IMG/VR virus record: IMGVR_UViG_3300034156_000107
Source of the DNA: a virus
Lineage: Duplodnaviria; Heunggongvirae; Uroviricota; Caudoviricetes
Direction: 5' to 3' (one strand)
DNA: 64,000 nucleotides
In this document: piece by piece, positions 1 to 64,000 of the stretch
Position numbering within the stretch: position 1 is the first letter of the stretch
How the letters are laid out: each line of letters starts with the position of its first letter
Position numbers and translations under genes: made by a program
Notes under the pieces: model-generated
Seen by the model: the letters and a program-made list of their open reading frames with translations, nothing else
Database searches by the model: none
What the model was told of the DNA's origin: nothing

Positions 1-8
1 GTGTTAAT

Positions 9-233
9 ATGTTTTGCATGTTGGATAATGTGGATATGCCACTGAATGAAGTGGTTGATCTCAATGCAGCAAATATGTACCTGATTGGCTTCATTCTTAT
101 CACGATGATAACGCTTGCTATCACGTTTAATGCTAATTTTCTGGTTATGTTACTTTGTATGGCAGGCAATGGCATATTGAGTCATCTTCTTTGTAAAAAG
201 TCTAAGAAAGCAGCACATGATAAGATAAAGTAG
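9..233 (+). CDS. small hydrophobic protein, possibly N-terminally truncated by the window edge
   Basis: ORF at the window start with a hydrophobic core (LIGFILITMITLAITF); no promoter is visible inside the window. Confidence 0.3.
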   Translation: MFCMLDNVDMPLNEVVDLNAANMYLIGFILITMITLAITFNANFLVMLLCMAGNGILSHLLCKKSKKAAHDKIK

Positions 234-403
234 TAGTATTAGAATATTAAATATGTTCACAAAAAAAATTGATTTACACTTTTATACTATTGCTTATTAT
301 TTTCCTTTTTATAGTGTAAATCGTGAAAAGGTGATTTGTAATTTATATTGACTATTTTTTTTTATATTGTATATTTATATTATAATAAGAATAATAATAA
401 TAT

Positions 404-1537
404 ATGAAAAATAAATCAATGGTTCTTTTGTCTCTTTTAACAGTAAGTATTACGCAAGCTACTTATATGGTTAAAGTAAATTTAGGTGACGAAATAACAT
501 TTTATCAATGGACAAACGACTCTCCATTACTTGGATCTTGGGTCAATTCTGGGGCTGTTTATGATTGTTCTAACTGGTCACCTCTTGTTGAATCCATGAC
601 GACTGGCATGTCTTTTACACAAACAGCAACAGATTGCAAGCAAAATCAAACACAAACTGCTCAAGATAGAGAAATTGATACTGTTACTGGCACCGTTCGT
701 GATATAGGACTTCCTTATACTAATACACAACATATTCCAGCGAGTGATACTCGATTAGCGGTTGGAACTTTAGAAACATGGATAGCTGCATTACCTGAAT
801 TTACATCTTGGGTTGATAACGGTGGCGTTACTAATTGTACAAACTGGTCCCCTGCGACTTCAACAGTGACAATCAATCAAGACTTTACTCAAACAGCCAC
901 AGACTGTACACAAGCTCAAACTCGTTCTAAACAAGATCGTGAACAAGAAACAACGACAGGGGCTTTCAGACATGTTGGTGCTGTTGTAACAGAATCAAAA
1001 AACCTTGTGGCATCGTCTACTCGATTAGCGAAAGGAGCAAAAGAAACATGGGTAGCCATTGCTTCTACTTCTACAGCGTGGGTTAATAATGGTGCATTAA
1101 CAGGTTGTTCTAACTGGTCACCAGCCACATCAACTGTCCCTGCTAACCAAGGATTTACTCAAACGGCTACAGACTGTAAACAACCACAAACTAGCACTAG
1201 ACAAGATCGTGAACAAGAAACAACAACCTTAGCTATTCGTAATAAAGGTGTTGCAGTTACTGAAAACCAAAACATTACAACAACATCTACCAGAACAGCT
1301 ACTGGCACTAAAGTGGCTCAGCAATGTTTGTATGATACTTATAACTATAATTGGTCACATGGTTTTGCTTACACAACTACAATCGTATGGGCTGGACAAG
1401 TCTTGTTTGACAACTCTTGGACTAGTGAACTTGGGGCTTATTCTTCTATGGTTATTGGCGGCTTTAAGTATAGTCGTGGTGCAGATGGTCCTGATTATCC
1501 GGGGATGTCTTATTACATTTGTAGAGAGCCTATTTAA
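404..1537 (+). CDS. secreted modular repeat protein (signal peptide, 3 tandem ~80 aa Cys-containing repeats, conserved C-terminal YYICREP domain)
   Basis: Signal peptide MKNKSMVLLSLLTVSITQA. Repeats contain NWSPATSTV...FTQTATDC...QDREQETTTG. C-terminus GGFKYSRG...YYICREPI. AT-rich upstream region. Confidence 0.8.
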   Translation: MKNKSMVLLSLLTVSITQATYMVKVNLGDEITFYQWTNDSPLLGSWVNSGAVYDCSNWSPLVESMTTGMSFTQTATDCKQNQTQTAQDREIDTVTGTVRDIGLPYTNTQHIPASDTRLAVGTLETWIAALPEFTSWVDNGGVTNCTNWSPATSTVTINQDFTQTATDCTQAQTRSKQDREQETTTGAFRHVGAVVTESKNLVASSTRLAKGAKETWVAIASTSTAWVNNGALTGCSNWSPATSTVPANQGFTQTATDCKQPQTSTRQDREQETTTLAIRNKGVAVTENQNITTTSTRTATGTKVAQQCLYDTYNYNWSHGFAYTTTIVWAGQVLFDNSWTSELGAYSSMVIGGFKYSRGADGPDYPGMSYYICREPI

Positions 1538-1599
1538 AAATTTAGAAAAGTCCAATGATGGGCTTTTTTACTTACAGCCTTAAACGTTATAATTTATAG

Positions 1600-1629
1600 G
1601 TTTACAGAAGCCTTGATTTTTGGTATAAT
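1600..1629 (+). promoter_or_regulatory. T4-early-like promoter (-35 GTTTAC, 17 nt spacer, extended -10 TGGTATAAT)
   Basis: gtttacagaagccttgatttTGGTATAAT lies 28 nt upstream of the ATG at 1658. Confidence 0.55.
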
Positions 1630-1657
1630 GATACCATCTTAAAAAGGTGTAATCGTT

Positions 1658-2383
1658 ATGTCTAAAATCAACAGTAGCAAAAGTAATGGCACATTGTTTG
1701 AGCAGATTGGCTTGGCGTTCATCGCTACTGCCGGTCAGCCTTACTTTGCCAATAACGGCTACATCGCCACCTCCGACGCAGACATTGCTCGTTGGGTTGA
1801 GAACGACTATGACCTTTTCACCAAATACCTTAAACCAGATGGCTTTCGTCGTGGTTGGGGCGTTCAAGGTAAAATTCACATCGGCAACATTCGTATTGAC
1901 CCAGACTTCTTTGACATGGAGACAGGTAGCCTTTACGAATTCAAATATCAGGAAAGCAGTGGTTCGATGATTGAAAAGCTTTACAAAAACTTTTTGACCT
2001 ATCAAGCCATTAAAGATCCTTCGTTCATTGTTCATCATGGCGTTGGTTTCAGTGACCGGTTCTTTTCTTGCTTGAATGAACATCGCCAGTTCATGAAACA
2101 CCCTGACTTGACCCAGTTCATTACATTTAATCAGTTTGTTCAAGAAAAACTTGGTTTGTCGATTGACGTAAGTGAGTCTCATATGTCGATTGCTACTGAT
2201 AAGGCTGCAACAGCGGCTGTTCGTCGCAAGCATGTTAAGTTAAAGGATTACGTTGAACGTGTTGTTTACGACACAAAAAGCAACAAGGAAATTGCTCGCT
2301 TCAAAACACTGCAACTGCTTGAAGACGCATCGAATGATGGCTTCAAGGATGACAATTTCTTTAAAAAATGCTCTTTCAACTAA
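1658..2383 (+). CDS. hypothetical protein
   Basis: 241 aa ORF with RBS aaaggtg and an own promoter. Confidence 0.8.
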   Translation: MSKINSSKSNGTLFEQIGLAFIATAGQPYFANNGYIATSDADIARWVENDYDLFTKYLKPDGFRRGWGVQGKIHIGNIRIDPDFFDMETGSLYEFKYQESSGSMIEKLYKNFLTYQAIKDPSFIVHHGVGFSDRFFSCLNEHRQFMKHPDLTQFITFNQFVQEKLGLSIDVSESHMSIATDKAATAAVRRKHVKLKDYVERVVYDTKSNKEIARFKTLQLLEDASNDGFKDDNFFKKCSFN

Positions 2384-2396
2384 TTAGGAACTTTTT

Positions 2397-2684
2397 ATGA
2401 CTGCCTTGCAAACTGCTGAATTGATTGAATCACCGTTTATGAAAGTGAACAAAGGTCTAGAAATTGTGGGCAACTGGCCTAAGCATATTCGTGCATTGGC
2501 TGATGGCACTGCTGTTGAAGAACTTCGTTGTGCTTGTTTTTACTACATCCATAAAAAGACGCCAAAATTGCAGTCTGAAATTATGACTGATGACATTACT
2601 GACAGTGTAATTAACGTTATCAATATTATTGAAAAATTGGCGAATGAAATCCTTGGCAGAGACGGGCCAATTGTGGTAGAATAA
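2397..2684 (+). CDS. hypothetical protein
   Basis: 95 aa ORF 13 nt after the previous stop, on the same strand. Confidence 0.6.
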   Translation: MTALQTAELIESPFMKVNKGLEIVGNWPKHIRALADGTAVEELRCACFYYIHKKTPKLQSEIMTDDITDSVINVINIIEKLANEILGRDGPIVVE

Positions 2685-2716
2685 CCTATCTTAAACAAAC
2701 CAGCGAGATTAAAACA

Positions 2717-3100
2717 ATGGAACTCACTTTGAAAGCCATTCAAATTGCAAAAGAAGCCCATGAGTCGGTTGTCACTGCACAGAAGACTTACAAAAGAACT
2801 CAGGGGCTTATTCGTGAAGCTATCGCCGCTGAACACCCGCTTAGTTCGTTGGTCGGTAAAGACTACATTTATACGCGAGCTATGTGGGGCACACCCAACA
2901 AAGGCGTTACTGATGCGGACTACCTTAAACAACACGAGCATATGCAAGCCTATCAGCTTGAGTTTGGTGACAATCCAGAAAACCATTATGGTTTTGAACA
3001 AGGTGCCATTTACGCTTGTTATGTGTGTCTGGAACATGATTCCAGTTTTGACGAAGAACATCCAGAATTTTGGGAACTCTTGTTCGTCAAAGTCAACTAA
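2717..3100 (+). CDS. hypothetical protein
   Basis: 127 aa ORF, followed by a terminator at 3118-3143. Confidence 0.7.
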   Translation: MELTLKAIQIAKEAHESVVTAQKTYKRTQGLIREAIAAEHPLSSLVGKDYIYTRAMWGTPNKGVTDADYLKQHEHMQAYQLEFGDNPENHYGFEQGAIYACYVCLEHDSSFDEEHPEFWELLFVKVN

Positions 3101-3117
3101 CACGGCTACATCGTATA

Positions 3118-3143
3118 AGGCATCCTTCGGGGTGCCTTTTTTA
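3118..3143 (+). terminator. intrinsic terminator
   Basis: Hairpin aggcatcc-ttcg-ggggtgcct followed by TTTTTT. Confidence 0.7.
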
Positions 3144-3201
3144 TTGAATACTGTTTCTATTTGTGGTATAATAGTCCATCTTAACGAAAAGAGTATTTGC
3201 C

Positions 3202-3717
3202 ATGCATAATGACAGCACGCTCATGTATTGCTTATTGCTACTTGCTGTGTTTGCTTTTGTGATTTACCACGTAGGTATGCACAGAATCAATCATGAATTC
3301 AAGAATCCTCCCGATACAGGTGATTGGGTCAACTTCTTTGATGAATACAAAGACATGATGTCTTCTGTTATTCAAGGACCACTTCAGTATGCTGATAGCT
3401 GGCTTGGCCGCCATGTCATTTACAAATACCTCGATGACAAAGCAACCGTTAATGGTCGTAAAATTGATTGTTGTTCAGTTAAAATCAAGTTTATGTTGAA
3501 AACCTACAAAGATGGTCGCCGGGAAATTCATGCTGACACTGAAAGCCATTACGGCAAACCAGAATTTTACAATGGTGAAGTTCATGAAAATTATGATGTG
3601 GGTGGCAAAAGTTTTGTCGCGGATGTGAATAACTTTAATCAGATGTGGAAAGAAATCCTTGAATATCATTTTTCTGTCAAACTTGATGGAAAGACTGACA
3701 AAATCAAGATGTCTTAA
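3202..3717 (+). CDS. hypothetical protein with N-terminal TM helix
   Basis: Promoter tgtggtataat and RBS aaaagag; hydrophobic N-terminus LLLLAVFAFVIY; terminator at 3733-3758. Confidence 0.75.
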   Translation: MHNDSTLMYCLLLLAVFAFVIYHVGMHRINHEFKNPPDTGDWVNFFDEYKDMMSSVIQGPLQYADSWLGRHVIYKYLDDKATVNGRKIDCCSVKIKFMLKTYKDGRREIHADTESHYGKPEFYNGEVHENYDVGGKSFVADVNNFNQMWKEILEYHFSVKLDGKTDKIKMS

Positions 3718-3732
3718 ATAACCTTCATTTAA

Positions 3733-3758
3733 AAACATCCTTCGGGATGTTTTTTTTG
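3733..3758 (+). terminator. intrinsic terminator
   Basis: Hairpin acatccttcgggatgt plus a T-run. Confidence 0.7.
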
Positions 3759-3806
3759 CTTATTTTTTAATGATGTGTTATTATCAGGCATTATTGGAGA
3801 AATCAT

Positions 3807-4028
3807 ATGTCAGTATTAACGTTACGAGTGGTTAAAAGTGGCTCAATAGGTTCAATAGACACATTCAAAGTTCAACAGCGGAAGTTCATTTTCTGGGTTG
3901 ATTTTAAAGAAGGTGGCGTTGTTCGCACGTTCGATAGTCTCGTTTTGGCGAATATGTATGCTCAATTGAAAGCACGGTCAATGAAAGGCAAGTTTATTGA
4001 TCGCAAAATAAAAAGCAATGTGGTATAA
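3807..4028 (+). CDS. hypothetical protein
   Basis: 73 aa ORF with RBS ggaga and a tgtgttattat -10-like element upstream. Confidence 0.6.
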   Translation: MSVLTLRVVKSGSIGSIDTFKVQQRKFIFWVDFKEGGVVRTFDSLVLANMYAQLKARSMKGKFIDRKIKSNVV

Positions 4029-4052
4029 TAGGTCATTCTTACGGAGAACGAC

Positions 4053-4550
4053 ATGAAATACATTAAAATTAAAGACACTGTTGTTGTTTTTGACGAAGTG
4101 ACCAATCACGGTTTTATGGCTCGATTGTTGGGTAACGAAGACGAAGTTCAGTCAGCCGGTTTTGTCAAAGTGTTCCCTACATCGGGCAACACTATCCGTC
4201 TCAGTGTGGGTGGACGAAGCAACACCTTGAAAATCGACTCCAATCCTGCTGACAAAGCCATTGTTGAAGAACACTTTAAAATGTCGGCTGATAGTCCTGT
4301 TAACTTTATCAGCACAGAAGACACCTTCATTCTTTTTCCAATGAATGCACCTTTTGATGTTGTTGATGCCATGAAGACCATCTGGCCCGGTGCTGAATTC
4401 GTTCATGGTCAACTGTCTTTTGAAACCGTTGAAAGTGATGACTTCCGTTATAACTCTGGCTATAAGGCTGTTCCGAAGTTTTCAAATGTCGTAGGCACTG
4501 TCAGCAATGACCTGCTGTTTACCATTGATTTCAATATTCGGGCAGATTAA
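4053..4550 (+). CDS. hypothetical protein
   Basis: 165 aa ORF with RBS acggaga. Confidence 0.7.
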   Translation: MKYIKIKDTVVVFDEVTNHGFMARLLGNEDEVQSAGFVKVFPTSGNTIRLSVGGRSNTLKIDSNPADKAIVEEHFKMSADSPVNFISTEDTFILFPMNAPFDVVDAMKTIWPGAEFVHGQLSFETVESDDFRYNSGYKAVPKFSNVVGTVSNDLLFTIDFNIRAD

Positions 4551-4623
4551 TCTGCCTTTTCCTATACATCAAGCTCATTTAATGGTATAATTGAGCCATC
4601 TTAAATAACATAGGTATTTCGAT

Positions 4624-4902
4624 ATGGCTTTCTTCAGTGTTATCAAGCAAGTTGAGTTTAAAACCGTTCAAGATGTTTTGAAATCGGCTCCTTTTGCTGT
4701 TCGTCCACGAATGGATAAAGGTGATATTGCTTTGTTTATATACTTTGAAGATGCTCATAAAAATATGATTGAAATTGGATCGATTACTCTTTCTGTTGCT
4801 TTCATGGCTGACAAGGAAAATTTTGGCGGAAAAACCATCGAAGAATGGATTGCTGATCATGCAGATGAAGTTATTCCATCGGGTGTTTTTAAAAATAATT
4901 AA
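4624..4902 (+). CDS. hypothetical protein
   Basis: Promoter ggtataat; terminator aaccagcttcggctggtt+T at 4928-4950. Confidence 0.7.
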   Translation: MAFFSVIKQVEFKTVQDVLKSAPFAVRPRMDKGDIALFIYFEDAHKNMIEIGSITLSVAFMADKENFGGKTIEEWIADHADEVIPSGVFKNN

Positions 4903-5102
4903 AAAAAGATAAGTTTCCACCTTAATCAAACCAGCTTCGGCTGGTTTTTTACTGGTCACAGAAAAAGTTATGGGTTTACCTGTCACTTTAAATCAAATTA
5001 ATTACCTCATTTTTGCTTATAAACGCTTTTTGAGAATGATTAGCATTATTGACAAATACAAATATTGTGATAGTATATGACCAACAAACAGAGGGTATGT
5101 AT

Positions 5103-5456
5103 ATGAAAAATAACAATTTATTAATCGCTGCAGTTTTACCAATTGTTTATGGTGCTTACAAATATTACACTGACAAAGACTTTAAAGCTAAAGTAACAAC
5201 CAATTTAGATAAAATTTATAATTCAGTTGATAGTGGAGCACAAAAGTTGAAAAGACGTGTAGGGCACGCAGAAATAGAGCTTAAATCATTTTTCAATGAA
5301 GCCTATGATGAGTTAAAGCTTACAGATGAGCAAATCGAAGACATTCACGAGGTCTTGAACAATAAAACGTCTGGTCTTGTGAATCGCGTCAAAAAGCTTC
5401 TTAACGAAGAGCAGAGAAAAATTTATGAATCTTCATTACACACATTGAAAAAGTGA
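5103..5456 (+). CDS. hypothetical protein with N-terminal hydrophobic segment
   Basis: TTGACA-N16-TAGTAT promoter and RBS agaggg. Start chosen at MKNNNLLIAAVLPIVYG, in frame with track ORF 5049. Confidence 0.55.
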   Translation: MKNNNLLIAAVLPIVYGAYKYYTDKDFKAKVTTNLDKIYNSVDSGAQKLKRRVGHAEIELKSFFNEAYDELKLTDEQIEDIHEVLNNKTSGLVNRVKKLLNEEQRKIYESSLHTLKK

Positions 5457-5568
5457 ATATTCATATATAACAGAGGTCGTAATAACCTTTTGGACGGCTG
5501 TTCATAAACGATTGTATCCATCTACAATTGATTACAAAAAATAAACTTTCCTTTGGAGGCAAAATTCT

Positions 5569-5712
5569 ATGAATACACAACAGAATCAATCTCAAAATAA
5601 AAATGAACAAGGTAAGCAAAATCTGAAACAACCACAACCACAAACTGGGACTAAGCAAACACAGGCAAAACCTGCCGAGAAGGCACAAAGTCCTACTCAA
5701 AAACACAAGTAG
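5569..5712 (+). CDS. small Q/K-rich peptide (47 aa)
   Basis: Strong RBS ggagg 8 nt before the ATG. Sequence MNTQQNQSQNKNEQGKQ...; below the ORF-track length cutoff. Confidence 0.4.
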   Translation: MNTQQNQSQNKNEQGKQNLKQPQPQTGTKQTQAKPAEKAQSPTQKHK

Positions 5713-6085
5713 GACATAAATAAGTGTTAACCCTATGACCTTCGGGCCACAATCAAAGTCTATTACTATGTAGACTTAAGAAAGAAAACTATTTGAAATT
5801 TCAAATACACGAAAACCCAGTTATTCTGGGTTTTTTTGTGTGGCAATGAATATCTATTTTTACGGGTTTTTGTATGTGACGGTTTATTTTTATAATACGG
5901 AATTATGTCACTTCTTGTTTTTTTTGTAGAAATAAATTATTTTACAACAATAATAACCCAAAAAAACCTTAATAAAGCTATTAATCTCCATTAAAAATAA
6001 CATAATTAAAAAATTCCTCGTTTTAAATATATTAATTAATTATAAAATTTAAAAAAACAGTCTATATTAATAGTATTATATGTGG

Positions 6086-6098
6086 TATTATAGTATTA
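6086..6098 (+). promoter_or_regulatory. TATTATAGTATTA upstream motif of the secreted-protein gene class
   Basis: The same or near-same 13-mer recurs 30-40 nt upstream of the secreted genes at 6122, 39825, 56479(-), 32735(-) and 7509. Confidence 0.35.
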
Positions 6099-6121
6099 AT
6101 ACAACAACAATATATATAAAT

Positions 6122-7255
6122 ATGAAAAAAGCAATAATACTTTCATTATCAGCCTTAGCAGTGAGTGTTTCACAAGCTGCGTATATGGTAAAAGTTAACT
6201 TAGGTGAAGAAGTCACGTTTTTTCAGTGGGCTGCAGAACAACCAGTTCTAGGACCGTGGGTTGACACTGGACCAGTTTATGACTGTTCAGACTGGACACC
6301 AGACCCTTCAACTATTACTGTTAACATGAATTTTACACAAACAGCGACTGATTGCAAACAAAATCAAGAACAAACTGCTCAAGATAGAGAAATTGATACT
6401 GTTTCTGGCACCGTGCGTGATAGTGGTGATCCTTATGTCAATACTCAATATATTACAGTAGGCAATACTCGTGCTGCAGTTGGCTTGTTAGAATCATGGG
6501 TTGCTGCATTACCTGAATTTACATCTTGGGTTAATAATGGTGCATTAACAGGTTGTTCTAACTGGTCACCTGCGACTTCAACAGTGACAATCAATCAAGA
6601 TTTCACTCAAACAGCCACAGACTGTACACAAGCTCAAACTCGTTCTAAACAAGATCGTGAACAAGAAACAACCACAGGTTCTTTTAGAAATGTTGGTGCT
6701 GTCGTAACAGAATCACAAAACCTTGTGGCATCTTCTACTCGATTAGCGAAAGGATCAAAAGAAACATGGGTAGCCATTGCCTCTACTTCTACAGCGTGGG
6801 TTAATAATGGTGCATTAACAGGTTGTTCTAACTGGTCACCAGCCACATCAACTGTCAATGCTAACCAAGCGTTTACTCAGACAGCAACAGACTGCAAACA
6901 ACCACAAACTAGCACTAGACAAGATCGTGAGCAAGAAACAACAACCTTAGCTATTCGTAATAAAGGCGTTGCGGTTACTGAAAACCAAAATCTCACTACA
7001 TCATCTACTAGATCAGCTATTGGTACTAAATCTTCTACTATATGTCGTTTTAATGAAGTAACAGACAATGTAACGAATTATGGCTCTATTGCTAGCTACT
7101 CATTCACATGGGATGGCGAGTGGTTTTATATGGGCGATGGTGGTCCAGTGTTAAATTATAATGGTTATAGATATACTATTTCATCCTTTGTAAAAACTGT
7201 ATATTCTACTTATCTTCAAACTCATTACTATACTATATGTAGAACACCTCTATAA
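6122..7255 (+). CDS. secreted modular repeat protein, paralogue of 404..1537
   Basis: Signal peptide MKKAIILSLSALAVSVSQA. About 480 bp of the repeat core is roughly 93-95% identical in DNA to 841-1320. C-terminus YYTICRTPL. Confidence 0.8.
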   Translation: MKKAIILSLSALAVSVSQAAYMVKVNLGEEVTFFQWAAEQPVLGPWVDTGPVYDCSDWTPDPSTITVNMNFTQTATDCKQNQEQTAQDREIDTVSGTVRDSGDPYVNTQYITVGNTRAAVGLLESWVAALPEFTSWVNNGALTGCSNWSPATSTVTINQDFTQTATDCTQAQTRSKQDREQETTTGSFRNVGAVVTESQNLVASSTRLAKGSKETWVAIASTSTAWVNNGALTGCSNWSPATSTVNANQAFTQTATDCKQPQTSTRQDREQETTTLAIRNKGVAVTENQNLTTSSTRSAIGTKSSTICRFNEVTDNVTNYGSIASYSFTWDGEWFYMGDGGPVLNYNGYRYTISSFVKTVYSTYLQTHYYTICRTPL

Positions 7256-7265
7256 TTGAACTAAA

Positions 7266-7300
7266 AAGAAACAAAGCCCGAAAGGGCTTTTTCTTTGTTT
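7266..7300 (+). terminator. intrinsic terminator
   Basis: aaagcccgaaagggcttttt embedded in a longer imperfect stem. Confidence 0.65.
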
Positions 7301-7508
7301 TTAACTATATTTTATGATGTTATGTAAAACGGATTCTTACTAATACCGACACATAAACTAAAACGGATTAATACACACAAAAAAGTGCCTAAAAAAACAC
7401 GTCCATTATTTTTCATATTATGATAATATTTATATTTACTTAATTTAATTGATTATTTTAAAAATTAAATAAGACAACTCTTGATATTCATTTTGGCTTA
7501 CTTTATGT

Positions 7509-9026
7509 TTGTTATTTACATGTTATTATAGTATTAGAATGATAATTAATGATGAGCCTATTATGACAGATATTAAAATGTTAATGATTGAAAACCTTGT
7601 TACAGGTCAGTTAACCAACTTTTCACCCATGACAATAGATCAAAGTATTAATCAATTAAAAAATCAAGAACGTTTAAATAATGAGATTAGTACTCTCTTT
7701 GACAACATTTCGCCCACTGATAGATTTGTTATTCAAGGTTCCTTTCAAAAACCAGTAGACACCATTAAAGAGCTTCAGTTATCCTCGATTTCCACTGGGC
7801 TTGTCGCTCTTGCTACTCAAGAACTTGAATTTGCCAATCATGGATCAGATTATGTTAGTTTGTCACTTATAAAAAAGGCTTATGATAAGTTTGACGACAA
7901 TGTAGCATTATCAGAAAAAGGACAGGCGTTACTTAATAAATATAACTTACAACCTAGTCAACTTACAGCATTTGATTCAGATGAGTTAATGAACAATATT
8001 AAAAACAGTCAACAAAACTTGTCAGTTAGTTACCTTACACAAAAAACTAATACATTCATGATACATGCACTCCCGTCCTTTAAACCAGAAGATAACAGTC
8101 CATTGAGTGGGGTTAATTCACCACAACAAAAAATTGAAATATTACGATCAGTTAATCCTGAAATTTCTTGTTCTACGTTTAAAAGTGGAATCACCCACGT
8201 TGGACAAGATTTTGGCGGTACCGGTATAGGTGTCATTATTTCATCTGGTATGGTTAAAATGGCTTCATCTTCTGATATGGGATCGCGTGTTGATTCTAAT
8301 GGTGAGCGATCCGCTCTTGGTCAGTCTGCTGTCTCACAATTAGAAGTAGAAGAAGTCTTCAACAACCGTGTCAGTGGAGAAGGATACAATGAAGTTATTG
8401 TGAAAAATCCTATGATTGCTGGTGTTTACATCAATTTGGACAATCAAGAATATGATGATCAAAAACGTACTTTTGCACAAAAACTAAATCCAGAGCATGT
8501 ATTTCAAATAGCCAACCATTTGAAAATGATGGCTAATGACGACTTTAAAAGCTTGCCTATTTATACCATATATAAGGGGGAAATTAGAGAGTCTCAATTA
8601 AACATAACAGCACTTAGCCGATTTTTACCAGAAGCTTTAAAAGGTGATGTTGCAAAATATAATGATGACAAGTACAGAGAAAACCTCACGTCAGAAGATA
8701 TTATGAAAAGAAAAGAATGGAAAAGTTTAACGAATGATGAGTTTGTTGCTATTGCTTATCATCGTGGAGACAGCCTGAACCATAAAGACCTTCATCATAA
8801 AGGCCAAGAGCATGAATTAACCAATTTAAGAAAATTAGAAATTTTGGATAAACATCAACATTCGCTGAAAGGTGATTTAGCCTCACTCAAAATAAATGAT
8901 AGACGATTAGATAATGTAGAAGAATATTTGAATGTGAATTTATCATCACTTGATAATTTGAATCATCAGAAATCTGTTGATTACATTCCAAGCTATCAAC
9001 ATAAGCACAAAAATAAGATAAATTAA
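7509..9026 (+). CDS. large hypothetical protein (505 aa) in the AT-rich island
   Basis: Long ORF with the upstream motif ttattatagtatta. True start uncertain (alternative ATGs at 7536 and 7563). Confidence 0.55.
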   Translation: MLFTCYYSIRMIINDEPIMTDIKMLMIENLVTGQLTNFSPMTIDQSINQLKNQERLNNEISTLFDNISPTDRFVIQGSFQKPVDTIKELQLSSISTGLVALATQELEFANHGSDYVSLSLIKKAYDKFDDNVALSEKGQALLNKYNLQPSQLTAFDSDELMNNIKNSQQNLSVSYLTQKTNTFMIHALPSFKPEDNSPLSGVNSPQQKIEILRSVNPEISCSTFKSGITHVGQDFGGTGIGVIISSGMVKMASSSDMGSRVDSNGERSALGQSAVSQLEVEEVFNNRVSGEGYNEVIVKNPMIAGVYINLDNQEYDDQKRTFAQKLNPEHVFQIANHLKMMANDDFKSLPIYTIYKGEIRESQLNITALSRFLPEALKGDVAKYNDDKYRENLTSEDIMKRKEWKSLTNDEFVAIAYHRGDSLNHKDLHHKGQEHELTNLRKLEILDKHQHSLKGDLASLKINDRRLDNVEEYLNVNLSSLDNLNHQKSVDYIPSYQHKHKNKIN

Positions 9027-9107
9027 TGAATACTGCTTGGACATAGGCTTGTTTTTAGGCTTATTTTGACGTACAATTGAGCAATCTTAATGAGAAGGTA
9101 ACTAATC

Positions 9108-9818
9108 ATGCGTAACTCAACTGTTTACTTGAATATTCCCATGCAAGCTCGTTGGGCTTGGCTGGAAGCTGAAAAAGCAGAATACAATGCCTTGATGAAG
9201 CAACCGGGTACTGCTTACCATGACCACATCTATAACACCATTCAGAATGATTTCTCCAATAAGCTGAAAGTCTCGAATGTAGCTGTTCTGATTCGTCTTG
9301 TTAAGTCTCTCTCTACTACCACTTTCCGTAAAGATGCACCTGATGATTGGTCGATTGCTTTCACTGAAATTCATCGGGCGATCAAAAGATTCTCGCTAAC
9401 CACAGATGAGACTACTGAACTATCTCAGTATATTGAAGTGCCACGCACCATTGAAAAAGACTTTTTTGCGACTGAATGGCGAGTGGTGACTGGTGTTTCT
9501 TCCGGTCTACAAACTGATGTTTTGGGCCGTGAAAAAAGTTTTATCTTCCTAGATATGGACTCAGAAACAAACCGAAAACGAGCACCCACAGCTTCATGTT
9601 TAAAGCTCTGGGAAGGTTTTCCAGACGCTAATGGCGATCTTCCGGGTGTTAAGCCTGCTTTGGCAGATGCTTTGGCAATGGCCGCGTCTAAAGACATGTA
9701 TTCAGCTCTCTTAGCCGTAATGAATTCAGGTGTGAAACTGCCTGATGACGTTCAAGAACAACTGGATAAAGCATTTGATAAAGCCAATGGCGATTATTTC
9801 TACAAAACAACGAATTAA
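9108..9818 (+). CDS. hypothetical protein
   Basis: 236 aa ORF with RBS gagaagg. Confidence 0.75.
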   Translation: MRNSTVYLNIPMQARWAWLEAEKAEYNALMKQPGTAYHDHIYNTIQNDFSNKLKVSNVAVLIRLVKSLSTTTFRKDAPDDWSIAFTEIHRAIKRFSLTTDETTELSQYIEVPRTIEKDFFATEWRVVTGVSSGLQTDVLGREKSFIFLDMDSETNRKRAPTASCLKLWEGFPDANGDLPGVKPALADALAMAASKDMYSALLAVMNSGVKLPDDVQEQLDKAFDKANGDYFYKTTN

Positions 9819-9829
9819 TTGAAAAAAGT

Positions 9830-9860
9830 GCTTTACACAAAACCCGATTTTCGCTATACT
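9830..9860 (+). promoter_or_regulatory. cassette promoter GCTTTACA-N17-TATACT (copy 1)
   Basis: gctttacacaaaacccgattttcgcTATACT is followed by the conserved leader acacaaacag. Confidence 0.55.
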
Positions 9861-9894
9861 CATCCTACACAAACAGAAACAACGGAGAAACACC

Positions 9895-10035
9895 ATGACA
9901 CAAGTAGCACTGACCAAAGAACAAGAAATCGAACAAGCCTACGCTCAACTGCAGGCTCAGGAACGCCAAGCCAAAGAAGCGGCTTGGAAGCAAGCAGACA
10001 AAGAGCTGGAACATCAGAAACCATCGTCGGTTTAA
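9895..10035 (+). CDS. small charged helical peptide, cassette copy 1 (46 aa)
   Basis: MTQVALTKEQEIEQAYAQLQAQERQAKEAAWKQ.... The track ORF 9819-10040 is in the wrong frame and reads through the leader. Confidence 0.55.
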   Translation: MTQVALTKEQEIEQAYAQLQAQERQAKEAAWKQADKELEHQKPSSV

Positions 10036-10052
10036 ACTGACCACAAAATAAA

Positions 10053-10076
10053 AGCGGCCTCCGGGTCGCTTTTTTC
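10053..10076 (+). terminator. intrinsic terminator
   Basis: gcggcc-tccg-ggtcgc followed by TTTTTT. Confidence 0.6.
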
Positions 10077-10134
10077 ATTTCTTTATTTATTTATTTTTTT
10101 TGATATAATGAATTTAATTAACATTCAAGTATAT

Positions 10135-10953
10135 ATGAAAATAGTTCATAATAAAAATACAAAAGTTACAGAAAACGTTGATAAAATAACATATGAACAT
10201 GAACTCACGACATTGGAAAAATATGTAGAAATAACATCAGAACTTTCATCGGTTGAGAATAAAGCAGAATTAGTGACTTCTTGGCTTGTGCTTTCATCTG
10301 CTATTTTAGGGGCATTTGTTTTTCTTAATATATTTTTGGCTTTTATTTATCACAGTGATTCTGTAATATTGGATACATCTCTCTTATTTTATGGTTGTCT
10401 ATGTGTTTTGGCCTTCACAGCTAAAGATTCCTTATACTTGTTATTAGTTTTAAATATTACAAAGTCAAACTTTACGATGCGAGATAAATTGAATAAGATT
10501 GAACAACATCACCTTGTATCTGGTCGATATTTGATGTTGACCAAATGTATTATTGTTATTTTAAGTGTCTTATTGTTATTTAGTTTTGCGGCTTATTTTA
10601 CATCTTATCTTCCGCATCCATTTTTAACTTCTTTATTTATTTACTTGTCATTACTTACTGCTATTAATATTGTTAGAAAGAATATCCATTTTGTTTTTCA
10701 TATTTCTTTTGCTATTCTTACAGCTTTATTATGTGTATATAACCTTTTTGTATTGGCTGATGTAAGGAATGAAAGATATGATGAAGAAAATCAATACAAT
10801 GAATCTCAACCTCAATCTGATATAGAAAGCGATAGTGATGATAGTGCTGACAGTATTCGAGAATTTATTGACAGTGGTATGTATGAAATGATGCAAGAAC
10901 AAGAACGTAGAAATGACTTAGTATATAAACCTGAGCCGTTACCAACAAAATAA
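10135..10953 (+). CDS. multi-pass membrane protein with acidic C-terminal tail
   Basis: The -10 gatataat overlaps the track start at 10108, so the start was moved to the in-frame ATG at 10135. Four hydrophobic segments. Confidence 0.7.
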   Translation: MKIVHNKNTKVTENVDKITYEHELTTLEKYVEITSELSSVENKAELVTSWLVLSSAILGAFVFLNIFLAFIYHSDSVILDTSLLFYGCLCVLAFTAKDSLYLLLVLNITKSNFTMRDKLNKIEQHHLVSGRYLMLTKCIIVILSVLLLFSFAAYFTSYLPHPFLTSLFIYLSLLTAINIVRKNIHFVFHISFAILTALLCVYNLFVLADVRNERYDEENQYNESQPQSDIESDSDDSADSIREFIDSGMYEMMQEQERRNDLVYKPEPLPTK

Positions 10954-10993
10954 AAGATCGATATATTCAAAAGTCCATAAAAAAAGAAGCCTC

Positions 10994-11017
10994 ACCGGGC
11001 TTTTTTCTTTTATATAT
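10994..11017 (+). terminator. intrinsic terminator
   Basis: aagcctcaccgggctt followed by TTTTTT. Confidence 0.6.
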
Positions 11018-11053
11018 TTTGCTATAATATAATTAATTAACATTCAATTATAT

Positions 11054-11830
11054 ATGAAAATTCGCAATGAAAATATCATCAATAAACTCAAAAAAAGTCA
11101 ACACAAACCGCATCAAGAAGCAATACATGATGAAATAAAATTAAAAAAATATGAAGAATTAAAAGCTGATTTATGTCCTATGGAAGACATATCAGACATG
11201 ATTTACACTTGGTTTTTGGTTTCATTTAGCATTATAGGTGTTATTATCTTTTTAGATGTTTTCTTATCTTTTTTTAGTGACAGAACAGAATTTAATATTG
11301 ATTTTTCAACAATGCCCTATATTATTTCATCTATTTTCATTTTAGCCGCCAGTGTATTTTTTATGTTCTATTTGAATTCAAAAATAACACAATCTGATTT
11401 AACGCTTGATGAAAAAATAGATAAACTTGAAAATAACAAACTTGTTTCTGGTTTAAATTTGACGTTTGTTAAAGTCATGATATTTAATTTGTTTATTTTA
11501 TTGTTATTTAGTTTTTATTGCTATTTTGATTCTGAAATCAAAAATCCTTTTGGAAATTCTTTTATTATTTATTTATTGCTTATGATATTTGTCAATATCG
11601 TTAAAAAGAATGTTTCTTTTTTCTATCACATTATTTTTGCGATTATAAGTTTCATATTGTATATTTTTAATTACATTGCATTTGGTGACCTATCTTATTC
11701 GGAAGACTACAACGAAGATGACACTCATCAAACTCAAGCGGTTGATCCTGATGAAAAGATTAATTTTGATGAATATAGAATTAACGAAGATGATGTTGAA
11801 CCCGATCAAAAACTGGAAAAACCAGAGTAA
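11054..11830 (+). CDS. multi-pass membrane protein, tandem paralogue of 10135..10953
   Basis: Same promoter/leader (tataat...attaacattcaa.tatatATGAAAAT). Similar TM layout and acidic tail. Confidence 0.7.
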   Translation: MKIRNENIINKLKKSQHKPHQEAIHDEIKLKKYEELKADLCPMEDISDMIYTWFLVSFSIIGVIIFLDVFLSFFSDRTEFNIDFSTMPYIISSIFILAASVFFMFYLNSKITQSDLTLDEKIDKLENNKLVSGLNLTFVKVMIFNLFILLLFSFYCYFDSEIKNPFGNSFIIYLLLMIFVNIVKKNVSFFYHIIFAIISFILYIFNYIAFGDLSYSEDYNEDDTHQTQAVDPDEKINFDEYRINEDDVEPDQKLEKPE

Positions 11831-11834
11831 ATAA

Positions 11835-11856
11835 AAAGACCTTCGGGTCTTTTTTC
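11835..11856 (+). terminator. intrinsic terminator
   Basis: aagaccttcgggtctt followed by TTTTT. Confidence 0.7.
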
Positions 11857-11909
11857 TTGCCTAAAACCTATGGATTTGGTATAATAGTCCTCTAATTCAG
11901 GAGATTGTT

Positions 11910-12644
11910 ATGATTATCGACCCAGTTGTTAAAAGTGATTATTCCGACAATCTGTTGAAAATGTCTTATACGTTTTCGATGGAAGGCCATTCATCAGTCA
12001 TTTCCTTGCGTGAAGGTGATTTGGTTGCCTTCATGCACAAATACACTCCAGAAATTGATGTGGAAGCTTTTAAAGCCTCATCAATCAAGCGAATGCTCAA
12101 CACCCAGCGTTACGACTTGCGGGTAAAAATTCGTTACATGCTCGATAAGGTGATGGAACCTGTTTTTTGTGTATCTCTTTACGACATGTCATTTTCTGAT
12201 AGTGATTTTTTCTCGATTGACGGATTTAAAGATTTCATAGAAGAAAACAAATTTCCAGAATTCTTTGAAATGGCTGAAAGCATCATTGACACCATTTACA
12301 AAGATGGTGCCCACTACATCACCCGCAACATTGATTTTAAAGACCGCTTCTGGTCGTTTGATACTGGTGCCGTTGTCGAGACTGAATATCACTCGTTTAC
12401 GTTGAAAGAAAAGGCCATTGAAGCGATTGCTGCTCACATTCGTCAAGATGTTGAATTGAATGGTGAATCAACCTTGGAGAAAGCTGAGAAATCCGCCCAA
12501 GTGGAATACATGCCCATGTCGTTTGATAGCTTTAAAATTCAGTGGCCGATGGATTTAGAGCTTTTAAAACAAAGTGATTTGAGTTATAATACACTCAGTA
12601 AATTTCTCCACAAATACAATCTGCCCAAAAAAATAGAGGTCTAA
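11910..12644 (+). CDS. hypothetical protein
   Basis: Promoter ttggtataat; 244 aa. Confidence 0.75.
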   Translation: MIIDPVVKSDYSDNLLKMSYTFSMEGHSSVISLREGDLVAFMHKYTPEIDVEAFKASSIKRMLNTQRYDLRVKIRYMLDKVMEPVFCVSLYDMSFSDSDFFSIDGFKDFIEENKFPEFFEMAESIIDTIYKDGAHYITRNIDFKDRFWSFDTGAVVETEYHSFTLKEKAIEAIAAHIRQDVELNGESTLEKAEKSAQVEYMPMSFDSFKIQWPMDLELLKQSDLSYNTLSKFLHKYNLPKKIEV

Positions 12645-12645
12645 C

Positions 12646-13386
12646 ATGCACATCAGTAAACAGCTTCAAGTTCCTTATGTAGTCGAGATTGCCTCGCTTT
12701 GCTATTCGATTACATTGAACAACCGTTCTGTTGTGGTGCTGAAAGGTGCTGACCTTATCAACTTCATGGAAATTCATGTTCCAGAAATTGACATGGAACC
12801 TTATGCTGCTTTTGCGACTGAATACCTTAAACGCCGTCAATCTAGCGACCTTCACAGTGCGTTGCGTTATGCAATTAACCCAATAACCGAAGAACATTTC
12901 TATTCGGCATTGTATGACCTGTCTTTTGACATGTCGGAACACAGCAGTGATGGGCCACGTTTTGTTGAGTTCAAAGAACAGAGCATGGATAGCTTCTTGG
13001 GAGCCGTATCTGGCCTTTACGAGAGTGTAAAGAACCAATCGAAACCGTGTTTCAAGCCTGTTGAGCCTGTTTCTGGTGCGGTGGGTGGTAAATGGTCTTT
13101 TGACAATGGCACCATGACACTGGCTGATGATGAATTGGTGATGACGCTGACTGAACAGACCGTCCGGCAGATGGCCGAGCATTTTAAGCGTGACTTCGTT
13201 GTGAATGGTCAAGAGAACTTGAAATCGTTTGAAAATGGCATCATTAATCGTCATGAATATATTTCTTTGGAATATTTTCTTGAACATTTTGAACAAGATG
13301 TTGAAAAATTCAAAGCTGATGGCATGACCTTTGAAGGCTTTGTTGAATTGATGACCAGCTATAAAATTTGCGATAAATATGAATAA
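12646..13386 (+). CDS. hypothetical protein, tandem paralogue of 11910..12644
   Basis: Start 2 nt after the previous stop. Shared motifs such as PEIDxE and a similar length. Confidence 0.75.
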   Translation: MHISKQLQVPYVVEIASLCYSITLNNRSVVVLKGADLINFMEIHVPEIDMEPYAAFATEYLKRRQSSDLHSALRYAINPITEEHFYSALYDLSFDMSEHSSDGPRFVEFKEQSMDSFLGAVSGLYESVKNQSKPCFKPVEPVSGAVGGKWSFDNGTMTLADDELVMTLTEQTVRQMAEHFKRDFVVNGQENLKSFENGIINRHEYISLEYFLEHFEQDVEKFKADGMTFEGFVELMTSYKICDKYE

Positions 13387-13389
13387 ATA

Positions 13390-13420
13390 GCTTTACACAA
13401 AACTTGTTTTTAGCTATAAT
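13390..13420 (+). promoter_or_regulatory. cassette promoter GCTTTACA-N17-TATAAT (copy 2)
   Basis: gctttacacaaaacttgtttttagcTATAAT. Confidence 0.55.
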
Positions 13421-13454
13421 AACCCTACACAAACAGCAATATCGGAGAGACACC

Positions 13455-13589
13455 ATGACCCAAGTAGTATTGACCAAAGAGCAAGAAATCGAACAAGCCT
13501 ACGCTCAACTGCAGGCTCAGGAAAAACAAGCCAAAGAAGCTGCTTGGAAACAAGCGGAATCCGACCAAAACAAAGGCAAAGATCTGTAA
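13455..13589 (+). CDS. small charged helical peptide, cassette copy 2 (44 aa)
   Basis: MTQVVLTKEQEIEQAYAQLQAQEKQAKEAAWKQAESDQNKGKDL. The track ORF 13404 carries an N-terminal extension running through the leader. Confidence 0.6.
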   Translation: MTQVVLTKEQEIEQAYAQLQAQEKQAKEAAWKQAESDQNKGKDL

Positions 13590-13609
13590 TCAGGTCTAGC
13601 CCACAAACT

Positions 13610-13635
13610 AAAAGCCCTTTCGAGGGCTTTTTTCG
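13610..13635 (+). terminator. intrinsic terminator
   Basis: aaagccctttcgagggcttt followed by TTTT. The hairpin is identical to the one at 16312. Confidence 0.75.
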
Positions 13636-13714
13636 TTTCCGATATTGATTAAAACTACCATGTTTTGATATGATATGCTATAATTGATATTCATTGAAAG
13701 AGAGTGATTAAAAG

Positions 13715-13987
13715 ATGACCACAAAAAAGACATTTATTGTTGTAGACAATGATGAGCATTTGGATGATTTTGACCATCATGCTCTCAATTTCAACCATGA
13801 GCGTGATGTCGATAAGGTTGCTGGGGTGATTTTGCGGGATACTCGTAAAGCTCTTGGTTATCTGCCTGTCTTCTATTATGACCGTGAAGGTTATATTACA
13901 GGTTTTGAAGGTTGGGGCGGTGATGAAGGCGAAGTGGCTGTTGTTCCTGATGACGTTGATTTGTCTGAAACCTTTGTGACACTTTAA
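13715..13987 (+). CDS. hypothetical acidic protein
   Basis: Promoter gctataat; 90 aa. Confidence 0.65.
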   Translation: MTTKKTFIVVDNDEHLDDFDHHALNFNHERDVDKVAGVILRDTRKALGYLPVFYYDREGYITGFEGWGGDEGEVAVVPDDVDLSETFVTL

Positions 13988-13996
13988 GGTTTAAAT

Positions 13997-14332
13997 ATGA
14001 CGAAGTATCGTTACAGTGCCCGAGCTGGTCAAGAACATGGTCAGGGTGGTCTTGTGGTCAAACTTTATACTGATGAACCCAATACAGAACCTGTTATCAC
14101 TGTAAAAGCGTTTGTCACTCAGCTTGAACAAAAAGATGTCATACCTATTTTAGAGCTGACACTAAGCGTTTTACGTGTTCCTGATGATTCTCATTATTCG
14201 GTTATGCATCAAGAAGCTGTAAGACTTGCGGAGTCTATTGAAAAAGAATTTAAAGCAGGAAAACATAATCCCACTTCGCTTATTCTTTTAGTCCATCAGT
14301 CATTAGTTAATGGCATAGCTGGAGCTATTTAA
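13997..14332 (+). CDS. hypothetical protein
   Basis: 111 aa ORF 9 nt after the previous stop. Confidence 0.65.
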   Translation: MTKYRYSARAGQEHGQGGLVVKLYTDEPNTEPVITVKAFVTQLEQKDVIPILELTLSVLRVPDDSHYSVMHQEAVRLAESIEKEFKAGKHNPTSLILLVHQSLVNGIAGAI

Positions 14333-14394
14333 TTTTCATTGATTTTTGTCTTTTTTCTTGGTATAATCCATTATCTTATTAAAGGTAACGACTT

Positions 14395-14832
14395 ATGCCT
14401 AATCCAGAATTGCGGTTCACCGGCTTTAAAGACCCTACCGGGCTTGATATTTTTGAAGGTGACTACCTTGTCATTAAACTCAGTGATCTATCCACAGAAC
14501 AGATTGAAAAACGTCAACTTGATAAGTTGATGGAACAGTATGACATTCAATACATGCAGGCGTATATTAAGCCTACTGGTCAACTTCGTTATGATATTGA
14601 AATTACCTTTGTTGATTCAAATCATCAAGCCTTGACTGACGTGAAGTATTATTTCTCTCTGGAGAAAAGTGGCATGACCGAAGAAGAGTTTTTTGCTGAT
14701 TATGGCAAATCGTCTTCTCTTGATGAAGTCTACACTGTTTTGGTTATGGCACAATTTCAAATGTTTAAAGGCATTATCAAAGACAACCTTTGGTTTAAAG
14801 TTCCCGCACTGCATGTCATGGAGTCAAAATAA
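14395..14832 (+). CDS. hypothetical protein
   Basis: Promoter cttggtataat; 145 aa. Confidence 0.7.
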   Translation: MPNPELRFTGFKDPTGLDIFEGDYLVIKLSDLSTEQIEKRQLDKLMEQYDIQYMQAYIKPTGQLRYDIEITFVDSNHQALTDVKYYFSLEKSGMTEEEFFADYGKSSSLDEVYTVLVMAQFQMFKGIIKDNLWFKVPALHVMESK

Positions 14833-15296
14833 TGATTGAATCAGGTTTGTTCGACAACAATCAACATCCTATTTGTCAGGGACAGCACTTTCTGTTCACT
14901 ATTCCTGATGAAGTCTTGAATAGCAATTTCAGCACGTTTTATGGAAGCCATCTTGGTCAACACATGCAGAAAATCGCTGTTCGCCATTACCTTATCTATG
15001 TTATTCCAACGGAATTTTTATCTGTTCGTTTGATGACTTGCTTACTGAAAGATGATATGACGCCTGTTACCATTGCCGAAGATGAGAAAGCCTTTGAGCG
15101 TGACGCGGCCTATTATGCTCATGATGGCATTGATATTGATACTGTTGATAAAAATGAAGTGTGTGTTTCGTATGCCGAAGATGCGTTCACTTTTGTGCGT
15201 TATCTTGTAGCAAAAGGATGGCTAACTTATGAACCTAATCCAGCGGTTGACCTGTCAAAAATTAAAGTCGGATACAAGCATTTTTATTCAGCATAA
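14832..15296 (+). CDS. hypothetical protein
   Basis: Stop and start codons overlap (taATGa); 154 aa. Confidence 0.7.
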   Translation: MIESGLFDNNQHPICQGQHFLFTIPDEVLNSNFSTFYGSHLGQHMQKIAVRHYLIYVIPTEFLSVRLMTCLLKDDMTPVTIAEDEKAFERDAAYYAHDGIDIDTVDKNEVCVSYAEDAFTFVRYLVAKGWLTYEPNPAVDLSKIKVGYKHFYSA

Positions 15297-15314
15297 TTAT
15301 AGGAGTTAATTTTA

Positions 15315-15569
15315 ATGCAACTTAGATATTTACAAACTTATACAGAAGGCTGTAATAGTATTGAGCATGTTTTGGTTGCTCTTGACAAAATCATTCAGAC
15401 AGAACCTGTGTTTCAAGAGAAAATTAACGCTTCTGTTAACAGGCCATTACGAATTAAACCTTTGCTACAAGTCACGCTGGTTGATGGTTCAAAACATTTT
15501 GTTTCTTCTAAGGAATTGTTAAGTTTGGTCAAGTTTGAACCTGTCAGCTTTCTTAAAGATGATGAATAG
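15315..15569 (+). CDS. hypothetical protein
   Basis: RBS ataggag; 84 aa. Confidence 0.6.
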   Translation: MQLRYLQTYTEGCNSIEHVLVALDKIIQTEPVFQEKINASVNRPLRIKPLLQVTLVDGSKHFVSSKELLSLVKFEPVSFLKDDE

Positions 15570-15663
15570 CTATTAAGACACTCAATGCTTGCTTAAAAAG
15601 CATTTTTTTGATAGAATATCCCCATCGAATGAAATAAATAACATATTCAATAGGTGATAAGCA

Positions 15664-16086
15664 ATGGAAGTTCGACTTCAAGAAAATATTGAATTTAGCA
15701 CTGCTGCTGATTTCAATAAGGTGTTGACTAACTTTGAAACCTTGGCGGGCATGTTGGGTAAACGCATGGCACCAACGACGCTTTTCATGATTCCATTTTA
15801 CTCCATAAATGATGAAATTATTTTCGCCACTACCATTATGGGGCAGCGTGAATATATCCGTCATCAGCGGGGCAATCGGAACTTCAAGAATAAAGAAGTG
15901 TTGGACTGTTATGCAATGGTTCATGACTTGCTGGAAAATGATTTGGATACCCTTATCAAAAACCTGTCTCAACCTGAATTAGTAGCTTATGCGTTGGACA
16001 TCAGCACTGACATGATTACTGGTGTGGTTAAGCTGCATAAAGATGGCGTGCCGTATGTGACAGTAACACGACAGTTTTTAGGTTAA
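15664..16086 (+). CDS. hypothetical protein
   Basis: Promoter gatagaat; 140 aa. Confidence 0.7.
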   Translation: MEVRLQENIEFSTAADFNKVLTNFETLAGMLGKRMAPTTLFMIPFYSINDEIIFATTIMGQREYIRHQRGNRNFKNKEVLDCYAMVHDLLENDLDTLIKNLSQPELVAYALDISTDMITGVVKLHKDGVPYVTVTRQFLG

Positions 16087-16092
16087 AAAAAG

Positions 16093-16132
16093 CTTTACAG
16101 ATAATCCACTTTTAGATATAATAACCCCACAC
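16093..16132 (+). promoter_or_regulatory. cassette promoter GCTTTACA...TATAAT (copy 3)
   Basis: gctttacagataatccacttttagaTATAAT followed by the leader cacacaaacagcaatatcggaga. Confidence 0.5.
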
Positions 16133-16156
16133 AAACAGCAATATCGGAGAAACACC

Positions 16157-16291
16157 ATGACCCAAGCAACTATGACCAAAGAACAAGAAATCGACCAAGC
16201 CTACGCTCAGATGAAGGCTCAGGAACAAAAAGCCAAGAATGCCGCATGGGAACAAGCGGAATCCGCCCAGAACAAAGGCAAAGACATGTAA
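16157..16291 (+). CDS. small charged helical peptide, cassette copy 3 (44 aa)
   Basis: MTQATMTKEQEIDQAYAQMKAQEQKAKNAAWEQAESAQNKGKDM; below the ORF-track length cutoff. Confidence 0.55.
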   Translation: MTQATMTKEQEIDQAYAQMKAQEQKAKNAAWEQAESAQNKGKDM

Positions 16292-16311
16292 CTCGGTTCA
16301 GCCAACAAACA

Positions 16312-16337
16312 AAAAGCCCTTTCGAGGGCTTTTTTTA
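16312..16337 (+). terminator. intrinsic terminator
   Basis: aaagccctttcgagggct followed by TTTTTTT. Confidence 0.75.
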
Positions 16338-16407
16338 TGTCTTCATTTTTTATTTACAAAATTCATGTTTTCTGCTATAATCATATTTCTATTACAGGCG
16401 ACCCATT

Positions 16408-16611
16408 ATGACAACTAAAAAATCACTGCTTACAGAAAATCCTGAACTGGCAAAGGCTTTTGACTTGATTGCCAAAGAATGTCTGGATATTGAAACGTTG
16501 GAAACTCGCAACAGCGATTCTCTCGATTTTTATGATTGCTCTGTGTGGAGTATTCGTAATGCGTTGGCACAGGCTTATGCGTTAGGTCAAGCTGCAGGAA
16601 AAGCTAAATAA
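16408..16611 (+). CDS. hypothetical protein
   Basis: Promoter tgctataat; 67 aa. Confidence 0.6.
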   Translation: MTTKKSLLTENPELAKAFDLIAKECLDIETLETRNSDSLDFYDCSVWSIRNALAQAYALGQAAGKAK

Positions 16612-16702
16612 CCTGTAAAAAAAGTTGCTAATTGAGTCGTTTTTTGATATAATAGCTTCATTGAAAAGGCAATAAATACACTCGTTTAACAGAGGGTTCC
16701 TT

Positions 16703-16927
16703 ATGTGCAGTAAAACAGATGCTGATGGTTTTCTGCCTTGCCCATTTTGTGGTGGCACTGAAATTCACATGGAAACATGGAGCCGTCAACGAGGTGAGTG
16801 GCTGGGTAAAGTCACCAATGAATGCTGTGGTTACACGTTTATTGTGTTGAACGTGGTCGGTTCCACCAAGAAAGAAATGATTGAATTTTACAAAAGACAG
16901 TGGAATAAAAGACCAGAAAAAGCTTGA
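16703..16927 (+). CDS. Lar-family-like restriction-alleviation zinc-finger protein (candidate)
   Basis: LPCPFCGG...CCGY zinc knuckle and a C-terminal ...EFYKRQWNKRP resembling the Lar consensus CPFCG...AIEAWNRR. Own promoter gatataat and RBS agagggt. Confidence 0.5.
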   Translation: MCSKTDADGFLPCPFCGGTEIHMETWSRQRGEWLGKVTNECCGYTFIVLNVVGSTKKEMIEFYKRQWNKRPEKA

Positions 16928-16952
16928 TTTGTTGAGATGGATTTGGTAGAAT
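16925..16952 (+). promoter_or_regulatory. promoter (TTGATT-N16-TGGTAGAAT) driving the ncRNA locus
   Basis: ttgatttgttgagatggatTTGGTAGAAT sits directly upstream of about 480 nt with no ORF. Confidence 0.45.
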
Positions 16953-17253
16953 AGCCACATTGAAACAGAGTAAAGAATTCGGAGCCTGCGTAAAAGTGGG
17001 TTGGGTGGCAGCGGTGTCGCGGGCAAGCCACTAACGAGACATGAGAGAAATCTCTGTCTCACGGTAGAGAGGGGAATTAAAGTGTGGTTTGCTTTGATTA
17101 AAACGGCTGGGTGAGTCGGCTCCTTTCTGCTAACCTGATTAAATGTTACACACTAGTAGAGTGAAGAATTATGGCCCAAGAGGTTATGATTAAAACAGAT
17201 GGGTGATCTGGCTTCCTTTGCTAAACCAAATTTAAAAGTTCATACAGTAGTAG

Positions 17254-17399
17254 CTCAATGGATGTTTAAAGTAGGCCGCGACTTGCAAGGAGATTCTAGA
17301 CTCTTTTCTTGACGGTTTGGCCGATGATAAACTAGCTTTTCGACAAGCAGAGCGTGCCCACAAGGCAAGGCGTTGGTTCGATTCCAGCCTATTGTACCA
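17254..17399 (+). ncRNA. tRNA-like element with encoded CCA and a large internal insertion/degenerate anticodon arm
   Basis: 5' ACAGTAG pairs with 3' CTATTGT (6 WC pairs + 1 GU). T-arm is GTTGG-TTCGATT-CCAGC. Discriminator A, then CCA at 17397-17399. The 5' side has the D-like motif TAGCTCAATGG. About 75 extra nt sit between the D and T regions. Confidence 0.4.
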
Positions 17400-17408
17400 A
17401 CAACCGAA

Positions 17409-17441
17409 AACAACTTGTTGAAAGACAGGTTGTTTTTTTTT
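17409..17441 (+). terminator. intrinsic terminator
   Basis: caacttgttg-aaaga-caggttg followed by TTTTTTTTT. Confidence 0.65.
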
Positions 17442-17541
17442 GCCTAAAATATTTGAATAATCAGAAATTACTTCAAAAAACACTTTCTTTGATTGTTCAT
17501 ATTTGTTATAATAGACCTTCAATATTTGGAGATACCCGAAA

Positions 17542-17739
17542 ATGATGACTAATACGACTTCTCAAATCAAAGTGGTTAAAAACGAAGGTGACTTCAAGCG
17601 GGCAATGGATGCTGGCTTTGCCATCAACCTGTTCGAATGTTCGGAAACAGAAATGTGGCTTGTCTTGCCAATGGAAAAAGCTGACATGAAAATGCACGCT
17701 AAACATCACGGCTTCACTCCAGTCGCTGTTACTCAATAA
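17542..17739 (+). CDS. hypothetical protein
   Basis: Promoter tgttataat and RBS ggaga; 65 aa. Confidence 0.65.
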   Translation: MMTNTTSQIKVVKNEGDFKRAMDAGFAINLFECSETEMWLVLPMEKADMKMHAKHHGFTPVAVTQ

Positions 17740-17764
17740 TTTAACAACACAAGGATATAAGCAA

Positions 17765-17974
17765 ATGGTTGATATTTTGAGCTTGGCCGAAAAGAAAATT
17801 TGCATTTGTGGCAAATGCAAGGCTACTTTGTCTTTCTCGCCGGATGACGTGACTTCTTTTGTTGAACGAAAATACATTGGACAGGCCCAAAAAAAATACT
17901 TCCTGATGTGCCCGAACTGTAATCACAAGATTGTTTCCGCACTGTCGTGGTTTCCTCCTGAATTTTGTGAATAA
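17765..17974 (+). CDS. zinc-ribbon protein
   Basis: CICGKC...CPNCNH four-Cys motif; RBS aaggat. Confidence 0.6.
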   Translation: MVDILSLAEKKICICGKCKATLSFSPDDVTSFVERKYIGQAQKKYFLMCPNCNHKIVSALSWFPPEFCE

Positions 17975-18081
17975 TCGTTAGTAAGAATCGTCCTTTGGGC
18001 GATTTTTATTTTCAATTAATCTTGTTTTTAATCATTTTTTTTGTTATAATTACGTCACTTCATTAAACAGAGAGTAATATT

Positions 18082-18507
18082 ATGAATCCAGTTATCATCA
18101 ACAGCCCATTGAACTCTTACGATGTTGGTCAACGTGATGCGGCTATTTCTGTCATCAACACCAACCTCACAGCCCCCGAATTCGACGCGGTTTTCCGTGA
18201 CGCCATCAATGACTATCTGGAAGGCTGGTTGTCTTTTGAACCAGAAGTCCAACGCACTCTGGCGATTGCACAATCTGTTGAAAATACCGACTCTCATACA
18301 GTTGCCCTTACTGTTTTCAATAATGCATTTATGAAACAGGAAGCTTTTGGTGACGCCAACAAAGTCTTTGAGCATGAAGGCCAGAAACTTTTGCTGACCC
18401 ACTTCATTGAAAACGAAAAGCTGCCCGCAGATTTCTCTGTTATGAGCTTGGCAGAATGGTTGGAAATGAAGACAGAAGAAACCACTACTGGCTTTCAGCC
18501 TGAGTAA
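18082..18507 (+). CDS. hypothetical acidic protein
   Basis: Promoter tttgttataat; terminator at 18533-18563. Confidence 0.7.
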   Translation: MNPVIINSPLNSYDVGQRDAAISVINTNLTAPEFDAVFRDAINDYLEGWLSFEPEVQRTLAIAQSVENTDSHTVALTVFNNAFMKQEAFGDANKVFEHEGQKLLLTHFIENEKLPADFSVMSLAEWLEMKTEETTTGFQPE

Positions 18508-18660
18508 TTTTTCACCGGCTTCAACGTTTTTAAAACCCTAGGTTAAGTGATCTGGGGTTTTTTGTATCTATTAATTTTAGTGTCGAAAACCTCATTTTTG
18601 CTTGATTTAAAATAGGATCTATCGTATAATACCCCATATCTTAGAACGGAGTTATTACAG

Positions 18661-18954
18661 ATGATTACTAAACAAACAGGCTTCATCATTCTTGGTTCGA
18701 CTGATTGCTATGATTCTCGCAGTGAGAACTTTGTTCAAGGTATTTTCAAGGATGAAGAATCGGCAAAAGCCACTGTTGAACATCATCGCCGTCAGAAATC
18801 TGTAGCGTCAAAGTTCTCAGAAACAGGAAAATATACAGTGAAGCCAGTTGACTATGAACTCATCAATGATGGTCGTATTCTCATCGCTGGTCGGGTTCTG
18901 GATAATGATATATTCCTGTTGCGTGGCGAAGACGAATATTTTTCTTTTGCCTAA
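18661..18954 (+). CDS. hypothetical protein
   Basis: Promoter atcgtataat and RBS acggag. Confidence 0.65.
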   Translation: MITKQTGFIILGSTDCYDSRSENFVQGIFKDEESAKATVEHHRRQKSVASKFSETGKYTVKPVDYELINDGRILIAGRVLDNDIFLLRGEDEYFSFA

Positions 18955-18979
18955 TTAACTTGATTTTGGAGATTTTTAG

Positions 18980-19162
18980 ATGATTACCAACACCGTTGAC
19001 ATCAAAAAACATCGTCGTATTGGATGGACACTGTGGACAGCTCAGGCCGTTTCTTTGTTTGTTGCCTTTGTGCTGGGCTATGCTCCAGCTTTGATCACCT
19101 GTTTGATCTTGGCTTTGTGGATTGGGTTGCGTAGTGGTGATCGATTCGGTGACGAATACTGA
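18980..19162 (+). CDS. small membrane protein
   Basis: RBS tggag; two hydrophobic helices. Confidence 0.5.
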   Translation: MITNTVDIKKHRRIGWTLWTAQAVSLFVAFVLGYAPALITCLILALWIGLRSGDRFGDEY

Positions 19163-19204
19163 AAAATTCGTTGACAAATCTTTTCGTTTGCACTAACATA
19201 GTCT

Positions 19205-19300
19205 CAACAGTGTTACATCCTATCATGATGATGTCGATCATTGACGGTGTATCCATTATGCTTCAAACACCAAAACTCTTATTGGACGCTCTAAGGGTTT
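19205..19300 (+). ncRNA. candidate small RNA unit 1 (promoter TTGACA-N17-TAACAT to intrinsic terminator)
   Basis: About 95 nt transcript ending in the hairpin ctctta-ttggacgc-tctaaggg followed by TTTTTTT. Only a spurious ORF overlaps it. Confidence 0.3.
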
Positions 19301-19356
19301 TTTTGTGTCTAAAATTTAAGAAAGTTGTTGTAATATTCGATTCATTTGTGTATAAT

Positions 19357-19466
19357 TGATCTTAATCGAGCCATATCCACTGTTGTTAACTTGATTTTCA
19401 ATACGTTATGGCCTTCAGCGACAGCAATTCAAACCCTTATAGGACGCTTTAAGGGTTTTTTTGTGC
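19357..19466 (+). ncRNA. candidate small RNA unit 2 (promoter TGTGTATAAT to intrinsic terminator)
   Basis: The 3' part (caaacccttataggacgctttaagggttttttt) is a near-copy of the 3' end of unit 1. A possible 14-aa ORF MAFSDSNSNPYRTL lies inside. Confidence 0.3.
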
Positions 19467-19554
19467 CTGAAATTTGAGAAATCAATTGTGAGTTTTTTCC
19501 ATTTGTTGTATAATAGCTTTAATCTAATCCATACATGTATTGAGGAATTTATTC

Positions 19555-19962
19555 ATGGCATTCGCTTACTCTGCTGCTTATCTCTCCCAAGGTTCCAATA
19601 AACTTTTCGAAGATCTTGGCGTAGAAAAAGGTAAACTCCACATGACCACTTGCTTTGACACCACGGCTCAGATGCAGCCTTCTGACAATATTGATATTGT
19701 ATACAAATCGGCATTGATCGCGGCCATCACAGAATGGAATACTCCGAGTGGTGTATACGTGGTTGCTGAACTGGATGATTGCTTGTGGAGTTCAATTTTG
19801 AATCAGCATTATATTTCCCTCGGTGCTGTTGAAGATTTGCCACATAAGCCCCATATCACGTTGATGAAATCATCTTCGCCAGAATTGGTTGAACAGCTTC
19901 AGTCACTGGTTGGTGAAACCGTCTACTTTGACAGTCATACCATTAAAGTAAAAGGACTTTAA
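19555..19962 (+). CDS. 2H phosphoesterase superfamily protein (two HxT motifs); candidate cyclic-nucleotide or 2',3'-cyclic phosphodiesterase
   Basis: LHMTTCF and PHITLMK give two H-x-T-x motifs about 70 aa apart, the hallmark of LigT/CPDase enzymes and of anti-CBASS Acb1-type enzymes. RBS gagga, promoter ttgtataat. Confidence 0.55.
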   Translation: MAFAYSAAYLSQGSNKLFEDLGVEKGKLHMTTCFDTTAQMQPSDNIDIVYKSALIAAITEWNTPSGVYVVAELDDCLWSSILNQHYISLGAVEDLPHKPHITLMKSSSPELVEQLQSLVGETVYFDSHTIKVKGL

Positions 19963-20012
19963 TTCCAGAAGCTTTTGTGGTCTAATGCTTCATCAAATTT
20001 GAGGTTTTCTCC

Positions 20013-20534
20013 ATGACCGAAAAAACAGTCCGCTTTGTCCATATCTACCATCCAGCCTATTTGGGTGGTGATGTTTATGCGATTAGTCAACCTCATTTGC
20101 ATGAAACAGCAGAAAAGTCTGTTAATATGGCTATTAATGGCATGAAAGAAGGTAGACTGATGCATGATTGCGTTCAAGTTGAGTGGACGGCGGATGATGA
20201 TGAAACGGTTTATACAATCCCCCAAGACTATACGGTTCCAGAAGGTTGTATTGTTCGTTTTATGAACGTGGAGCGACCTAACCATATTCAACCCGATAGT
20301 TTTGTGGCAGGTCAAGTGGGTTTGTATGCCACAGCAGAAGCCGCTAAGGCACAAGCAGAGCGTATTAGTCTTGGCTTCTGGATGGATCGTCATTATGTCG
20401 CTGTTGCAGTTCCTGTTATCTTTAAAGGGCTACCGATGGCTGATGGTTGGGTTAAACATGACCGTGTAAATTACACCGCCGTTCACCGTGAAGAATTGCG
20501 TGTGGTTGATATGACACCTACACCAAGCTATTAA
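20013..20534 (+). CDS. hypothetical protein
   Basis: 173 aa ORF, apparently co-transcribed with 19555; RBS gagg. Confidence 0.7.
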   Translation: MTEKTVRFVHIYHPAYLGGDVYAISQPHLHETAEKSVNMAINGMKEGRLMHDCVQVEWTADDDETVYTIPQDYTVPEGCIVRFMNVERPNHIQPDSFVAGQVGLYATAEAAKAQAERISLGFWMDRHYVAVAVPVIFKGLPMADGWVKHDRVNYTAVHREELRVVDMTPTPSY

Positions 20535-20650
20535 AATTCGACAAAAGGAAGTTTTTATAGCCTAATTCCATCTTGGTTTTGGGCTTTTTTCTTTACAATT
20601 TCCTCATTGTTTGGTATAATAGACCTCACAAACCAACGATGAGGTGCAAC

Positions 20651-20767
20651 ATGAAAAATCTTAACGCAACGATTGTTCGTCTTGTTAAAACCTGTAAGTC
20701 GGTAAAAAAAGCTCTCACTCCTGTCCAAGACAGTAGCTACAAATTCAGCCAAAATTATTTCGAGTAA
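20651..20767 (+). CDS. small protein (38 aa)
   Basis: Promoter gtttggtataat and RBS gaggtg. The upstream part of track ORF 20573 overlaps the promoter. Confidence 0.4.
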   Translation: MKNLNATIVRLVKTCKSVKKALTPVQDSSYKFSQNYFE

Positions 20768-20773
20768 TCATTG

Positions 20774-20938
20774 ATGTCTATTTCTACACATGCCGAAGCC
20801 GTGGTCTTGTTGCAATCTTTGCAAGAACAACTCAATGATCCGGCTCATGCTCTTTGGCTTTCCGAAAATCCTGAATATCTTTCTAGGATTAATGCATTGG
20901 TGTCTGAAATTCGATCTAAATTAAAAAATAGGAGTTAA
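20774..20938 (+). CDS. small protein (54 aa)
   Basis: ATG 6 nt after the previous stop. MSISTHAEAVVLLQSLQEQLNDPAHALWLSENPEYLSRINALVSEIRSKLKNRS; below the ORF-track length cutoff. Confidence 0.45.
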   Translation: MSISTHAEAVVLLQSLQEQLNDPAHALWLSENPEYLSRINALVSEIRSKLKNRS

Positions 20939-20946
20939 TATTTACT

Positions 20947-21147
20947 ATGCGTTTAAAACCTAATTTTCTACGAACCGTTGATCCTAAAAATTTCAACAAT
21001 GCTAATTTTGATGTAAATGTAATGTCCATTTCAAGTCGCCAACGACTTGATTCTAACTTATCCCTCATTGTTGTTGATGGTCGTGAACATCATGTTTACA
21101 CCTCTGAATTGAAAGAGTTAGTTAATCTTCCAGATTCTTATAGCTGA
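20947..21147 (+). CDS. hypothetical protein
   Basis: RBS aggag; 66 aa. Confidence 0.55.
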   Translation: MRLKPNFLRTVDPKNFNNANFDVNVMSISSRQRLDSNLSLIVVDGREHHVYTSELKELVNLPDSYS

Positions 21148-21148
21148 T

Positions 21149-21964
21149 ATGACTGACCATCAGAAATCACTCACAGAAGCCTATCGTGAGTTTGGTGAAG
21201 ACTTGAATAGCTCTGCCACTGTGGTAGAGCTTCGTCGTATGCGTAATATTAATGCTGACACTATGTTCTACACCTCAACTCGCGTTAGTCATCCTTGTTT
21301 TGAAAATGAATTCAGTGTTACTACCCCTGTGGCTTATCTGAATCGGACTGAACTTTATTTGCCTGCCATTCAGCTTTTCAAAGATATTCAAAAAACAGAT
21401 TTTTCAAACATTCACAATGTTCTGGATGTGGTGCTTACCTCGGGTATTGAATGTTGTATATTTTCGGAAGGTGATCACCAGTTCAAAAGTTATTTGACGA
21501 TGAAAGATTCATTTTTTTCAGGTATTCAGTCTTGCTATGATTTTGCGGTAAAACATTATGGGCTTCTTCGCATTCAAGAGCATGAGAAACGTAAACGAAT
21601 GCTGAGTATGCATTTGAATTTTGAACTTGGTGTGTGCCGTGAAGGTGCTTTTGTCCAAGCAAAATTTACGGTGCCTACTCGTTACAAGCCTTTTGACATT
21701 ATGCTTTATGAGCTGAACCAAAGATTTTACCTCTCGGTACCGAAAGAATCAAAAGACGTTCAACACCCAGAGAATGAAACGTTTGTTTTTGAGGGTGAAC
21801 ATGCACAAGCTGATATCTATAAACTCGTTCATGAGCGGTATAGACATCGTGTCTTTTATTCCAACTTTAAGAAGCAATTTGACCGATATTATGATGATGA
21901 TATTCAACTAGATGGTATTGACTTGTGGTCAACCGTTCAGCTTATGGACGCAATAAAAATGTAG
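21149..21964 (+). CDS. hypothetical protein
   Basis: 271 aa ORF abutting the previous gene. Confidence 0.75.
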   Translation: MTDHQKSLTEAYREFGEDLNSSATVVELRRMRNINADTMFYTSTRVSHPCFENEFSVTTPVAYLNRTELYLPAIQLFKDIQKTDFSNIHNVLDVVLTSGIECCIFSEGDHQFKSYLTMKDSFFSGIQSCYDFAVKHYGLLRIQEHEKRKRMLSMHLNFELGVCREGAFVQAKFTVPTRYKPFDIMLYELNQRFYLSVPKESKDVQHPENETFVFEGEHAQADIYKLVHERYRHRVFYSNFKKQFDRYYDDDIQLDGIDLWSTVQLMDAIKM

Positions 21965-22023
21965 TCACCATTGACGAAAACAACATTTTGATCTATAATT
22001 GTCGGACACATTAGGAGTATAGA

Positions 22024-22506
22024 ATGCAAGAATTGGCATCAGTAATTAAAGAATTTATGTTGAAACGAGGTGAAACCATCTCGGTTGCTGAAAGCCTCAC
22101 CAGTGGCTATCTGCAGGCTCATATGTCCGCAGTAGCAGGATCTTCCAAGTATTTCTCGGGTGGTATCACCGCCTACAATATCGACATGAAGGTTAAGTTT
22201 TTGAATGTTGATCGAGCGAACGCTGAAATCTGTGATTGCGTCAGTGAACAAACAGCTATTGAAATGGCGAAAGGTGTTGTTGAACTTTTTGATACTGATT
22301 ATGGTGTTGCGACCACGGGTTATGTGGATAAAGAGAACTCGAAAGGAATGGCCCATGCTTATTTTGCCATCTACTCACGCAGAGATCGCAAATTGCACAG
22401 CTTCTTTATGTCTTGCACCCATTTGGAAGAAAGAACAGCAATTCAGGCATATTTTGCTAGACTTGCGACCGAAAAGTTGGTAAAATTCTTAACAGTTGAC
22501 CTCTAA
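22024..22506 (+). CDS. CinA C-terminal domain protein (PncC-type NMN amidohydrolase family)
   Basis: ISVAESLTSGYLQAHMSAVAGSSKYFSGGITAYNIDMKVKFLNV aligns with E. coli PncC [45 protein letters not shown]. Length 160 aa. Promoter gatctataat and RBS aggagt. Confidence 0.8.
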   Translation: MQELASVIKEFMLKRGETISVAESLTSGYLQAHMSAVAGSSKYFSGGITAYNIDMKVKFLNVDRANAEICDCVSEQTAIEMAKGVVELFDTDYGVATTGYVDKENSKGMAHAYFAIYSRRDRKLHSFFMSCTHLEERTAIQAYFARLATEKLVKFLTVDL

Positions 22507-22532
22507 CCAATTTTAAAAAGGCTCTCTTAATC

Positions 22533-22979
22533 ATGCAAACTATCAAAGCAGCAACCAATCAAGAACTGGTTTTGGTACGTGGTCACTCGGGCAGTGGTAA
22601 ATCCACTTTCGCAGGTTCTTTTGTTCCTTTCGGCTACAAGCATTTTGAAAACGACAGTTTCTTTGTCGGTGAAGACGGCGTTTACACCTTCGATTTTGCA
22701 TTCCATCAGGTTGCCAAGGACGAGTGTGTCAAGAAAGCCGTTCAAGCTTTGCTGGATGGTGAATCGGTGGTGGTGAGCAACACCTTCACCAAAGTGGTTG
22801 AAATGGACTCGCTGGTTTCTTTCGCCAAAGAGTTGGGCATTGATATTCGAATTTTCGAAATGGAAAACGATTATGCCAACACCCACAACGTACCAGAAGC
22901 TGTTATTGTCGAAAAGAAGGCCGCTTTTGAGCCGATTGAGACTGCTTTGAAGGTCAAAGGTGATTATGTAATCGTTTGA
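22533..22979 (+). CDS. P-loop kinase resembling the 5'-kinase domain of T4 polynucleotide kinase (no phosphatase domain)
   Basis: Walker A GHSGSGKST matches T4 Pnk GCPGSGKST. The downstream HFENDSF and VVSNTF segments parallel Pnk NRDDYR and ISDTNL. Starts 26 nt after the CinA gene; terminator follows. Confidence 0.65.
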   Translation: MQTIKAATNQELVLVRGHSGSGKSTFAGSFVPFGYKHFENDSFFVGEDGVYTFDFAFHQVAKDECVKKAVQALLDGESVVVSNTFTKVVEMDSLVSFAKELGIDIRIFEMENDYANTHNVPEAVIVEKKAAFEPIETALKVKGDYVIV

Positions 22980-23126
22980 TCGAATACGCTTTAAAATGAG
23001 CCTCACAGATGTGGGGCTTTTTATTTCTCAAAATTATCTTTTTTGGTTAAGCCGTATAGAAAAGAATTGCCTAAAATCTTATTTTTGTGTATAATTGCAC
23101 CATAAACAAAGAAAAGGAATAGACAC

Positions 23127-23381
23127 ATGATTCGTTTTGCTCAAATCTATCGGAACAATGATGACAAATGGTTTCTGCAGATTGCCAAGAAATACGATCT
23201 CACTGTGGTCGATACTGCTTGGCAAGACAGTGACGAACTGGGTGATGCCTGCTTGACGCCTTCGGTTGACATCGAAGCTGAGATTATTGCTTGTTCCAGT
23301 GAAGCTGACGCTATGCTTCAGTTGTCGGTTCATTATGCCAACGAATACCACAAGCATACAGCCATCAAAGCTCCTTACTAA
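23127..23381 (+). CDS. hypothetical protein
   Basis: Promoter tttgtgtataat; 84 aa. Confidence 0.65.
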   Translation: MIRFAQIYRNNDDKWFLQIAKKYDLTVVDTAWQDSDELGDACLTPSVDIEAEIIACSSEADAMLQLSVHYANEYHKHTAIKAPY

Positions 23382-23412
23382 AACCACGTATACTCAGCAG
23401 TGATTATCCAAC

Positions 23413-23862
23413 ATGGCTAAGAAGATTAAACCAAAGTTTACACTTCCAGAACCACCAAGCGTTGACGTTCTTCGTTTGGAAACGGTTGATGGTTGTGGTA
23501 TCTACAAGAGTAAGCCTAACACTACGGGATCTTCTTGGGGAGCGGTGACTACTACTGAAGAATCCCTTTGGTGCCTAGTTACCAATAACTTTCAAGATAG
23601 CTCATTACATCCTAATCCTTGCCAAGAGTTTGGTCTTGAGATGGATTACTGGCCTGAACTTTTTTGTGGGTTTTCCAACTTGGATCAATACCGTAACTGG
23701 TTGTTTAATCCTTATTGGAGACGGGCATTTGCAGAACGTGGTGTAAAAATGGTTACTTACAAAGTTCCACGGGAAGAAGTAAAATTTGGTCGTAAACAAA
23801 TCCTGTTTAATAAAAGCATGGCGACGAAAATCAAAGAAGAATCTTTGTCTAATTACTTTTAA
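23413..23862 (+). CDS. hypothetical protein
   Basis: 149 aa ORF. Confidence 0.65.
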   Translation: MAKKIKPKFTLPEPPSVDVLRLETVDGCGIYKSKPNTTGSSWGAVTTTEESLWCLVTNNFQDSSLHPNPCQEFGLEMDYWPELFCGFSNLDQYRNWLFNPYWRRAFAERGVKMVTYKVPREEVKFGRKQILFNKSMATKIKEESLSNYF

Positions 23863-23925
23863 TTAAAAAAACTCATAAATGTATTTTTTGTGGTATAATC
23901 ATTCAAATTATTGAGGAATGCCAGA

Positions 23926-24414
23926 ATGTCAAATTTTGAAGTCGGTGATGTGGTTATCAATCTGAATCAACTCCACCTTTGGAATAACACCTATTACGCT
24001 AACCGTTTTATTTCAGCTATGCGGGAAACTGTGACGGCAGTGAATGGCGATCTATTTACCACTGATCGTAAGCAATCTTTGTCTGAACCGGTTTCTGATA
24101 AAAGCATGGACGCTCAACGTATTTTCCGTCAAGAAGATGGCCGTTGCATTGCGGATTCCAGCAGCTTTCGCTATAACCTGACCAAACATCCAGAAAGCAT
24201 TCTTTACCGTGTGAATGCCTATTTCGACGCAGGTTACGAAAAATTCAAAGCGGACGACAAAGAAGCCATTAATGACATTGAAAATCAAATTGCAGTGCTT
24301 CAACAAAAATTGAATGATATCTATTCTGGTAATCGTCCACTGACATCCAAGCAAACAGTTCGGGAACACCATGACGAGTGTGTAAAGGCTGTTATGGCAC
24401 AATTGAAAATCTGA
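23926..24414 (+). CDS. hypothetical protein
   Basis: Promoter tttgtggtataat and RBS gagga. Start chosen at MSNFEVGD, in frame with track ORF 23911. Confidence 0.7.
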   Translation: MSNFEVGDVVINLNQLHLWNNTYYANRFISAMRETVTAVNGDLFTTDRKQSLSEPVSDKSMDAQRIFRQEDGRCIADSSSFRYNLTKHPESILYRVNAYFDAGYEKFKADDKEAINDIENQIAVLQQKLNDIYSGNRPLTSKQTVREHHDECVKAVMAQLKI

Positions 24415-24443
24415 CGTTTGGAAACAAAGATGGTTTAAAAAAG

Positions 24444-24473
24444 CTTTGACATCGATCTCTAATTATCGTATAA
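24444..24473 (+). promoter_or_regulatory. promoter TTTGAC-N18-TATAAT
   Basis: gctttgacatcgatctctaattatcgTATAAT. The transcript would start near 24480. Confidence 0.5.
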
Positions 24474-24479
24474 TTGTTG

Positions 24480-24806
24480 CATCCGATACGGGATCAATTC
24501 TGTTCTCGTATGGCACATTCTGTTGTCAATTTTTTTGACATTGGGAGCATTGGGAGGTCTAATGTGCAGACACCCATTTCGCTGGGATTGGCCTCGACCA
24601 GTGAGGACTGCAAGGGGGAAACGCTATTAACTTTCTTCGCTAGAAAGGATCGAAAGATTATGGTAAAAGTGTTCTGTTTGCGACAGCACTGCAATCTGAC
24701 TCGCTCAGATTGTATTAGAGAGATCCTTCGATGAAGTTTTCTTTAATACAATTTCAATGAATCAAAATAAACATAAACCCTTTTGGTGTGAGCCATTAGG
24801 GTTTTT
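24480..24806 (+). other. promoter-to-terminator transcript without a convincing ORF (candidate ncRNA or small-peptide mRNA)
   Basis: Starts with a 10-bp hairpin (ccgatacggga/tctcgtatgg). GC-rich segment at 24560-24640. Perfect hairpin aatctga-ctcgc-tcagatt. The only ORF (track 24474, TTG start, no RBS) is Cys/Arg-rich. Terminator accct...agggt followed by TTTTTT at 24778-24806. Confidence 0.3.
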
Positions 24807-25003
24807 TATTGTTCTTTTTTCTTTAAATCTTCTAAAAACCTGTTCTGGTGGATTTACAAACTTTGAATTTTCTGCTAAAATAAAGGATCAAATTTCATTT
24901 ATGTTATTTTTGAAAAAACTTAGAAATGATTGAAAAAACTGTTGTCATGGATTGAGTTCGTTGGTATAATTACCCCACACAAACAGAGACGGAGTTACAC
25001 AAG

Positions 25004-25357
25004 ATGACCACTTCCAAAGTAGCAGTTGCGAACGCCGACCGCACTACCGAAGATCTGACCAATGCTCTTGAAAAACTTCGCCAGATGATGGTTGCTGACT
25101 ACAACAGCGATGGTTACAACCTTGGCTATAATGTGGAATTTGAATTCCGTCAAAAATATGTTCGCCTTATTCACACCGATGGCAAAAGCAAAAGTGGTAG
25201 CTGTGCCGGGTGGATTGTTATCGAACGTGACAATAAACAATTTGAGTTCGGTGCTTTGTTGAAATCTGCTGGTCGCCAAGGACCAGCTAAAAACTTCTCA
25301 CGCGGCAATGTGTTTGACCTCGAAGGGAAGACCATTCGCTGGACTGGTATCCAGTAA
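25004..25357 (+). CDS. hypothetical protein, tandem paralogue family (copy 1 of 3)
   Basis: Promoter ggtataat plus leader ccacacaaacagagacggagttacacaag. Terminator aaaaggggcttcggccctttttt. Confidence 0.75.
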   Translation: MTTSKVAVANADRTTEDLTNALEKLRQMMVADYNSDGYNLGYNVEFEFRQKYVRLIHTDGKSKSGSCAGWIVIERDNKQFEFGALLKSAGRQGPAKNFSRGNVFDLEGKTIRWTGIQ

Positions 25358-25368
25358 CACTAACTATA

Positions 25369-25394
25369 GAAAAGGGGCTTCGGCCCTTTTTTTG
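25369..25394 (+). terminator. intrinsic terminator
   Basis: aaaggggc-ttcg-gcccttttttt; repeated after each paralogue. Confidence 0.75.
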
Positions 25395-25496
25395 ATCTTT
25401 ATTTTTATTATTTTTCATATAGTATCGAAAAATGTTGTTTTTGATGAAAAACGTTGTTATAATTACCCTACACAAACAGAGATGGAGTTACACAAG

Positions 25497-25847
25497 ATGA
25501 CCACTTCCCAAGTAGCTGTTGCAAACGCCGACCGCACTACCGAAGAATTGACCGAAGGTCTTGAAAAGCTTCGTAAACTCATGATTGCGGACTATGATCG
25601 CACTGGTTTCAACATGGGTTATGACATTGAGTTTGAATTTGGATCGAAATACATCCGGGTTATTCACAACAATGGCCGTGGTAGCCGTAGCTGTTCAGGT
25701 TTTGTCTGCTGCGACCGTAACCACAAAAAGTTCGAATTTGGTGCCTTGCTGAAAGACGCTGGCTGGAAGGCTCCGGCCATGAACAAGGCTCGCGGTAGTG
25801 TGTTTGCACTCGAAGGCAAAACGATTGCATGGACGGGCATCCAGTAA
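25497..25847 (+). CDS. hypothetical protein, tandem paralogue family (copy 2 of 3)
   Basis: Same leader cacaaacagagatggagttacacaagATG. Track ORF 25308 extended upstream through the promoter. Confidence 0.75.
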   Translation: MTTSQVAVANADRTTEELTEGLEKLRKLMIADYDRTGFNMGYDIEFEFGSKYIRVIHNNGRGSRSCSGFVCCDRNHKKFEFGALLKDAGWKAPAMNKARGSVFALEGKTIAWTGIQ

Positions 25848-26065
25848 AACTGACCAGATAAAAGGGGCTTCGGCCCTTTTTTTGATCTTTTATTTTCATT
25901 AATTGGCTCTGTTGGCTTGCTTGGATCTCTTTTTTTATGGTAAAATTAAGGATCTTTTTCTAACTACTTATTCATAAAACATTTTAAAAATTTGACTAAA
26001 AATGTTGTTTTTGATTATTTTCTTTGTTATAATTATCACACACAAACAGAGATGGAGTTACAGCG

Positions 26066-26431
26066 ATGAACACTTCCCAAGCAGTTGCAAAAGTAGTTAC
26101 TCACGCTGACACCGAGAACAAAACTGTTGAAGAACTTCTTGAAGCAATGGAAACTCTTCGTCAAATCATGGTTGAAAACTATGGTGACAACTCAGGTCGT
26201 AATGAATATGATGTCTATTTCGAAGCTGGTTCCAAATACACTCGCCTCTACTACAAAACCAGTTGCCAACGCATGTGCCTTGGCTTTATCGTGAACACCA
26301 AGAGCCACAAGAAGTTCCCATTTGGCACGCTCTTGATGTCAGCCGGTTGGAAAGCACCAGCAGTCAATAAAGGGCGTGGCAACATCTTTAATCTTGAAGG
26401 TAAAACTGTTCAGTGGACAGGCATTCAATAA
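26066..26431 (+). CDS. hypothetical protein, tandem paralogue family (copy 3 of 3)
   Basis: Same leader. Conserved C-terminus GKT(I/V)xWTGIQ in all three copies. Confidence 0.75.
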   Translation: MNTSQAVAKVVTHADTENKTVEELLEAMETLRQIMVENYGDNSGRNEYDVYFEAGSKYTRLYYKTSCQRMCLGFIVNTKSHKKFPFGTLLMSAGWKAPAVNKGRGNIFNLEGKTVQWTGIQ

Positions 26432-26551
26432 TTCGAATGTCGCTAACAAAAGAAAGGGCTTCGGCCCTTTTTTGCTATCTTCTTTTTCATTATATCTATC
26501 ATTGTTGAGCGATTTATGATATTATAGTCCAAACATTTCGAGGTTTTTTAA

Positions 26552-27790
26552 TTGAAAATTACAACAATGATTGATGACATAGAAAAAATTCTAGAAGAAT
26601 CATCAGAACGGCTAAATTTAAAGCAGATTAACACTAAAGAACAACCGTGCAAGGCTGATGCTGATAATCAATTTTCTTTTAGTTCGATGGGACTTAATGA
26701 TAAAATTAAAATATATTTAATTGCCCATAAAGATGTTAGTGTTGTCTATGATTTCTTAAAACTGTCACATAAGACAATTAAAAACATCGAAAAAGCTCGA
26801 AATTTCATTGCAAATATTATTCCAGAAGAAACATCAGTTCAGCATATTATTAACAAAATACAAATTCATACTGATGACAAAATTGAACTCTCTATCATTG
26901 GTTGTGGGTGTACAAGTTTTAGAGTGCTTCTTCGTGATGGCTTGGTATCATTTTCTATATCACACGTCAGCAATTCATATAGCAAGGAAACCTATAATTT
27001 TGAAAACTATGATGATTTTGATGATTTAGTTAATACAGCCGTTAATAAAATCATTCCGTCTTTTATTGAAACCATAGGATTTTCATCAGGAGACAAAAAC
27101 TCACCAGACGTTGTAGATTTTATTGAAAAAACAGCCGAACAAATGTTTTTTGAAAAAGAGTTAAACCCACTTTTCAATTATATTAAGCCAAATGAGCTGG
27201 TTCATTTAGTTTGTTCTGATTTAAATTTAAATTTGAATGATGTCATGCAGTCATTAAACTACAAAGAAAATGACTCTATGAAAAGTCTTAATATTCCTAA
27301 TAATTTAACAACTATGATATCTTCTATTGCTCAACATCTGGTTAATATTGATGGCATTAAATATAAATTTGATCAACTCATTAGCCTTATCATTCTTTAT
27401 AATAATATTACTAATAAAAAAGAAAAATTTTCAGTTACTTTTTATCCAGTGCAAAAGAAAGATTTCTTTAAAGGTAATTCTTTTAATCGGTCTTACTATG
27501 TACTTAATATCAGTGAAACATTAACAATTTACATTGGTCATAAACTAGGTGATGGTAAAAAAGATGACATAGCTTATTTAGATGATAGTGATGATTTTAA
27601 ATTGTTCTCATTTGTTTATTTAAAAGACTTAATGAATTATGACTACTATGAATACTTAACTAACGATATTGATTATGTTTACAATGCTATTTTAACAGAT
27701 CTTCGGTCTATTATTAAAAAGGTTCTCTGCAAAGAGGATGACACTATTAGTTTCCGAGATCTTGAAGTTTATAAAATGGCTGTATTTTAA
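26552..27790 (+). CDS. hypothetical protein (about 410 aa), AT-rich
   Basis: Long ORF after promoter gatattatag. TTG start at 26552 with RBS gagg, or ATG at 26567. Confidence 0.7.
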   Translation: MKITTMIDDIEKILEESSERLNLKQINTKEQPCKADADNQFSFSSMGLNDKIKIYLIAHKDVSVVYDFLKLSHKTIKNIEKARNFIANIIPEETSVQHIINKIQIHTDDKIELSIIGCGCTSFRVLLRDGLVSFSISHVSNSYSKETYNFENYDDFDDLVNTAVNKIIPSFIETIGFSSGDKNSPDVVDFIEKTAEQMFFEKELNPLFNYIKPNELVHLVCSDLNLNLNDVMQSLNYKENDSMKSLNIPNNLTTMISSIAQHLVNIDGIKYKFDQLISLIILYNNITNKKEKFSVTFYPVQKKDFFKGNSFNRSYYVLNISETLTIYIGHKLGDGKKDDIAYLDDSDDFKLFSFVYLKDLMNYDYYEYLTNDIDYVYNAILTDLRSIIKKVLCKEDDTISFRDLEVYKMAVF

Positions 27791-27900
27791 AAATTAATAA
27801 CATTTATTCTACCATTACATCTAGACACCTTGATGTCTACAAGAGGCTTGTGGTATAATTCTCAATCTATTATTTATCTTAATTTTGACGTGAGGCGATA

Positions 27901-29124
27901 ATGAACATTAGTGAAAAAATCAATGAATTGGAAATCAATATTAAATCATTTATTGCGGAAAATAATCTTCCTGTTTTAATTCCAAATAATAATTATCGCA
28001 TTTCTTTGGATGGCGAAAATCAATGCGTTTTTGCTCAGAGTGGTAATTCACATCTTTATTTGATTGCACATGAAGATGTTCAAATCATGGAAGATTTTCT
28101 TAACTTAAGCCCTAATACAGTTAACAAGATAAATAAAATTCGGGCTTTTATTCGTGATATGTATGATGACACCAATAATTTCAAACATAAACGGTTGAAA
28201 GTTAAAATTGATCCAGATCAAAGTGTTGAGTTTTCGATTATCGGCCTTGGACTTGGTGGTCTTAGAATTGAATTAAAAGCCACTGAGCTTGTTGTTTCTT
28301 GGATTTATGGCGATAACGTTAGCGTCATTTATTCTCTCGATGATGACATTGAACAGAAAGTAAATGAAGCATTGGATCTTGTTATACCAACAATATTAAC
28401 TAAGCTTGGATTTTTGAAATGCTCAGAACACTCAGAAGAAGTTATTGATTTTATGAATAAATCTACTGATGATTTAATTGTTGAACATTTTTCAAAATTT
28501 GGATTTGATTATATTCATCAAAATGAATTGATTGCAAATGCATGTTCATCGACCAAAATTAGTTTGGATGACCTTAACAACTATAATAAAAAAAATGAAA
28601 AACCTAATCTTATTAAAATACCCCATATGATGATGTCTATTTTACCAAAAATCATGAGTAATATTTCATCAGATATTTCAGTGCATTCAAAATTTAAACA
28701 ACTCCTTAGTCTTATTTATTTTTACGACTATTTAAAACCAACAAACTCAGAAGCTCTCTTGATTTTTAAAGAATATTCAAAATTTGATTTAGCCCCATCA
28801 GCTAGTTTTCAATCTGGATATTTCACTCTTTTAATGGGTGGTCTTCTTAGACTTGATGTAGGGCACCAATTAAAACCAGATCCAGATGATGAAGAACATC
28901 TATTTGATAGCCCAAGTGAAAATGGTTATGCCTATATGTTTGAAATTTATCTTTATGATGTAGAAGCACCTGATGCTTTTTACAAATACTTTTGTAATGA
29001 CCTTGATTATATTTACAATGTTATATTGACTAAAGTTAGAAACTTAATTAATTCAGCTATCTTAAATGTCGATGAGCCACTTACAGCCAGACAAATTGAA
29101 GTTTTTAAAATGGCGACTGTTTAA
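27901..29124 (+). CDS. hypothetical protein, tandem paralogue of 26552..27790
   Basis: Shared architecture and C-terminal ...DLDY(V/I)YN(A/V)ILT...(E/Q)(V/I)(Y/F)KMA. RBS gagg. Confidence 0.75.
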   Translation: MNISEKINELEINIKSFIAENNLPVLIPNNNYRISLDGENQCVFAQSGNSHLYLIAHEDVQIMEDFLNLSPNTVNKINKIRAFIRDMYDDTNNFKHKRLKVKIDPDQSVEFSIIGLGLGGLRIELKATELVVSWIYGDNVSVIYSLDDDIEQKVNEALDLVIPTILTKLGFLKCSEHSEEVIDFMNKSTDDLIVEHFSKFGFDYIHQNELIANACSSTKISLDDLNNYNKKNEKPNLIKIPHMMMSILPKIMSNISSDISVHSKFKQLLSLIYFYDYLKPTNSEALLIFKEYSKFDLAPSASFQSGYFTLLMGGLLRLDVGHQLKPDPDDEEHLFDSPSENGYAYMFEIYLYDVEAPDAFYKYFCNDLDYIYNVILTKVRNLINSAILNVDEPLTARQIEVFKMATV

Positions 29125-29137
29125 CTGTTAACAAAAT

Positions 29138-29179
29138 AACCAATCACAATTGTATTTTTTTGATTGTGATTGGTTTTCA
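29138..29179 (+). terminator. long hairpin terminator
   Basis: aaccaatcacaat-tgtattttttt-gattgtgattggtt, then TTTT. Confidence 0.55.
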
Positions 29180-29220
29180 TTGATTGTATAATCATGGTTC
29201 AAATCAAAAGGATTACAGAA

Positions 29221-29529
29221 ATGGCTGCTATTATTCGTCACTTGTTTGCAAATGAAGAAATGACTTGGCGAGCAAAATCGGTTTTTGGTGACATCGTTGA
29301 AGAAGCCTACCTTTGTTTCAACAAAGAAGATGATGGCGATAATTCTGTTTTTGAAGGCTATAATGATAAGCTGACACTCTCATTAGAAAACACACAACTT
29401 CTTCGTAATTGCCTCGATTCCGAGAAACCCATTGCTATCAAGTTCAAGAATGGTCGTATTGTTGAAATGGCTTCTCATGACATGTTGATGCTTGAACGTA
29501 TTGACCAAGAGCCTTTGCTGGTGGTTTGA
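29221..29529 (+). CDS. hypothetical protein
   Basis: Promoter gattgtataat overlaps the track start at 29170, so the start was moved to ATG 29221 (RBS aaaagga). Confidence 0.65.
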   Translation: MAAIIRHLFANEEMTWRAKSVFGDIVEEAYLCFNKEDDGDNSVFEGYNDKLTLSLENTQLLRNCLDSEKPIAIKFKNGRIVEMASHDMLMLERIDQEPLLVV

Positions 29530-29564
29530 TCTTTCTCTCAATGATGTATGTAGGCAATTTTTTT

Positions 29565-29594
29565 GTTTACATACGTTGTTTTTTACGCTATACT
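29565..29594 (+). promoter_or_regulatory. T4-early-type promoter GTTTAC-N17-TATACT
   Basis: gtttacatacgttgttttttacgcTATACT. Confidence 0.5.
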
Positions 29595-29599
29595 ACCTG

Positions 29600-29860
29600 T
29601 GAATTTTAGCACTTCTGCGAAAACTTATTGAGAAGTAATTTTTCGCAGTGGTGGCGGAATTCCACCTCGTTGGCAGAGGACTAATGTGAAGGGAGTTGGG
29701 GGCAGAACCCAATGAAATGTCACAAGGACAATACACCTTGTGTAACTCTAATGAGACAAATTGCCTTGGCGACCCGCCAGTTAAACGCACCTGCGGAATC
29801 AGGTCGAGGGGTTGAAAATTATTAACAATCGTTGTCCTTGGATAGTGATTGTGTTATACT
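29600..29860 (+). promoter_or_regulatory. long structured 5' leader or ncRNA upstream of the EF-hand gene
   Basis: About 260 nt without an ORF, containing three hairpins: 9-bp ctgcgaaaa/ttttcgcag, ggtgg-cggaatt-ccacc and cacaagg-acaataca-ccttgtg. A second promoter tgttatact follows at about 29853. The same region carries an annotated antisense ORF (29593..29790 -). Confidence 0.35.
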
Positions 29861-29891
29861 ACATTACATTCAAAAAGTGGAGTATTCAAAC

Positions 29892-30206
29892 ATGTCTCAG
29901 TTGACCGAAATTGCAGAATTAGAAGACAAATCTGCATTGTCTTCATTGTTGTCGCAACCCGGTGTCTTAATTGATATTGATCGGTCAGGCAGTATCACAG
30001 CCGAGGAAATGGAATCTTTTCTCAATGAACTATCAATGATTACTGCAGCTTCTGAAAAGAAAGATCGTTGGTTGAACTTTAGTCACAAACTCCGTAACAA
30101 AGGCAAAGAAATGAAACCTCGTGTTTGTAGTAAGCGAAACGAGATCCGTTTTAAGCTGACCGAAATTAATCCTAAATATGAGTTTATGTTTACGGATGGA
30201 GAATGA
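29892..30206 (+). CDS. EF-hand calcium-binding protein
   Basis: Canonical 12-residue EF loop DIDRSGSITAEE (DxDxSGxIxxxE) flanked by helices. RBS aaagtggag. Confidence 0.6.
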   Translation: MSQLTEIAELEDKSALSSLLSQPGVLIDIDRSGSITAEEMESFLNELSMITAASEKKDRWLNFSHKLRNKGKEMKPRVCSKRNEIRFKLTEINPKYEFMFTDGE

Positions 30207-30218
30207 ACTATAAGTTAT

Positions 30219-30248
30219 AAAAAAAACCAGCTACTGCTGGTTTTTTAT
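30219..30248. terminator. bidirectional intrinsic terminator
   Basis: aaaaaaccagctactgctggtttttt with A/T runs on both sides, between convergent genes. Confidence 0.65.
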
Positions 30249-30257
30249 TGTCTTTAC

Positions 30258-30773
30258 TTATTTCAATTCATCATATGTTTTATTAATTAGTAATGTTGAC
30301 GGCCCATATGAACATGATATTTCATATACTTTATCATAAAATGCAGGTCTTACTACAAGATGCATATCTCTTGTTGCATCTGCTGAAAATGTTCCTATGT
30401 TTTCTGCTGTCAAAAATTGAGTGTAATAAGTTCCATTATTTAGATGGACATCAATTAAAATAACTTGACTATATCTTGAAGACTTGTCTGCAAGCTCAGC
30501 AGATGTAGAAAACCCGCCATCAGTTTTGTATCCAATGTTGTAATATATAATATCTGGATACTTCGATATCGTTGGATAACCATTCATCAACTCAGGTGTA
30601 GAGAAGTTTTCAGGACACTCTTCCGGTTCAGCAGGTGGAGTAGGTTCTGTACTTCCGCTATCTTTATCAATAAATGAAATGGGTTCAGGCAGTTTGAAAT
30701 AATAACTATATTCAGCAAATGAACTTAATGGTAATAATGTTAGTAGTGCAACAGTAAATTTTATTAATCTCAT
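30258..30773 (-). CDS. secreted protein of the signal-peptide family (Pro-rich linker)
   Basis: Signal peptide MRLIKFTVALLTLLPLSSFA, then the family N-terminal motif EYSYYFKLPEPISFIDKD and linker TPPAEPEECPE. Confidence 0.7.
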   Translation of the reverse strand: MRLIKFTVALLTLLPLSSFAEYSYYFKLPEPISFIDKDSGSTEPTPPAEPEECPENFSTPELMNGYPTISKYPDIIYYNIGYKTDGGFSTSAELADKSSRYSQVILIDVHLNNGTYYTQFLTAENIGTFSADATRDMHLVVRPAFYDKVYEISCSYGPSTLLINKTYDELK

Positions 30774-30837
30774 AATATTCTAATTGTTTTATATTATTTT
30801 ATATATCAAAAATATTAAGTCAATTTCATTAGATAAT

Positions 30838-30866
30838 AAAAAACCAGCATTAGCTGGTTTTTTATC
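30838..30866. terminator. bidirectional intrinsic terminator
   Basis: aaaaccagcattagctggtttttt. Confidence 0.6.
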
Positions 30867-30874
30867 TACTTATT

Positions 30875-31909
30875 TTAGTTTTTTGATTTTACATAAATTT
30901 CTTTCAAGCTGCTCACATCAAAGTGTGGAGCGGTTGCATAAGAGAAGCTTGGACAAATTCTATTTGGTCCAACTATTCCATTACCACCACAAGGACCACC
31001 CGCACCATACACAGGCCACAATCCGAATGTGTCTGTCATATCAGTAGCTCTCTGACCCGGCCAACCAGCCGCTTCTGGATAGAGTGTTTTCGATCCGATA
31101 GATGTATTGACTGAGAAACCACCTGCAATGTTTTGCCCCTTGTTAAAGGTGCTGAATGTCTGCCATGTACCAAACATACTAGTCCATGTTGCGTTAGCAT
31201 TCTTAACCATCATCGCAGAACTTATATTCGTAGAACCACTTGGTATTACTGGATACGCTGTTGTATCGTTTGAATAACTGAGTATTTTACCCGTTTTCAT
31301 TGCCACATCTTGGAAGTTACGCTTAGCAGATCCAGCCGGTAATTGTGTCCAACGACCCACCAATATCCAGTTCCCTCCAGCAGTATTCATATCAACATAA
31401 GCTTTAGCTTTGTTTCCTAAACCATCAGTAATGTCATAAATACCACTTTGACCTGCCACTGGGTTCATGATCATTAGATAACTTGTAGATGTTCCTACAG
31501 CATTCTTGGTATTCGTTAAGTTGCTCAATTCTTTACCAGATGCTTCATCGTTATACGCAACACCTTTATCACGAATTTCACCTGTTACAGCATTTTTTTC
31601 TTGTTTGATATAACTTTCATATTTCATACCCTTACAGTTTGTTGCTGTCTGAGTGTAGGTTGTATTAATCAACTCATCGGCTGGCAATGGTGCCCAGTTT
31701 GTGCATCCGTATCTATATAATGGATCTTCTTTTGGTAAATCAACTAAACCTAATGACTTTGGAGTGATTTCTAACCACTCAACTGGTTTGAATTTTACTT
31801 CAACAGTCCCCATTATTACTTCATATTTTGCATATGATAGTCCGCAAAAAAGAGCAATTGACGCCATTGATAATATTTTTATGTTTTTATTAGTTGTCTT
31901 CATATTCAT
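30875..31909 (-). CDS. secreted protein with one TQTATNC repeat unit and a fibrinogen-C-like (FReD) domain
   Basis: Signal peptide. CTNWAPLP...YTQTATNC. SGIYDI...AYVDMNTAGGNWILVGRW matches the fibrinogen-C hallmark SGVYxI...VYCDMxTDGGGWTVIQRR. Gly/Asn-rich C-terminal part. Confidence 0.7.
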   Translation of the reverse strand: MNMKTTNKNIKILSMASIALFCGLSYAKYEVIMGTVEVKFKPVEWLEITPKSLGLVDLPKEDPLYRYGCTNWAPLPADELINTTYTQTATNCKGMKYESYIKQEKNAVTGEIRDKGVAYNDEASGKELSNLTNTKNAVGTSTSYLMIMNPVAGQSGIYDITDGLGNKAKAYVDMNTAGGNWILVGRWTQLPAGSAKRNFQDVAMKTGKILSYSNDTTAYPVIPSGSTNISSAMMVKNANATWTSMFGTWQTFSTFNKGQNIAGGFSVNTSIGSKTLYPEAAGWPGQRATDMTDTFGLWPVYGAGGPCGGNGIVGPNRICPSFSYATAPHFDVSSLKEIYVKSKN

Positions 31910-32027
31910 ACTTTGTTCTTATTATTTTAAGTATTATAATATTTTTATTGTATATTTCAAGTCTTATATAAAAATAAAAGACCTTATGGCCGTTTTATTT
32001 TTTTAATGGTAAATCCTCTCTTATCTC

Positions 32028-32735
32028 TTAAATAGCTATTCGACAGACTTGATAAGTTGATTGCTCTGCATTAACAAGTGGTCCCATATAATATCTGTAT
32101 CCACCAGAAACTACAGATGTAAGGTTTGTATGAACAGGGTTGTCAAAAACTGTTACACCTTTCCAATAAATTGCGGTACCCCATCCATATCCAAAATAAT
32201 TGTCATATCCTAAATAATAATAAGAATTATTACTATAATCACTATAATTGTGCCATTTATAGTCACATTCTGGTTGAGCTTTTGTTCCTGTATTTGTTCT
32301 GCTTGATGATACAACAATGATTTGATCTTCTGTGGATTGTATTCCCTTGTATCTAATAGCTTTCGTTGTTGATTCTTGTTCTCGTTCCTGTATTGAACGT
32401 GTTTGTGATTGCTGACAATTTGTAGCTGTTTGATTGAAGGATTCTCCCAAATTTACAGTAGATGGTTCAGGTGACCAATTATTACAACCAGTAATTGCTC
32501 CACTATCAATCCATTCGCTATATTCTGGGCTGATTACCAACCAATTTTCAGACGGTGTTTCTGGAATTGTTGGTATCTCTGGATCTGTTGGTGCTTCAGT
32601 GGTTGGTTTAAATTGAATAGATCCTGTTTGTATGTGTCCACCATTATTAGATTCAAGTGGAAAATTTAACATATATCCAGCTTGAATTATGTTTATTGAT
32701 AGTGCTGCTAATGACGCAACTATTATTCTTTTCAT
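32028..32735 (-). CDS. secreted modular protein (Pro/Thr linker, one repeat unit, C-terminal Y-rich YxVCR domain)
   Basis: Signal peptide MKRIIVASLAALSINIIQA. Linker PTDPEIPTIPETP. Repeat CNNWSPEPSTV...NQTATNCQQSQTRSIQEREQESTT. C-terminus GGYRYYMG...YQVCRIAI. Confidence 0.75.
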   Translation of the reverse strand: MKRIIVASLAALSINIIQAGYMLNFPLESNNGGHIQTGSIQFKPTTEAPTDPEIPTIPETPSENWLVISPEYSEWIDSGAITGCNNWSPEPSTVNLGESFNQTATNCQQSQTRSIQEREQESTTKAIRYKGIQSTEDQIIVVSSSRTNTGTKAQPECDYKWHNYSDYSNNSYYYLGYDNYFGYGWGTAIYWKGVTVFDNPVHTNLTSVVSGGYRYYMGPLVNAEQSTYQVCRIAI

Positions 32736-32917
32736 ATATTGTTATTAGTTTGTTATATATTATAGTATCATACAATAACATATTTAAAACCATTATGTCT
32801 TGATTTAATAAATTGTATACATTTTAATTATATGTTTTCATGAATGAATTTTTATTGCTTATTTTTCTATTTCCTGTATAATATGCAATTATTAATTCAA
32901 ATACAGGACACAGCAAA

Positions 32918-33184
32918 ATGCCCCGCACATCAGAAGACGCTTTTCAAAACAGTCAACACTACAGCATTTGCGACAATACCGGTTTTGTTGAAGCTAACGC
33001 TAGCTTCATTTACCGTGGACACTTGATTTCCTTCTCGACTATCGGGTATAATAAACCCATTCAGCAGAACCATGTTTTGGTTATCGGTAGCAATGGTAAC
33101 AGCGACATTATTAAAGAATTCGATAGCGTCGAGTCGGCCATCGTCAACATCAATAACTGGTTGAGCAACCATAATCCGAGCTAA
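32918..33184 (+). CDS. hypothetical protein
   Basis: Promoter cctgtataat; 88 aa. Confidence 0.6.
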   Translation: MPRTSEDAFQNSQHYSICDNTGFVEANASFIYRGHLISFSTIGYNKPIQQNHVLVIGSNGNSDIIKEFDSVESAIVNINNWLSNHNPS

Positions 33185-33213
33185 TCAGTAATCATTTTCT
33201 TAGGAGACTTATC

Positions 33214-33975
33214 ATGCTTCGTAACGTAACCATTCAGGGCAGATACATTGAAGGCACTTGGCTGCTTTTGGAATCATTCAATGAGTTGACTGAATACATG
33301 GAGTTCACTTCGGGCCGTGTGGTTCAGCAAATCACCCGCCTGTTGAGAAGCAAGGTCAGCCCTGAACGTTGGGATCACATGATTACTCGCACACCAGAAG
33401 GCAGTATATTGGCGGCTTCCATCATCTATTGCCAAGCCCACGGCAAAAGCCCATTGATTGAAATGGATGGAATCATTCAGCAAAAGTTTTTGAACATGGC
33501 TAATAATATTTCCCAAGGCAAAAAGCTTCTGGTTAACCCGTTGGGTGGTTATTGCTACATGACAGACGACATTTCCATTCTGTCGGAAGAAGCCTTTGAA
33601 ACAGGCTTTCAGTTGACTTACACCATCAATGAAAACACTCAATACATCAATCTGGAAAATGATCCAGAACTTGAAGAACGCACACGTCAGTATTTGGGTG
33701 AACGAGATCCGAATTACTCCTACATCTTGAACCTTCACAAGTTCAGTAAAGACGATTTGATCAAGGTGTTCACCGAATTCAAAGAAAATGGCGGTTCGAT
33801 TGTTCATGTGTACACCACAGGCACCAACGTGCCACAGATGTATGAATGCTTTGACGCAGCCAAAGAAGCTGGCTTGAATGACTTTGTTTTTGAATTCAAT
33901 GCTGGAACTGAAAACGGTATTGCAGAGTTCATCAGTCATATCAAACCTTTGTGCAATCTTACTTTGGTAGTGTGA
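33214..33975 (+). CDS. hypothetical protein
   Basis: RBS taggag; terminator at 33986-34010. Confidence 0.75.
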   Translation: MLRNVTIQGRYIEGTWLLLESFNELTEYMEFTSGRVVQQITRLLRSKVSPERWDHMITRTPEGSILAASIIYCQAHGKSPLIEMDGIIQQKFLNMANNISQGKKLLVNPLGGYCYMTDDISILSEEAFETGFQLTYTINENTQYINLENDPELEERTRQYLGERDPNYSYILNLHKFSKDDLIKVFTEFKENGGSIVHVYTTGTNVPQMYECFDAAKEAGLNDFVFEFNAGTENGIAEFISHIKPLCNLTLVV

Positions 33976-34034
33976 TAACGGAAAAATAACCCCTTCCTTG
34001 GGGTTTTATTAAATTCAATTAGGAGTGACAGATA

Positions 34035-34622
34035 ATGACTATGACCGCTATTGAACTTCGCAAAGACCTCCTTATTTGGGTGGATCTTGAAACGACTGGC
34101 TTGGATATTGCTGACAAGTTGTCGGGTGCTCAGTGTCATAAAATCCTTGAAGTCGGTATTCATATTACCGATTCGAAATTCAATATCATTGATGAAGGCT
34201 TTGAAGTGGTTATTCATCATGACGTTGAAGAAGCCAAAGCACTGGCAAATGATTACGTTCGCAATATGCACATCACCAGTGGCTTGTGGGATCGTGTTGA
34301 CGCATCGCCTGTTTCGTTGGCCGAAGCAGAAAAAATGATTTTGGCTTATATCGCTCAATTCAACATCGCTCCGGGTTCCAGTCCAATTTGTGGTAACAGT
34401 GTTTCGCTGGATCGCAACTTTATCATGGCCCAAATGTCAACCTTTGCGAGCATCCTGCATTACCGCATCATTGACGTAAGCACTCTTAAAGAAATCGTGT
34501 GGCGTGTGAAACCAGAAGTGGGTATGATGGTTAAAAAGCAAGAAAAACATCGTGGACTTGAAGACATTAAAGAGTCCATTGCGGAATATAAAATTTATGA
34601 AGAGTTCTTTTTTGTAAAATAA
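34035..34622 (+). CDS. dexA: DEDDh 3'-5' exonuclease of the oligoribonuclease / T4 DexA family
   Basis: LIWVDLETTGLD...ILEVG...HITSGL...SPICGNSVSLDRNFI...HYRIIDVSTLKEIVWR...HRGLEDIKESIAEY aligns motif by motif with E. coli Orn (LIWIDLEMTGLD...SPICGNSIGQDRRFL...HYRYLDVSTLKELARR...HQAMDDIRESVAEL). RBS aggagt. Confidence 0.85.
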   Translation: MTMTAIELRKDLLIWVDLETTGLDIADKLSGAQCHKILEVGIHITDSKFNIIDEGFEVVIHHDVEEAKALANDYVRNMHITSGLWDRVDASPVSLAEAEKMILAYIAQFNIAPGSSPICGNSVSLDRNFIMAQMSTFASILHYRIIDVSTLKEIVWRVKPEVGMMVKKQEKHRGLEDIKESIAEYKIYEEFFFVK

Positions 34623-34654
34623 CATAGAATTGTTTAAACTCTACAATACACCTT

Positions 34655-34677
34655 AAAACCTCTTCGGAGGTTTTTTC
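34655..34677 (+). terminator. intrinsic terminator
   Basis: aaacctcttcggaggtttttt. Confidence 0.75.
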
Positions 34678-34755
34678 TATTCAGATGAATTAAATCCTTT
34701 TTTTTTGAAACCATTTTGTGTTATACTCATTTCATAATTTAAAGAGGCTTTACCC

Positions 34756-35208
34756 ATGAAAGAACATCAAAACCTGATTACTGCTACCAACGTCTATGCT
34801 TGCATTGTAAACGTCAACAAACTGAAACGAGCATTGGAAGAAAGCCCCGAAGGCTTTATTGAACGCTTGACTTCTTTGCTGCCAGATACGGGTGAAGACT
34901 TGATTAAGGCTGATCTGGAAGAAGTGTCTGAAGCCTATATCTCTGACCCTTGCAAAGAACATCTGCAAAACCTGATGGAATTCATCATGGAAATTGACCA
35001 TGTAATCATTTTTGATAAAGTGGCTCTTGAAACCACTGAACTCAACAAACTGGCTCAGTATGCTGCAGATACTTTTCTGGATGATGACTATCCACGAGAA
35101 ACTGAACTGAGCACTTCACGGGTTAATCAGCAAATGAAGGGCAATGAAGCTGCAATTAAAGCGGCTACTGCTGCCTTTGAGAAATCCCTTCGTGAAAAGT
35201 TCATGTAA
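34756..35208 (+). CDS. hypothetical acidic protein
   Basis: Promoter tgtgttatact; terminator at 35226-35251. Confidence 0.7.
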   Translation: MKEHQNLITATNVYACIVNVNKLKRALEESPEGFIERLTSLLPDTGEDLIKADLEEVSEAYISDPCKEHLQNLMEFIMEIDHVIIFDKVALETTELNKLAQYAADTFLDDDYPRETELSTSRVNQQMKGNEAAIKAATAAFEKSLREKFM

Positions 35209-35318
35209 ATAAATCATCAATGAAAAAAAGGTCACTTCGGTGGCCTTTTTGTTTCTTAAAAATGTTGTTTTTAATGATGGCTTTTGGTATAATAGCTTAT
35301 CAACTCGATAGGTGACTT

Positions 35319-35609
35319 ATGAGCCAAGTATACGAATTTCCACTGTTGACCGAATCTGAATACAACGCAATGTGCATCCTGCGTCAACAACAGTCCATCT
35401 CTATCGACAAGATTGAGGACAAATCGTATGTTGATTGCATGAACACCATCATTCCCGGTCGGAGTATTTTCAACAAACTGATTAAGAAAGATCTTTGTTA
35501 TGAAACCATTGAAGACCCGATGCCAGATGGCACCGAATTTACACCGTCTATTGACTTGACTGATAAAGGTGTGGCAATGTGCCATGAGCTTGAAAAATAC
35601 ATGAAATAG
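35319..35609 (+). CDS. hypothetical protein
   Basis: Promoter tttggtataat; 96 aa. Confidence 0.65.
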   Translation: MSQVYEFPLLTESEYNAMCILRQQQSISIDKIEDKSYVDCMNTIIPGRSIFNKLIKKDLCYETIEDPMPDGTEFTPSIDLTDKGVAMCHELEKYMK

Positions 35610-35718
35610 TGGAATATTTTTCACTTTTAAAAAGTTTTTAAAAAATATCATTTTTGCTATTTACTTAATGTGTTTTTTGTTGTATAATAAAAGTCTAATA
35701 AACAAAGGTATTTATATT

Positions 35719-35850
35719 ATGCAAGGTTCATTTGGTGACGCAACAGAACGTTTCCGTGGTGGCAAAAAACGTGACACAGAAAAAGCAAAAACTCATGAGC
35801 AAGACAAAAACTGGCGAAAGAAGCGTCGTGATCGTCACGTTAACGAATAA
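35719..35850 (+). CDS. small basic protein (43 aa)
   Basis: Promoter ttgttgtataat overlaps the track start, so the start was moved to ATG 35719 (MQGSFGDATERFRGGKKRD...). Confidence 0.45.
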   Translation: MQGSFGDATERFRGGKKRDTEKAKTHEQDKNWRKKRRDRHVNE

Positions 35851-35868
35851 CGAATTTTACAATTTTGG

Positions 35869-35938
35869 CTGTTTGTAGTTCAGTTGGCAGAACTCCGTCG
35901 AAAAACGGTAGTCGTGGGTTCGAATCCCATCATACAGC
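35869..35938 (+). tRNA. tRNA-like element (canonical acceptor, D and T arms; truncated non-canonical anticodon arm)
   Basis: Acceptor CTGTTTG/CATACAG (6 bp + T.T). D-arm GTTC-AGTTGGCA-GAAC. T-arm GTGGG-TTCGAAT-CCCAT. Discriminator C. Only 20 nt sit between the D and T arms (4-bp stem CCGT/ACGG, 6-nt loop). No encoded CCA. Terminator at 35950. Confidence 0.5.
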
Positions 35939-35949
35939 CTTTATACACT

Positions 35950-35975
35950 AAGACCACTTTCGAGTGGTTTTTTTA
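35950..35975 (+). terminator. intrinsic terminator
   Basis: agaccactttcgagtggt followed by TTTTTTT. Confidence 0.7.
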
Positions 35976-36134
35976 TTGATTTTTTATATTATGTAATGAT
36001 AATCATTCTCATTTTTTTATTGACTTGACTTATTGCTGTGTTACACTATTGAATACTTTTCTATCATTATGATAAAGAATACTAAACGAATATAGATTGC
36101 GTTTTTTGCATCTAGCTATTAGGAGAATTAAATA

Positions 36135-36446
36135 ATGAAAAAGATAATGTTTGCCTGTTTACTGGTCGTCCCATTAACATCTATTGCGGTGATTGCTAAT
36201 ACCACTGATGTCATTAAATCCCGAAATGATCAGTTAGCCGAATTGGTTAAAGACTCATTTTACTCTGATGTGTCTCGTTTGAACTTGACGCCCGATCAAT
36301 ACACCACTATTGTTAGAAAAATCAGGACTACTAATGATGGGCTGACGACTGAAATTAAAGAAGTCCTTGATGATGACCAAAAAGATACATTTGAAACCAT
36401 TATGGAAGAGAAAAAAGCATCTATGGGTGATAAAATAGGCTTTTAA
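36135..36446 (+). CDS. small secreted protein
   Basis: Signal peptide MKKIMFACLLVVPLTSIAVIA; RBS aggaga. Confidence 0.65.
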   Translation: MKKIMFACLLVVPLTSIAVIANTTDVIKSRNDQLAELVKDSFYSDVSRLNLTPDQYTTIVRKIRTTNDGLTTEIKEVLDDDQKDTFETIMEEKKASMGDKIGF

Positions 36447-36633
36447 AATTTCAATAAATTTACTTACCTTAAAAAAGAAGCCTGCAATGGTTTCTTTTTA
36501 TTTTACTTTTATATAATTAATTTTTATAATAATATCTTTTTTTAGATTAATCATATATTTAAGAATCTCTCTTGCCTTTTTACTTTAATACTATTTAATA
36601 AGAAATAAACAGTTCATTAATTCTGAGGTAAAA

Positions 36634-37518
36634 ATGACAAAGAAATATATTTTAGTGCTAATTGCTCTATCCAGTTTAGGCACTATATCGCAAGCTGATT
36701 ATCAAATTAGAATTCCAATTCAACAGGCAATCTCTTTCAAGGATGTTACTTCTGGGGGTGGATCAGGCGGTAGTGGCGGCAATGGTAATGGTGGCAGCAA
36801 CGGTGGTGGTGGATTAGTTTTTACTGACCCTACTATATTAGCTGCTTATGAGGAAAAGTGTGGAGCATTTCCTAACAAAATAAATCCGTTGGCTGATCCT
36901 ATACGAGACTATGACATTAGTTGTGGTGATTATTCAAATAGAGATCTTTCTGGTTATGTGCTTGATAAAACAGGTATGCTTTTTACTAATTTTGCAAATT
37001 CAATATTAGATGGAGCTATATTAGGTGATTCTAGCTTGGCTAACAGTAATCTATCAGGAGCATCCTTAATAGGTGCTCAGTTTACCGTAAATGGCGAAAG
37101 CACTACATTAACGAATGCTGATATTAGTAATGCTAACTTAACAAATGCTTATATGAACAAATCATATTTAGAAAAAACTAATTTTACTGACTCTAATTTA
37201 ACAGGTGCTGTATTAACTAACACTAGTTTTGTTGGTGCAAACTTGAAAAATGCTAACTTAACGAATACTAATTTTGACACTTCCTATGTTATTGATACGA
37301 ATTTTACTAGTTCAAATTTTACAGGAGCCACATTAACTAATACTGCATTTATTAATACTAATTTTACTAACGCAAATTTGATTGGAGCTGATCTCAGCAC
37401 CAGTGCGTTCAGCAATGTTGATTTCACTAATATCTTGTATGATGCGACCACAAAATGGCCTTCATGGTACACACCACCACAATCTAGTAATGGATATCAG
37501 TTCACACCGCAATGGTAA
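36634..37518 (+). CDS. secreted pentapeptide-repeat protein with Gly-Ser linker
   Basis: Signal peptide, then the family motif ADYQIRIPIQQAISFKD. Linker GGGSGGSGGNGNGGSNGGGG. Long run of A(N/D)LxN/T pentapeptide repeats (NANLTNANLTNTNFD...). Confidence 0.8.
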   Translation: MTKKYILVLIALSSLGTISQADYQIRIPIQQAISFKDVTSGGGSGGSGGNGNGGSNGGGGLVFTDPTILAAYEEKCGAFPNKINPLADPIRDYDISCGDYSNRDLSGYVLDKTGMLFTNFANSILDGAILGDSSLANSNLSGASLIGAQFTVNGESTTLTNADISNANLTNAYMNKSYLEKTNFTDSNLTGAVLTNTSFVGANLKNANLTNTNFDTSYVIDTNFTSSNFTGATLTNTAFINTNFTNANLIGADLSTSAFSNVDFTNILYDATTKWPSWYTPPQSSNGYQFTPQW

Positions 37519-37697
37519 GAAAAAGATTGACAAATTTGAAAAAGTGTTGTCTAAAACAACAACCAAAATGATTGAGATCTTCAATTATCAACCATTTTGA
37601 ATAAGGCATTTTAACCAAATGTCTTATTTTTTTGTCTTAAGTTGCGTTGTTGAACCTTTTGGGCTAAAATATTTTTAAATTAACATGGGACTTTCTA

Positions 37698-38153
37698 ATG
37701 ATTTTAACTATCGAACTTGTACCTAAATCTTGCTGGTTTTCTAACTTGCGAGATCACCTCACGGAAGCACAATGGAAAGAAGTCAAGCTTAGCACATTTA
37801 AGGCTGCAGATAATCGTTGTGAAATCTGTCATGGTGTTGGGGATAAGTGGCCGGTAGAATGCCATGAGGTTTGGGAATATGACGATATCAATAAGGTACA
37901 GCGTCTGGCAAGAACTGTTGCTCTTTGCCCATCATGTCATCAAGTTAAGCATATAGGTATGGCGATGGTTACTGGTCGTTACAATCATGCAAAATCACAT
38001 TTCTCAGCTATCAATAAAGTCCCTATGAGACAAGCAGAACGCTATATTGATAAAGCCTTCAACTTGTTTAATGACCGATCAAAGTTTGAATGGACACTAG
38101 ACATTTCTTGGATTAACCAAAACTTCGGATTCACTATTAAAGAAAAACGTTAA
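37698..38153 (+). CDS. HNH-like zinc-finger protein (possible small nuclease)
   Basis: CEICHG...ECHEVWEY...N...CPSCHQVKH matches the CxxC...H...N...CxxC..H HNH layout. Confidence 0.45.
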   Translation: MILTIELVPKSCWFSNLRDHLTEAQWKEVKLSTFKAADNRCEICHGVGDKWPVECHEVWEYDDINKVQRLARTVALCPSCHQVKHIGMAMVTGRYNHAKSHFSAINKVPMRQAERYIDKAFNLFNDRSKFEWTLDISWINQNFGFTIKEKR

Positions 38154-38215
38154 TATATTGACTTTTTAAAGACTTTAAATAAACTATAGTAATAACATTT
38201 TGGAGTATTAGTATT

Positions 38216-38500
38216 ATGTTTTTTTCTTTATTTTTAATATCTTATTTGATAGCAAGTTTAACATTAAGTATCGTTTATTATGACTATTATGCTGCATTTT
38301 ATTTGGTTGCTGTTAATCTTATCATGATGATATTAATTATGAAAGATAGAATCTTTGTTAATTTATACAAAAAATTAGAGAAAAAAGATCCTTCTATTTC
38401 AATAGGTCTAGGCATTTTTCAGTGTGTCTACATGATTTTAATTTTGCCTATTCTTTTCTTTAAAATCATGACAAGTATTGTTTCATATTTTGTTTCTTGA
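38216..38500 (+). CDS. small membrane protein
   Basis: Three hydrophobic helices; AT-rich. Confidence 0.5.
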   Translation: MFFSLFLISYLIASLTLSIVYYDYYAAFYLVAVNLIMMILIMKDRIFVNLYKKLEKKDPSISIGLGIFQCVYMILILPILFFKIMTSIVSYFVS

Positions 38501-38581
38501 TTAAAAAAAAATACGATATTGCTTGCCCCAAAATCATATTCTTGATAGAATAGTCTCATCAAAACCTAGAAGGTGATTGTT

Positions 38582-38815
38582 ATGACTATCCGTTCCCGTG
38601 AAGAAATGGCTCGAAAAGTTCAAATTGACCTCGGAGGTCAATCAGGAAATTCTTTTGCCCTTATGGCTATTGCCGAAAATATCGGTAAGCAACTGGGTGT
38701 TCCGAAAGATGAGCGTGATTCTATTACCAAGGACATGATGTCAAGTGACTACGAACATCTGGTTGCCACACTGGAAAAGCATTACGGTGATTATATCGAC
38801 ATTTACGAGGTGTAA
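38582..38815 (+). CDS. hypothetical protein
   Basis: Promoter tcttgatagaat and RBS aaggtga; ATG at 38582 in frame with track ORF 38573. Confidence 0.6.
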   Translation: MTIRSREEMARKVQIDLGGQSGNSFALMAIAENIGKQLGVPKDERDSITKDMMSSDYEHLVATLEKHYGDYIDIYEV

Positions 38816-38914
38816 TCTATTTTTTAGTGTGGTTTTCACTTAAAAATGATAGCCACACTCATAAAACTCTGTTATAATACATCTACACAATCAGCAAGAG
38901 CAAGGATATAAATC

Positions 38915-39238
38915 ATGTTCCCTCATTCAATCGTCACTGCCGATGTCATCAAGGTTGACTACGACTCAGCTAAGTTCGTGGTTGATGGGAAAAATGGAAA
39001 AGAAGAAGTGGCTACACGCTTTTTCTGCACCATCCTTGTTCGGGGTGGTTTCATCTTCCGCCATACCAGTCAACTGCTGGATGAGGTAACCGCCTCCAAT
39101 GTCACCGAAAAGATTTACTCCCATGTCTTCAATGACAAGGGCACTGTAAATATGAAATTTTGGCAAGAATACCAATCGACATCCAGCACGCCACTGCTTG
39201 AAAAAATGCAGCTTGAAGCTCATCTCGAAACAGCGTAA
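38915..39238 (+). CDS. hypothetical protein
   Basis: Promoter ctgttataat and RBS aaggat. Confidence 0.65.
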   Translation: MFPHSIVTADVIKVDYDSAKFVVDGKNGKEEVATRFFCTILVRGGFIFRHTSQLLDEVTASNVTEKIYSHVFNDKGTVNMKFWQEYQSTSSTPLLEKMQLEAHLETA

Positions 39239-39290
39239 ACTACTACTTCTTTGGGAGTGTTAAACTCCCACATCTCTTTTAAGGATTACC

Positions 39291-39689
39291 ATGACACAAG
39301 TTACTCAGCTAGAACGCGAAGTTATCTCCAGTATTGCAAAACTGGGCTATCGTTCAGTCAAGACCTCCGAAATTCACACCATTTCTGACATCATTAAAAA
39401 AGCACAAGTGAATGCCGTTCTGTTGAACTTGAAACGGAAAGGCATGGTTACTATTATGGTTGATGGCATTGCTTCGCTTACCGTCCAAGGGCTTAACTCT
39501 TTCAACACCAACTATGGTGAGCAAGCCATTTCTGATGTTCAAAGTGCTCATAATGCTAAAATGCTCTTTGGTCGCCCGATGAGCCGTAATGAATTGACAT
39601 TTGTGAACAAGTGCATCGACATTCGTAATCAGGGTGTCAAAGTAGGTAAAACCATCAAAGGGATTAAGGTATGGCTCAACCGCCGTTAA
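39291..39689 (+). CDS. hypothetical protein, possible winged-helix DNA-binding fold
   Basis: RBS aaggat; helix-rich N-terminus; terminator at 39706-39737. Confidence 0.65.
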   Translation: MTQVTQLEREVISSIAKLGYRSVKTSEIHTISDIIKKAQVNAVLLNLKRKGMVTIMVDGIASLTVQGLNSFNTNYGEQAISDVQSAHNAKMLFGRPMSRNELTFVNKCIDIRNQGVKVGKTIKGIKVWLNRR

Positions 39690-39793
39690 TTTGACGGTTA
39701 CTGTAAAAAAAGAGAAGCTTAGGCTTCTTTTTTTTGTACATTTTGTTTATACATTTTGTTAAGTCATATAATTGACACATATGAAATTACTTG

Positions 39794-39806
39794 TATTATA
39801 GTATTA
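39794..39806 (+). promoter_or_regulatory. TATTATAGTATTA upstream motif (secreted-gene class)
   Basis: The same 13-mer as at 6086, 19 nt before the ATG at 39825. Confidence 0.35.
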
Positions 39807-39824
39807 ACAATAATAATAAAAATC

Positions 39825-40769
39825 ATGTACATTAAAAAATTGCTCTTAGTTCCTGCACTTTCATTGTTAGGAATGAATTCTTTCGCAGAATATCAAATAC
39901 AATATCCAGATGTTCCCGTTATCTTTAAAGATCTTGGTAAATGGGTTCCGGCTAATCCTATAATCTCTACTTGGGTTAATGTAGGCACTCCACATGATTG
40001 TCAAAGTGCTTCGCCACTTGAGAACACACAACAACTGGGTTTGTCATATGAAAAAACATTTTCAGGCTGCAAACAAGCACAAGAAAGAACTGTAACTACT
40101 TCTGAAAAACAGACGTTTACAGGTGCTGTTCGTAATCAAGTGAGCACAAAAGAAACACAAGTGTTAACTAATGCTAGTTATAAAGTTAATTCTATTGGAA
40201 CTACTGATTTTGGTCAATGGTTACAAACTGCTCCAGTTTATACAGGTTGGGTAAATCTTGAATCTCCACATGATTGTACAAGTGCTATACCACTTGAAAA
40301 TACACAAACACTTAATTCAACTTATGTAAAAACATTTTCTGGTTGCACACAGTCACAGGAACGCACTGTCACAACTTCTGAAAAGAATACTGTTACAGGT
40401 GTTGTTCGTAACGTAGTTAATACTAAGGAAAATCAAGTTCTCACTAATGTAACTTATACTGCAAATGCAATAGGAACAAAGGTTGTTAAAGAATGTGGTT
40501 ACTCAGCAGTCAGTGGACATGCTTACAGATGGTATGATATTGCCACTTATGATGGTTATACAACTACTTATGGAATGGGGTTACAATGGGATGGTTCTAC
40601 TAAAATTGATACCACAAACATTAGTAAGACTTACCCTAAAGCAGCAACTTTTGTGAATGGTGGTTATACTTATACTCGCGGTGCATTTAAAGAAAAAGGT
40701 TCACATTATGACGGTCTACGTTCATACTATTATTACTATGAAGTGTGTAGAGAACCAATTGCACCATAA
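39825..40769 (+). CDS. secreted modular repeat protein (2 repeats, C-terminal YYYYEVCREP domain)
   Basis: Signal peptide MYIKKLLLVPALSLLGMNSFA, then the family motif EYQIQYPDVPVIFKD. Repeats contain PHDC(Q/T)SA(S/I)PLENTQ...SGC(K/T)Q(A/S)QERTVTTSEK. C-terminus GGYTYTRG...YYYYEVCREPIAP. Confidence 0.75.
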   Translation: MYIKKLLLVPALSLLGMNSFAEYQIQYPDVPVIFKDLGKWVPANPIISTWVNVGTPHDCQSASPLENTQQLGLSYEKTFSGCKQAQERTVTTSEKQTFTGAVRNQVSTKETQVLTNASYKVNSIGTTDFGQWLQTAPVYTGWVNLESPHDCTSAIPLENTQTLNSTYVKTFSGCTQSQERTVTTSEKNTVTGVVRNVVNTKENQVLTNVTYTANAIGTKVVKECGYSAVSGHAYRWYDIATYDGYTTTYGMGLQWDGSTKIDTTNISKTYPKAATFVNGGYTYTRGAFKEKGSHYDGLRSYYYYYEVCREPIAP

Positions 40770-40779
40770 TTGAAAAACA

Positions 40780-40806
40780 AAAAGAAGCTTCGGCTTCTTT
40801 TTTCTT
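40780..40806 (+). terminator. intrinsic terminator
   Basis: aaagaagcttcggcttcttttttc. Confidence 0.75.
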
Positions 40807-40895
40807 GCTTAAAATAAGATTTTTAGGTATAATGACCTTATTGAAATCCACTATAAATATTGCCGAAAGGCATACTTTTAAAACGGAATATTAAC

Positions 40896-41396
40896 ATGAC
40901 AGAAACTACAGCAGAATATCAGAAAATCCGCAGTGATGTGCTCAGCCACCTTCGCCGGAAAGGTTACTACACCCAACCCAGTGTTCGGGCGTATCCTGTC
41001 ACCATTCAAGTCCTTAAAGATTTGATTGCAGAACGATTGGTTACTGAGAATGAGCAATACACTGGTAGTCAACGGTTGTTTAATTCCACTGATCTGATGC
41101 CTTCGACGGTGGTGGTTCGTAAGCAGTTTGTTCAAAATCTCAAAGCTGGTAATTATTTTGGTCATTCTGGTGAGTTTGTTTCTGCTTTGAATGAACGCTT
41201 TGATGAAGTTAATAACAAAAGCTTTTTAAAAGTGGGTGTTGTTGCCGCTGTTGAAGTCAAATACATACCTAAGAACTTATGGGAAAAGCTGATTGGTCAT
41301 AAGACTGAGCAGGCTGTTTTCATTACTTTGAATGATGGTAAAATCATCAAAACATTTTACAACAACATTTACCAAGTTGTTCGCACTCACCCCTAA
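40896..41396 (+). CDS. hypothetical protein
   Basis: Promoter ttaggtataat. ATG at 40896 (MTETTAEYQK...) is in frame with the TTG-start track ORF 40860. Confidence 0.6.
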   Translation: MTETTAEYQKIRSDVLSHLRRKGYYTQPSVRAYPVTIQVLKDLIAERLVTENEQYTGSQRLFNSTDLMPSTVVVRKQFVQNLKAGNYFGHSGEFVSALNERFDEVNNKSFLKVGVVAAVEVKYIPKNLWEKLIGHKTEQAVFITLNDGKIIKTFYNNIYQVVRTHP

Positions 41397-41463
41397 ATAA
41401 AAGACTTGCCTGAAAACAAGATTTTTGCTAATATAGCGTTATCAAAATCAAGGAGTTACAAAC

Positions 41464-41868
41464 ATGCATCCAGTAGACGCCCAACTCATTAAAGACCACG
41501 GCAATGTTTCCGATGACTATGAGACTTGGGTTTCCAGTAACGGTGTCGATGACTTCGTTAAAACCGAATTTACGTGCGGCAATTGCTTCATGCTTGCTTT
41601 GGCACTCCATTACAAAACTCAGTGGCCTATCAAGGCTAAAATGATTGATGGTGATGTTGTTCACTGCTACGTTGTGAACCCAGACGGTAAAGCGGTTGAT
41701 ATTTACGGTGTCCGTCCTACTGAACAGGCTCCGACTCGTTATGACGCGGACTTGACAGAAGGCTTCACGGTTATCGACGCTCGCCCAGAAACGCCTTGGC
41801 CTTCGAACAAAGACTACCAGTGGGCAGAAGAACTGGTAAGCAAGTTCCCGGCTCACTTCGGTCTGTAA
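41464..41868 (+). CDS. hypothetical protein (ordered Cys...His...Asp residues; possible small peptidase-like fold)
   Basis: RBS aaggag. CGNCFMLALALH ... VVHCY ... DIYG. Terminator at 41881-41908. Confidence 0.65.
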   Translation: MHPVDAQLIKDHGNVSDDYETWVSSNGVDDFVKTEFTCGNCFMLALALHYKTQWPIKAKMIDGDVVHCYVVNPDGKAVDIYGVRPTEQAPTRYDADLTEGFTVIDARPETPWPSNKDYQWAEELVSKFPAHFGL

Positions 41869-41997
41869 TTCAATTTGTCAAAAGACGCCTTTCGAGGCGT
41901 TTTTTTCCTCTAACTCATCAAAATATTTAAAATAAGTGTTGTTCATCAGATTGTTATTCGGTATAATTCACACATTAACTAGAACGGAATAAATACT

Positions 41998-42282
41998 ATG
42001 CAAACCACTATCAAGTTCAAAGAAAACGCTGACCAAACCAAACTGAAATCTATCAAGGTTTCCAGCGACCAATTCCATGAAATGTCGGATACTCAGCAAA
42101 TCATGGTAGACATTCGCCAGTTGGTATTGAAAACCGTTGATCAGACTGTTCCTGACTATGCTGATAAGTTGGTCATCGAAGACCTTGAAACGGCTGCAAA
42201 CAAAATTCGTCTGCACTTCGTTGATATGCGTCAATACATGCTTAAAGACGAAGATTTGGCTGACAATAGCGATTACCTGTAA
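41998..42282 (+). CDS. hypothetical protein
   Basis: Promoter ttcggtataat; 94 aa. Confidence 0.65.
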   Translation: MQTTIKFKENADQTKLKSIKVSSDQFHEMSDTQQIMVDIRQLVLKTVDQTVPDYADKLVIEDLETAANKIRLHFVDMRQYMLKDEDLADNSDYL

Positions 42283-42319
42283 TCGCTTTTAACCCTCTCA
42301 TTTTCTGTATAGGTGTACT

Positions 42320-42844
42320 ATGAATCAGCCAGATATTCAACTTGTCACATCCAAAATCACCATGCTCTTGAAGGTTGTTGAAAATATCCAAGGCGTTAGT
42401 CTGAAAGGGTGTTTCTTGGACATTGCTAAATTGCGTGGCTTTTTGGCTGACTCTGATTATTCCAGTGCGTTGTCTTATGTTATCCATACACAAGAAACCA
42501 TCGCAAGTTTCAAACCGCATTTGGACATTGTTCAGATTTTTGAAAAAATTGAACGATATCTTTTGATTAACCTGCTTTATTTTGAACGTTATTATCAACA
42601 AGATATGGCTTATATTGTTATTGATACTTACGAAGCAGTTTCTCGTTACTCTCGAGAGTTCCAACTGGCAATGGAATATGAAGATACAGAGATTAAACGC
42701 AAAGCATTGAACGAAGTGATTGAAGGTCTTCAGGCCGATCCCTTCAAAGGCAGTGACATGATTATCACGTTGATTAATCTTCTTCTGGATTCCAACGAAC
42801 GAGTAGGTCCACTGCTGAGCCGTGTTAATAAGGATTTAGCTTAA
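42320..42844 (+). CDS. hypothetical protein
   Basis: 174 aa ORF. Confidence 0.65.
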   Translation: MNQPDIQLVTSKITMLLKVVENIQGVSLKGCFLDIAKLRGFLADSDYSSALSYVIHTQETIASFKPHLDIVQIFEKIERYLLINLLYFERYYQQDMAYIVIDTYEAVSRYSREFQLAMEYEDTEIKRKALNEVIEGLQADPFKGSDMIITLINLLLDSNERVGPLLSRVNKDLA

Positions 42845-42950
42845 TATCATTGTCGAATAGATTGATTTTTTTATTCTAAAAACTTGTTTATGATAGGTGA
42901 CAGTGTTATAATTGTCTCTCTTAAACGAAATCAACCAAGGATACAAGACC

Positions 42951-43178
42951 ATGAAAGAATTGACCTCCTTCGAATTCTACAAAGCCCGTCAAGAACTGCC
43001 AGTCGGTGCTTATCGCGTTATTGAAGAAGATGAAACTGTCAGTATTGCAGTGGTTGAATCTCACGATATTAAATGGTTTGACGAAGACGAATATCTTGAA
43101 ATTGAACGCCGCGAATGTGAAGATCGCATGTGGGCTAATGATGGCATGGACTTGATTTACGGCTGCGAAGAAGACTAA
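42951..43178 (+). CDS. hypothetical acidic protein
   Basis: Promoter tgttataat and RBS aaggat; ATG at 42951 in frame with track ORF 42912. Confidence 0.6.
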   Translation: MKELTSFEFYKARQELPVGAYRVIEEDETVSIAVVESHDIKWFDEDEYLEIERRECEDRMWANDGMDLIYGCEED

Positions 43179-43274
43179 TTTAAGAAACAAATTGAAAAAG
43201 CTCAGAAATGGGCTTTTTTTTCGTCTCTAATACTGCTATACTTGCGTTATCAAAACTTATTAAGGAAAACATTC

Positions 43275-43907
43275 ATGTCGCTTACTCAAATCATTGAAGC
43301 TGTTCAGGCATCTCAGAAAACCCAACAAGAAATCCGTTCACAGTTGCTGCCAGTTTCTGATGCTCAAACGGTGTTCTTTGATGATCAAGACACTACCATC
43401 TCTTTGCTGGAAATAGCCGAATCCCTGAGTTGTTCGGATGATTCTGGTTTGTCTGATAAAGCTGTTGACATGCGTGATGAAATTGTCGCTTTGTTGAAAG
43501 CTTATAATGATGAAGTGGAAGAATGTGTTAAAGAAAATAGCACTTACAATGCCGGTATTCATGGCAAAGAACGTCTTGAAGTGCTGAACATGGAAAAAAT
43601 TGTAGCGACTGCTCAAGAAAAAGCATTGACCATGAAAGTGCAAATCAACACCCTCAAATTTACAGATGAACACATGAAGGCGTTCCGCGAAATTTATTTC
43701 GAACTCGGTGTTACTCACTTCTTGAAAGAAGAACTCCGTGATGTGATCTACTTCGACCCAAAAGTAAGCCCTTATCTGCGAGATCTTATTGCAGAACGCT
43801 TCTTGGTGCGGTTTCCTGACTATGTAAATCCAAAAGGTTATATGAATGTGACTTCCGTTGACTTCATTAACCACCTTGAACGTATTCAGAAGGCTGCTGT
43901 TAATTAA
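43275..43907 (+). CDS. hypothetical protein
   Basis: Promoter gctatact and RBS aaggaaa. Start moved to ATG 43275. Terminator at 43927-43951. Confidence 0.7.
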   Translation: MSLTQIIEAVQASQKTQQEIRSQLLPVSDAQTVFFDDQDTTISLLEIAESLSCSDDSGLSDKAVDMRDEIVALLKAYNDEVEECVKENSTYNAGIHGKERLEVLNMEKIVATAQEKALTMKVQINTLKFTDEHMKAFREIYFELGVTHFLKEELRDVIYFDPKVSPYLRDLIAERFLVRFPDYVNPKGYMNVTSVDFINHLERIQKAAVN

Positions 43908-43993
43908 AAGAATACATGTATCAATTAAAGGGCTTCGGCCCTTTTTTTTATTTCTAATTTATGGTATATTACACGTCTTAATGGGAGATTTTT

Positions 43994-44230
43994 ATGTCAA
44001 ATAATGGTTGGACAGAGGTTGTTCCACAAGAAGTTGGTTCATATTACTTCTATGGTGATATTTCGTTTAAAAAAGATGATCCAAATTTTAAAGCAGAACT
44101 TTCAATTTTACACATCCATAAAATTTCGAATGGCATCATGCATGTGATTGCGGGTCAGTTCTTTTTTCCTGATGACAACGGTGGTTATGGTTTGTTTAAA
44201 AAAGTTGATTTGGATCTTCCAAAGTTGTAA
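43994..44230 (+). CDS. hypothetical protein
   Basis: Promoter atggtatat and RBS gggag. Confidence 0.6.
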   Translation: MSNNGWTEVVPQEVGSYYFYGDISFKKDDPNFKAELSILHIHKISNGIMHVIAGQFFFPDDNGGYGLFKKVDLDLPKL

Positions 44231-44257
44231 GACGCATTTAACTTAGGAGTTATTGTT

Positions 44258-44752
44258 ATGTTAGAAGTCATTAAAAATTCTATGATTACAAGTTATTCAA
44301 GCATGTTAAAAACTCCTGATATGTCTTTGGTTATTGGCGATTTATCCAATAATGAGTTTGATATTGTTACTCTTGAAGAACTTTCCACGTTATTTGAAGA
44401 AGATAATGGTCAAGACTTGATGTTAGGGCTATTTGATCACGCAGTTGCAACAGATGTATTTAAGTTGTTTACAAGTGAAACTTATTTGAACGCATTAGAA
44501 GGTTCGGGTGATTTGGTGTTTGTTGGTCGCTATCATTTGGGTGAGCAAGACCTTATTATTTGGTCTGAAACCAATGCTACTGGTCAGGAATTACTTTCAG
44601 AACAGTTTGAAGTTCTTCATGATTTTATCTATATTTCTAGTTTTTTTGTGAATAAAGCTATGTTGGATGATAAAACAAATGAATTCAATGATAATTTCAT
44701 TGAATGCCCTCAAATTAAAGAAGCTTTGTATAAAGTCATTCTTGACGAATAA
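44258..44752 (+). CDS. hypothetical acidic protein
   Basis: RBS taggag; 164 aa. Confidence 0.7.
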   Translation: MLEVIKNSMITSYSSMLKTPDMSLVIGDLSNNEFDIVTLEELSTLFEEDNGQDLMLGLFDHAVATDVFKLFTSETYLNALEGSGDLVFVGRYHLGEQDLIIWSETNATGQELLSEQFEVLHDFIYISSFFVNKAMLDDKTNEFNDNFIECPQIKEALYKVILDE

Positions 44753-44833
44753 TGGTAATTTGAAAAAAAGCTGTTTAAAAATCAATTTTTTGTGCTATAA
44801 TAGCTTCACTTAAATATAAACAGGATTTTCCAA

Positions 44834-45466
44834 ATGAACGCCCAAAAAGCTCAACAACTCGCCAAAGATACCGCAGTTAAAATTGATAACCTTCAAGACA
44901 ATCGGCTTCCGGTTGTTGAAGTTTTGGATATTTATGCCGAAGATGGTTTTGTGATCGGGTCTGCAGAAATCCTTGAAGCTTTCACCAAGTTCAATACTCA
45001 AAACCTTCCGAAACGAGTTGAAGAACTGAAAAAGTCGATTATTGCTTCCATGAACGAGATGAACAAGCTTGTTGAGGCAGAAAAGGCCAAAGTGACCTTG
45101 CATAACCAAAAGATTGATTTGGAAGTGGGCAGCCTGACGGCCACTCTGTTGGACAACATCCGTGATGTGCCTGAAAGCCGATTGACTCGAAAACTTCGGA
45201 TTGGTAAAAAAATCATTTCAGAAGCGGATCAGCCACTTTTGAAAGAAGCTTATCGAAACCTTGGATTCAAACATATCTCCATTGAACCAATCAGTGACTA
45301 TATCTACTTTGATCCAGAAGCTGATGAAATCCGTCAACCGTTTCTGAGAGAGTTTCATCGTCTGACTGATAACAAATATCCTTCACTCAGTCAGTATGTT
45401 CAATATGATAATTCTCGGATTGAAAATATGGATGTGCTGTTGCATGTGGTTGGACTGAACACCTAA
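44834..45466 (+). CDS. hypothetical protein, distant paralogue of 43275..43907
   Basis: Promoter tgtgctataat. Shared C-terminal pattern IYFDP...RxxxxRF..L.D.Y. Confidence 0.7.
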   Translation: MNAQKAQQLAKDTAVKIDNLQDNRLPVVEVLDIYAEDGFVIGSAEILEAFTKFNTQNLPKRVEELKKSIIASMNEMNKLVEAEKAKVTLHNQKIDLEVGSLTATLLDNIRDVPESRLTRKLRIGKKIISEADQPLLKEAYRNLGFKHISIEPISDYIYFDPEADEIRQPFLREFHRLTDNKYPSLSQYVQYDNSRIENMDVLLHVVGLNT

Positions 45467-45602
45467 TCAGTCATTATGTAGTAAAAGGGGCTTCTGCTCC
45501 TTTTTGCATTTTTCCGTAATATAATACAGTTTTTGTTGATAGTTTTTTGTGTTTGGTGTATAATCAGGTTTCTTTCTTAAAACATATTTTTTGGAGTTTC
45601 AC

Positions 45603-46127
45603 ATGGCTAATAAAACAATCAAGGCAACATTGATTATCGAAGACAAAAACATTAGTGTTGACGAACTCAACGATCTGTTTTCCGGTGCGACCAACAAGAT
45701 CAAAGGATTGAGCTTCTTGCTCAGGGATCAAGCCCACAAAGCAAATACGCTCTGTAAATATCTGTTGACGGCGATTAAGGATGATAAATCAGCCGCCATC
45801 GAAATTGACGAAATCGACATGCCAAAGTCGCTGCCTGCCATTGTGAAGCTGGCCGCAAAAGTCGGTAACAAAATTGACCCTGCTGTTTACCGTGAACCCC
45901 ACGATATTTTCTGCCGAGAGCTTGAAAAAGCAGATGTTGTTTATGTTTGCACTCATTTCTTGGGCATGAAACTGTTTGTCACTCGTATGGAAGATACGAA
46001 AGGCGAGCAAAAAGGGCGTCACAACAAAGAATGGCTCGAAAACTTTGTTGATATTAACTTCAACAAAGATCGTAAAGGCTTGTGCCTTGATGTAAGTGCG
46101 GTTTTCCTGAGTTCTCAACCCGAGTAA
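45603..46127 (+). CDS. hypothetical protein
   Basis: Promoter tggtgtataat and RBS ttggag; ATG at 45603 in frame with the TTG track start. Confidence 0.7.
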   Translation: MANKTIKATLIIEDKNISVDELNDLFSGATNKIKGLSFLLRDQAHKANTLCKYLLTAIKDDKSAAIEIDEIDMPKSLPAIVKLAAKVGNKIDPAVYREPHDIFCRELEKADVVYVCTHFLGMKLFVTRMEDTKGEQKGRHNKEWLENFVDINFNKDRKGLCLDVSAVFLSSQPE

Positions 46128-46152
46128 TTGGTTGACGATTTTTTCAAAAAAC

Positions 46153-46192
46153 TGTATAATCAAGGAGATCTTCGGATCTCCTTTTTTTTGAG
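46153..46192 (+). promoter_or_regulatory. -10-like CTGTATAAT immediately followed by a terminator hairpin (candidate attenuator)
   Basis: ctgtataat-caaggagatcttcggatctcc-TTTTTTTT, only 10 nt before the ATG at 46202. Confidence 0.35.
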
Positions 46193-46201
46193 ATTAAAAT
46201 T

Positions 46202-46666
46202 ATGAACTTACAACTTAGACACCGTTGTCTTCAGTTTGAAACGGAAGGGACTATTGTTTACGACCCCGACCGTGGAACCATGAAGAAAAACATTGAACAT
46301 TGGGCTGTTATCACGATAGAACCGGATATCGCGGCCTACTATCGCCATCAGTTTTATCAACGGTATGGTATCGAGTTGGATAAACCTAACTGGGATGTTC
46401 ATTGCTCAGTGCTGAAAGGGTATACCAATACAGATACATCTAAGCCGTGGGGCTGGCTTGACCAACAACCTGTTGAACTGCATTACACCCATGAATTGTT
46501 CTGGAATGATTCGCATGTGTGGATAAACTGTTATTCAGCCGAGTTTTTCAAAATTCGTGAATACTATAACGTGTTGGGCACAGACCAAGGCCATATCACT
46601 ATTGGGAAGTTTAAGCATTATCAAAAAGACAGGCTAAAACCCTTCAAAAACTACGTTCCAGATTGA
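46202..46666 (+). CDS. hypothetical protein
   Basis: 154 aa ORF. Confidence 0.7.
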   Translation: MNLQLRHRCLQFETEGTIVYDPDRGTMKKNIEHWAVITIEPDIAAYYRHQFYQRYGIELDKPNWDVHCSVLKGYTNTDTSKPWGWLDQQPVELHYTHELFWNDSHVWINCYSAEFFKIREYYNVLGTDQGHITIGKFKHYQKDRLKPFKNYVPD

Positions 46667-46714
46667 TTTATTTCTAAGTTTTTGCTATAATCAAAGCCTA
46701 CTTGGAGTGTTCCC

Positions 46715-47086
46715 ATGATCAAACAAATTAAAGACAGCGTTCCTAATGAACTCTCGGAAGAATACCTGTCTCCAAAATCTATTTTTCTGGCGGTCGCTTT
46801 GTGGCGAACGTTTGGCGGTGAAATCCAAATTCGCACGGAAGATGATTTGTCGATAAAAAATATCGAACATGCGTGGCTGTCTCTGGATGGTTGCCAAATC
46901 GACATTGATGGAGCTTATCCACCTATCGTAGCACTTGATGAAAGTGATGAAGACCTTGTGTTAGGTTTAGACGAAACCACGGCCCTTGAGTTTGTGAGAA
47001 CACTCGTTGAAATCAGTGATAAAGAATGGGAAAAAGAAGTTAAAAAAGCCATTAAAATTGTTAAACGTTGCTATATTGAGGAATAA
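46715..47086 (+). CDS. hypothetical acidic protein
   Basis: Promoter ttttgctataat and RBS ggagtg. Confidence 0.65.
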   Translation: MIKQIKDSVPNELSEEYLSPKSIFLAVALWRTFGGEIQIRTEDDLSIKNIEHAWLSLDGCQIDIDGAYPPIVALDESDEDLVLGLDETTALEFVRTLVEISDKEWEKEVKKAIKIVKRCYIEE

Positions 47087-47088
47087 AA

Positions 47089-47511
47089 ATGATCATTCTT
47101 TTGCAAATTATGCTGTTGCGATTGTTCATTTTCATGAAGTTGAAAACAGAGGTCGAGTTTTCATACTTGAACACTGATTTTTTCAGGCGAGTAGGTTGTC
47201 GGATTAAATTTAACAGAACAACCAGCCAACCTGTTATTCATCCTTCATCTGGCAAGGTGTTGTATTATAAATATGATCATAACTCCTTGACGATTACTCT
47301 TTTTAAAGGTGGCATGGTGGTTGACCACTGGAAAGGTGATAAATTGTATACTTATCACAGTGTTGACTTCCAGTCATTGAACTCATCAAGTGCTTTTGTT
47401 AAAATTAGATACATGAGTTCGTTTTATGTAAAATTTGTGGAAACGATTTTACACACCATGCAAAAAAAAGATGAAAAAGTGCTTGAACTCGACGTAAAAA
47501 ATTCTGTATAA
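47089..47511 (+). CDS. hypothetical protein
   Basis: Starts 2 nt after the previous stop; 140 aa. Confidence 0.6.
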   Translation: MIILLQIMLLRLFIFMKLKTEVEFSYLNTDFFRRVGCRIKFNRTTSQPVIHPSSGKVLYYKYDHNSLTITLFKGGMVVDHWKGDKLYTYHSVDFQSLNSSSAFVKIRYMSSFYVKFVETILHTMQKKDEKVLELDVKNSV

Positions 47512-47646
47512 TAACCACTCACTTGGGCTGAAAAGCCCTTCGTATAAAGCTTCATCGCAAGTGCTAAGTAGCAGAGAACAATAACAAAACCTGCCTATTG
47601 AATACGACAAAACTGCCGATATTTATTCTCAGACAGGAGATTCACC

Positions 47647-47799
47647 ATGCTTAAAACCAAACGTATGCTTTTATTATTCCTTGCCTTGGGCTTTACTGGG
47701 GGTGGGGATCACCATCAACACCATGACCGATCACCTTCGCAATCTAAGGTTCGTCGGTGGTCTTCACTGCACTACAAAAACAAACATTCGCAGCATTAA
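47647..47799 (+). CDS. small His-rich peptide with N-terminal hydrophobic segment (50 aa)
   Basis: Strong RBS gacaggag. MLKTKRMLLLFLALGFTGGGDHHQHHDRSPSQ...; below the ORF-track length cutoff. Confidence 0.45.
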   Translation: MLKTKRMLLLFLALGFTGGGDHHQHHDRSPSQSKVRRWSSLHYKNKHSQH

Positions 47800-47936
47800 A
47801 TCTAATTTTTCTGTTGTATCTAAGCCAAATACTTGGTATAATTAACCCATCGAAGCAGCAAGGGGCGAGCAACCCAATAAGCCTTTCCCCTTGCGATTGC
47901 TCATTCGACCTTAATTGAAACGAGAAGGATACGACC

Positions 47937-48275
47937 ATGAAAGTAATGAAAATTGTTTTTGCTGCTCTTGCCCTTGTAATGATGACTGGCTGCATGTCAA
48001 CCTCTCAGTATGGCTCCTACAAAGAACGTCAAATTGAACGCAAGTGCATCGTGAATGCTGACAAACAAGCTCAAAATGCCTACATTCGCCGTCAAACTGA
48101 TGTTCGGTTTGCAGACTCTCAGAAGGAAGCCATGCGAGCTAACCAAATGTTTCAGAAAAAGATTGCCAGCATTGAAACCAGCAAAGACCGTTGTTTGTCC
48201 AATGGTCAGCGTCGGGTGTTTGAAGAACAGCTTCGCCGCACGACTAACCGCATGTATAACCGTAGCTACTACTGA
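47937..48275 (+). CDS. lipoprotein
   Basis: Lipobox LVMMTGC after a signal peptide. Preceded by a roughly 100-nt leader with competing hairpins. Terminator at 48289-48317. Confidence 0.7.
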   Translation: MKVMKIVFAALALVMMTGCMSTSQYGSYKERQIERKCIVNADKQAQNAYIRRQTDVRFADSQKEAMRANQMFQKKIASIETSKDRCLSNGQRRVFEEQLRRTTNRMYNRSYY

Positions 48276-48369
48276 TAGTAGACAGCTTAAAAAAGCCCGC
48301 CAAGTGCGGGTTTTTTGTTTATATTTTTTAAGTTTTATGGTATAATTTGACAAATTTTGGAGGTTAATC

Positions 48370-48669
48370 ATGCCTTATCATACTGCAGCACCTACCAAAG
48401 CCGTTATTCATGAATCCTATAAACTGGTTTTTGAAGCTAATGGCTATACCGCTTATGAGTGGAGTGGTCGCCTATTCCTTTATCGTAAAGGTCTTTCGTT
48501 GGCTCAACTGGTTAATGGTTTTGAAAGCTTGAAGAAAAGTTATCGAAATAGCTTTGAAATCTGGATCGACAAAGTGAAAGAAAAGGATCTCGCCAAAATT
48601 GAAAGCATTAAGGCTGATATGGCGTTGATGATTAAAGATTGTGAAACCATTTTGGATGTTCATTCTTAA
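48370..48669 (+). CDS. hypothetical protein
   Basis: Promoter ttatggtataat and RBS ggaggt. Confidence 0.65.
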   Translation: MPYHTAAPTKAVIHESYKLVFEANGYTAYEWSGRLFLYRKGLSLAQLVNGFESLKKSYRNSFEIWIDKVKEKDLAKIESIKADMALMIKDCETILDVHS

Positions 48670-48747
48670 TCATTTTTAAGGTTTTATTGTCTTTTAATCA
48701 GATAACGTGTATAATTCATTCATTAATTGATTTGAAGGCGATTAGAA

Positions 48748-49158
48748 ATGCTCACAGTTAAAGACATTCGTAGTATTTACCCAGCTAAAATAGCTTACAC
48801 AGAACATAATATGATTCGTGCAAACATTGCATTGGATTTTATGTGGGAAGAACGCTGTGCTGAGCGTGGAATCAATTATACAGGTGATCGGTCTGGTAGC
48901 TGCAAGTTTGCCGCTTTGCTTGCTCGTAGCCTGTTTGGTGGCCGTCTAGTGGGCAATCAAGAGCATGTTTTCACTGTCAGTGGTTGTGACATCATTGATC
49001 TTAATATTGTCCAGAAAGACGTGATTGACTTAAATCATATGGCCCATGTTCGTCTGGATACTGCTTTAATCCATAAAGATTATCGTGATGCCCTTTATTC
49101 CTGCTTACCCCGTGTTCAGAAATGGGAACAATGGGTTTTGGAGGAATTGAATAAATAA
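48748..49158 (+). CDS. hypothetical protein (ordered Cys-His-Asp residues)
   Basis: Promoter aacgtgtataat. GSCKFAALLA ... NQEHVF ... DLN. Confidence 0.65.
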   Translation: MLTVKDIRSIYPAKIAYTEHNMIRANIALDFMWEERCAERGINYTGDRSGSCKFAALLARSLFGGRLVGNQEHVFTVSGCDIIDLNIVQKDVIDLNHMAHVRLDTALIHKDYRDALYSCLPRVQKWEQWVLEELNK

Positions 49159-49222
49159 CTAGACTATAATTCAGTTTTTTGGTAAAATAACCCTATCATA
49201 ACGACATAAAGGATACGCCACC

Positions 49223-49777
49223 ATGACGCAAGTTAAAATCAATTTGAATAATGCAAAAGATGCTCAGTCAGCCATTAATGCTGTGTTGTCTATTCAGTTG
49301 AAACTGGAAAAAATTGTAGCGGCACTGCAGCATACCAATGCTACTCCTGACTACAAATACCTGATCAATTATATGGTCGGCCCGGTTGGTATGGCTATCT
49401 CGGTTAGTTCAACTGAGTTGACAGAAGAAGGTTGCCATTTGGGCAATCGTTTGGCGGATGCTGGTGTTTTGGAACTCAAACATGAGAACCCTTACGCTGA
49501 AATTTCTACGGCAACGCTTGATTACATGATTGATGAACACATGAAAAACAATACGCTGGTTATTAAAGGTTCTGATATTCGTTATTACCCAAAAGAACCT
49601 GTCAAAAAACAACGTTGGGCCGCATTGACTGATGATGTTAAAATCATCGTGACCAAGCTGGAACTGACTAATGAAGACCATCAGGAATTCCGTGAACGTC
49701 AAATGAAAGAAGCTCTTGCTGCTGTTGCAAAGCTTGGCTACACCATTGATGAAACCGGGACACTGGTTGTTGTTTAA
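49223..49777 (+). CDS. hypothetical protein, paralogue of 62820..63395
   Basis: RBS aaaggat. Shared segment L(V/T)IKGSD(I/V)R(Y/F). Confidence 0.7.
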   Translation: MTQVKINLNNAKDAQSAINAVLSIQLKLEKIVAALQHTNATPDYKYLINYMVGPVGMAISVSSTELTEEGCHLGNRLADAGVLELKHENPYAEISTATLDYMIDEHMKNNTLVIKGSDIRYYPKEPVKKQRWAALTDDVKIIVTKLELTNEDHQEFRERQMKEALAAVAKLGYTIDETGTLVVV

Positions 49778-49796
49778 AACAGTTGAACGATACAAA

Positions 49797-49826
49797 AAGG
49801 CCGACTAGTTCGGTCTTTTTTTTTGT
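49797..49826 (+). terminator. intrinsic terminator
   Basis: aaggccgactagttcggtctt followed by TTTTTTTT. Confidence 0.65.
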
Positions 49827-49946
49827 CTATAAAAAATCTATAATTACAGAATGTTATTTTAAAACGGAATTATGACCATCTTAAAAAACCATGTTGTTTA
49901 TTTTCTGTATTTGTTATATAATTTGGAAAATTGGAGACTTTAAAAT

Positions 49947-50513
49947 ATGTGTATATCCATTAGAAAAATTGGGCTTGGTTATGATGTTCAGGCAGTTTAC
50001 AAAGAAAAGCTAGCTGACAATTATAATTATGAATCTTTGCCCAAAAACAAGATGTTTCATAATTTTTTTACGCTGGATCGTGAAAATGTTCGATTTGTTA
50101 TTGGATCTGACAGCAACAATGGCATTTCTATGATGGCTTATACGGAATCTGTTGACACCAATAAGATTAATGACATTTATGTGCGTTATCTGGAATTGTT
50201 CTTTAAGAATCAATACGCCCCAATGCCGGAACATGCTAGAAAATCCATGTCCTCTGATAAAGAGATTACTATTTTAAATGGGGCCAGTGATTCATCAGGT
50301 GATATGGTCATTTTGGGCACGATGATTGATCCAAAAGATCCTGAAAAAACGGTTTGGATGGCTATTTTACTTTCTCCAACAAGATTAGGATATAGAGTCC
50401 CTACCAGAACGCAATACAGTCGTACATCTTCTGGTGATAGGGCAAGCTCGATAGACCTTTGGGATGTAATCGGTACAGCAGGGACGGTTGCAGGGCTTTT
50501 TAGCCTGTTCTAA
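49947..50513 (+). CDS. hypothetical protein
   Basis: Promoter tttgttatataat and RBS ggagac; 188 aa. Confidence 0.7.
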   Translation: MCISIRKIGLGYDVQAVYKEKLADNYNYESLPKNKMFHNFFTLDRENVRFVIGSDSNNGISMMAYTESVDTNKINDIYVRYLELFFKNQYAPMPEHARKSMSSDKEITILNGASDSSGDMVILGTMIDPKDPEKTVWMAILLSPTRLGYRVPTRTQYSRTSSGDRASSIDLWDVIGTAGTVAGLFSLF

Positions 50514-50532
50514 TGATTAAAATGCAAGCACA

Positions 50533-50562
50533 AAAAAAGGTGTCCGTAGACACCTTTTCTTT
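50533..50562. terminator. bidirectional intrinsic terminator
   Basis: aaaaaaaggtgtccgtagacacctttt, between the convergent genes 49947(+) and 50580(-). Confidence 0.65.
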
Positions 50563-50579
50563 TTCAACTTACCGGAGAA

Positions 50580-50702
50580 TTACATCTCCTTGAGGTAAGC
50601 ACGCTTATCGCGTTTGTTTTTGTCTTTACGTTTTTTGTCTACATGAGTAGCCGCCTTATTGACGGTGTTCATGTGTTTCGCTACGAAGTTTTGAATTTGC
50701 AT
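50580..50702 (-). CDS. small basic protein (40 aa) on the minus strand
   Basis: Reverse-complement ATG with RBS GGTGA 5 nt upstream. MQIQNFVAKHMNTVNKAATHVDKKRKDKNKRDKRAYLKEM. Own minus-strand TGGTATAAT promoter at about 50756-50768. Confidence 0.5.
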   Translation of the reverse strand: MQIQNFVAKHMNTVNKAATHVDKKRKDKNKRDKRAYLKEM

Positions 50703-50755
50703 GGTATCACCTCAATAAGTTTTGTTTGGTTGTTTTGTTTCAGTGGGATTATTAT

Positions 50756-50768
50756 ACCAACATTTTAT
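50756..50768 (-). promoter_or_regulatory. minus-strand extended -10 promoter TGGTATAAT
   Basis: The reverse complement of ttattatacca reads tggtataataa, about 55 nt upstream of the minus-strand ATG. Confidence 0.4.
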
Positions 50769-50871
50769 GGGTTTGAAAAGTGTTTTTTGATTTATTTTTA
50801 AGAAAAAGCTCCTTTTTATCTTGGCAGTTATTTGCTATAATAGCTGAAATCATTCAGTGAAGGTCGTTATC

Positions 50872-51042
50872 ATGGCTAGTTGCAAATGTGTTAAATGTGG
50901 TGGCACTGACAAAAAGGCTATCTGTGAAAACACCATGTTCGCCCTGAAAGGTGCTGTTTACATTCAAGAAAAATTTGGTGTTTGGTTGTTTGTCATTGCC
51001 CTTTTAATTGCTTCTTGTGGCATGTTTGGTCTTTTTAATTAA
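50872..51042 (+). CDS. small zinc-ribbon/membrane protein
   Basis: Promoter tttgctataat. CKCVKCGG motif, then a hydrophobic C-terminal helix. Confidence 0.45.
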   Translation: MASCKCVKCGGTDKKAICENTMFALKGAVYIQEKFGVWLFVIALLIASCGMFGLFN

Positions 51043-51106
51043 CGATTTATATTGACTTAAACATGATTTTTAGTTAAAATAGCCATTCAAATTTTGGAGT
51101 TCTACC

Positions 51107-51613
51107 ATGCTGACTGCTATCAAAGAAAAAGTATTCCTGACCTTTCAAACACTGTTTCCTGCGGAAATGTATCAGATGTCGCAAGCTGCAGTGAAAGCCG
51201 CTGAGCAAGAACGGCGTGAACGTGAAAACGCCTTTGAACATGTTGTCTTTCAAGAATTGGTTAACAAACCCGTTATTGCTGTGGGCAATGACTGGTCTAA
51301 TCCGGTTATCGGCATCGGGCTTGAAGTTCAAGGCGTTTCCAAGGCTAACCGGCCCCACCTTGTCATCAAAGACTATGTGTCTGGTGAAGAAGTCATGCCA
51401 TACGGTGCTGTGATGGAATACAACGAAACTCGTTTTGACGCCATCATGAAACTGACCCCGGCTGAAATAACCAGTCTGGTTTATCGTTATTCTACCCCGC
51501 AAACTGTGCGTGAGGATCAGAAAGATAAACGCGATTCGCGGGAAGTCATTCTTCAAAAACTGACTACCAATGGTTTCTTTGAGGCTATCGCCGCTGTCAA
51601 GACCGATGAATAA
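51107..51613 (+). CDS. hypothetical protein
   Basis: Promoter tagttaaaat and RBS ttggag. Terminator at 51613-51634. Confidence 0.7.
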   Translation: MLTAIKEKVFLTFQTLFPAEMYQMSQAAVKAAEQERRERENAFEHVVFQELVNKPVIAVGNDWSNPVIGIGLEVQGVSKANRPHLVIKDYVSGEEVMPYGAVMEYNETRFDAIMKLTPAEITSLVYRYSTPQTVREDQKDKRDSREVILQKLTTNGFFEAIAAVKTDE

Positions 51614-51716
51614 GACCGCTTAGGCGGTTTTTTCATTTTAATGAAAAATGTTGTTGTCAAAAATGATATTTTCCATTATAATCTGTTCATCAAAACACAT
51701 CACCAAGGATTAAAAA

Positions 51717-52034
51717 ATGCCTTTCAAATTTGAGAAAAAAGCATTGGTCTACGTTTCTGACACCCTGACCAGCACCAAGCGTGTTTGGGTCAATTGCACG
51801 ACTGATATGCTTTATGCTCAGGGTGAAGCTTCTGCAATGCTGAAATCTCAGTTCTACGCACTGGACTGCATTTCTTGCTGGGGTGGTCGTGATAAGGTTG
51901 ATGAGCAATGTTCTGATGGTTCGCTGACTTCTTCGTGGGAAGTCCCCGCCGAGTTCGTTCCAGCCATGCAGCACATGATCATGAAGTTCAAATGGGAAGA
52001 AGAAAATTTCTTCTTGAAAGCTGCGAAAAGCTGA
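51717..52034 (+). CDS. hypothetical protein
   Basis: Promoter ttccattataat preceded by aaaatgttgttgtcaaaaatga. Terminator at 52049-52071. Confidence 0.65.
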   Translation: MPFKFEKKALVYVSDTLTSTKRVWVNCTTDMLYAQGEASAMLKSQFYALDCISCWGGRDKVDEQCSDGSLTSSWEVPAEFVPAMQHMIMKFKWEEENFFLKAAKS

Positions 52035-52094
52035 AAATTAGCCATATCAACCCTCTTCGGAGGGTTTTTTGATTATTATACAGGAGAACTTGCT

Positions 52095-52286
52095 ATGAAT
52101 GTATGGACAGATGAACATCCAACAGAACCCGGTTATTACTGGATTAAACGGGCTGTGACTGGTAGTAAAGATATTATTTATCTGACGAAAGAAATGTTGG
52201 TTCTTGAAGTCGGCAGTCGCAAACCTATCTCATCTTATTACGACATTCAAGCATGGGGATCTAAAGTCGATGAGCCGGATGAATAA
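52095..52286 (+). CDS. hypothetical protein
   Basis: RBS caggaga; 63 aa. Confidence 0.55.
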   Translation: MNVWTDEHPTEPGYYWIKRAVTGSKDIIYLTKEMLVLEVGSRKPISSYYDIQAWGSKVDEPDE

Positions 52287-52407
52287 TCATCCATTTTTTT
52301 TGAAAATAAGAAAAAATACGGTGCTTTTTCATTTGAAAATGAGTTTTTTGTTGTAATTTTCCTCGTTCTTTGTTAAAATAAACAAACGAAATTAGGAATT
52401 ACCGACA

Positions 52408-52806
52408 ATGTTTACTAACGAATTTTTAAATAGCCCGATGGGACAAGCTGCAATGGATTACGCCGAACAGGTGTATGCGTCCAGCTATAAGGCCGAAGAA
52501 TTCACCCTCGCCCAAAACCCAGAAATGCTTGATGAGCTGGTTTCTTATCACATGGAACCAGTTTACAAGCATCAACCGGCTGACCCCTTGTTCCTTGATG
52601 ATGATGAGTTTTTTGACTCGCCTGACAGCCCAGATTTGGAAATCATCCATGAAGGTATGAGCCGTGAGCAAGCCGAAGCAATGGCAAAGGTTTCGACCTA
52701 TGTTTGGCTCGTTAACTACAAGGGTGAAGGTGAAGGTTTCATTCTCAAAGAACTGGCCTCAAAACTGAGCCGCTTCAATGGTAAATGGAACTACTCCGAA
52801 GATTGA
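52408..52806 (+). CDS. hypothetical acidic protein
   Basis: RBS aggaat; 132 aa. Confidence 0.65.
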   Translation: MFTNEFLNSPMGQAAMDYAEQVYASSYKAEEFTLAQNPEMLDELVSYHMEPVYKHQPADPLFLDDDEFFDSPDSPDLEIIHEGMSREQAEAMAKVSTYVWLVNYKGEGEGFILKELASKLSRFNGKWNYSED

Positions 52807-52917
52807 AATCAGATTTAAAGACAGCAATCTAGCAATAGGTTGCTTTTTTTTGCAAAAAATATATTCCTAAAAAAGCTTTGTTATGTTATAATCGACAAAA
52901 TTTAAAGGATATCAACC

Positions 52918-53496
52918 ATGAACGAACATTCAGTTTTGAATACGAAAGATGAACAGTTGGCTCAAGAAGTCGGTATTGCGGTAGCTCGCACTATGTTCAA
53001 AGACCACCAGAACACTAAATATCAGTCATTCTTGTTCTCTTGGAAGACGCATGGCAGTATCGTGGCTGAAATGGCATCGGGCAAACTGTTTGTTTATTTC
53101 CGCTCTATTCCAGCGAACTATGCAGCTTTGCAAGCTATCACGGCAGACGCCGCACTTAATGAATGGAATAAATTGGTCAGTAATTCACCCGACTCGTTGC
53201 CTGTTGCTGTTTTCACCGTTGACGATATTGTGGAGCAATCAAAACAGTATTTCCATCGTTTCTACGAAACACTTGAAATTGAATTCGCACGGAAATACAC
53301 GCAAGAACATACAAAAGCTAATGACCTTGACTGGAAGGTTGTTTTCAATCATTTGCACACGCCGCTTTATGTGTATAACAAAGGCATTGAAAAACTGGAA
53401 GAGATTGTGCGAGATAAAGGTTTTTCAGTAGAAGAATCTGACATTATTTTCAAAAATGTTCGGCCTTACTTGAAACGTCTTTACATCGAAGATTAA
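52918..53496 (+). CDS. hypothetical protein
   Basis: Promoter tgttatgttataat and RBS aaaggat. Confidence 0.7.
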   Translation: MNEHSVLNTKDEQLAQEVGIAVARTMFKDHQNTKYQSFLFSWKTHGSIVAEMASGKLFVYFRSIPANYAALQAITADAALNEWNKLVSNSPDSLPVAVFTVDDIVEQSKQYFHRFYETLEIEFARKYTQEHTKANDLDWKVVFNHLHTPLYVYNKGIEKLEEIVRDKGFSVEESDIIFKNVRPYLKRLYIED

Positions 53497-53498
53497 AA

Positions 53499-53530
53499 AA
53501 AGACCTAGCTTCGGCTAGGTTTTTTGTTTT
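53499..53530 (+). terminator. intrinsic terminator (duplicated at 54049-54080)
   Basis: agacctagcttcggctaggt followed by TTTTT. Confidence 0.75.
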
Positions 53531-53590
53531 AATGTTTGCGTATTTTTCAGTTTTTTGATATCATTGCTCTCTACATTACAGAGGATACAC

Positions 53591-54031
53591 ATGATGGGCG
53601 TAGGTAAATATTCTCCAACTGTCAGCACTTCCTATCGTAAAGATCAAGGTTGGTATGAAAAGAATGGCGGCGGTTTTGGCAATGGTAAAAACCCTGATTC
53701 CGATTACGATGATGATGGATACGATTCGTATGGCTATAATGCCGATGGTCGTGACCGTGCTGGTCATCATGAAAATGATTATTCTTCTAGTTTTGAATGG
53801 AATGGTAATTCAGAATGTTACCCACTGAATGAGGATGTGCAATCGGAATGGGGTGGTCGCTGTATTCTTGCCATGCGTAAAGCCCGTGAAGAAGCTGCTG
53901 CTAATCCAGAAATGCAAGAAGCCTTCCGTCAACTTGCAGAAGTTCAAGACATTCTCCGAAAAGCTGCTGAGCTTGAACGTGGGCTGAAAGCCGATATTAC
54001 AAAGGCTTATCCTGACCTTTTGCTAGATTGA
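53591..54031 (+). CDS. Gly/Tyr/Asp-rich hypothetical protein (paralogue A)
   Basis: RBS agagga. MMGVGKYSPTVSTSYRKDQGWYEKNGGGFGNG...; track ORF 53555 ran upstream through the promoter. Confidence 0.7.
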   Translation: MMGVGKYSPTVSTSYRKDQGWYEKNGGGFGNGKNPDSDYDDDGYDSYGYNADGRDRAGHHENDYSSSFEWNGNSECYPLNEDVQSEWGGRCILAMRKAREEAAANPEMQEAFRQLAEVQDILRKAAELERGLKADITKAYPDLLLD

Positions 54032-54141
54032 TTTTGTCAATACGATTAAAGACCTAGCTTCGGCTAGGTTTTTTTGTTTTAATGGTTGCTTATTTTTCAG
54101 TTTTTTGATAGTATAGACTTCTAATTAAAGAGGATACACAC

Positions 54142-54714
54142 ATGGGCGTTGGAAAATATTCCCCAACTGTTAGCCGCTCTTACAGTCAAGACCAAGAATG
54201 GTTTGAGAAAAACGGCGGTGGCTTTGGTAATGGGCTGATGCCAGAATCTCAATTTGATAATCAGGGTTATGATTCGTATGGCTATTCCGGTTATACTGAA
54301 CTTGACCGGGCGGGTTACAGTGAGAATGATTACCTGAATGATTCTTATGGTGATGAACAACGCGGTATCTATGACCGTGTTCGTGATTTGTGGGATCATT
54401 ACAATGTGCCCACCATCCTCGATATGGCGATGATTGTTGCTACAAAAGTTGAAAATGACAAGCTGTTCGCCTTTAACCATGCGAAAATGGTGACGGTCAT
54501 CAATATCTACGAAGCTGCCAGCACAGCCAAGAACCAGCTAGATCAAACCTTCAAAATGGGGGCTGGTGCCGAAGGCAATGACATGTATCAAAAAGAGTTC
54601 AACGAATTTTTCAAGGAAGTCGCCAAAAACATTGCTGAACATAGTGTTTTCTTGGAAGAATTTTACGACAAATTTCTGACTGATTTCGTTCAACTTCAAA
54701 AAGCTTTTAAATAA
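54142..54714 (+). CDS. Gly/Tyr/Asp-rich hypothetical protein (paralogue B)
   Basis: The whole unit (terminator, promoter, RBS, N-terminus MGVGKYSPTVSRSY...) is a diverged tandem duplicate of 53499-54031. Confidence 0.7.
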   Translation: MGVGKYSPTVSRSYSQDQEWFEKNGGGFGNGLMPESQFDNQGYDSYGYSGYTELDRAGYSENDYLNDSYGDEQRGIYDRVRDLWDHYNVPTILDMAMIVATKVENDKLFAFNHAKMVTVINIYEAASTAKNQLDQTFKMGAGAEGNDMYQKEFNEFFKEVAKNIAEHSVFLEEFYDKFLTDFVQLQKAFK

Positions 54715-54787
54715 CAAAAATGTTGAAAATGTTTGTTATGTTTCGCAAACAATGCTATAATCAATTTTCAATTTAAGAGGTGTCACC

Positions 54788-55021
54788 ATGAAAAGCCAAC
54801 TTCAAGAAGACCAAGCAGAATCTCAATCGAACAACACTGTCGAAGCCAAAGCGGTTGCCATGCTGATGGCTCGTAATGAACGTCTCATTTCGCTGTTGGG
54901 TTGCCTTGTTGAAAGTGTGACTGCTGACACGGCAGGTAAAGAAATCAGTGAACAACTGAAAGCTGACCTTGATCTGGCTAACCTGACGCTTGATGAGTAT
55001 GAAAAAACCCCGCTTTATTAA
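54788..55021 (+). CDS. hypothetical protein
   Basis: Promoter caatgctataat and RBS agaggtg. Confidence 0.6.
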   Translation: MKSQLQEDQAESQSNNTVEAKAVAMLMARNERLISLLGCLVESVTADTAGKEISEQLKADLDLANLTLDEYEKTPLY

Positions 55022-55099
55022 TAGATAAAGCTTGTTTTAAAAGGTAATATTTGCTACACTTGCTTTTCACTAATCTAAACTAAATAAGGATACACATCA

Positions 55100-55954
55100 A
55101 TGCTTAAAAAGATTTTTGCTTCTCTTGTTCTTCTGGCATCAGTTGCCCTCAGTGGGTGTTCTGAAACCGTAGACGCTGGTTTTGTTGGTGTTGTTGAAAA
55201 ACATCCCTACGTTGGTCCGGGTGGTGTAGAGAAAGAATTTTACAAAGGTGGTGATCGCTACTATATCTCGCCAACCTCCATCATGCACCGCTATGACATT
55301 AAACCTATTCAGAAAGAAGAAGCGTTTAATGACTTGCCATCCAGTAGTTCAACTCCGGTAGACTTTAAAGCGGTGGTTCGTTATGAACTTATCCCTGAAC
55401 AGGCTTACATTTACCATGAAAAATTTGGTAATGCGATGTATGATAACAACTTGAAGAAAGACTTTCAAAATATGCTACGTGACTTTGCTCGACAGCATAC
55501 AGTGAAACAACTTACTACGGATCAGACTGTCACTGACGCTGGTGAAGATGCTGTCTACAAAAAGATGGTCGATATTGTGGTCACAAAAGGTATTCCAGTG
55601 CGAATTATGGCAGTGACCATCGGGGCGATTATGCCACCCGATGAAGTGCTTGCAGAGACGGCTCGGACAGAAGCACAAGTTCAACGAGCTTTGACAGAAG
55701 ACTCCCGTGCAGACGCCGAAAAGAAACGTAAGCAGGCTGAAACAAACAAAGCTGACGCTGACAATGAATACATGACCAAGATGAAAATGACACCTGAGCA
55801 ATACTTGCGAGGTCGTGAAATTGACAACCAGCGTGAGATTGTTGAAACGGTCAAAAAGAAAGATAACGTCAACATGTTGATTGTCTTGGGTGGTGGTGGT
55901 TCCCTTCCACAAGGGGTAACAGTTCCACAGCCAATCGTTCAACCAAAGCAGTAA
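55100..55954 (+). CDS. lipoprotein with SPFH/band-7 (HflK/C, QmcA-like) domain
   Basis: Lipobox ALSGC. Band-7-like N-terminus TVDAGFVGVVEKHPYVGPGG. Charged coiled-coil stretch (ARTEAQVQRALTEDSRADAEKKRKQAETNK). SPFH-typical tail NMLIVLGGGGSLP. Confidence 0.7.
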   Translation: MLKKIFASLVLLASVALSGCSETVDAGFVGVVEKHPYVGPGGVEKEFYKGGDRYYISPTSIMHRYDIKPIQKEEAFNDLPSSSSTPVDFKAVVRYELIPEQAYIYHEKFGNAMYDNNLKKDFQNMLRDFARQHTVKQLTTDQTVTDAGEDAVYKKMVDIVVTKGIPVRIMAVTIGAIMPPDEVLAETARTEAQVQRALTEDSRADAEKKRKQAETNKADADNEYMTKMKMTPEQYLRGREIDNQREIVETVKKKDNVNMLIVLGGGGSLPQGVTVPQPIVQPKQ

Positions 55955-55968
55955 ATAAGCAATAAGAA

Positions 55969-55994
55969 AAAAGGCCACTAGTTGGCCTTTTTTG
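55969..55994. terminator. bidirectional intrinsic terminator
   Basis: aaaaaaggccactagttggcctttttt, between convergent genes. Confidence 0.7.
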
Positions 55995-56011
55995 TTGTCT
56001 TTAATTAAGTA

Positions 56012-56479
56012 TTAAAGGTTAGGATAGCGGCATATTTTATAGTAGTTATACTTGGTATCAGCTCTATTAAATGATCCTAATACATAAGTGTATTGACCAG
56101 AAACAAATGGAAAATACTTATTTTGTGTGTATACGCTATCAATCAATATGGCATTAGACCATTTGATATATCTAATCATTCCTGTTGGATAAGGTTTTGA
56201 TGTATTAAATGTCATTGCATAGTTAGAACTTTCTGAATAGTTTTGGCATGTATAACCTGCCCTATCTTCGTCCTTTGGTGGCACTGGTGGTTCAGGAATT
56301 ACAGGGACTTCTGGCTCAGGCGGTATTGGTGGTGTTTCTGGATTTGTAGGCGGTTTGATCTTTGAAAATACGATGTCACCTTCATTTAAGTGAGCTTTTG
56401 GATGAATGACCACTTGATAACTTGCATTCGCTATTGTTGTTACAGCCAATAAAGAGGCTATCATTATTATTTTTTTCAT
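56012..56479 (-). CDS. secreted protein (Pro-rich linker, C-terminal YYKICRYP domain)
   Basis: Signal peptide MKKIIMIASLLAVTTIANA. Linker PPIPPEPEVPVIPEPPVPP. C-terminus SGQYTYVLG...YNYYKICRYPNL. Upstream (minus orientation) motif gtattataatatta. Confidence 0.7.
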   Translation of the reverse strand: MKKIIMIASLLAVTTIANASYQVVIHPKAHLNEGDIVFSKIKPPTNPETPPIPPEPEVPVIPEPPVPPKDEDRAGYTCQNYSESSNYAMTFNTSKPYPTGMIRYIKWSNAILIDSVYTQNKYFPFVSGQYTYVLGSFNRADTKYNYYKICRYPNL

Positions 56480-56498
56480 ATTTTATTTTTATTGTTCT

Positions 56499-56512
56499 TA
56501 ATATTATAATAC
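56499..56512 (-). promoter_or_regulatory. TATTATAATATTA upstream motif (secreted-gene class), minus orientation
   Basis: The reverse complement reads gtattataatatta, about 33 nt upstream of the minus-strand ATG. Confidence 0.3.
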
Positions 56513-56629
56513 ATCTGTTTAATAAAAAAACAACATAGCCAGTAATTACGGAAGTTTTTCTAAAAAAATATTGTCATTTTTCAGTTTTTGTTGTATAATT
56601 ATTCCACACTTATGTTGAGAGGATTTACC

Positions 56630-56884
56630 ATGACTACCGTTCAAACTCCAAAAGAAAGCGTGATTGAAGAAGCTACTGACATGATCGACCGTGTTCTGGC
56701 TGACGCTCGGGCTAAACTGCTGAAAGCGGTTGAATGTGGTGCCCTGAACATCACCGAAGATACATCGACACACATTGCTCTTGGTAAAGTTGTTGCCAAA
56801 GCTGTTTTGCTGGATGCTATCGACAATCAGTTGACTTTGGGTAGCCGTGATAAAGAAGTGAAGAACCTTCGCAGCCAGATTTAA
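56630..56884 (+). CDS. hypothetical protein
   Basis: Promoter ttgttgtataat and RBS gagagga. ATG at 56630 in frame with track ORF 56588. Terminator at 56903-56932. Confidence 0.6.
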   Translation: MTTVQTPKESVIEEATDMIDRVLADARAKLLKAVECGALNITEDTSTHIALGKVVAKAVLLDAIDNQLTLGSRDKEVKNLRSQI

Positions 56885-57011
56885 GCAGTAGCGACGTTCA
56901 AAAAAGCAGGCTTTCGGGGCTGCTTTTTTTTGACTTAAAATAAGATAAATGTTGTTTTTGTTTTTCATCCTTGTTATAATTGCTCCATCAAAACCAAAGG
57001 GGTTTACCATC

Positions 57012-57290
57012 ATGTCTATCACTACTGTAACCGTCACTTTTAAAGTCGATACTGTTCTTCGTGACGATACCACTGACTTCTTTCATTTGGACGCTGAAAT
57101 CCATCATAAGAATGTTTATGAGTTTCAGGTGCTGAGCTATGACAAAGACCGTAAACTGTGTGTGGCGGAACTCTACTTGCACAGTGCAGTAGACGAAAGC
57201 AAACTGCCAACCCTTTTCGATGGTTCCCGACTGTCGGTTAGCGTGGATTGCCGCGAAGTTGAATACTCAGGTTTGACGATTGCTGCATAA
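57012..57290 (+). CDS. hypothetical protein
   Basis: Promoter ccttgttataat preceded by aaatgttgtttttgttttt. RBS aaagggg. Confidence 0.6.
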   Translation: MSITTVTVTFKVDTVLRDDTTDFFHLDAEIHHKNVYEFQVLSYDKDRKLCVAELYLHSAVDESKLPTLFDGSRLSVSVDCREVEYSGLTIAA

Positions 57291-57355
57291 GGTCAACAAG
57301 GTTATTAATCAGCAGTCCTTCTGGGCTGCTTTTTCTTTTTTTAAGGAGTTCACAG

Positions 57356-57538
57356 ATGTTAAAAGAAGATCTTTATCACTGGCAAGACACCCCAGAAGAA
57401 ATGCAAAAATGCGACGAAGTATTCGAAAAATTTAACGCGGCTGGTTTGCTGGATGATTTGAAATACATCATTGATAAACGCATGGCAGACGCCCGTTCAG
57501 AAGAAGCGTATAATAATGCGAATTTTTCCGAAACGTAA
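57356..57538 (+). CDS. hypothetical protein
   Basis: RBS aaggag; 60 aa. Confidence 0.5.
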   Translation: MLKEDLYHWQDTPEEMQKCDEVFEKFNAAGLLDDLKYIIDKRMADARSEEAYNNANFSET

Positions 57539-57653
57539 CAAGCAATCATCTTCAAGAAATTTGTAGATATTTTTCAATAATCTGTTTTTTGACTTGCCTT
57601 CACTGCTGTATTTCGATATAATAGCCCAACTCAAACCAGTAGAGATTTGAACC

Positions 57654-58775
57654 ATGTCCAGCATCTTCCCGCGTATTGAAACCCTTGATGATATGCTTCC
57701 TCACATCAAAGACCGTGCCTATATTTCTGTTAATAAACAGGATAACGGTGCCAACATCGTTTGCTATAACATCAGCAACGGCGACTCTTTCAACACTCCG
57801 GTTGAAAAGGAAGCTCGCGGTATTACCTTTGACGACAACGGTAAAATCCTGTCGCGTCCATTGCACAAATTCTTCAACTTGGCAGAGCGTGCAGAAGTCC
57901 AACCAGCCGTTTTGGATTGGAACACGATGGTCGCCGGGTTTGATAAAATGGATGGCTCCATGATTACCACAGGGCTGTTCAACGGCGAATTTTTTGCTAA
58001 GTCCAAGAAGTCTTTCAAATCGGATGTGGCTGTTTCTGCAGAAAGTTTTGTGTCTCGTAACCAGAAATACTACGAGTTCACCAAATATTGCTCTCAGGCC
58101 CAACTGACCCCTATTTTTGAATTCACTTCGCCAAAACATCGTATCGTTTTGCGTTATGACGAAGACAACATGACACTTCTTCATGTTCGTCACAACATCA
58201 CAGGCGATTACTTAATGCCTGCTGACAAAGACCAACTGGCGTTGTTGTTTGATATTCCTGTTAACAAGCCACTGTTTGGTGAAGAATTTGATTTGGCTGC
58301 TTTATTGAAGTCGCTGAACACTGTTGAAGGGATTGAAGGCTACGTTATTCAGTTCGTTAACGGTAACATGATCAAAATCAAAACCAAATGGTATATGAAC
58401 CTCCATCATGCGGTTAGCTTTGTTCGTGAACGTGATATTGCTCGGTTGGTGGTTGAAGAAAAACTTGATGATTATATCGCTTATTTGTCGCTGAACTCGC
58501 CAACGGCTGATTTGAGTGAGATTTATCGAATCAATGACGCTATCAAAGCTTCGATTGAAGCGTTGTCGAAAGAAGTTGATGATATTGCTGCTGAATTCCA
58601 AGGTGTTGATGTGAAAACTGCAGCAATTCAGCTTAAAGGCCATAAACACTTTGGTTTTGTTATGGGTGCAATTCGTGGTCACAAAAACGACTACCTGTAT
58701 CACTACTCTAAAAACCATCTGGTGGATTGGTCGTTGGAACAAATTGAGCTTGGCGACTTGTCAGCTCCGGTTTAA
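57654..58775 (+). CDS. RNA ligase, T4 Rnl1 family (paralogue A)
   Basis: Nucleotidyltransferase motif I FDKMDGSM (KxDG), motif IV EGIEGYVIQF and motif V MIKIKTKWY. N-terminus YNISNG...ARGITF...PLHKFFNL parallels T4 Rnl1 YRIFSYNY...CRGIMF...PMEKFFNL. Promoter atttcgatataat. Confidence 0.8.
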   Translation: MSSIFPRIETLDDMLPHIKDRAYISVNKQDNGANIVCYNISNGDSFNTPVEKEARGITFDDNGKILSRPLHKFFNLAERAEVQPAVLDWNTMVAGFDKMDGSMITTGLFNGEFFAKSKKSFKSDVAVSAESFVSRNQKYYEFTKYCSQAQLTPIFEFTSPKHRIVLRYDEDNMTLLHVRHNITGDYLMPADKDQLALLFDIPVNKPLFGEEFDLAALLKSLNTVEGIEGYVIQFVNGNMIKIKTKWYMNLHHAVSFVRERDIARLVVEEKLDDYIAYLSLNSPTADLSEIYRINDAIKASIEALSKEVDDIAAEFQGVDVKTAAIQLKGHKHFGFVMGAIRGHKNDYLYHYSKNHLVDWSLEQIELGDLSAPV

Positions 58776-58792
58776 ATCAGTATGAAGAAAGA

Positions 58793-58818
58793 AGCCCTGC
58801 ACTTGCGGGGCTTTTTAA
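58793..58818 (+). terminator. intrinsic terminator
   Basis: gaagccctgcacttgcggggctttttaat. Confidence 0.6.
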
Positions 58819-58892
58819 TAATAATCTATTTTTTGGTTGTTAATATTTAGTGTTTGATGTATAATCAATCCATCAAAACAGAGGTTTATCTC

Positions 58893-59276
58893 ATGACAAC
58901 CATCCGCGATAAAGCAGCTAACGTAGACATCACCAGCAAAGGCTTTCTTGATTTTACTGCCCCATTCCGAAAAGGTCAGCATTCTGTTATTTGCTGGTCT
59001 TTGGTCGAAGATGGTTCTTGTGGCATAGAGGAAACCATTGCTTGTCCACCTAATTTTCAACTGGTGGCTATGATGTTTCCAGACGTTTCGGCTGTTGTTA
59101 TGATGGATCTGGCTCAAAAACTGCGTAGCTTGTTCAACTCTTGGTGGATAACCGAAGAACCCGAAGCGTATGCAGAGCCGCCACGGAATTATTCGCGTTT
59201 TTCTGCCACCATTGAATACACTCGTCTTTATGCTTTCTATCTTGAACAGAAAAAAGCGATGGACGCAAAAGCGTAA
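58893..59276 (+). CDS. hypothetical protein between the two ligase genes
   Basis: Promoter gatgtataat and RBS agaggtt; start moved to ATG 58893. Confidence 0.65.
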   Translation: MTTIRDKAANVDITSKGFLDFTAPFRKGQHSVICWSLVEDGSCGIEETIACPPNFQLVAMMFPDVSAVVMMDLAQKLRSLFNSWWITEEPEAYAEPPRNYSRFSATIEYTRLYAFYLEQKKAMDAKA

Positions 59277-59367
59277 ATATCACAAGAAAAGGCAGTCTTT
59301 GACTGTCTTTTTCGTTGTTTGAAAACAATATTTCATGTATAATCCACTGATTAACCCAGAGGTTTCT

Positions 59368-59685
59368 ATGACTAAATTTCGAATTTCCTATGACCTAACG
59401 AATGGTGTTGCAACCCCAGATGGATTATGTGTCAGTCTGGTGGATGAACTGATTTCTTTGCGTCATCTTGGCGATGTGAGCTACACGACTTCGACGGTCA
59501 GTGTCATCACGGCATTCCGGTTGGCTGCGGCTGAAAAGAAAATCAGCGTTGACGATATTGTCTTTGTTTTTGATGGGGCTGATGTCACAATGGACAACAA
59601 ATTTGAACTGTCGGCTTGGCCTAAACAGGGCGACATTCAAGGCAACATGCTTGGAAAAATCATGCAAGCACGAAAAAAAGTTTGA
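59368..59685 (+). CDS. hypothetical protein between the two ligase genes
   Basis: Promoter catgtataat and RBS agaggtt; start moved to ATG 59368. Confidence 0.6.
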   Translation: MTKFRISYDLTNGVATPDGLCVSLVDELISLRHLGDVSYTTSTVSVITAFRLAAAEKKISVDDIVFVFDGADVTMDNKFELSAWPKQGDIQGNMLGKIMQARKKV

Positions 59686-59741
59686 ATTAAAAATCAGTTT
59701 TTGATATAATCAATTCAGACAATTTAATCGTGGAGATTCAC

Positions 59742-60863
59742 ATGACTTATCAACAAGAACTGTATGCCCAACTGATGAACCTGTTGGTGACGAATCCGGG
59801 GTCGTTCAAATACCGTGATGAAACCTCGGCAGTAGACGGCGGGACTTACCGTGTCTTCAACTATGACATTCCAAAGCACTCCGAATTCAAACTTCCGGGT
59901 GCTAAGGATTGCCGTGGGGTCATGTTCTACATGGGCGGTGATGATCCAGTGCTGGTTGCATTGCCTATGCAGAAATTTTTCTCGCTCGGTGAAACCCCAG
60001 AGACTCAAAAGATCAAGCCAGAAGAAGCGGATCATGCTTACTTGAAGCCGGACGGTTCCTTGCTGACCAGCTATATCTCGCCGGTTAACAATACGCTTTA
60101 CTACAAGAGCAAAAAGAAGCCAACTTTTGCCGATTATGACCTTGTTGAGAAGTCTATCAGCCCTGAGTTGCACGCTGACATTGAGCGTCTGACCCGCACA
60201 GGTATTTCTGTTGACTTGGAATTGACCACGCCCAAAAACCGCGTGTTCATTGAATACACTGATTACGCTGTTCATATCCTAAAAGCCCGTGATATGAGCA
60301 CTGGTGCTTATGTTGATATTCGTTCGGCTGAATTCGCTGCCAAATACCCGGTTATTGCGGCCCATTTGGTGAAACGTATCCCTATCAATGAACTCAACGT
60401 CAATGACCCTGAGATTGAGGGTTATGTGGTTGAATTTGGCACTGACATGTATAAGGTGAAGACAATTCCTTACCTGAAAATGTCGGCAGTTGTCAACATT
60501 CAGGATCGGTCGAAGGAACGTCAGGTTATTTATGAAGCAACCCTTCACGAAATTCTGGATGAAATCCGTTCGTTGTATCACTACCGGACGCACAGCGACA
60601 ACTTCCCACTGGCTGAAATTCTGGCTCGCTTGGATGAAGTAGAAGACTATGCACGTAAAAGCTACCATTACCTTGTTCGCACGGTCGATAGCTTCCACAA
60701 TGAGCATAAAGGTCTGGAACGTGGCGATTACGCTCGTAAAGCCAAAGAAGTGGCTCCATTGCTTCTGTCGGTGTTGATGAGCAAGTTTTCGGGTGATGAG
60801 ATTGATTACAAACAAGCTGCTATCATGGTATTTGCTCGTAAACAAGTGCCTATTCCCGAGTAA
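59742..60863 (+). CDS. rnlA: RNA ligase, T4 Rnl1 family (paralogue B, closer to T4 Rnl1)
   Basis: TYRVFNYDIP...CRGVMFYMGGD...PMQKFFSLGE...YLKPDGSLLTSY...EGYVVEFGTDMYKVKT mirrors T4 Rnl1 TYRIFSYNYA...CRGIMFEMDGE...PMEKFFNLNE...LTKEDGSLVSTY...EGYVAVMKDGSHFKIKS. Promoter gatataat and RBS tggag. Confidence 0.9.
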   Translation: MTYQQELYAQLMNLLVTNPGSFKYRDETSAVDGGTYRVFNYDIPKHSEFKLPGAKDCRGVMFYMGGDDPVLVALPMQKFFSLGETPETQKIKPEEADHAYLKPDGSLLTSYISPVNNTLYYKSKKKPTFADYDLVEKSISPELHADIERLTRTGISVDLELTTPKNRVFIEYTDYAVHILKARDMSTGAYVDIRSAEFAAKYPVIAAHLVKRIPINELNVNDPEIEGYVVEFGTDMYKVKTIPYLKMSAVVNIQDRSKERQVIYEATLHEILDEIRSLYHYRTHSDNFPLAEILARLDEVEDYARKSYHYLVRTVDSFHNEHKGLERGDYARKAKEVAPLLLSVLMSKFSGDEIDYKQAAIMVFARKQVPIPE

Positions 60864-60879
60864 GTGACTGTTTAATAAA

Positions 60880-60908
60880 ACGGCCCTAGTCTTCTAGGGC
60901 TTTTTTAT
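60880..60908 (+). terminator. intrinsic terminator
   Basis: cggccctagtcttctagggcttttttatt. Confidence 0.75.
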
Positions 60909-60992
60909 TTCTATTCAAAAATAGCTTTACGAAAATTATGTTTTTTGCTATAATTCAACTGTTGAAACATACATACTACTCAGGAGCTGAAA

Positions 60993-61280
60993 ATGCCATT
61001 CACTGCAAGCATTGTTAACCGTCATGGTTACGCCCATGCTTTCTGCAAATCCAGCCACGGCCATTACTACATGGGTGGCCCGAAAACTGCAGAAGTGGTT
61101 TTTCAAACGGTAAAAGAGTTCAATGATTTTGTTGAACATCTGGAACATTTGACGGTTGAAGACCCGCGTGTTTCTCAGTATGACCTTGATGTGTTTGGTT
61201 TTGTTAAAGGTCGTGTTCAATTTGATTTGATTACACCGAAAACCGCTAGACCACCAGCACCCATTCATAAACTTAAATAA
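60993..61280 (+). CDS. hypothetical protein
   Basis: Promoter tttttgctataat and RBS aggag; 95 aa. Confidence 0.65.
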   Translation: MPFTASIVNRHGYAHAFCKSSHGHYYMGGPKTAEVVFQTVKEFNDFVEHLEHLTVEDPRVSQYDLDVFGFVKGRVQFDLITPKTARPPAPIHKLK

Positions 61281-61293
61281 TATTGGAGTTGTC

Positions 61294-61605
61294 ATGAAAA
61301 AATTACTGTGCTTTTTGGCTGTACCCTTTTTGCTAACAGGTTGTTTGGATGAATTAAAAACGTCCGAAGCTTCACAGGTAAGCACTGCGAATACAATCAA
61401 GTATCAAAAGGAAATTGATATTGCTCGGGATAACGGCCCGCAAGATATTGTTTGTAGCTCAGGTGGTGTTGTTACCTATAAGCACGAAAATGTTATCTTG
61501 TATCGTAGCATTTATTCAGATACTAGAAACATTGATGTCTATGAACAAGACACTACTGAGAAAGTTGTTGTTTCTGGGGACTGCACCATTCGCCCACATA
61601 AGTAA
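61294..61605 (+). CDS. lipoprotein (tandem paralogue 1)
   Basis: Lipobox LLTGC; RBS ttggag. Confidence 0.7.
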   Translation: MKKLLCFLAVPFLLTGCLDELKTSEASQVSTANTIKYQKEIDIARDNGPQDIVCSSGGVVTYKHENVILYRSIYSDTRNIDVYEQDTTEKVVVSGDCTIRPHK

Positions 61606-61646
61606 CACATATTTTCGTTTATTTAGAACAAATTATTGGAGACTTT

Positions 61647-61940
61647 ATGAAAAAAATATTAGTTGGATTAGCTCTTTCATTGGCACTGTCAGGTTGTGAT
61701 CGTGTACAACCCGCTGCTGTAGATCCTCAAAACAGGGTTATCAGTTATGAACGCGAATATGGCCCGAAAGATATCATTTGCCATTCTGGTTCAGTGGTGA
61801 CTTATGATCACAAAAATGTCATTATTTATCAAAATATTCAGCATAATTCTACCATTCTCGATGTTTATGAGAATGATACTCATGAAAAGATTGGTTTGCC
61901 AGTGGCTCAATGTATTTGGCGACCTCACAAGCAAAGTTAA
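61647..61940 (+). CDS. lipoprotein (tandem paralogue 2)
   Basis: Lipobox ALSGC. Shared core GP(Q/K)DI(V/I)C(S/H)SG(G/S)VVTY.H(E/K)NVI(L/I)Y...DVYE(Q/N)DT.EK. RBS ttggag. Terminator at 61948-61973. Confidence 0.7.
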   Translation: MKKILVGLALSLALSGCDRVQPAAVDPQNRVISYEREYGPKDIICHSGSVVTYDHKNVIIYQNIQHNSTILDVYENDTHEKIGLPVAQCIWRPHKQS

Positions 61941-62034
61941 CTGTTGAAAAAGCCGCTTTCGAGCGGTTTTTTGTTGTCTAATTGTTGATAAATCTGTATA
62001 ATAACGATATAGATAAATCCATGAGGCTACGCGA

Positions 62035-62712
62035 ATGAAACTGACTCACGCTGAAATCATTGTTAAACGCATCATGTTGACTAGTCCGCTTACGTCAAAA
62101 AGTCGTTTGTCCGTATTGTCTCATATTCTTTTGCGTGAGCCTTTCGCACAGTGGGGTGCTGATGGGTGTGTTCATATTCACAAAGTAAAAGACACCAATC
62201 CTCGAAAAGCAGTCATGTCCATGCCGGATCATTTGGTGAAACCGCTTGACATTGACAAGGAAATTCAGAAAATGATGCCTGATTACTATGAGGCTCGATT
62301 GGTAGAGCGTGAACTTGAAATCATGCAATATGCCTTCATGGAAAAGAACATTGATATTTATGCCAAAAAGAACCTGTCGCATCAACCCGGATTGAAAGCA
62401 GAAGTATTGACTGCCAATGCCAGCAATGCTCTCATTTTTAGTATCCCTGACAATGTTGAAGCCAGTTGGAAAAAAGCTGCTCTGGAAGTGGTTGACGCTA
62501 TTATCTTGGCGTTGCGGGAAGAAAAATTTATTACTCGCAACCTTAAAGGTGAAAAAAATGACCCGTTGAAAGCTGAAAACTGGCGAATGGGGTATTGGGC
62601 TAGCATGTATGAAAAATTTCACAACGTTCGTGAAAAACTTTCTCTACCTGTGTCTAATCGTGCAGTTCTCGATATATCGGCAATGTGGGATTCGGTTGTG
62701 AATCCGAAATAA
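62035..62712 (+). CDS. hypothetical protein
   Basis: Promoter aatctgtataat and RBS gagg. Terminator at 62732-62757. Confidence 0.7.
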   Translation: MKLTHAEIIVKRIMLTSPLTSKSRLSVLSHILLREPFAQWGADGCVHIHKVKDTNPRKAVMSMPDHLVKPLDIDKEIQKMMPDYYEARLVERELEIMQYAFMEKNIDIYAKKNLSHQPGLKAEVLTANASNALIFSIPDNVEASWKKAALEVVDAIILALREEKFITRNLKGEKNDPLKAENWRMGYWASMYEKFHNVREKLSLPVSNRAVLDISAMWDSVVNPK

Positions 62713-62819
62713 AAACAGTTCAAACCATTAAAAGACCGCTTTCGAGTGGTTTTTTTATTGTGAAAAACTCATATTTGTTGTATAATAGCCTCATCTTAAC
62801 TCGAACAGGTAAATGAAAA

Positions 62820-63395
62820 ATGTCTACTATTAATGTTGGTAAACTCTCTGAAATCAAATCCAGCTCCGAATTGAAACGCAAGCTTGAACAAATCAAGTCT
62901 GGCATCAAAATGGCCGTGAGCCAGTTGGAAAAGACTGCAGTGGTTATTCCACAAGAATTCCTGTTTACTTTCCGTATGGGTCACAAGATTTTCACCGTTG
63001 TTCCCAACACGGAAGAACTTTCCAAAGGCACCTTCGACTTGGGCCAACAGCTTAAAAAACTGGATCTGGCTGACTTCCAAAAGGTCAACCTGCTGGTGGA
63101 GCTGGAATCTGTTTCGTTGGCCGACCGACTGAACAGCATGAAATCGGATGTGTTGACCATTAAAGGTAGCGATGTTCGTTTTCGTGCAAAACACATCATC
63201 AAGCCAGCACAACCCGGCCAAGAACACCTGAACGCATGGTCGAATTTGACTGATGTTGTTTCGATTGTCGTCACCCGCCTTCCAGAAAATCCAGACGTGC
63301 GTGTTCAAGCCGAATTGGCACACTTGAAAGACGTTATCGAAAATTCGAGTTTTTTCGCAGTAGACAAAGATGAAAATCTTTTGATTAAACTGTAA
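62820..63395 (+). CDS. hypothetical protein, paralogue of 49223..49777
   Basis: Promoter tttgttgtataat; 191 aa. Confidence 0.7.
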   Translation: MSTINVGKLSEIKSSSELKRKLEQIKSGIKMAVSQLEKTAVVIPQEFLFTFRMGHKIFTVVPNTEELSKGTFDLGQQLKKLDLADFQKVNLLVELESVSLADRLNSMKSDVLTIKGSDVRFRAKHIIKPAQPGQEHLNAWSNLTDVVSIVVTRLPENPDVRVQAELAHLKDVIENSSFFAVDKDENLLIKL

Positions 63396-63467
63396 AAAAA
63401 GCTTGTCCAAATAAGAGTTTTTCGGTATACTACACCCATCAAATCAACGAAGTGAAGGAAATCAAAA

Positions 63468-64000
63468 ATGACTAAGACTACTGTTCTCAACCACTCCGCA
63501 ATGTCCGCTAAACTGCGTAGCATCTTCACCGCCAACAAAGACATGAAGGCTGTTTCGAAAATGCTGACCCAAGAATTCACCCTGTCGAAAACCGACGTTC
63601 CAAACGTCATGACGCTCACCATGAAAAACGGTGAAGCTCAATCGGTTACCATCATCGACAACCGTTTTGCAGTCATCAGCTACGCCAAGCCGAAGGGTGC
63701 GAAGGCCAGCACGATTTTCCTAAACAAATCAACGCCTATCACTTCGATGAAAGCCAGCAAAGTGGTTGTGGTTGACCTCGAAGAACGCACTGTCGAAAAC
63801 GGCGACTCGTTCGTAGGCTTCTCGCTGAAAAACGGTGGTAATGTGCCGGTTGACTTCTTGCTGGGTAGCTCGCTGGAACTGGTCGCTGTTCGTAACTACA
63901 TCAACCACACTCAGCTCTATGTTGCCACCCTTGACAACAAAGTGCTGGTAGCCGACAACATCAAAGCAGTTCGTTCCTTCATCAACGCCGAAGTGAAAGT
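63468..64000 (+). CDS. hypothetical protein, 3' end truncated by the window edge
   Basis: Promoter ttttcggtatact and RBS gaagga. The open frame MTKTTVLNHSAMSAKLRSIF... runs with no stop to the window end. Confidence 0.55.
   Translation, partial: MTKTTVLNHSAMSAKLRSIFTANKDMKAVSKMLTQEFTLSKTDVPNVMTLTMKNGEAQSVTIIDNRFAVISYAKPKGAKASTIFLNKSTPITSMKASKVVVVDLEERTVENGDSFVGFSLKNGGNVPVDFLLGSSLELVAVRNYINHTQLYVATLDNKVLVADNIKAVRSFINAEVK

Follow-up and report, generated by a model that had tools for sequence, protein, structure and literature searches.

A putative non-coding RNA locus of a tailed virus joins a previously undescribed structured RNA family to a tRNA-derived RNA with a large D-loop arm

Results

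A promoter-to-terminator locus with little coding potential

The window analysed here is a stretch of 64,000 nucleotides (64 kb) from the Caudoviricetes record IMGVR_UViG_3300034156_000107 in IMG/VR, and all features described below lie on its plus strand. A sigma-70-type promoter is found at 16924-16952, with a -35 element TTGATT (16924-16929), a 17-nt spacer containing TG two bases 5' of the -10 element, and a -10 element TAGAAT (16947-16952). Transcription is predicted to start at about A16957-A16959, and orthologues of the locus keep the -10 element and the downstream CATTGAAAC. An intrinsic terminator, also kept in orthologues, lies at 17406-17445 and consists of a 14-pair stem (17406-17437) with a GAAA loop followed by a T-run. 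Both promoter elements and the strong terminator had been pointed out in an earlier note on this DNA, which also saw no credible ORF between them. Indeed, plus-strand ORFs within the transcribed region (~16959 to the terminator) are all 37 aa or shorter. The sole longer plus-strand ORF, of 63 aa (17354-17545), begins in the tRNA-like element described below, crosses the terminator and the next promoter, and enters the next gene. JGI gene calls on the same DNA place nothing in the gap. Close orthologues of the locus vary by 1-2-nt indels plus one 93-nt block, and comparison with them, which the earlier note had proposed as a check for a coding frame, revealed that the internal ORFs are either broken by these indels or confined to the dispensable module 2 (see below). 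Folding of the whole transcript gave z = -3.5 relative to shuffled sequences, with none of 100 shuffles as good. Judged by these sequence features, the locus is probably a self-contained non-coding RNA gene with its own promoter, an RNA of ~440 nt and an intrinsic terminator.

Two other readings of the transcript ends were considered. The string AUUGAAAC at the transcript start was rejected as a crRNA handle; cATTGAA is also present 3' of the -10 element at three other promoter-like sites in the window, and is therefore probably a promoter or start-site feature. Nor does the locus resemble a riboswitch or cis-regulatory leader of the next gene, since the terminator would end the transcript before that gene, which has its own promoter, and the riboswitch families in Rfam are unmatched.

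The 5' domain and hairpin Pc

By comparison with related loci, ~16971-17233 is a member of a previously undescribed structured RNA family. Its layout comprises a 5' domain with two helices and the invariant loop AGCGGUGUCGCGGGCRA, a bulged-U hairpin, and one or two three-way-junction modules of ~70 nt. Some 45 nucleotides of the junctions and loops are invariant in the family, part of which may be explained by limited divergence, since all members were found on giant metagenomic contigs that are related and make up a fairly narrow set. An unconstrained MFE fold of 16959-17243 recovers all helices.

The 5' domain (16971-17041) contains GGAG (16981-84), helix Pa (16984-89 with 16996-17001), the joiner UGG, helix Pb (17004-09 with 17027-32), which encloses the invariant purine-rich loop AGCGGUGUCGCGGGCAA (17010-26), and the joiner AACGA. 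The model of this domain, R2, matches the window at 16971-17041 with 86.2 bits (E 2e-20) and nowhere else in it. Among 17 such 5' domains, all 204 cells of Pa and Pb are paired (100%) and 11 of the 12 pairs have changed on both sides, a result equalled by 0/500 shuffles. A 3-bp mini-hairpin inside the Pb loop, GCG-GUGU-CGC, was weakly supported and is lost in L181, L171 and the u3 units, so the loop was modelled as unpaired. A candidate closing helix, P0, has GAAUUCGG (16975-16982) as its 5' strand and either CCAAAUUU (17226-17233) or CCUGAUU (17134-17140) as its partner. In register, 81% of P0 cells are paired, as against 24-66% when the strands are slid, and compensatory changes were seen in one orthologue set (GAAUACGG/CCCUAUUC); P0 is nevertheless tentative, because the AU-richness of the helix weakens this support.

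Hairpin Pc (17036-17060) is formed by GAGACA-U-GAGA, with U17042 bulged, a GAAA loop (17047-50) and UCUCUGUCUC, as seen in the sequence itself and in MFE folds. The earlier note had rightly described this GAAA hairpin but had placed it at 17039-17063. Most family members have a bulged-U hairpin with the U six pairs above the base, and in orthologues the loop is GAAA or GCAA; units L002A and L002B are without Pc.

Three-way-junction modules

Module 1 (17063-17131) consists of P1 (17063-74 with 17120-31), P2 (17075-84 with 17090-99), the joiner AAAA (17100-03) and P3 (17104-08 with 17114-18), which has the loop GGGUG. Module 2 (17154-17223), a paralogue of module 1, has the same plan, with P1 (17154-66 with 17212-23), P2 (17167-76 with 17182-91), AAAA (17192-95) and P3 (17196-200 with 17206-10). 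Modules of the family are marked by the invariant GAUUAAAAC and a UGGGUGA loop, and model R1 matches module 1 at 17064-17134 with 76 bits (E 2e-21) and module 2 at 17156-17226 with 66.7 bits (E 2e-18). Each module folded alone gives the same junction. Across 18 modules, 19 of 27 pairs have changed on both sides, and 84% of cells are paired as compared to at most 55% when the strands are slid. The 93-nt block that differs among close orthologues carries module 2, and this block is precisely missing in L147, L159-L163 and L184.

Two 40-nt direct repeats had been noticed in this region, and they are real (17096-17135 and 17188-17227; 34 identical positions in a 42-column alignment), with their shared pattern GATTAAAACNNNTGGGTGANNNGGCT occurring exactly twice in 64 kb against 0.01 times expected. 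Their extent, however, was underestimated, as they are the 3' halves of the two complete junction modules. The P3 loop (GGGUG, GGGCG or AGGUG) showed no covariation with other conserved segments, and we therefore propose no pseudoknot. A boxA-like antitermination signal, GCUCUU, was rejected because it lies inside a covarying helix and its sequence is not conserved. The repeats are also not of the ToxI type known from type III toxin-antitoxin systems, being two 70-nt structural modules 92 nt apart, with a single module in orthologues; the 65-aa protein encoded downstream has no Pfam match.

A tRNA-derived RNA at the 3' end

The 3' part of the transcript, 17244-17399 (156 nt), has the elements of a tRNA. 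An acceptor stem pairs ACAGUAG (17244-50) with CUAUUGU (17389-95), and is followed by U8 and A9, a D-stem (GCUC 17253-56 with GAGC 17350-53), an anticodon-like arm (17355-67) with a 5-nt loop CACAA, a T-arm (17372-88), the acceptor 3' strand (17389-95) and ACCA (17396-99). Thus the tRNA-like acceptor and T-arm with an encoded CCA seen by the earlier note are all present, the acceptor stem being of 7 bp and the T-stem of 5 bp with UUCGAUU as its loop, and a discriminator base standing before the CCA. Both of the ACAC/ATAC-AGTAGTAG segments that it listed also exist, and the second corresponds to the 5' strand of the acceptor stem together with the beginning of the D-arm. Acceptor pairs are kept through changes in orthologues (A1>G with U72, U69>C with G4, A6>G with U67), and T-stem pairing survives a change as well. 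Position -1 of the element is U.

Between GG and position 21, the D-loop carries an insertion of 86 nt (17263-17348). RNAalifold predicted a long irregular hairpin at ~17264-17333 with the core CAAGGAGA/UUUUCUUG, and the insert also holds a small hairpin (GCUU-UUCGAC-AAGC, 17336-49; one base shorter per side, GCU/AGC, in orthologues). The insert core (17275-17322) shows almost no variation among 7 orthologues, the one substitution being in L184, and the anticodon loop varies. The insert does not behave as a repeated palindromic mobile element, as it is single-copy in the window and has no exact IMG/VR match. In its native form, 17244-17399 was called neither by ARAGORN nor by the Rfam tRNA model. 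When the insert (83-86 nt) was deleted in silico, ARAGORN with default settings called four orthologues tRNA-Ile(AAU). Anticodon loops in orthologues are CUAAUAA or CUAAUCG, of which those of L159/L160 can close to 5 nt; the 5-nt loop of the window copy lacks the 7-nt form with U33. Sequence comparison therefore traces 17244-17399 to a tRNA(AAU) that has gained a large D-loop arm and whose anticodon loop, in the window copy, is non-decoding. With its 3' 156 nt being a separate tRNA-derived RNA, the transcript would be a composite precursor.

Searches against known RNAs

In a scan with Rfam 15 at E up to 10, as the earlier note had suggested, the window locus and related loci yielded only terminator-like noise, and the 5' ~270 nt had no match. 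RNase P, 6S, group I and II introns, small ribozymes, riboswitches, Y RNA, GOLLD and ROOL were thus rejected as identities. A search of INPHARED DNA with the locus, the 8 kb around it and the family cores gave no match, and nothing relevant was found in the literature on the invariant strings or on structured RNAs of huge and jumbo phages. The pattern AGCGGTGN{1,4}CGGGCRAGC alone was unusable as a search key, with more than 120 mostly chance matches in GC-rich DNA.

The tmRNA resemblance that the earlier note had raised, and itself doubted, did not hold up: there was no ARAGORN call, no match to the tmRNA clan in 16850-17500 at E up to 10, and no tag frame before the T-arm, in line with that note's own failure to see a convincing one. 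The 1-2-nt indels that separate orthologues speak against a tag frame as well. The acceptor partner backed by orthologue changes is the internal ACAGUAG (17244-50). ACGGUAG (17062-68), which would give G3:U70, was rejected as the acceptor 5' strand, since its GGUAG is part of P1 of module 1, which covaries, and a pairing-competent 7-mer is expected ~0.9 times by chance in 440 nt, by our estimate. The analogy to T4 species 1 RNA, also raised there, is apt in kind, the T4 species too being a stable tRNA-like RNA of a tRNA cluster, but does not extend to homology: neither R1 nor R2 matched the T4 tRNA region, including rnaC and rnaD, and local alignment with the T4 RNAs found only a T-loop 11-mer in common.

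Distribution of the family

Family membership was defined by matches to both R2 (5' domain) and R1 (junction module), in this order and on the same strand; in the window, the R2 match is followed by the R1 matches on one strand. In the first locus set, true matches scored at least 56 bits and chance matches in unrelated loci at most 19 bits; in a later set, two lone modules scored 45.9 and 47.5 bits and L190 scored 25.4 bits. The family is carried by ~11 contig lineages, all metagenomic and most of 100 kb to 1.9 Mb, and every lineage has it in or near a tRNA island. Several copies are found per genome, each with its own promoter, and the unit starts 15-25 nt 3' of the promoter in every locus. 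What follows varies, and can be a tRNA-like RNA, tRNA-Cys, tRNA-CAU or other RNAs of ~300-450 nt. tRNA or tRNA-like genes are adjacent to or fused with units in L002, L013, L171, L188 and the window. In L171, tRNA-CAU is directly 3' of the unit, and in L002 two units are directly followed by tRNA-Cys, so that RNase P would necessarily set the 3' end of the unit there. In contrast, L001u3, L013u3, L020u3 and L183 are free-standing units with their own promoter and terminator. Lone junction modules lie 5' of a tRNA array in L188 and within a 3' UTR in L178. No conserved neighbour gene of the units was seen, nor did a partner protein, a ligand or a target emerge.

Discussion

Our results support both of the possibilities that the earlier note had offered for this locus. 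It does appear to encode a novel phage structured RNA, in that the 5' family is backed by covariation and has no Rfam match, and it may equally be an array of processed small RNAs, in the form of a 5' unit and a separate 3' tRNA-derived RNA. We rather favour, from the sequence, a composite precursor that is cut by tRNA-processing enzymes into two stable RNAs, of which the upstream particle acts in trans. In the simplest scenario, ~16959-17243 would fold into a multi-helix particle made of the tentative P0, Pa and Pb round the invariant loop, Pc and the two junction modules. Host RNase P would cut the precursor at U17243/A17244, and 3' trimming would halt at CCA, so that the two stable RNAs are released. 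The particle may then act in trans by binding protein, RNA or a ligand, in a role tied to the phage tRNA island, and the tRNA-like piece would serve at least as a processing and stability handle.

The constant position of the unit right after the promoter, together with its variable cargo, also fits a cis-acting 5' leader without a function of its own, which would aid the downstream RNA by folding or processing of the tRNA or tRNA-like cargo, by 5'-end protection or by polymerase modification. The promoter 15-25 nt upstream in every locus, the diversity of cargo from tRNA-like RNA, tRNA-Cys and tRNA-CAU to the other ~300-450-nt RNAs, and the lone module ahead of the L188 tRNA array all speak for such a leader. 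However, L001u3, L013u3, L183 and L001u1 have no cargo, with a terminator or the next promoter directly 3', and the lone module of L178 sits in a 3' UTR. Moreover, ~45 invariant junction nucleotides exceed the needs of a simple processing or stability signal, and the boxA-like GCUCUU falls in a covarying helix without being kept in sequence, so that we regard a leader as possible but not likely. We see it as quite improbable that the 3' element represents a genuine tRNA-Ile(AAU) gene from which a D-loop intervening sequence is excised and whose halves are rejoined, possibly by phage Rnl1-type ligases, into a decoding tRNA. In favour of such splicing are the tRNA-Ile(AAU) calls on four orthologues after deletion of 83-86 nt, the insert flanks that match a normal D-arm (UAGCUCAAUGGA...AGAGCGUGCCC; cf. 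the L171 tRNA), and the two Rnl1-like ligase genes in the window. Yet neither a D-loop intron nor a way of splicing one is known to us from bacteria or their phages, and no ribozyme or intron family in Rfam matches. The 5-nt anticodon loop of the window copy, possible also in L159/L160, indicates that decoding is not conserved, and conservation within the element is highest in the insert core, which suggests a role in the mature RNA.

The truncated anticodon loop of the window copy and the presence or absence of module 2 among close relatives could also be taken as signs of functionless decay, that is, of a dead tRNA gene beside duplicated junk. This is very improbable given that every helix is maintained by compensatory changes across distant paralogues and genomes, that promoter and terminator are kept in orthologues, that genomes hold multiple copies each with its own promoter, and that the insert core is nearly invariant. 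Hardly any credence is left for a divergent tmRNA or a small-protein gene. The length of ~440 nt, the 3' T-arm with ACCA, the G3:U70 that would result from pairing of ACGGUAG (17062-68) with the 3' strand, and an SD-like AAGGAG at 17288-93 may suggest one or the other; but the ARAGORN and Rfam tmRNA models are negative, orthologue changes back 17244-50 as the acceptor partner with GGUAG held in covarying P1, no tag frame ends 5' of the T-arm, the ORFs of up to 37 aa are indel-broken or lie in dispensable module 2, and AAGGAG is paired in a predicted hairpin and has no suitably spaced start codon. This reading is refuted as far as sequence analysis allows.

Beyond the favoured composite precursor with a trans-acting particle, a bolder reading, which we think unlikely, is that the unit is a new catalytic or tRNA-handling RNA of giant phages, or a ROOL/GOLLD-like RNA-only assembly with tRNA or tRNA-like cargo, and that the tRNA-derived part is perhaps the first tRNA of a bacterial virus in which the D-loop holds an intervening sequence or a functional extra arm. 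In the tRNA-handling variant, a particle working in cis or in trans would recognise phage tRNAs by their elbow or CCA end and would mature, chaperone, shield or sequester them. All of these readings are compatible with the invariance of the junction nucleotides, with a linkage to tRNAs that is obligatory in several loci, and with the two Rnl1-type ligases nearby.

The closest known analogues are GOLLD and ROOL and T4 species 1 RNA. GOLLD and ROOL occur near phage tRNA islands, and tRNAs are sometimes found in GOLLD linkers (PMC12286853, PMC5737381). Like the window family, they are phage-encoded structured non-coding RNAs often near tRNA islands, with a multi-junction architecture backed by covariation, and the covalently linked tRNAs that a GOLLD linker can hold recall the joining of the window unit to a tRNA-like RNA. 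Their Rfam models, however, match neither the window locus nor related loci at E up to 10, and the family unit is much smaller, at ~170-270 nt, than ROOL, which averages ~580 nt, or GOLLD, which is often longer than 800 nt. The window family also has other helices and conserved motifs, is modular, with one or two junction modules, and is so far confined to giant metagenomic contigs. T4 rnaC (species 1) and rnaD (species 2) are annotated in the T4 record as stable small RNAs in the phage tRNA cluster, and rnaC, at 139 nt, has a canonical T-arm and an acceptor-like 3' strand at its end and, like 17244-17399, is a tRNA-like RNA roughly double the length of a tRNA. For the window element, a tRNA(AAU) cloverleaf with a D-loop insert is demonstrable. 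With tmRNA, the locus shares a T-arm, an acceptor 3' strand, a 3' ACCA and a length of a few hundred nucleotides, whereas the 5' strand of its acceptor is supplied by an internal segment (17244-17250) that lies 156 nt from the 3' end, rather than by the transcript 5' end, its position 3:70 is A-U rather than G.U, and it has no tag ORF. Compared with canonical phage tRNAs, the element has the acceptor stem, D-stem, T-arm, variable loop and encoded CCA, but differs in the 86-nt D-loop insert, in the 5-nt anticodon loop of the window copy, and in that its native form is missed by tRNA finders.

Bacteria and phages have few large, highly conserved structured RNAs to which no function is assigned, and such RNAs have repeatedly opened new biochemistry, including ribozymes, riboswitches and RNA nanocages. 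The family described here is compact, modular and strongly covarying, is present in several copies per giant phage-like genome (0.1-1.9 Mb), and is fused to tRNAs or tRNA-derived RNAs. These properties make it a small and accessible model in which to ask why enigmatic structured RNAs are so often found in the tRNA islands of phages, a question that applies equally to GOLLD, ROOL and the T4 species 1/2 RNAs. In addition, the putative tRNA(AAU)-derived RNA, with its conserved 86-nt D-loop arm and fast-changing anticodon loop, would be an added case of a tRNA scaffold reused beyond decoding.

Anatomy of the locus

The observation made in the earlier note is confirmed, and with high confidence in both the anatomy of the locus and the reality of the RNA family, we found that it is a genuine and conserved gene for a non-coding RNA, made up of an undescribed structured RNA and a tRNA-derived RNA with an arm in its D-loop. 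As claimed, a promoter and a terminator were found by direct reading and by sequence scan: a sigma-70-type promoter (TTGATT, 17 nt including TG, TAGAAT; 16924-16952, + strand) and an intrinsic terminator (14-pair stem at 17406-17437, + strand, with a T-run), enclosing about 440 nt. The absence of a credible ORF also held, with + strand ORFs of at most 37 aa in the transcribed region and a gap without gene calls in the JGI annotation of identical DNA; the single longer + strand ORF (63 aa, 17354-17545) reads across the terminator, past the promoter after it and on into the following gene. Compared with shuffled sequences, the transcript folds better (z = -3.5). Four promoter-like sites of the window (13679, 16648, 16947 and 40828, + strand) share TAtAAT, 5-7 nt and (C/T)ATTGAA around the predicted start, and this motif suggests one promoter class that may serve small genes nearby as well as the RNA locus.

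Known families were searched at several levels. In the window, ARAGORN called no tmRNA and one tRNA, outside the locus, and Rfam 15 at gathering thresholds gave that one tRNA only; at E up to 10, 16850-17500 gave only terminator-like sRNA noise. Every testable defining feature of tmRNA fails for the locus. Neither the locus nor its 8-kb surroundings had a DNA match among 50,697 phage records. The window is phage-like and almost wholly composed of ORFans, and at the protein level it is best linked to a 344-kb Ralstonia jumbo phage, whose Rnl1-type RNA ligase shares 42% identity with one in the window. Two T4 Rnl1-type ligase genes (Pfam RNA_lig_T4_1, PHROG 562) lie close together at 57654-58775 and 59730-60863 (+ strand), and in L153, a related 498-kb contig, such a gene directly follows the Lar-like gene in place of the RNA locus.

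Related loci on metagenomic contigs (L-numbers) were found in IMG/VR with a pattern derived from the two 40-nt repeats of the locus, by exact-protein look-ups of flanking genes, which gave orthologues, and by one metagenome scan and one genome scan. Whole-locus orthologues are L145, L146, L150, L147, L151, L159-L163, L184 and, partially, L164; the spacer from the Lar-like gene to the next gene is identical to the window in L146 and L150 and differs by one base in L145 (A17244>G). Further copies of the 5' part, hereafter the unit, occur in L002, L175, L177 and L026 (a 437-kb contig), L001, L173, L013, L016, L020, L170, L171, L181 and L183, and lone junction modules in L026, L178 and L188. None of the related loci found derives from a cultured phage.

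A new structured RNA family

The 5' part belongs to a family of structured RNAs that had not been described before. The two repeats reported earlier are present (17096-17135 and 17188-17227; 34 identical positions in a 42-column alignment), and the pattern common to both has exactly two occurrences in the window, where 0.01 would be expected. Each of 19 distinct module sequences gave, when folded alone, the same three-way junction, with P1 of 7-12 bp, P2 of about 10 bp with AUU...GAU at its base, a UAAAA joiner, and a 5-bp P3 with loop GGGUG followed by G(Y)(U). In the alignment of 18 of them (A2), 84% of cells were paired, versus at most 55% with the partners slid; 19 of 27 pairs had changed on both sides, and none of 500 shuffles reached any of these measures. 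This shared fold and covariation mean that each repeat covers the 3' two-thirds of a module, the two modules being complete and paralogous. A 93-nt block holding module 2 is precisely missing from the orthologues L147, L159-L163 and L184, and tandem modules are also present in an unrelated paralogue (L001u1 type).

In the 5' domain (alignment A3, 17 sequences), helices Pa and Pb were paired in 204/204 cells, and in 11 of the 12 pairs both partners had changed. The loop closed by Pb, AGCGGUG..CGGGCRA, is invariant. In most members a hairpin separates Pb from the junction; it has one bulged U, six pairs above its base, and is capped in the window clade by GAAA or GCAA. The GAAA-capped hairpin of the earlier note thus exists, but at 17036-17060, three bases upstream of where it had been placed. 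The unconstrained minimum-energy fold of 16959-17243 recovers Pa, Pb, this hairpin and both modules. A plausible further helix, P0 (GAAUUCGG with CC.AAUUU), would close the fold; it is 81% paired, with one compensatory set, but it is AU-rich and its support is only tentative.

Covariance models of the junction module (R1) and the 5' domain (R2) scored 76 and 67 bits for the two modules and 86 bits for the 5' domain of the window, where the next best match had 12.8 bits. In the first set of fetched loci, true members scored at least 56 bits and chance pattern matches in unrelated loci at most 19; among later-fetched loci, the lone modules of L188 and L178 scored 47.5 and 45.9 bits, and L190 25.4 bits. 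L019 (- strand), a chance search-pattern match within a CRISPR-like array with repeats ending in GGGGATTAAAAC, is unrelated, with no R1 match at E up to 0.1.

A tRNA-derived 3' part

The tRNA-like 3' end that had been proposed, with a canonical T-arm, a 7-nt acceptor 3' strand and ACCA, is present, and the 3' part is a tRNA-derived RNA with an insert in its D-loop. The 3' strand of the acceptor, CUAUUGU, has its partner in ACAGUAG (17244-17250), and pairing is kept by A1>G against U72 (L145), U69>C against G4 (L147, L161, L184) and A6>G against U67 (L184). After U8 A9 comes GCUC AAUGGA and, 86 nt on, A GAGC G UGCC; these stretches flanking the insert together make up a normal D-arm, like that of the L171 tRNA-CAU (UAGCUCAGUUGGUAGAGCGUGCCC). 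In-silico removal of the 83-86-nt insert led ARAGORN, run with default settings, to call L147, L159, L161 and L184 as tRNA-Ile(AAU); with the insert in place it called none of them. The window copy was not called either way; after deletion, the obstacle is its 5-nt anticodon loop, CACAA, where orthologues have CUAAUAA or CUAAUCG. The insert core (17275-17322) hardly varies: seven orthologues show a single substitution, in L184, whereas the anticodon loop changes. The insert is single copy, is folded by RNAalifold into a long irregular hairpin, and matched no intron or ribozyme family in Rfam. A second small hairpin has one base fewer per strand in orthologues.

Shortened anticodon loops occur in both tRNA-type genes of the window, with 5 nt at 17359-63 and 6 nt (CGAAAA) in the sole ARAGORN-called tRNA (35869-35939, + strand), which has a reported 2-base anticodon and no encoded CCA. 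Odd tRNA-type genes also occur on related contigs (L013 202-326 and 465-535; L002 7866-7941): one of 125 nt has an acceptor (G3:U70), T-arm and ACCA with no cloverleaf between, and a weak Rfam tmRNA match (18.6 bits) in the tRNA-like domain only; another, a tRNA, has an 8-nt anticodon loop, and a third has a 4-base anticodon.

Contexts, processing and possible role

The unit always starts 15-25 nt past a strong promoter. It is followed by the tRNA-derived RNA in the window clade, by a second unit and then a directly abutting tRNA-Cys in L002, by a directly abutting tRNA-CAU in L171, by a different 300-450-nt RNA with common motifs in L175 and L181, by a terminator in L001u3, L013u3 and L183, and by the next promoter in L001u1. 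Lone modules stand ahead of a tRNA array in L188 and within a 3' UTR in L178. The RNA downstream in L175 (590-900, ending at a terminator) and L181 (- strand, about 1870-2200 of the strand shown) shares GUGGAGCGAUGG ... UGACCUU.GAAGCGAUGAC, had no Rfam match, and is possibly a second new structured RNA. The 3' end of L183 is an assembly artefact, since the contig ends in Nextera adapter sequence (1017-1035; CTGTCTCTTATACACATCT...).

Because a canonical tRNA abuts the unit in some loci, RNase P must create the 3' end of the unit there. By extension, RNase P would cut the window transcript at U17243|A17244, and trimming to the encoded CCA would leave a particle of about 285 nt and a 156-nt tRNA-like RNA; we hold this processing scheme with moderate confidence. 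A serious rival is that the unit is a simple leader with no function of its own in trans. Free-standing copies of the unit and about 45 invariant junction and loop nucleotides speak against this, and we therefore favour an RNA acting in trans, although our confidence in assigning it a function is low.

The 64-kb window has phage-like promoter and terminator punctuation and nearly all ORFans, and related contigs are of 437-498 kb. DNA matching or orthologous to the window also lies on two independently assembled contigs of 1.92 and 1.86 Mb, JGI 3300034157 Ga0370506_000001 (1,917,244 bp; L146) and 3300031134 Ga0308158_10000001 (1,859,102 bp; L173 and L184), which may represent a single giant virus-like genome, chimeras, or genomes of cells that contain very large prophage regions. 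L188 (DJWL01000096.1, MAG 'Flavobacteriaceae bacterium UBA6231') appears to be a large phage that binning placed in a bacterial MAG; its lone module has its own promoter inside a dense tRNA array and adjoins a class I aminoacyl-tRNA-synthetase-like gene (HIGH motif).

The closest systems in kind are GOLLD and ROOL, phage or prophage RNAs of unknown function near tRNA islands, the GOLLD linker sometimes containing tRNAs (PMC12286853, PMC5737381). However, their covariance models did not match the unit, which is far smaller and differently built. T4 species 1 RNA (rnaC, 139 nt) resembles the window element in its terminal T-arm and tRNA-cluster location, but the T-loop motif is the only shared part. 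The interest of the unit is mainly as a compact new member of an unexplained class, the structured RNAs in phage tRNA islands.

Follow-up and report, generated by a model that had tools for sequence, protein, structure and literature searches.

An N-terminal tag on exported modular proteins of a giant low-GC element: a probable export or docking signal, possibly read by a PilV-type minor pilin

TcpF of V. cholerae and CofJ/LngJ of ETEC carry an N-terminal export signal (T4bP-SS) that docks on the minor pilins TcpB/CofB (PMC9565799, PMC6048534, PMC10120004). In TcpF and CofJ a flexible handle is followed by a disulfide-locked body, and no type IVb pilus is known with more than one exported protein (PMC10120004); each known type IVb export signal is matched to its own pilin (PMC9565799). 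Here, we analysed a 64-kb stretch of DNA (the window) with eight genes for predicted exported proteins, which share a short tag directly behind the signal peptide.

All eight ORFs named in the original prediction were confirmed (Table 1), and the true starts of g6122 and g39825 are those at 6122 and 39825, not those of longer ORFs from 6080 and 39756. By a rule-based heuristic on the N-termini, a basic n-region, a hydrophobic core and a small-x-Ala cleavage site are present in 8/8 products, in line with the claimed Sec signal peptides, and a lipobox in none. Tyr is mature residue 2 in every product, followed by alternating hydrophobic residues and a second strand with terminal Phe; thus, the common post-cleavage motif that had been claimed is a Tyr-centred motif of 15–25 residues, which we call the tag. 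As had also been noted, several of the genes (4/8) lie on the minus strand, although 87 of the 102 window ORFs are on the plus strand.

Table 1. Family genes and their expression signals in the window
Feature	Position	Strand	Product	Tag (DNA)	Architecture or evidence
g404	404..1537	+	377 aa	TYMVKVNLGDEITFYQW (461-511)	Signal peptide 1-19; 3 x 90-aa two-Cys rod repeats; Cys-bracketed C-terminal domain, ending YYICREPI
g6122	6122..7255	+	377 aa	AYMVKVNLGEEVTFFQW (6179-6229)	Signal peptide; 3 rod repeats; divergent C-terminal domain, ending YYTICRTPL
g30258	30258..30773	-	171 aa	EYSYYFKLPEPISFIDK (30663-30713)	Signal peptide; Pro/Thr linker; orphan Cys-containing domain
g30875	30875..31909	-	344 aa	KYEVIMGTVEVKFKPVEW (31775-31828)	Signal peptide; 1 rod repeat; possible fibrinogen-like (GGNW) domain
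g32028	32028..32735	-	235 aa	GYMLNFPLESNNGGHIQTGSIQFKP, long-loop (32604-32678)	Signal peptide; Pro/Thr linker; 1 rod repeat; C-terminal domain
g36634	36634..37518	+	294 aa	DYQIRIPIQQAISFKD (36697-36744)	Signal peptide; Gly/Ser linker; pentapeptide-repeat beta-helix
g39825	39825..40769	+	314 aa	EYQIQYPDVPVIFKD (39888-39932)	Signal peptide; 2 divergent rod repeats; C-terminal domain, ending YYEVCREPIAP
g56012	56012..56479	-	155 aa	SYQVVIHPKAHLNEGDIVFSK (56360-56422)	Signal peptide; Pro-rich linker; C-terminal domain only
-10-like region GTATTATAGTATTAA upstream of g6122	6085..6099	+			Motif scan
g39825 sigma-70-like promoter	39772..39807	+			TTGACA, 16 nt, TATTAT; overlaps GTATTATAGTATTAA
-10-like region GTATTATAATATTAA upstream of g56012	56498..56512	-			Motif scan
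g30875 sigma-70-like promoter	31931..31960	-			TTGAAA, 16 nt, TATAAT (11/12)
Hairpin terminator 3' of g30258	30221..30246	.			Between convergent + gene 29892-30206 and g30258
Hairpin terminator, g30875/g30258 gap	30836..30865	.
Bidirectional hairpin terminator after g39825	40779..40802	.

Behind the tag, the products combine different modules. The rod repeats of Table 1 were detected by HMM search (E 1e-14 to 1e-49), which found none in g30258, g36634 and g56012; two-Cys repeats had been foreseen, but their period is 90 aa and not 75–85 aa. The C-terminal domain, claimed for five products, links g404, g32028, g39825 and g56012 pairwise (Smith–Waterman z 6.3–11; 0/300 shuffles), and g6122 joins by profile only (jackhmmer E 5.5e-18; match in 84/101 family tails). 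The pentapeptide repeat of g36634 was likewise recovered (Pfam Pentapeptide, E 8.4e-28), whereas the fibrinogen-like domain of g30875 is a weak match to NCBIfam GGGWT_bact (E 4.9e-5; 23.3 bits, below the cut-off of 30). In the AF2 model of g404 (pLDDT 87.8) the repeats reach ∼95, and the top Foldseek matches of the rod model are SasG/Aap G5-E stalks (E 6e-3, probability up to 0.97), together with a viral protein annotated as SasG-like (E 3e-4). All 151 homologues of g6122 are unnamed, and 0 have a Pfam match to its modules; for g30258 the sole database match is an identical protein, found on a 1.9 Mb contig among others. Taken together, the modules agree with the idea of a shuffled repertoire of secreted proteins with a predicted binding role.

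The expression signals of these genes were also compared with those of their neighbours. The upstream motif GTATTATARTATTAA is enriched (8 matches at ≤2 mismatches versus 0.53 expected), but since it includes a −10 hexamer and also occurs at gene 7539-9026, whose product is non-secreted, we read it as a promoter element, an AT-rich sigma-70-like −10 region, and not as a signal specific to the family. Moreover, good −35 boxes are found at g39825, g30875 and g30258. The suggested replacement of the promoter architecture by a family-specific motif is not supported. What does distinguish the family genes is the missing Shine–Dalgarno sequence, present in g36634 alone among the eight compared with 61/83 other ORFs (p = 0.0012). 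Hairpin terminators flank several family genes, and to that extent the expectation of bounding terminators held, one hairpin in Table 1 being bidirectional. The expected very AT-rich islands are restricted to the flanks, and the genes themselves are only slightly AT-richer (GC 0.33–0.40, mean 0.364, versus 0.399 ± 0.048 for the rest).

To follow the tag outside the window, a profile of 45 positions, covering signal peptide and tag, was used in an exhaustive HMMER search (g32028 is the first sequence of tag profile A4). It matched 336 protein cluster representatives at E ≤ 1e-3 and 126 at E ≤ 1e-10, the best at 82 bits, nearly all at residues 1–44. Among 144 newly retrieved tag sequences, a rod repeat occurs in 44 and a match to the seed C-domain HMM in 26, while 82 lack both; the passengers include rods, LRR (P0231, LRR_4 E 7.4e-13), small Cys-rich proteins and others without assignment, and throughout the 336 clusters Pro/Thr/Gly linkers join the tag to unrelated passengers. 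The key Tyr/Phe is nearly invariant and stands at residue 21 in 104/138 sequences. In rod-less members the first Cys follows a median of 14.5 residues past the tag, a Cys lies within the last 12 residues in 100/132, and P/T/S/G/E/A/N account for 63% of the linker. The tag is unstructured in 2/2 AF2 models (pLDDT 44–57, versus 90+ for rods). By these comparisons the tag is an independent module, and because it heads hundreds of unrelated proteins and adjoins PilV genes, we take it for a probable, previously undescribed signal for export or docking and not for a phage oddity. We consider it quite likely that exported binding proteins carry the tag as a sorting or docking signal that is read in trans, and this part of the original prediction, a common sorting or assembly signal, came out best supported. 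Its suggestion of a donor strand in chaperone–usher style found no support, as usher and chaperone families are absent among 83 window ORFs.

The genomic neighbourhood points to a possible reader, which, like the resemblance to the TcpF/CofJ signal, was not part of the original prediction. In Pseudomonas islands, a Shufflon_N PilV-like gene is directly followed by a co-oriented tagged gene at 64 nt (L008, L045) or 62 nt (L058), and a PilV-like gene is likewise upstream of a tagged gene in L013. In L059 the first family gene, 2 nt past PilV, is without Y tag, and the tagged gene comes second, 559 nt past PilV. The passenger in L058 is an LRR domain without rod; therefore, it is the tag, not the rod, that travels with PilV. 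A 1,917,244-bp contig that encodes a protein identical to g39825 also carries, ∼63 kb past the window, the gene for a PilV homologue (P0137, 73% identical), with a ninth tagged gene 950 bp from it and a second PilV-like gene 9 kb beyond it; both PilV-like genes have an A-rich leader without Shine–Dalgarno sequence, as the family genes do. Pfam N_methyl and Shufflon_N are present in P0137 and in the island proteins, homologues are named PilV by NCBI, and unannotated segments of P. aeruginosa megaplasmids share 73% identity with the last 85 residues of P0137. In a syntenic 1.86 Mb relative, the PilV-like gene and a pilus-type secretin gene are 4 kb apart, and DsbB lies in the gap. The window itself has no pilin or pilus genes; linkage there spans 63 kb and is in trans only. 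The PilV-adjacent cases belong to one PilV clade (73–86% identical) and so reflect few independent events, among which only passenger swapping counts as independent. In one PilV context (that of L057 and P0151) no tagged gene is near, and prepilin-adjacent family members of IncP-2-like megaplasmids have a different N-terminus without Y tag.

In our model, each of the eight genes would form its own expression cassette on a Pseudomonas-linked, low-GC element of ∼1.9 Mb, with an AT-rich sigma-70-like promoter, an A-rich leader without Shine–Dalgarno sequence and usually its own terminator. The product would pass through Sec, and cleavage by signal peptidase I would expose a flexible handle of ∼15–25 residues with Tyr at mature position 2, followed by a linker or thin beta-rod and a presumably disulfide-locked passenger domain (Cys-bracketed C-domain, pentapeptide helix or possible fibrinogen-like lectin; elsewhere LRR and other folds). 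The handle would be a common targeting signal read in trans, with a large minor pilin of PilV type, placed at the tip of a type IVb pilus, as the most likely reader, and the growing pilus would carry the folded cargo through the secretin, to be either released or retained at the tip as an exchangeable adhesin adaptor, in parallel to the export signal of TcpF/CofJ used on TcpB/CofB. We give this whole proposal a probability of about 0.4; within it, the identification of the reader as PilV with its type IVb pilus is tentative, at somewhat less than even odds.

PilV adjacency may instead reflect common cargo islands and not function, the tag being a sorting or anchoring signal with another reader, such as a type II secretion pseudopilus tip, an outer membrane protein adding the tag as edge strand or some other, element-encoded partner. 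A conserved, independent N-terminal module fits this equally, most tagged genes are not beside a pilin, and in one plasmid family the prepilin 2 kb from a family member is GspG-like and not PilV. However, the tight co-oriented spacing after PilV is kept despite passenger swapping, PilV-like genes with the same leader type lie on the same giant element, and a linear N-terminal signal is unknown for type II secretion substrates, whose recognition is poorly understood (PMC10120004); we regard another reader as unlikely. Improbable is a purely structural role, in which the tag is a remnant half-repeat completing the first unit of the rod in ordinary periplasmic or surface adhesins without dedicated sorting. 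The tag does resemble the final strand of the repeats (in g39825, internal SYKVNSIG versus N-terminal EYQIQYPD) and runs straight into the Trp of the first repeat in rod-bearing members, and because of this similarity it could have originated as a structural cap; but 82 of 144 tag-bearing proteins have neither a rod repeat nor a seed C-domain match, a flexible Pro/Thr or Gly/Ser linker isolates the tag in g30258, g32028, g36634 and g56012, and AF2 does not pack it onto the rod (pLDDT <50).

The nature of the carrier bears on a further reading. The window is part of the ∼1.9 Mb element, and family relatives are absent from INPHARED (50,697 phage records), IMG/VR and PHROGs, yet present in 102 plasmids, mostly Pseudomonas megaplasmids, and in genomic islands; the rod family has 20 locations on pMPPla107, is present on a further 101 large plasmids, and was not singled out in the literature found on giant plasmids. 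The description as phage-encoded is thus unsupported for this family. That the products are secreted in phage infection, for host surface remodelling or masking (superinfection exclusion) or virion decoration, is very improbable on this distribution and on a ∼1.9 Mb carrier with PilV-like pilins, whose 1.86 Mb relative has secretin, MutS, RNase II and RTX protein genes (low-GC megaplasmids of up to 1.58 Mb have been documented; bioRxiv 10.1101/2025.09.30.679422), although the window looks phage-like, with small ORFs in long same-strand runs, two T4 Rnl1-type RNA ligases (closest relative in Ralstonia jumbo phage RsoM2USA, 41.7%), an HNH endonuclease, a kinase and matches to 16 PHROG families among 83 ORFs.

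Among described systems, phage morons share with the family genes a promoter and a terminator for every gene, the opposite-strand placement of some, and composition and translation signals unlike those of the neighbours, but the carrier is not demonstrably a phage. Giant plasmid families (pMPPla107, pQBR103, IncP-2-like, pMEGA) share multi-copy low-GC cargo with no assigned function, whereas backbone genes of the window (Rnl1) have no close relative there. Like the SasG/Aap G5-E stalks of staphylococcal surface adhesins, the rods are predicted to be elongated beta-rods of tandem repeats of long strands; unlike them, they have a 90-aa repeat with one predicted disulfide, structural matches at E 3e-4 to 4e-2 only, no Pfam G5 match and a Gram-negative host without LPXTG anchor. 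The PilV-like proteins resemble the shufflon tip adhesins of IncI/PAPI-1-type conjugative type IVb pili in their N_methyl and Shufflon_N domains. R64-type systems, however, use DNA inversion to exchange PilV C-termini and thereby vary specificity, and the literature found mentions no secreted partner for them; here, the PilV-like genes are either solitary or come first in a pair with the gene for a tagged protein. Another parallel is with TcpF/CofJ. No sequence similarity to either was found, nor fold homology, the pilin is of PilV/Shufflon_N type, as in conjugative thin pili, and not TcpB/CofB, most tagged genes are unlinked to a pilin, and export is predicted. Shared are the Sec signal peptide, a disordered N-terminal segment (∼24 residues) with a key aromatic, a disulfide-locked body (predicted here), a gene beside that of a large minor pilin and a signal that varies by lineage (PMC9565799, PMC6048534, PMC10120004): tags of Y, NIIR and FRYNY type follow element lineage, similar to the pilin-specific type IVb signals (PMC9565799). 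Where each known pilus has a single exoprotein, an element here has at least 10 tagged proteins, with 336 clusters overall, and, if our reading is true, one tag would dock many different binding proteins onto a PilV-type minor pilin.

All eight ORFs of the original prediction (named by coordinate g404, g6122, g30258, g30875, g32028, g36634, g39825 and g56012) are present, and the true starts lie at 6122 and 39825 rather than at those of the longer upstream ORFs. By our own heuristic, which is not a dedicated predictor, 8/8 carry a Sec-type signal peptide with a basic n-region, a hydrophobic core, a small-x-Ala site and no lipobox. The motif expected directly behind it was also recovered in 8/8 proteins, where a Tyr is the second residue after the predicted cut. 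Hydrophobics at alternate positions come next, then a loop and another short strand with Phe at its end. We refer to this motif as the tag, and to whatever module stands behind it as the passenger.

The two-Cys repeat, here called the rod, does exist, but its unit was 90 residues and not the proposed 75-85 aa when an HMM was built on six seed repeats. This HMM detected three rod repeats in g404 and g6122, two in g39825 and one each in g32028 and g30875, and none in g30258, g36634 or g56012. The common Cys-bracketed C-terminal domain (C-domain) was borne out by the pairwise similarity of g404, g32028, g39825 and g56012 (z 6.3-11 against shuffles), g6122 being joined only via a profile (E 5.5e-18), and the same domain forms 84 of 101 family tails. 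Pentapeptide repeats in g36634 were clear as tandem A(D/N)LXX (Pfam PF00805, E 8.4e-28, 96 bits against a cut-off of 20.2), while for the fibrinogen-C-like domain assigned to g30875 there is one match, to NCBIfam GGGWT_bact, but at a sub-threshold 23.3 bits (cut-off 30) and with neither a Pfam Fibrinogen_C nor a PDB match. These two were the only known domains returned by Pfam, NCBIfam, PADLOC and PDB sequence and profile searches, and the search for homologues of g30258 recovered the identical protein alone. Two candidate functions were rejected: anti-phage defence, with 0 PADLOC families for all eight proteins, and a chaperone-usher donor strand, with no PapD or usher families in the 83 window ORFs and no pilin-fold match.

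In an AF2 model of g404 built with 72 homologues (pLDDT 87.8, repeats near 95), the rod repeats are predicted as long hairpins in an elongated array. The closest PDB matches found by Foldseek are the G5-E stalks of SasG/Aap (E 6e-3 to 4e-2, probability up to 0.97, TM <=0.23), and the top viral match in BFVD is a protein annotated as SasG-like (E 3e-4); Pfam G5 was not matched by the rod proteins. The resemblance to SasG/Aap is weak, yet consistent with a thin rod.

The tag has the pattern Y-x-hydrophobic-x-hydrophobic (P-L-E...GG.LP.GSI). An exhaustive search of 1.84 billion representatives with A4, a 45-position profile of the signal peptide and the long-loop tag, found 336 clusters with E<=1e-3, 126 of them with E<=1e-10, and the matches covered residues 1-44 in almost all cases. 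Among 144 newly found sequences, the rod was present in 44 and a match to the seed C-domain HMM in 26, while 82 had neither; the passengers include LRR domains, small Cys-rich domains and unknown folds. Across the tagged sequences, the key aromatic is Tyr, rarely Phe, with at least 90% conservation (Tyr at residue 21 in 104/138), and a Cys lies within the last 12 residues in 100/132; where the rod is absent, a median of 14.5 residues separates the tag from the first Cys. Tag types differ from one element lineage to another: the Y-type occurs in low-GC elements, 'NIIR(T/M)xAP' in pMPPla107-like ones and 'FRYNYTL' in a third group. The idea of a shared sorting signal is strengthened, and a candidate partner of PilV type can be named for it.

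On the basis of anatomy resembling that of the pilus-exported proteins TcpF and CofJ, and of gene linkage to PilV, we propose that the tag serves in docking and export, as a handle that a PilV-type minor pilin would read in trans. In Pseudomonas islands, a co-oriented tagged gene stands directly behind the gene of a 549-579-residue Shufflon_N prepilin, homologues of which are named conjugative-pilus tip adhesin PilV by NCBI. The gap between the two is 64 nt in each of two islands (L008 and L045) and 62 nt in a third (L058), and the same order is found in L013; in L059, the first family gene, 2 nt after PilV, has no Y tag, and the tagged gene comes second, 559 nt after PilV. Since the tagged protein of L058 has an LRR passenger and no rod, it is the tag, not the rod, that accompanies PilV. 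In IncP-2-like plasmids, the family members that come after a smaller prepilin have a different N-terminus. As a side observation, 'Ig-like domain-containing' family members lie directly behind a ~300-aa prepilin gene in the IncP-2-like megaplasmids pPABL048 (L016:6779-7603) and pPniHBP1_1 (L019:4797-5630), and their annotated starts look to be placed too far downstream, because the upstream DNA in frame reads ...GWQ.V.CDRSG.GWRSCN, which matches the N-terminal region of a signal-peptide-bearing neighbouring paralogue.

Within the 64-kb window no pilin gene was found. The gene for P0137, a PilV homologue (73% identical), lies some 63 kb past the window end on the 1.9 Mb contig to which the window belongs. 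P0137 occurs also in the window's own sample, and a second PilV-like gene follows 9 kb beyond the first; both are surrounded by small ORFs, with no pilus operon nearby. P0137 carries a weak prepilin N-methylation match (PF07963), Shufflon_N (PF04917) and a GFTLFE motif, and its C-terminal 85 residues are 73% identical to unannotated segments of P. aeruginosa megaplasmids, in keeping with variable ends of shufflon type and with a Pseudomonas host. Recognition of the tag by another reader than PilV is one of the main rival readings, which we hold to be less likely.

Features of the window and of L054, a stretch of the 1.9 Mb contig, with example tag peptides
Feature	Position	Strand	Remarks
tRNA gene	35869-35938	+	Rfam 44.2 bits; ARAGORN gave no anticodon
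Exported, without tag	36135-36446	+	103-aa signal-peptide protein
Exported, without tag	47946-48275	+	small lipoprotein
Exported, without tag	55100-55954	+	SPFH/Band 7 lipoprotein
PilV-like (Shufflon_N) prepilin genes, stand-alone	L054:10001-11608 and 19236-20900		~63-72 kb past window end
Tagged 130-aa protein	L054:12557-12949	-	tag, Pro linker, C-domain; 950 bp from first PilV-like gene
Example tag peptides			GYMLNFPLESNNGGHIQTGSIQFKP; EYQIQYPDVPVIFKD

A further reading takes the tag as a purely structural cap. In g30258, g32028, g36634 and g56012, Pro/Thr or Gly/Ser linkers set the tag apart from all else, and two AF2 models give it a pLDDT of 44-57. We regard a cap as improbable. In the boldest form of the PilV reading, the tag would be an undescribed sorting signal for a large secretome dependent on PilV and type IVb pili. 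In giant plasmids and small islands alike, interchangeable secreted adaptors that fit a single minor pilin, not DNA inversion of PilV, would vary what the tip binds; we put the probability of this form at roughly one in three.

A 76 kb JGI contig matches the window at 100% identity over 16.3 kb, and identity to the sister-sample contig Ga0370506_000001 (1,917,244 bp) is 96-99%. Related contigs from independent assemblies are Ga0308158_10000001 (1,859,102 bp) and ERZ27281805 k141_522346 (1,843,594 bp). This element of ~1.9 Mb and ~38% GC occurs in several metagenomes, carries phage-like small same-strand ORFs alongside PilV-like pilins and was not found in IMG/VR. Phage-like content of the window comprises two T4 Rnl1-type ligases, an HNH endonuclease, a kinase and 16 PHROG families matched among 83 ORFs. 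The family had been described as phage-encoded; this is unsupported, because it has no relatives in INPHARED (megablast and tblastn, 50,697 phage records), PHROGs or IMG/VR (exact-match and family scans) and does occur in plasmids, because the 1.86 Mb relative encodes a secretin, DsbB, RNase II, MutS and an RTX protein, and because megaplasmids of low GC are on record with sizes of up to 1.58 Mb (bioRxiv 10.1101/2025.09.30.679422). A check for known virion or phage protein families gave no PHROG match for the family except to pentapeptide families. The element may be a giant plasmid, another extrachromosomal element or a huge phage; a giant plasmid-like carrier is more likely, and a phage role in surface remodelling is improbable.

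The family was found in 102 PLSDB plasmids, nearly all of them Pseudomonas megaplasmids of 318-972 kb. It is also present on pMPCFBP13716, on other giant contigs from metagenomes and in low-GC chromosomal islands of Pseudomonas. pMPPla107 has 20 places matching the family, which would make it one of the largest paralogous families of that plasmid; one of its members, of 981 aa, combines an NIIR-type tag with about ten rod repeats (L014:10585-13530). A pMPPla107-type backbone for the window was rejected, the window Rnl1 having no close plasmid relative. The two Rnl1-type RNA ligases (57654-58775 and 59742-60863, +) are diverged paralogues 1 kb apart (Pfam RNA_lig_T4_1, 1.5e-27 and 3e-8), with the nearest relative in Ralstonia jumbo phage RsoM2USA (41.7%). 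They suggest an RNA-repair set when taken with a kinase-like AAA_33 protein that the window encodes at another place and with an RNA 2'-phosphotransferase further along the contig.

The upstream motif GTATTATARTATTAA, originally assigned to the family, is enriched (8 hits against 0.53 expected), but it is not family-specific. Because it contains a -10 hexamer, because good -35 boxes with correct spacing occur in three of the eight tagged genes, and because it also precedes a non-secreted gene, this element is an AT-rich sigma-70-like promoter. The non-secreted gene (7539-9026, +; 495 aa, no family match) has the promoter element TTATTATAGTATTAG at 7523-7537 as in the tagged genes, with which it may be co-regulated. 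What really separates the family genes from others is translational: a Shine-Dalgarno sequence precedes 1/8 of them against 61/83 other ORFs (p=0.0012). In Pseudomonas islands the homologues have A-rich leaders lacking it too, as have the PilV-like genes on the giant element. A leader motif, 'AACAATAAWAA', was only twofold enriched and of low complexity, and the leader is therefore described merely as A-rich and without Shine-Dalgarno; Rfam found no leader RNA in the window, and only one tRNA.

The very AT-rich setting ascribed to the family genes was reduced to a slight difference (GC 0.364 vs 0.399 +/- 0.048 for neighbours). Terminator hairpins do stand behind most of them, and the picture of moron-like cassettes holds. 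Where the window is richest in AT (GC 0.26-0.30), it holds two tandem paralogue pairs on the + strand, one of multi-pass membrane proteins with acidic tails (10108-10953 and 11054-11830) and one of ~410-aa proteins with no family match (26567-27790 and 27901-29124); all four genes lack a Shine-Dalgarno sequence, as the tagged genes do.

How type II secretion and type IV pili recognise their substrates is poorly understood and, to our knowledge, the only defined linear signal is that of two or three enteric exoproteins, each pilus having one. If the PilV-read tag is real, the view of a single dedicated exoprotein for type IVb pili would be overturned, and a tag on hundreds of unrelated passengers would offer a test bed for cargo selection. 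It could explain a wider range of recipients and surfaces for conjugative pili and giant mobile elements, and would give a function to many 'hypothetical' genes of Pseudomonas megaplasmids, including the clinically important IncP-2-like resistance plasmids, as well as supply a portable export tag for engineering. Even without PilV as reader, the tag is a widespread sorting-type module that is missing from Pfam and NCBIfam. In the literature, we found no description of PilV-associated secreted proteins, and nothing relevant on secreted moron proteins of jumbo phages.

The known systems closest to this proposal are TcpF and CofJ, which are Sec-exported and retain a disordered segment of ~24 residues at the N-terminus. 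It includes a key aromatic (Tyr5 in TcpF, Phe10 in CofJ), and this segment docks between the subunits of a trimeric minor pilin at the tip of the type IVb pilus (PMC9565799, PMC6048534, PMC10120004). The export signal is lineage-specific, with a single exported protein reported per pilus (PMC9565799, PMC6048534, PMC10120004), and TcpF and CofJ are not homologous to each other (PMC10120004). The tagged family parallels this anatomy point by point: a signal peptide is followed by a probably flexible N-terminal segment of the mature protein, as judged from the heuristic, AF2 and the linkers, and the segment holds a conserved key aromatic in 8/8 window proteins. Unlike TcpF and CofJ, to which it has no sequence homology (no PDB sequence or profile matches), the tagged family has a PilV-type pilin as the candidate reader of its tag, and it forms a large shuffled repertoire.

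Follow-up and report, generated by a model that had tools for sequence, protein, structure and literature searches.

A probable tRNA-His relic and a probable tRNA-like 3' domain of a two-domain RNA gene in the accessory region of a large uncultured phage-like element

Two unrelated tRNA derivatives that do not decode probably occur among the accessory sequences of an uncultured, large and phage-like element: a relic of a tRNA-His gene (element 1) and a tRNA-like RNA forming the 3' domain of a two-domain RNA gene (element 2). Both lie in the window, the whole stretch of 64,000 nucleotides that was analysed. The exact T-loop consensus GGTTCRANTCC occurs twice in it, once per element, for 0.2 occurrences expected; two occurrences were reached in 0/100 shuffles, so that the elements represent more than chance. 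A third T-loop-like site, at 29196, is merely promoter or 5' UTR sequence. The original prediction that neither element is an ordinary decoding tRNA is borne out by ARAGORN and Rfam, which make no canonical call after realignment. The accompanying proposal that both belong to one class is not upheld: element 1 appears to be a tRNA-His derivative that is decaying or lost in relatives, and element 2 part of a conserved two-domain RNA.

Element 1 belongs to a short unit with the following features.
35660-35688, + strand: promoter-like site TTTACT-17-TATAAT of the unit formed by the 43-aa gene and element 1
35719-35850, + strand: gene for a 43-aa basic protein (MQGSFGDATERFRGGKK...), kept in relatives with and without element 1
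35868-35938, + strand: element 1, anticodon-less tRNA-His derivative, with G(-1) at 35868, the cloverleaf at 35869-35937 and C73 at 35938
35950-35978, + strand: intrinsic terminator ending the unit, 90% conserved even against the diverged relative L014

From its 5' end, element 1 consists of G(-1), CTGTTTG, TA, GTTC-AGTTGGCA-GAAC, T, CCGTCGAAAAACGG, TAGTC, GTGGG-TTCGAAT-CCCAT, CATACAG and C. The sequence matches exactly the anatomy first proposed for it, namely a D-arm, a T-arm, a 7-bp acceptor with a single T.T (U.U), here located at 5:68, and a D-to-T interval of 20 nt instead of the normal 23. The MFE fold is a cloverleaf, and the Rfam tRNA model (RF00005) recognises the element with 44.2 bits (E = 3.9e-6), above the gathering score of 29, with a 3-nt gap falling in the anticodon stem. 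The anticodon arm (35895-35908) measures 14 nt rather than the usual 17 and can be drawn either as 4 bp with a 6-nt loop or as 3 bp with an 8-nt loop (CGAAAA or UCGAAAAA). The combination of a 5-bp anticodon stem, a 7-nt loop with U33 and an assignable anticodon that characterises decoding tRNAs is thus lacking; the GUG anticodon is absent, and ARAGORN returns 'tRNA-???' with an "anticodon" 2 bases long. Because the arm interior is shortened from 17 to 14 nt, no usable anticodon remains and decoding is impossible. No CCA is encoded. The G(-1) opposite C73 that distinguishes bacterial-type tRNA-His is present in element 1, and likewise in L011/L043.

The best annotated blastn matches of element 1 among phages are tRNA-His genes. 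In alignment A13, element 1 and phage tRNA-His coincide from the D arm through position 26 and the 'CC' and 'GG' of the anticodon stem to TAGTC (variable loop) and the T arm; they diverge solely in the anticodon-arm interior. Element 1 would therefore be a former phage tRNA-His gene in which this interior was remodelled from a CCAGG-TTGTGAT-CCTGG-type arm (17 nt) to CCG-TCGAAAAA-CGG (14 nt). It is unchanged in L011/L012/L043. The identical sequence was found in independent contigs of other samples, so the short arm is not an assembly error; the diverged L014 copy, which has the same length, also excludes such an artefact. Real tRNAs (Arg, Leu) are scattered through related accessory regions.

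The L014 copy carries 12 substitutions in 70 nt. Its stem changes are all disruptive (including 10:25 GC to UU, 49:65 GU to UU and 2:71 UA to UU), four stem pairs are lost, and G(-1)/C73 is replaced by C-1 and U73, leaving neither a cloverleaf fold nor a tRNA score. The element is missing, with the 43-aa gene retained, from L015/L016 and from the IMG/VR contigs L047-49. Its being intact, decaying or deleted depending on the relative points most probably to a relic that can be dispensed with, located in the 3' UTR of the 43-aa gene, and not to a required element. Some constraint is nevertheless conceivable, because the window and L014 are 83% identical over element 1, against 74% over the gene beside it, 73% over intergenic DNA and 44-46% over short spacers, because the D-to-T spacing is 20 nt in both lineages, and because a 4-bp hairpin forms again in L014, with its register shifted.

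The element starts 18 nt past the stop codon of the 43-aa gene, whose product was assigned to no family by a Pfam scan, and ends 11 nt ahead of the terminator, taken here as 35950-35971. These measured spacings agree with its earlier placement at the mRNA 3' end of a 43-aa basic gene, before a terminator, and the promoter and terminator positions suggest that it is co-transcribed behind this gene, within the 3' UTR. The further suggestion of a stabilising or processing signal for the 43-aa mRNA is unlikely to describe a required role, since the element decays or is lost in relatives. With the acceptor, D arm, T arm and G(-1):C73 intact, element 1 could in this lineage still be a substrate of host RNase P and possibly of HisRS.

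Element 2 belongs to a different kind of unit.
16924-16952, + strand: promoter-like site TTGATT-17-TAGAAT (with TG) in front of the two-domain RNA gene, retained by all variants
16975-17233, + strand: 5' structured domain, with closing stem GAATT.GG / CC.AATTT and an invariant block of 29 nt at 16996-17024
17234-17243, + strand: linker ending in A(-2)U(-1) and abutting the predicted RNase P site, the AU being invariant in all variants
17244-17399, + strand: element 2, a 156-nt tRNA-like domain, with acceptor at 17244-50 / 17389-95, D-stem at 17253-56 / 17350-53 and T-arm at 17372-88
17264-17332, 17335-48 and 17355-67, + strand: hairpins of element 2, respectively long (invariant loop UUCUAGAC), small and stub
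17406-17441, + strand: intrinsic terminator of the RNA gene, 93-100% conserved across variants

The 7-bp acceptor of element 2 pairs ACAGTAG with CTATTGT, and the T-arm GTTGG-TTCGATT-CCAGC is followed by A73 and an encoded CCA (17396-99). The D-stem GCTC/GAGC encloses a 93-nt insertion made up of the long and small hairpins, and the stub hairpin TGCC-CACAA-GGCA occupies the place of the anticodon arm; a G18G19-type D-loop motif and U(-1) are also present. The unconstrained MFE fold of 17244-17399 is a cloverleaf, in agreement with RNAalifold on 8 variants. The acceptor, T-arm, discriminator A and CCA of the original prediction are retained, but its start at 17254 is corrected to 17244 by the acceptor pairing, and its anatomy, with about 75 extra nt between the D-like motif and the T-arm, is refined to the 93-nt insertion inside the D-stem and the stub hairpin. 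Element 2 does not stand alone. Comparative sequence analysis identifies it as the 3' domain of a conserved ~400-500-nt RNA gene with its own predicted promoter and terminator: the order promoter, 5' domain, linker, element 2 and terminator is constant in all variants. A ~93-nt module of the 5' domain is tandemly duplicated in the window (about 17137-17229) and occurs as one copy, giving a ~165-nt domain, in all other variants. The whole element-2 gap folds with z = -4.3.

The stub of element 2 is a 3-4-bp helix with variant loops CACAA, CUAAUAA, UGAUAA or UCACAAG; as the loop has 5-7 nt and differs between variants, element 2 cannot decode. At 17244-17399 the Rfam tRNA model (RF00005) finds nothing, even with permissive filters and E <= 10, and neither does ARAGORN. 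When the element-2 gap and the whole window were searched with Rfam under permissive thresholds, terminator-like noise was all that appeared, which eliminates known riboswitches, ribozymes, RNase P RNA, tmRNA, GOLLD/ROOL-type RNAs and group I/II introns. A coding function of the gap is excluded by indels that are not multiples of three, by compensatory stem changes and by ORFs of only 34-37 aa. When element 2 without its insertion was searched by blastn, only generic D-arm matches were obtained, and the ancestry of the tRNA module is therefore untraceable.

Eight distinct variants of element 2 are available, each 155-157 nt long. MAFFT proved unreliable near the indels and was therefore replaced by an alignment guided by a model that was itself derived from the proposed structure; in this alignment, 97.3% of cells are paired, against 30-50% with slid partners. 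Compensatory changes occur at acceptor 6:67 (AU to GC) and T-stem 51:63 (UA to CG), GU switches with GC or AU at 1:72 and 4:69, and in the small hairpin a single base is dropped from both strands together. This covariation is shallow: double changes affect 2 pairs, the observed score was reached by 14/500 shuffles, the T-stem is bulged or mismatched in half of the variants, and the D-stem gains no covariation support since it never varies. Covariation in homologues, a check proposed at the outset, accordingly gives compensatory pairs, if few, for element 2 and only disruptive stem changes (in L014) for element 1. In the 5' domain, compensatory changes are seen in 5 of the 49 predicted pairs. 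Both RNA domains are 81-97% identical between variants, compared with 71-84% for the adjacent gene, a difference of about 10 points. The long hairpin with its loop and the small hairpin (loop UUCGAC) are invariant or nearly so in all variants. The stub loop is the most variable part of element 2, in length and sequence, whereas acceptor, elbow and CCA are strictly kept. Allelic 3' cassettes recombine independently of their flanks.

No close or distant DNA relative of either locus was found among GenBank phages. DNA pattern scans retrieved unrelated normal tRNAs or nothing from IMG/VR, nothing from GTDB genomes and the L031 contig alone from JGI metagenomes, and protein-guided scans for an Orn-like protein in IMG/VR and for a 65-aa family in GTDB genomes were both empty. 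A link between the elements and two Rnl1 ligases had also been proposed; none was found, and ligases and elements are not syntenic in the recovered loci.
57654-58775 and 59730-60863: Rnl1 genes, 22-40 kb from the elements

Both elements retain acceptor, T-arm and elbow features recognised by RNase P and CCA-end enzymes. In element 2, the tRNA-shaped module most likely directs an RNase P cut at 17243/17244, where the A(-2)U(-1) of the linker can be read in terms of the site preference of RNase P, together with 3' trimming to CCA. The products would be a stable 156-nt tRNA-like RNA, resembling T4 RNA C, and a freed 5' domain of ~190-280 nt. The invariance of the extra hairpins indicates that the tRNA-like RNA may have a function of its own, beyond punctuation.

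Alternatively, element 2 could be a mere processing or stability handle, comparable to the mascRNA of MALAT1 or to a tRNA scaffold, which defines or protects the 3' end of a functional 5' domain. The succession of structured domain, linker with invariant AU, tRNA-like domain with ACCA and terminator agrees with this, as do the stronger covariation and the 29-nt invariant block of the 5' domain. A simple handle would however not need the near-invariant long and small hairpins, and element 2 is as conserved as the 5' domain; this explanation is possible, although unlikely. Identity with a tmRNA, an intron-containing tRNA or a Y-RNA-like partner of a Ro protein is highly improbable, and these candidates are rejected. 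The tRNA-like acceptor and T arm, the ACCA, the extra structure and a tmRNA-like overall length of ~350-440 nt would suit them, but Rfam gives zero matches to any of them at E = 10 and ARAGORN detects no tmRNA. For a tmRNA, position 3:70 is A-U rather than G-U in 8/8 variants, a conserved tag ORF is lacking (the AUG in GAUGAUAAAC is missing from L025/L031), and the acceptor pairing, being local (150-nt span) and covarying, does not join the two ends of a transcript. Conceptual removal of the insertion as an intron leaves the anticodon arm a stub. Neither a TROVE/Ro protein nor a reverse transcriptase is present among the 84 window ORFs scanned with Pfam, and Y RNA/YrlA have the opposite topology, the termini of element 2 forming the acceptor rather than a Ro-binding stem with a distal tRNA-like module.

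Other explanations assign an active role to one or both elements. They might be decoys or sponges for host defences that target tRNA, either anticodon nucleases or toxins acting on the acceptor or CCA end, to which a tRNA body whose anticodon loop is absent or harmless would be offered. The genomic setting (two Rnl1 genes, an Acb1-like gene, CinA, a Lar-like gene and an AAA_33 kinase) resembles a counter-defence region, the acceptor, elbow and CCA of element 2 are strict beside a variable stub loop, and the 3' cassettes recombine independently, which is as expected for arms-race loci. Genomic context is nevertheless the entire basis of this proposal, which is rather unlikely: the stub loops resemble no known nuclease target loop, a canonical 7-nt loop would be expected of anticodon-nuclease bait, and synteny with the ligases is lacking. 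Equally doubtful is a bolder proposal, in which 16960-17440 would represent a new phage ncRNA class whose tRNA mimic, with its invariant self-complementary UCUAGA loop and encoded CCA, is an active effector, that is a sponge, competitor or regulator of host factors reading the tRNA acceptor and elbow (for example defence toxins directed at tRNA 3' ends, RNase P or CCA-adding enzyme), perhaps as kissing-loop oligomers, and element 1 a second, His-chargeable mimic. Were it true, the rapid change of the stub loop and the recombination of the 3' cassettes would be traces of an arms race. Element 1 by itself might be a functional non-decoding His acceptor: G(-1) would be spared by RNase P, CCA would be appended, HisRS would charge the RNA through G(-1):C73 without an anticodon, and the charged or uncharged form would titrate, or signal to, a host or phage factor, bypassing the ribosome. 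Its tRNA-His body with intact acceptor, D and T arms and G(-1):C73 would permit this, HisRS efficiently charges G-1:C73 mini- and microhelices (PMC9976931), and the excess of identity to the L014 copy over the flanks (83% against 73-74%), with the 20-nt spacing kept, is in the same direction. Such a role is distinctly unlikely in view of the loss of G(-1), C73 and four stem pairs in L014, the absence of the element from L015/L016 and L047-49, the U.U mismatch at 5:68, the lack of an encoded CCA and the absence of an evident partner protein in Pfam scans of window ORFs. The preferred interpretation remains that of a relic for element 1 and a two-domain RNA gene for element 2.

That large phages make stable tRNA-like RNAs, such as T4 RNA C and D, was already recognised in the 1970s. 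RNAs of this type are missing from Rfam and invisible to tRNA finders. Beside the T4 RNAs, element 2 would be a second, unrelated example with comparative support in the form of conserved structure, purifying selection and a variable stub loop. A third example, on an unrelated jumbo-phage contig (L001:522-661), was met by chance. Taken together, these cases suggest that non-decoding tRNA mimics form a recurrent class, as yet uncatalogued, in large phages, and they make the role of such RNAs tractable to study. Element 1 alone is of modest interest; it illustrates the decay of phage tRNA genes and offers a cheap test case for the in vivo charging of an anticodon-less G(-1):C73 RNA.

Among known systems, the closest analogue of element 2 is T4 RNA C (species 1 RNA, rnaC; 139 nt), alongside which T4 RNA D is listed. 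According to the T4 annotation and reviews, RNA C is a small stable RNA derived from the precursor transcript of the phage tRNA cluster. Its fold, like that of element 2, combines a canonical T-arm (CCGGG-UUCGAAU-CCCGG), paired 5' and 3' ends and, in place of the D and anticodon arms, long extra hairpins. Both RNAs are phage-encoded, non-decoding, last before a terminator and without an Rfam family; RNA C is annotated as stable. Element 2 shares the T-arm, paired termini, extra hairpins and terminal position by which RNA C-type molecules can informally be recognised, with a resemblance that is architectural only: no sequence homology is detectable, model R1 reaching 10.8 bits (E = 0.043) in the T4 region, over part of rnaC only. 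RNA C lies within a tRNA cluster. Element 2, in contrast, is joined to the 3' side of a structured 5' domain of ~165-260 nt under its own promoter, encodes ACCA and retains a D-stem and a stub hairpin. Transcription of the T4 tRNA cluster terminates beyond the species I RNA gene (PMC2330249), and the role of RNA C is still unexplained (PMC3014915).

The tRNA-like domain of tmRNA shows the same acceptor stem, T arm and ACCA, has a D-loop analogue and puts a non-tRNA helix in the place of normal arms, but element 2 has no G3:U70 and no tag frame, forms its acceptor locally and is undetected by ARAGORN and Rfam. In MALAT1-mascRNA and MEN-beta, a cloverleaf with a truncated anticodon arm stands at the 3' end of a longer structured ncRNA; there, RNase P cleavage separates the tRNA-like module from the longer RNA (PMC11693755). 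Element 2 has the same arrangement, a tRNA-like fold directly 3' of a structured ncRNA in a single transcription unit, and a favourable RNase P context can be read in its U(-1), 7-bp acceptor, T arm and ACCA. The mascRNA differs in being eukaryotic, nuclear, about 58-61 nt long, devoid of a large insertion and provided with CCA post-transcriptionally, and cleavage of element 2 is as yet a prediction. For element 1, the nearest relatives are phage tRNA-His genes such as those of Aeromonas phage Ah1 and Escherichia phage AR1, which share the D arm, position 26, the anticodon-stem ends, TAGTC, the T arm and G(-1)/C73; element 1 departs from them in its 14-nt rather than 17-nt arm, without GUG or an in-register U33, in an A/U-rich acceptor with U.U and in not being typed by ARAGORN. 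The His-accepting tRNA-like structures of plant viruses, like microhelices, do not decode and are charged by HisRS through their N-1:N73 configuration (PMC9976931). Element 1 presents this configuration as G(-1):C73, whereas the plant-virus structures are 3' ends of RNA-virus genomes with pseudoknotted acceptors and a role in replication.

Both tRNA-like elements of the window are present and neither is a chance match. The exact T-loop consensus occurs twice, once in each element and nowhere else in the window, against an expectation of 0.2; together with the two folds, and with the Rfam and ARAGORN results for element 1, this bears out their existence as given in the original prediction. The view that both are non-canonical and non-decoding also stands, but their treatment as one class does not, and no link of either to the Rnl1 ligases was found. 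The setting proposed for element 1, behind a gene for a 43-aa basic protein and ahead of a terminator, is correct and includes a promoter-like site.

Features of the two loci (window coordinates)
16975-17233: 5' domain of a two-domain RNA gene
17244-17399: element 2, the tRNA-like 3' domain of that gene
17294-17301: apical loop UUCUAGAC of the long hairpin of element 2, invariant in 8/8 variants
17339-17344: loop UUCGAC of the small hairpin of element 2, invariant in 8/8 variants
35660-35688: promoter-like site, 5' of the 43-aa ORF and element 1
35719-35850: 43-aa basic ORF, between the promoter-like site and element 1
35869-35938, + strand: element 1
35950-35971: terminator, 3' of element 1

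Element 1 reads G(-1) / CTGTTTG / TA / GTTC-AGTTGGCA-GAAC / T, then CCGTCGAAAAACGG in the anticodon-arm region, followed by TAGTC / GTGGG-TTCGAAT-CCCAT / CATACAG / C. Its minimum-energy fold is a cloverleaf. The Rfam tRNA model scores it at 44.2 bits (gathering score 29, E = 3.9e-6) in an alignment requiring a 3-nt gap in the anticodon stem, and ARAGORN reports it as 'tRNA-???' with an anticodon of two bases. Most matches of a permissive blastn search against phages were genes annotated as tRNA-His, in Aeromonas Ah1, T4-like coliphages, a T5-like phage and Erwinia IT22. When aligned with phage tRNA-His genes, element 1 agrees in the D arm, position 26 and the first two bases of the anticodon stem, and again from the last two bases of that stem through the TAGTC variable loop to the T arm. 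The sole difference is the interior of the anticodon arm, CCAGG-TTGTGAT-CCTGG in tRNA-His and CCG-TCGAAAAA-CGG in element 1. Because its body matches tRNA-His and C73 lies opposite G(-1), element 1 is, as judged from its sequence, a histidine tRNA minus its anticodon. The 43-aa highly basic protein encoded upstream (MQGSFGDATERFRGGKK...RKKRRDRH) is served by a promoter of its own and falls in no Pfam family; it is 67-74% identical across divergent relatives, is also found in IMG/VR contigs, and may bind RNA or ribosomes.

The fate of element 1 was followed in contigs fetched through homologues of the flanking 96-aa protein (65-91% identity). Three of them (L011, L012 and L043; neighbour protein 91% identical) retain it with one D-loop change. 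The copy in contig L014 (neighbour 77% identical) differs by substitution at 12 of 70 nt, and every change in its acceptor, D-stem or T-stem is disruptive (10:25 G-C to U.U, 49:65 G.U to U.U, 2:71 U-A to U.U). This copy has lost both G(-1) and C73 as well as the cloverleaf fold, and neither ARAGORN nor Rfam calls it, although element 1 has kept 83% identity between the window and L014, somewhat more than the gene (74%) or the intergenic DNA (73%). The short 20-nt spacing is older than the split between these lineages; L014 re-forms a 4-bp hairpin in a different register. In contigs L015 and L016 (neighbour 74% identical) the 43-aa gene runs straight into the terminator without element 1, and in the IMG/VR relatives L047-49 the small gene is kept, the next gene follows directly and a genuine tRNA-Leu lies ~1 kb downstream. 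Ordinary Arg and Leu tRNAs are scattered across these accessory regions, where tRNA genes are therefore gained and lost. Most likely, element 1 is a relic and dispensable, a degenerate phage tRNA of a kind already known, although RNase P may still cut it. A minority reading is that it is charged: G(-1):C73 is the histidine identity pair of bacteria, and HisRS charges microhelices bearing it (PMC9976931), so that HisRS could conceivably charge element 1 in the window lineage.

Element 2 is a different kind of object. Its span had been placed correctly except for the start, which is 17244 and not 17254: ACAGTAG (17244-50) pairs with CTATTGT (17389-95), which is followed by A and then CCA. The 'about 75 extra nt' noticed originally resolve into a 4-bp D-stem, GCTC (17253-56) with GAGC (17350-53), enclosing a 93-nt insertion formed by a long and a small hairpin. 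A stub hairpin, TGCC-CACAA-GGCA, occupies the anticodon position 3' of the D-stem and its insertion, and the T arm is GTTGG-TTCGATT-CCAGC. The unconstrained minimum free energy fold of the domain is exactly this structure, and RNAalifold independently predicts the same cloverleaf. Within the loop UUCUAGAC lies the 6-nt palindrome UCUAGA, at which kissing-loop dimerisation might take place.

The RNA gene as a whole is conserved, structured, non-coding and non-decoding. Relatives were found through homologues of a 65-aa protein, and every contig keeps a gap of 450-530 nt. The 600-nt gap from the Lar-like gene to the 65-aa gene is unusually stable (z = -4.3; 0 of 100 shuffles as stable), and the aligned RNA gene is conserved from a promoter-like site (TTGATT/TTGCTA-17-TAGAAT/TACAAT) to the terminator. 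The tRNA-like domain occurs in eight distinct variants of 155-157 nt, which were realigned with a covariance model built from the four that align cleanly. In this alignment standard pairs fill 97.3% of cells, against 30-50% with slid partners; two-sided changes occur in the acceptor (6:67, A-U to G-C) and the T-stem (51:63, U-A to C-G), 1:72 and 4:69 switch from G.U to G-C or A-U, and the small hairpin has lost one base from each strand, both together. The covariation support is real but shallow, since 14 of 500 shuffles reached the observed score, the D-stem is invariant and the T-stem has to be bulged in half of the variants. Little or no variation is seen in the T-loop (UUCRAKU), the D-loop GG and the loops of both inserted hairpins. 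From variant to variant the stub loop reads CACAA, CUAAUAA, UGAUAA or UCACAAG and thus holds no conserved anticodon, hence the non-decoding character of the RNA. Both RNA domains are 81-97% identical between variants, compared with 71-84% for the DNA of the adjacent protein gene, which indicates purifying selection on the RNA.

The 5' domain is ~165 nt long in all variants but that of the window. Compensatory changes affect five of the 49 pairs in its consensus fold. The two allelic forms of one hairpin (AAAGUG-UGGUU-UGCUUU and AUGGCC-CAAGA-GGCUAU) keep the same pairing with little shared sequence, another hairpin changes from CGGCU-GGGUG-AGUCG to CGCUU-GGGUG-AAGCG, and a 29-nt block (16996-17024) is invariant. 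In the window lineage only (the window and contigs L003-L005), a ~93-nt module is tandemly duplicated (17137-17229). The copies correspond to those two allelic forms, the first matching the allele of L006/L034 and the second that of L025/L033, as would result from recombination between two alleles. The gene is a mosaic: the downstream neighbour gene is 99.5% identical between the window and L006 and element 2 (L006:2639-2794) only 90%, whereas against L044 element 2 is 98% identical and the gene 79%. This mismatch points to two 3'-half cassettes that recombine without regard to the flanking sequence.

Features that bacterial RNase P favours in a substrate are a 7-bp acceptor stacked on a T arm, a T-loop/D-loop elbow, U(-1) and an RCCA 3' end. 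The tRNA-shaped domain carries an encoded ACCA, the A(-2)U(-1) ahead of the acceptor is invariant and the terminator begins 7 nt past the CCA. RNase P would cleave at 17243/17244, freeing the 5' domain, and 3' trimming to CCA would leave a tRNA-like RNA of 156 nt. The invariance of the extra hairpins argues that this RNA is more than a processing handle.

Nearly all of the window is made up of ORFans, which share one strand and have a promoter and a terminator apiece; a search of GenBank phages found no DNA relatives. The genes in it that could be recognised fall into accessory or counter-defence types:
two Rnl1 ligases and an RNase T/Orn-like exonuclease
Lar-like, DUF6900 and pentapeptide-repeat proteins
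CinA, an AAA_33 kinase and a weak Acb1 match

For Rnl1, the best match is a Ralstonia jumbo phage (42% identity). The exonuclease gene is intact in the window (34035-34622), L012 and L013, and split into two ORFs (98 and 95 aa) in L011:1225-1812, which suggests that an accessory gene became a pseudogene in that lineage. JGI contig Ga0370506_000001 (1,917,244 bp) contains the window at about 1.351-1.415 Mb. The gene content (one-strand ORFans, two Rnl1, Acb1-like, CinA, Lar) is phage-like, yet the contig around it is 1.9 Mb; exact or near-exact proteins also lie on contigs of 1.84-1.86 Mb, 835 kb, 678 kb and 208 kb. A prophage, a chimera and a very large element are the candidate readings of this placement. 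Contigs carrying relatives span 1 kb to 1.86 Mb, those among IMG/VR viral contigs being 64-193 kb, and neither the RNA probe nor the neighbouring protein was found in GTDB species-representative genomes. The window is treated here as a portion of a large phage or phage-derived element.

Even at E = 10, Rfam has no family for the 5' domain or element 2. Readings of element 2 as a tmRNA, an intron-bearing tRNA or a Y-RNA were rejected, their defining tests having failed. The closest analogue is T4 RNA C (species 1 RNA), similarly built of a canonical T arm, paired termini and long extra hairpins, but without sequence homology (10.8 bits). RNA C closes the tRNA cluster, its gene being the last one ahead of the terminator (PMC2330249), and its role is still unknown (PMC3014915). 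At E ≤ 0.01 no Rfam family matches T4 rnaC and rnaD (1409-1672 of the T4 region, L046); this long-known class of stable RNAs is missing from the standard RNA library. Another elongated tRNA-like RNA, the third, spans 140 nt between normal tRNAs on an unrelated jumbo-phage contig of 398 kb in IMG/VR (L001:522-661; IMGVR_UViG_3300017991_000048). It has a 7-bp acceptor, normal D arm, T arm and ACCA, with ~70 extra nt replacing the anticodon and variable regions, is missed by both ARAGORN and Rfam, and may belong to an informal class with T4 RNA C and element 2. On the same contig, L001:263-339 is called by ARAGORN as a tRNA with a 4-base anticodon (tccg; Rfam tRNA 51.7 bits), possibly an 8-nt-loop tRNA in a jumbo-phage tRNA array. 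MALAT1 and mascRNA offer a parallel, in which a tRNA-like module with a shortened anticodon arm is likewise fused to the 3' side of a structured RNA; this is a likeness of design, not of membership. Element 2, well supported by comparison and novel in its two-domain architecture, adds a variant to the known but unexplained group of stable tRNA-like phage RNAs.
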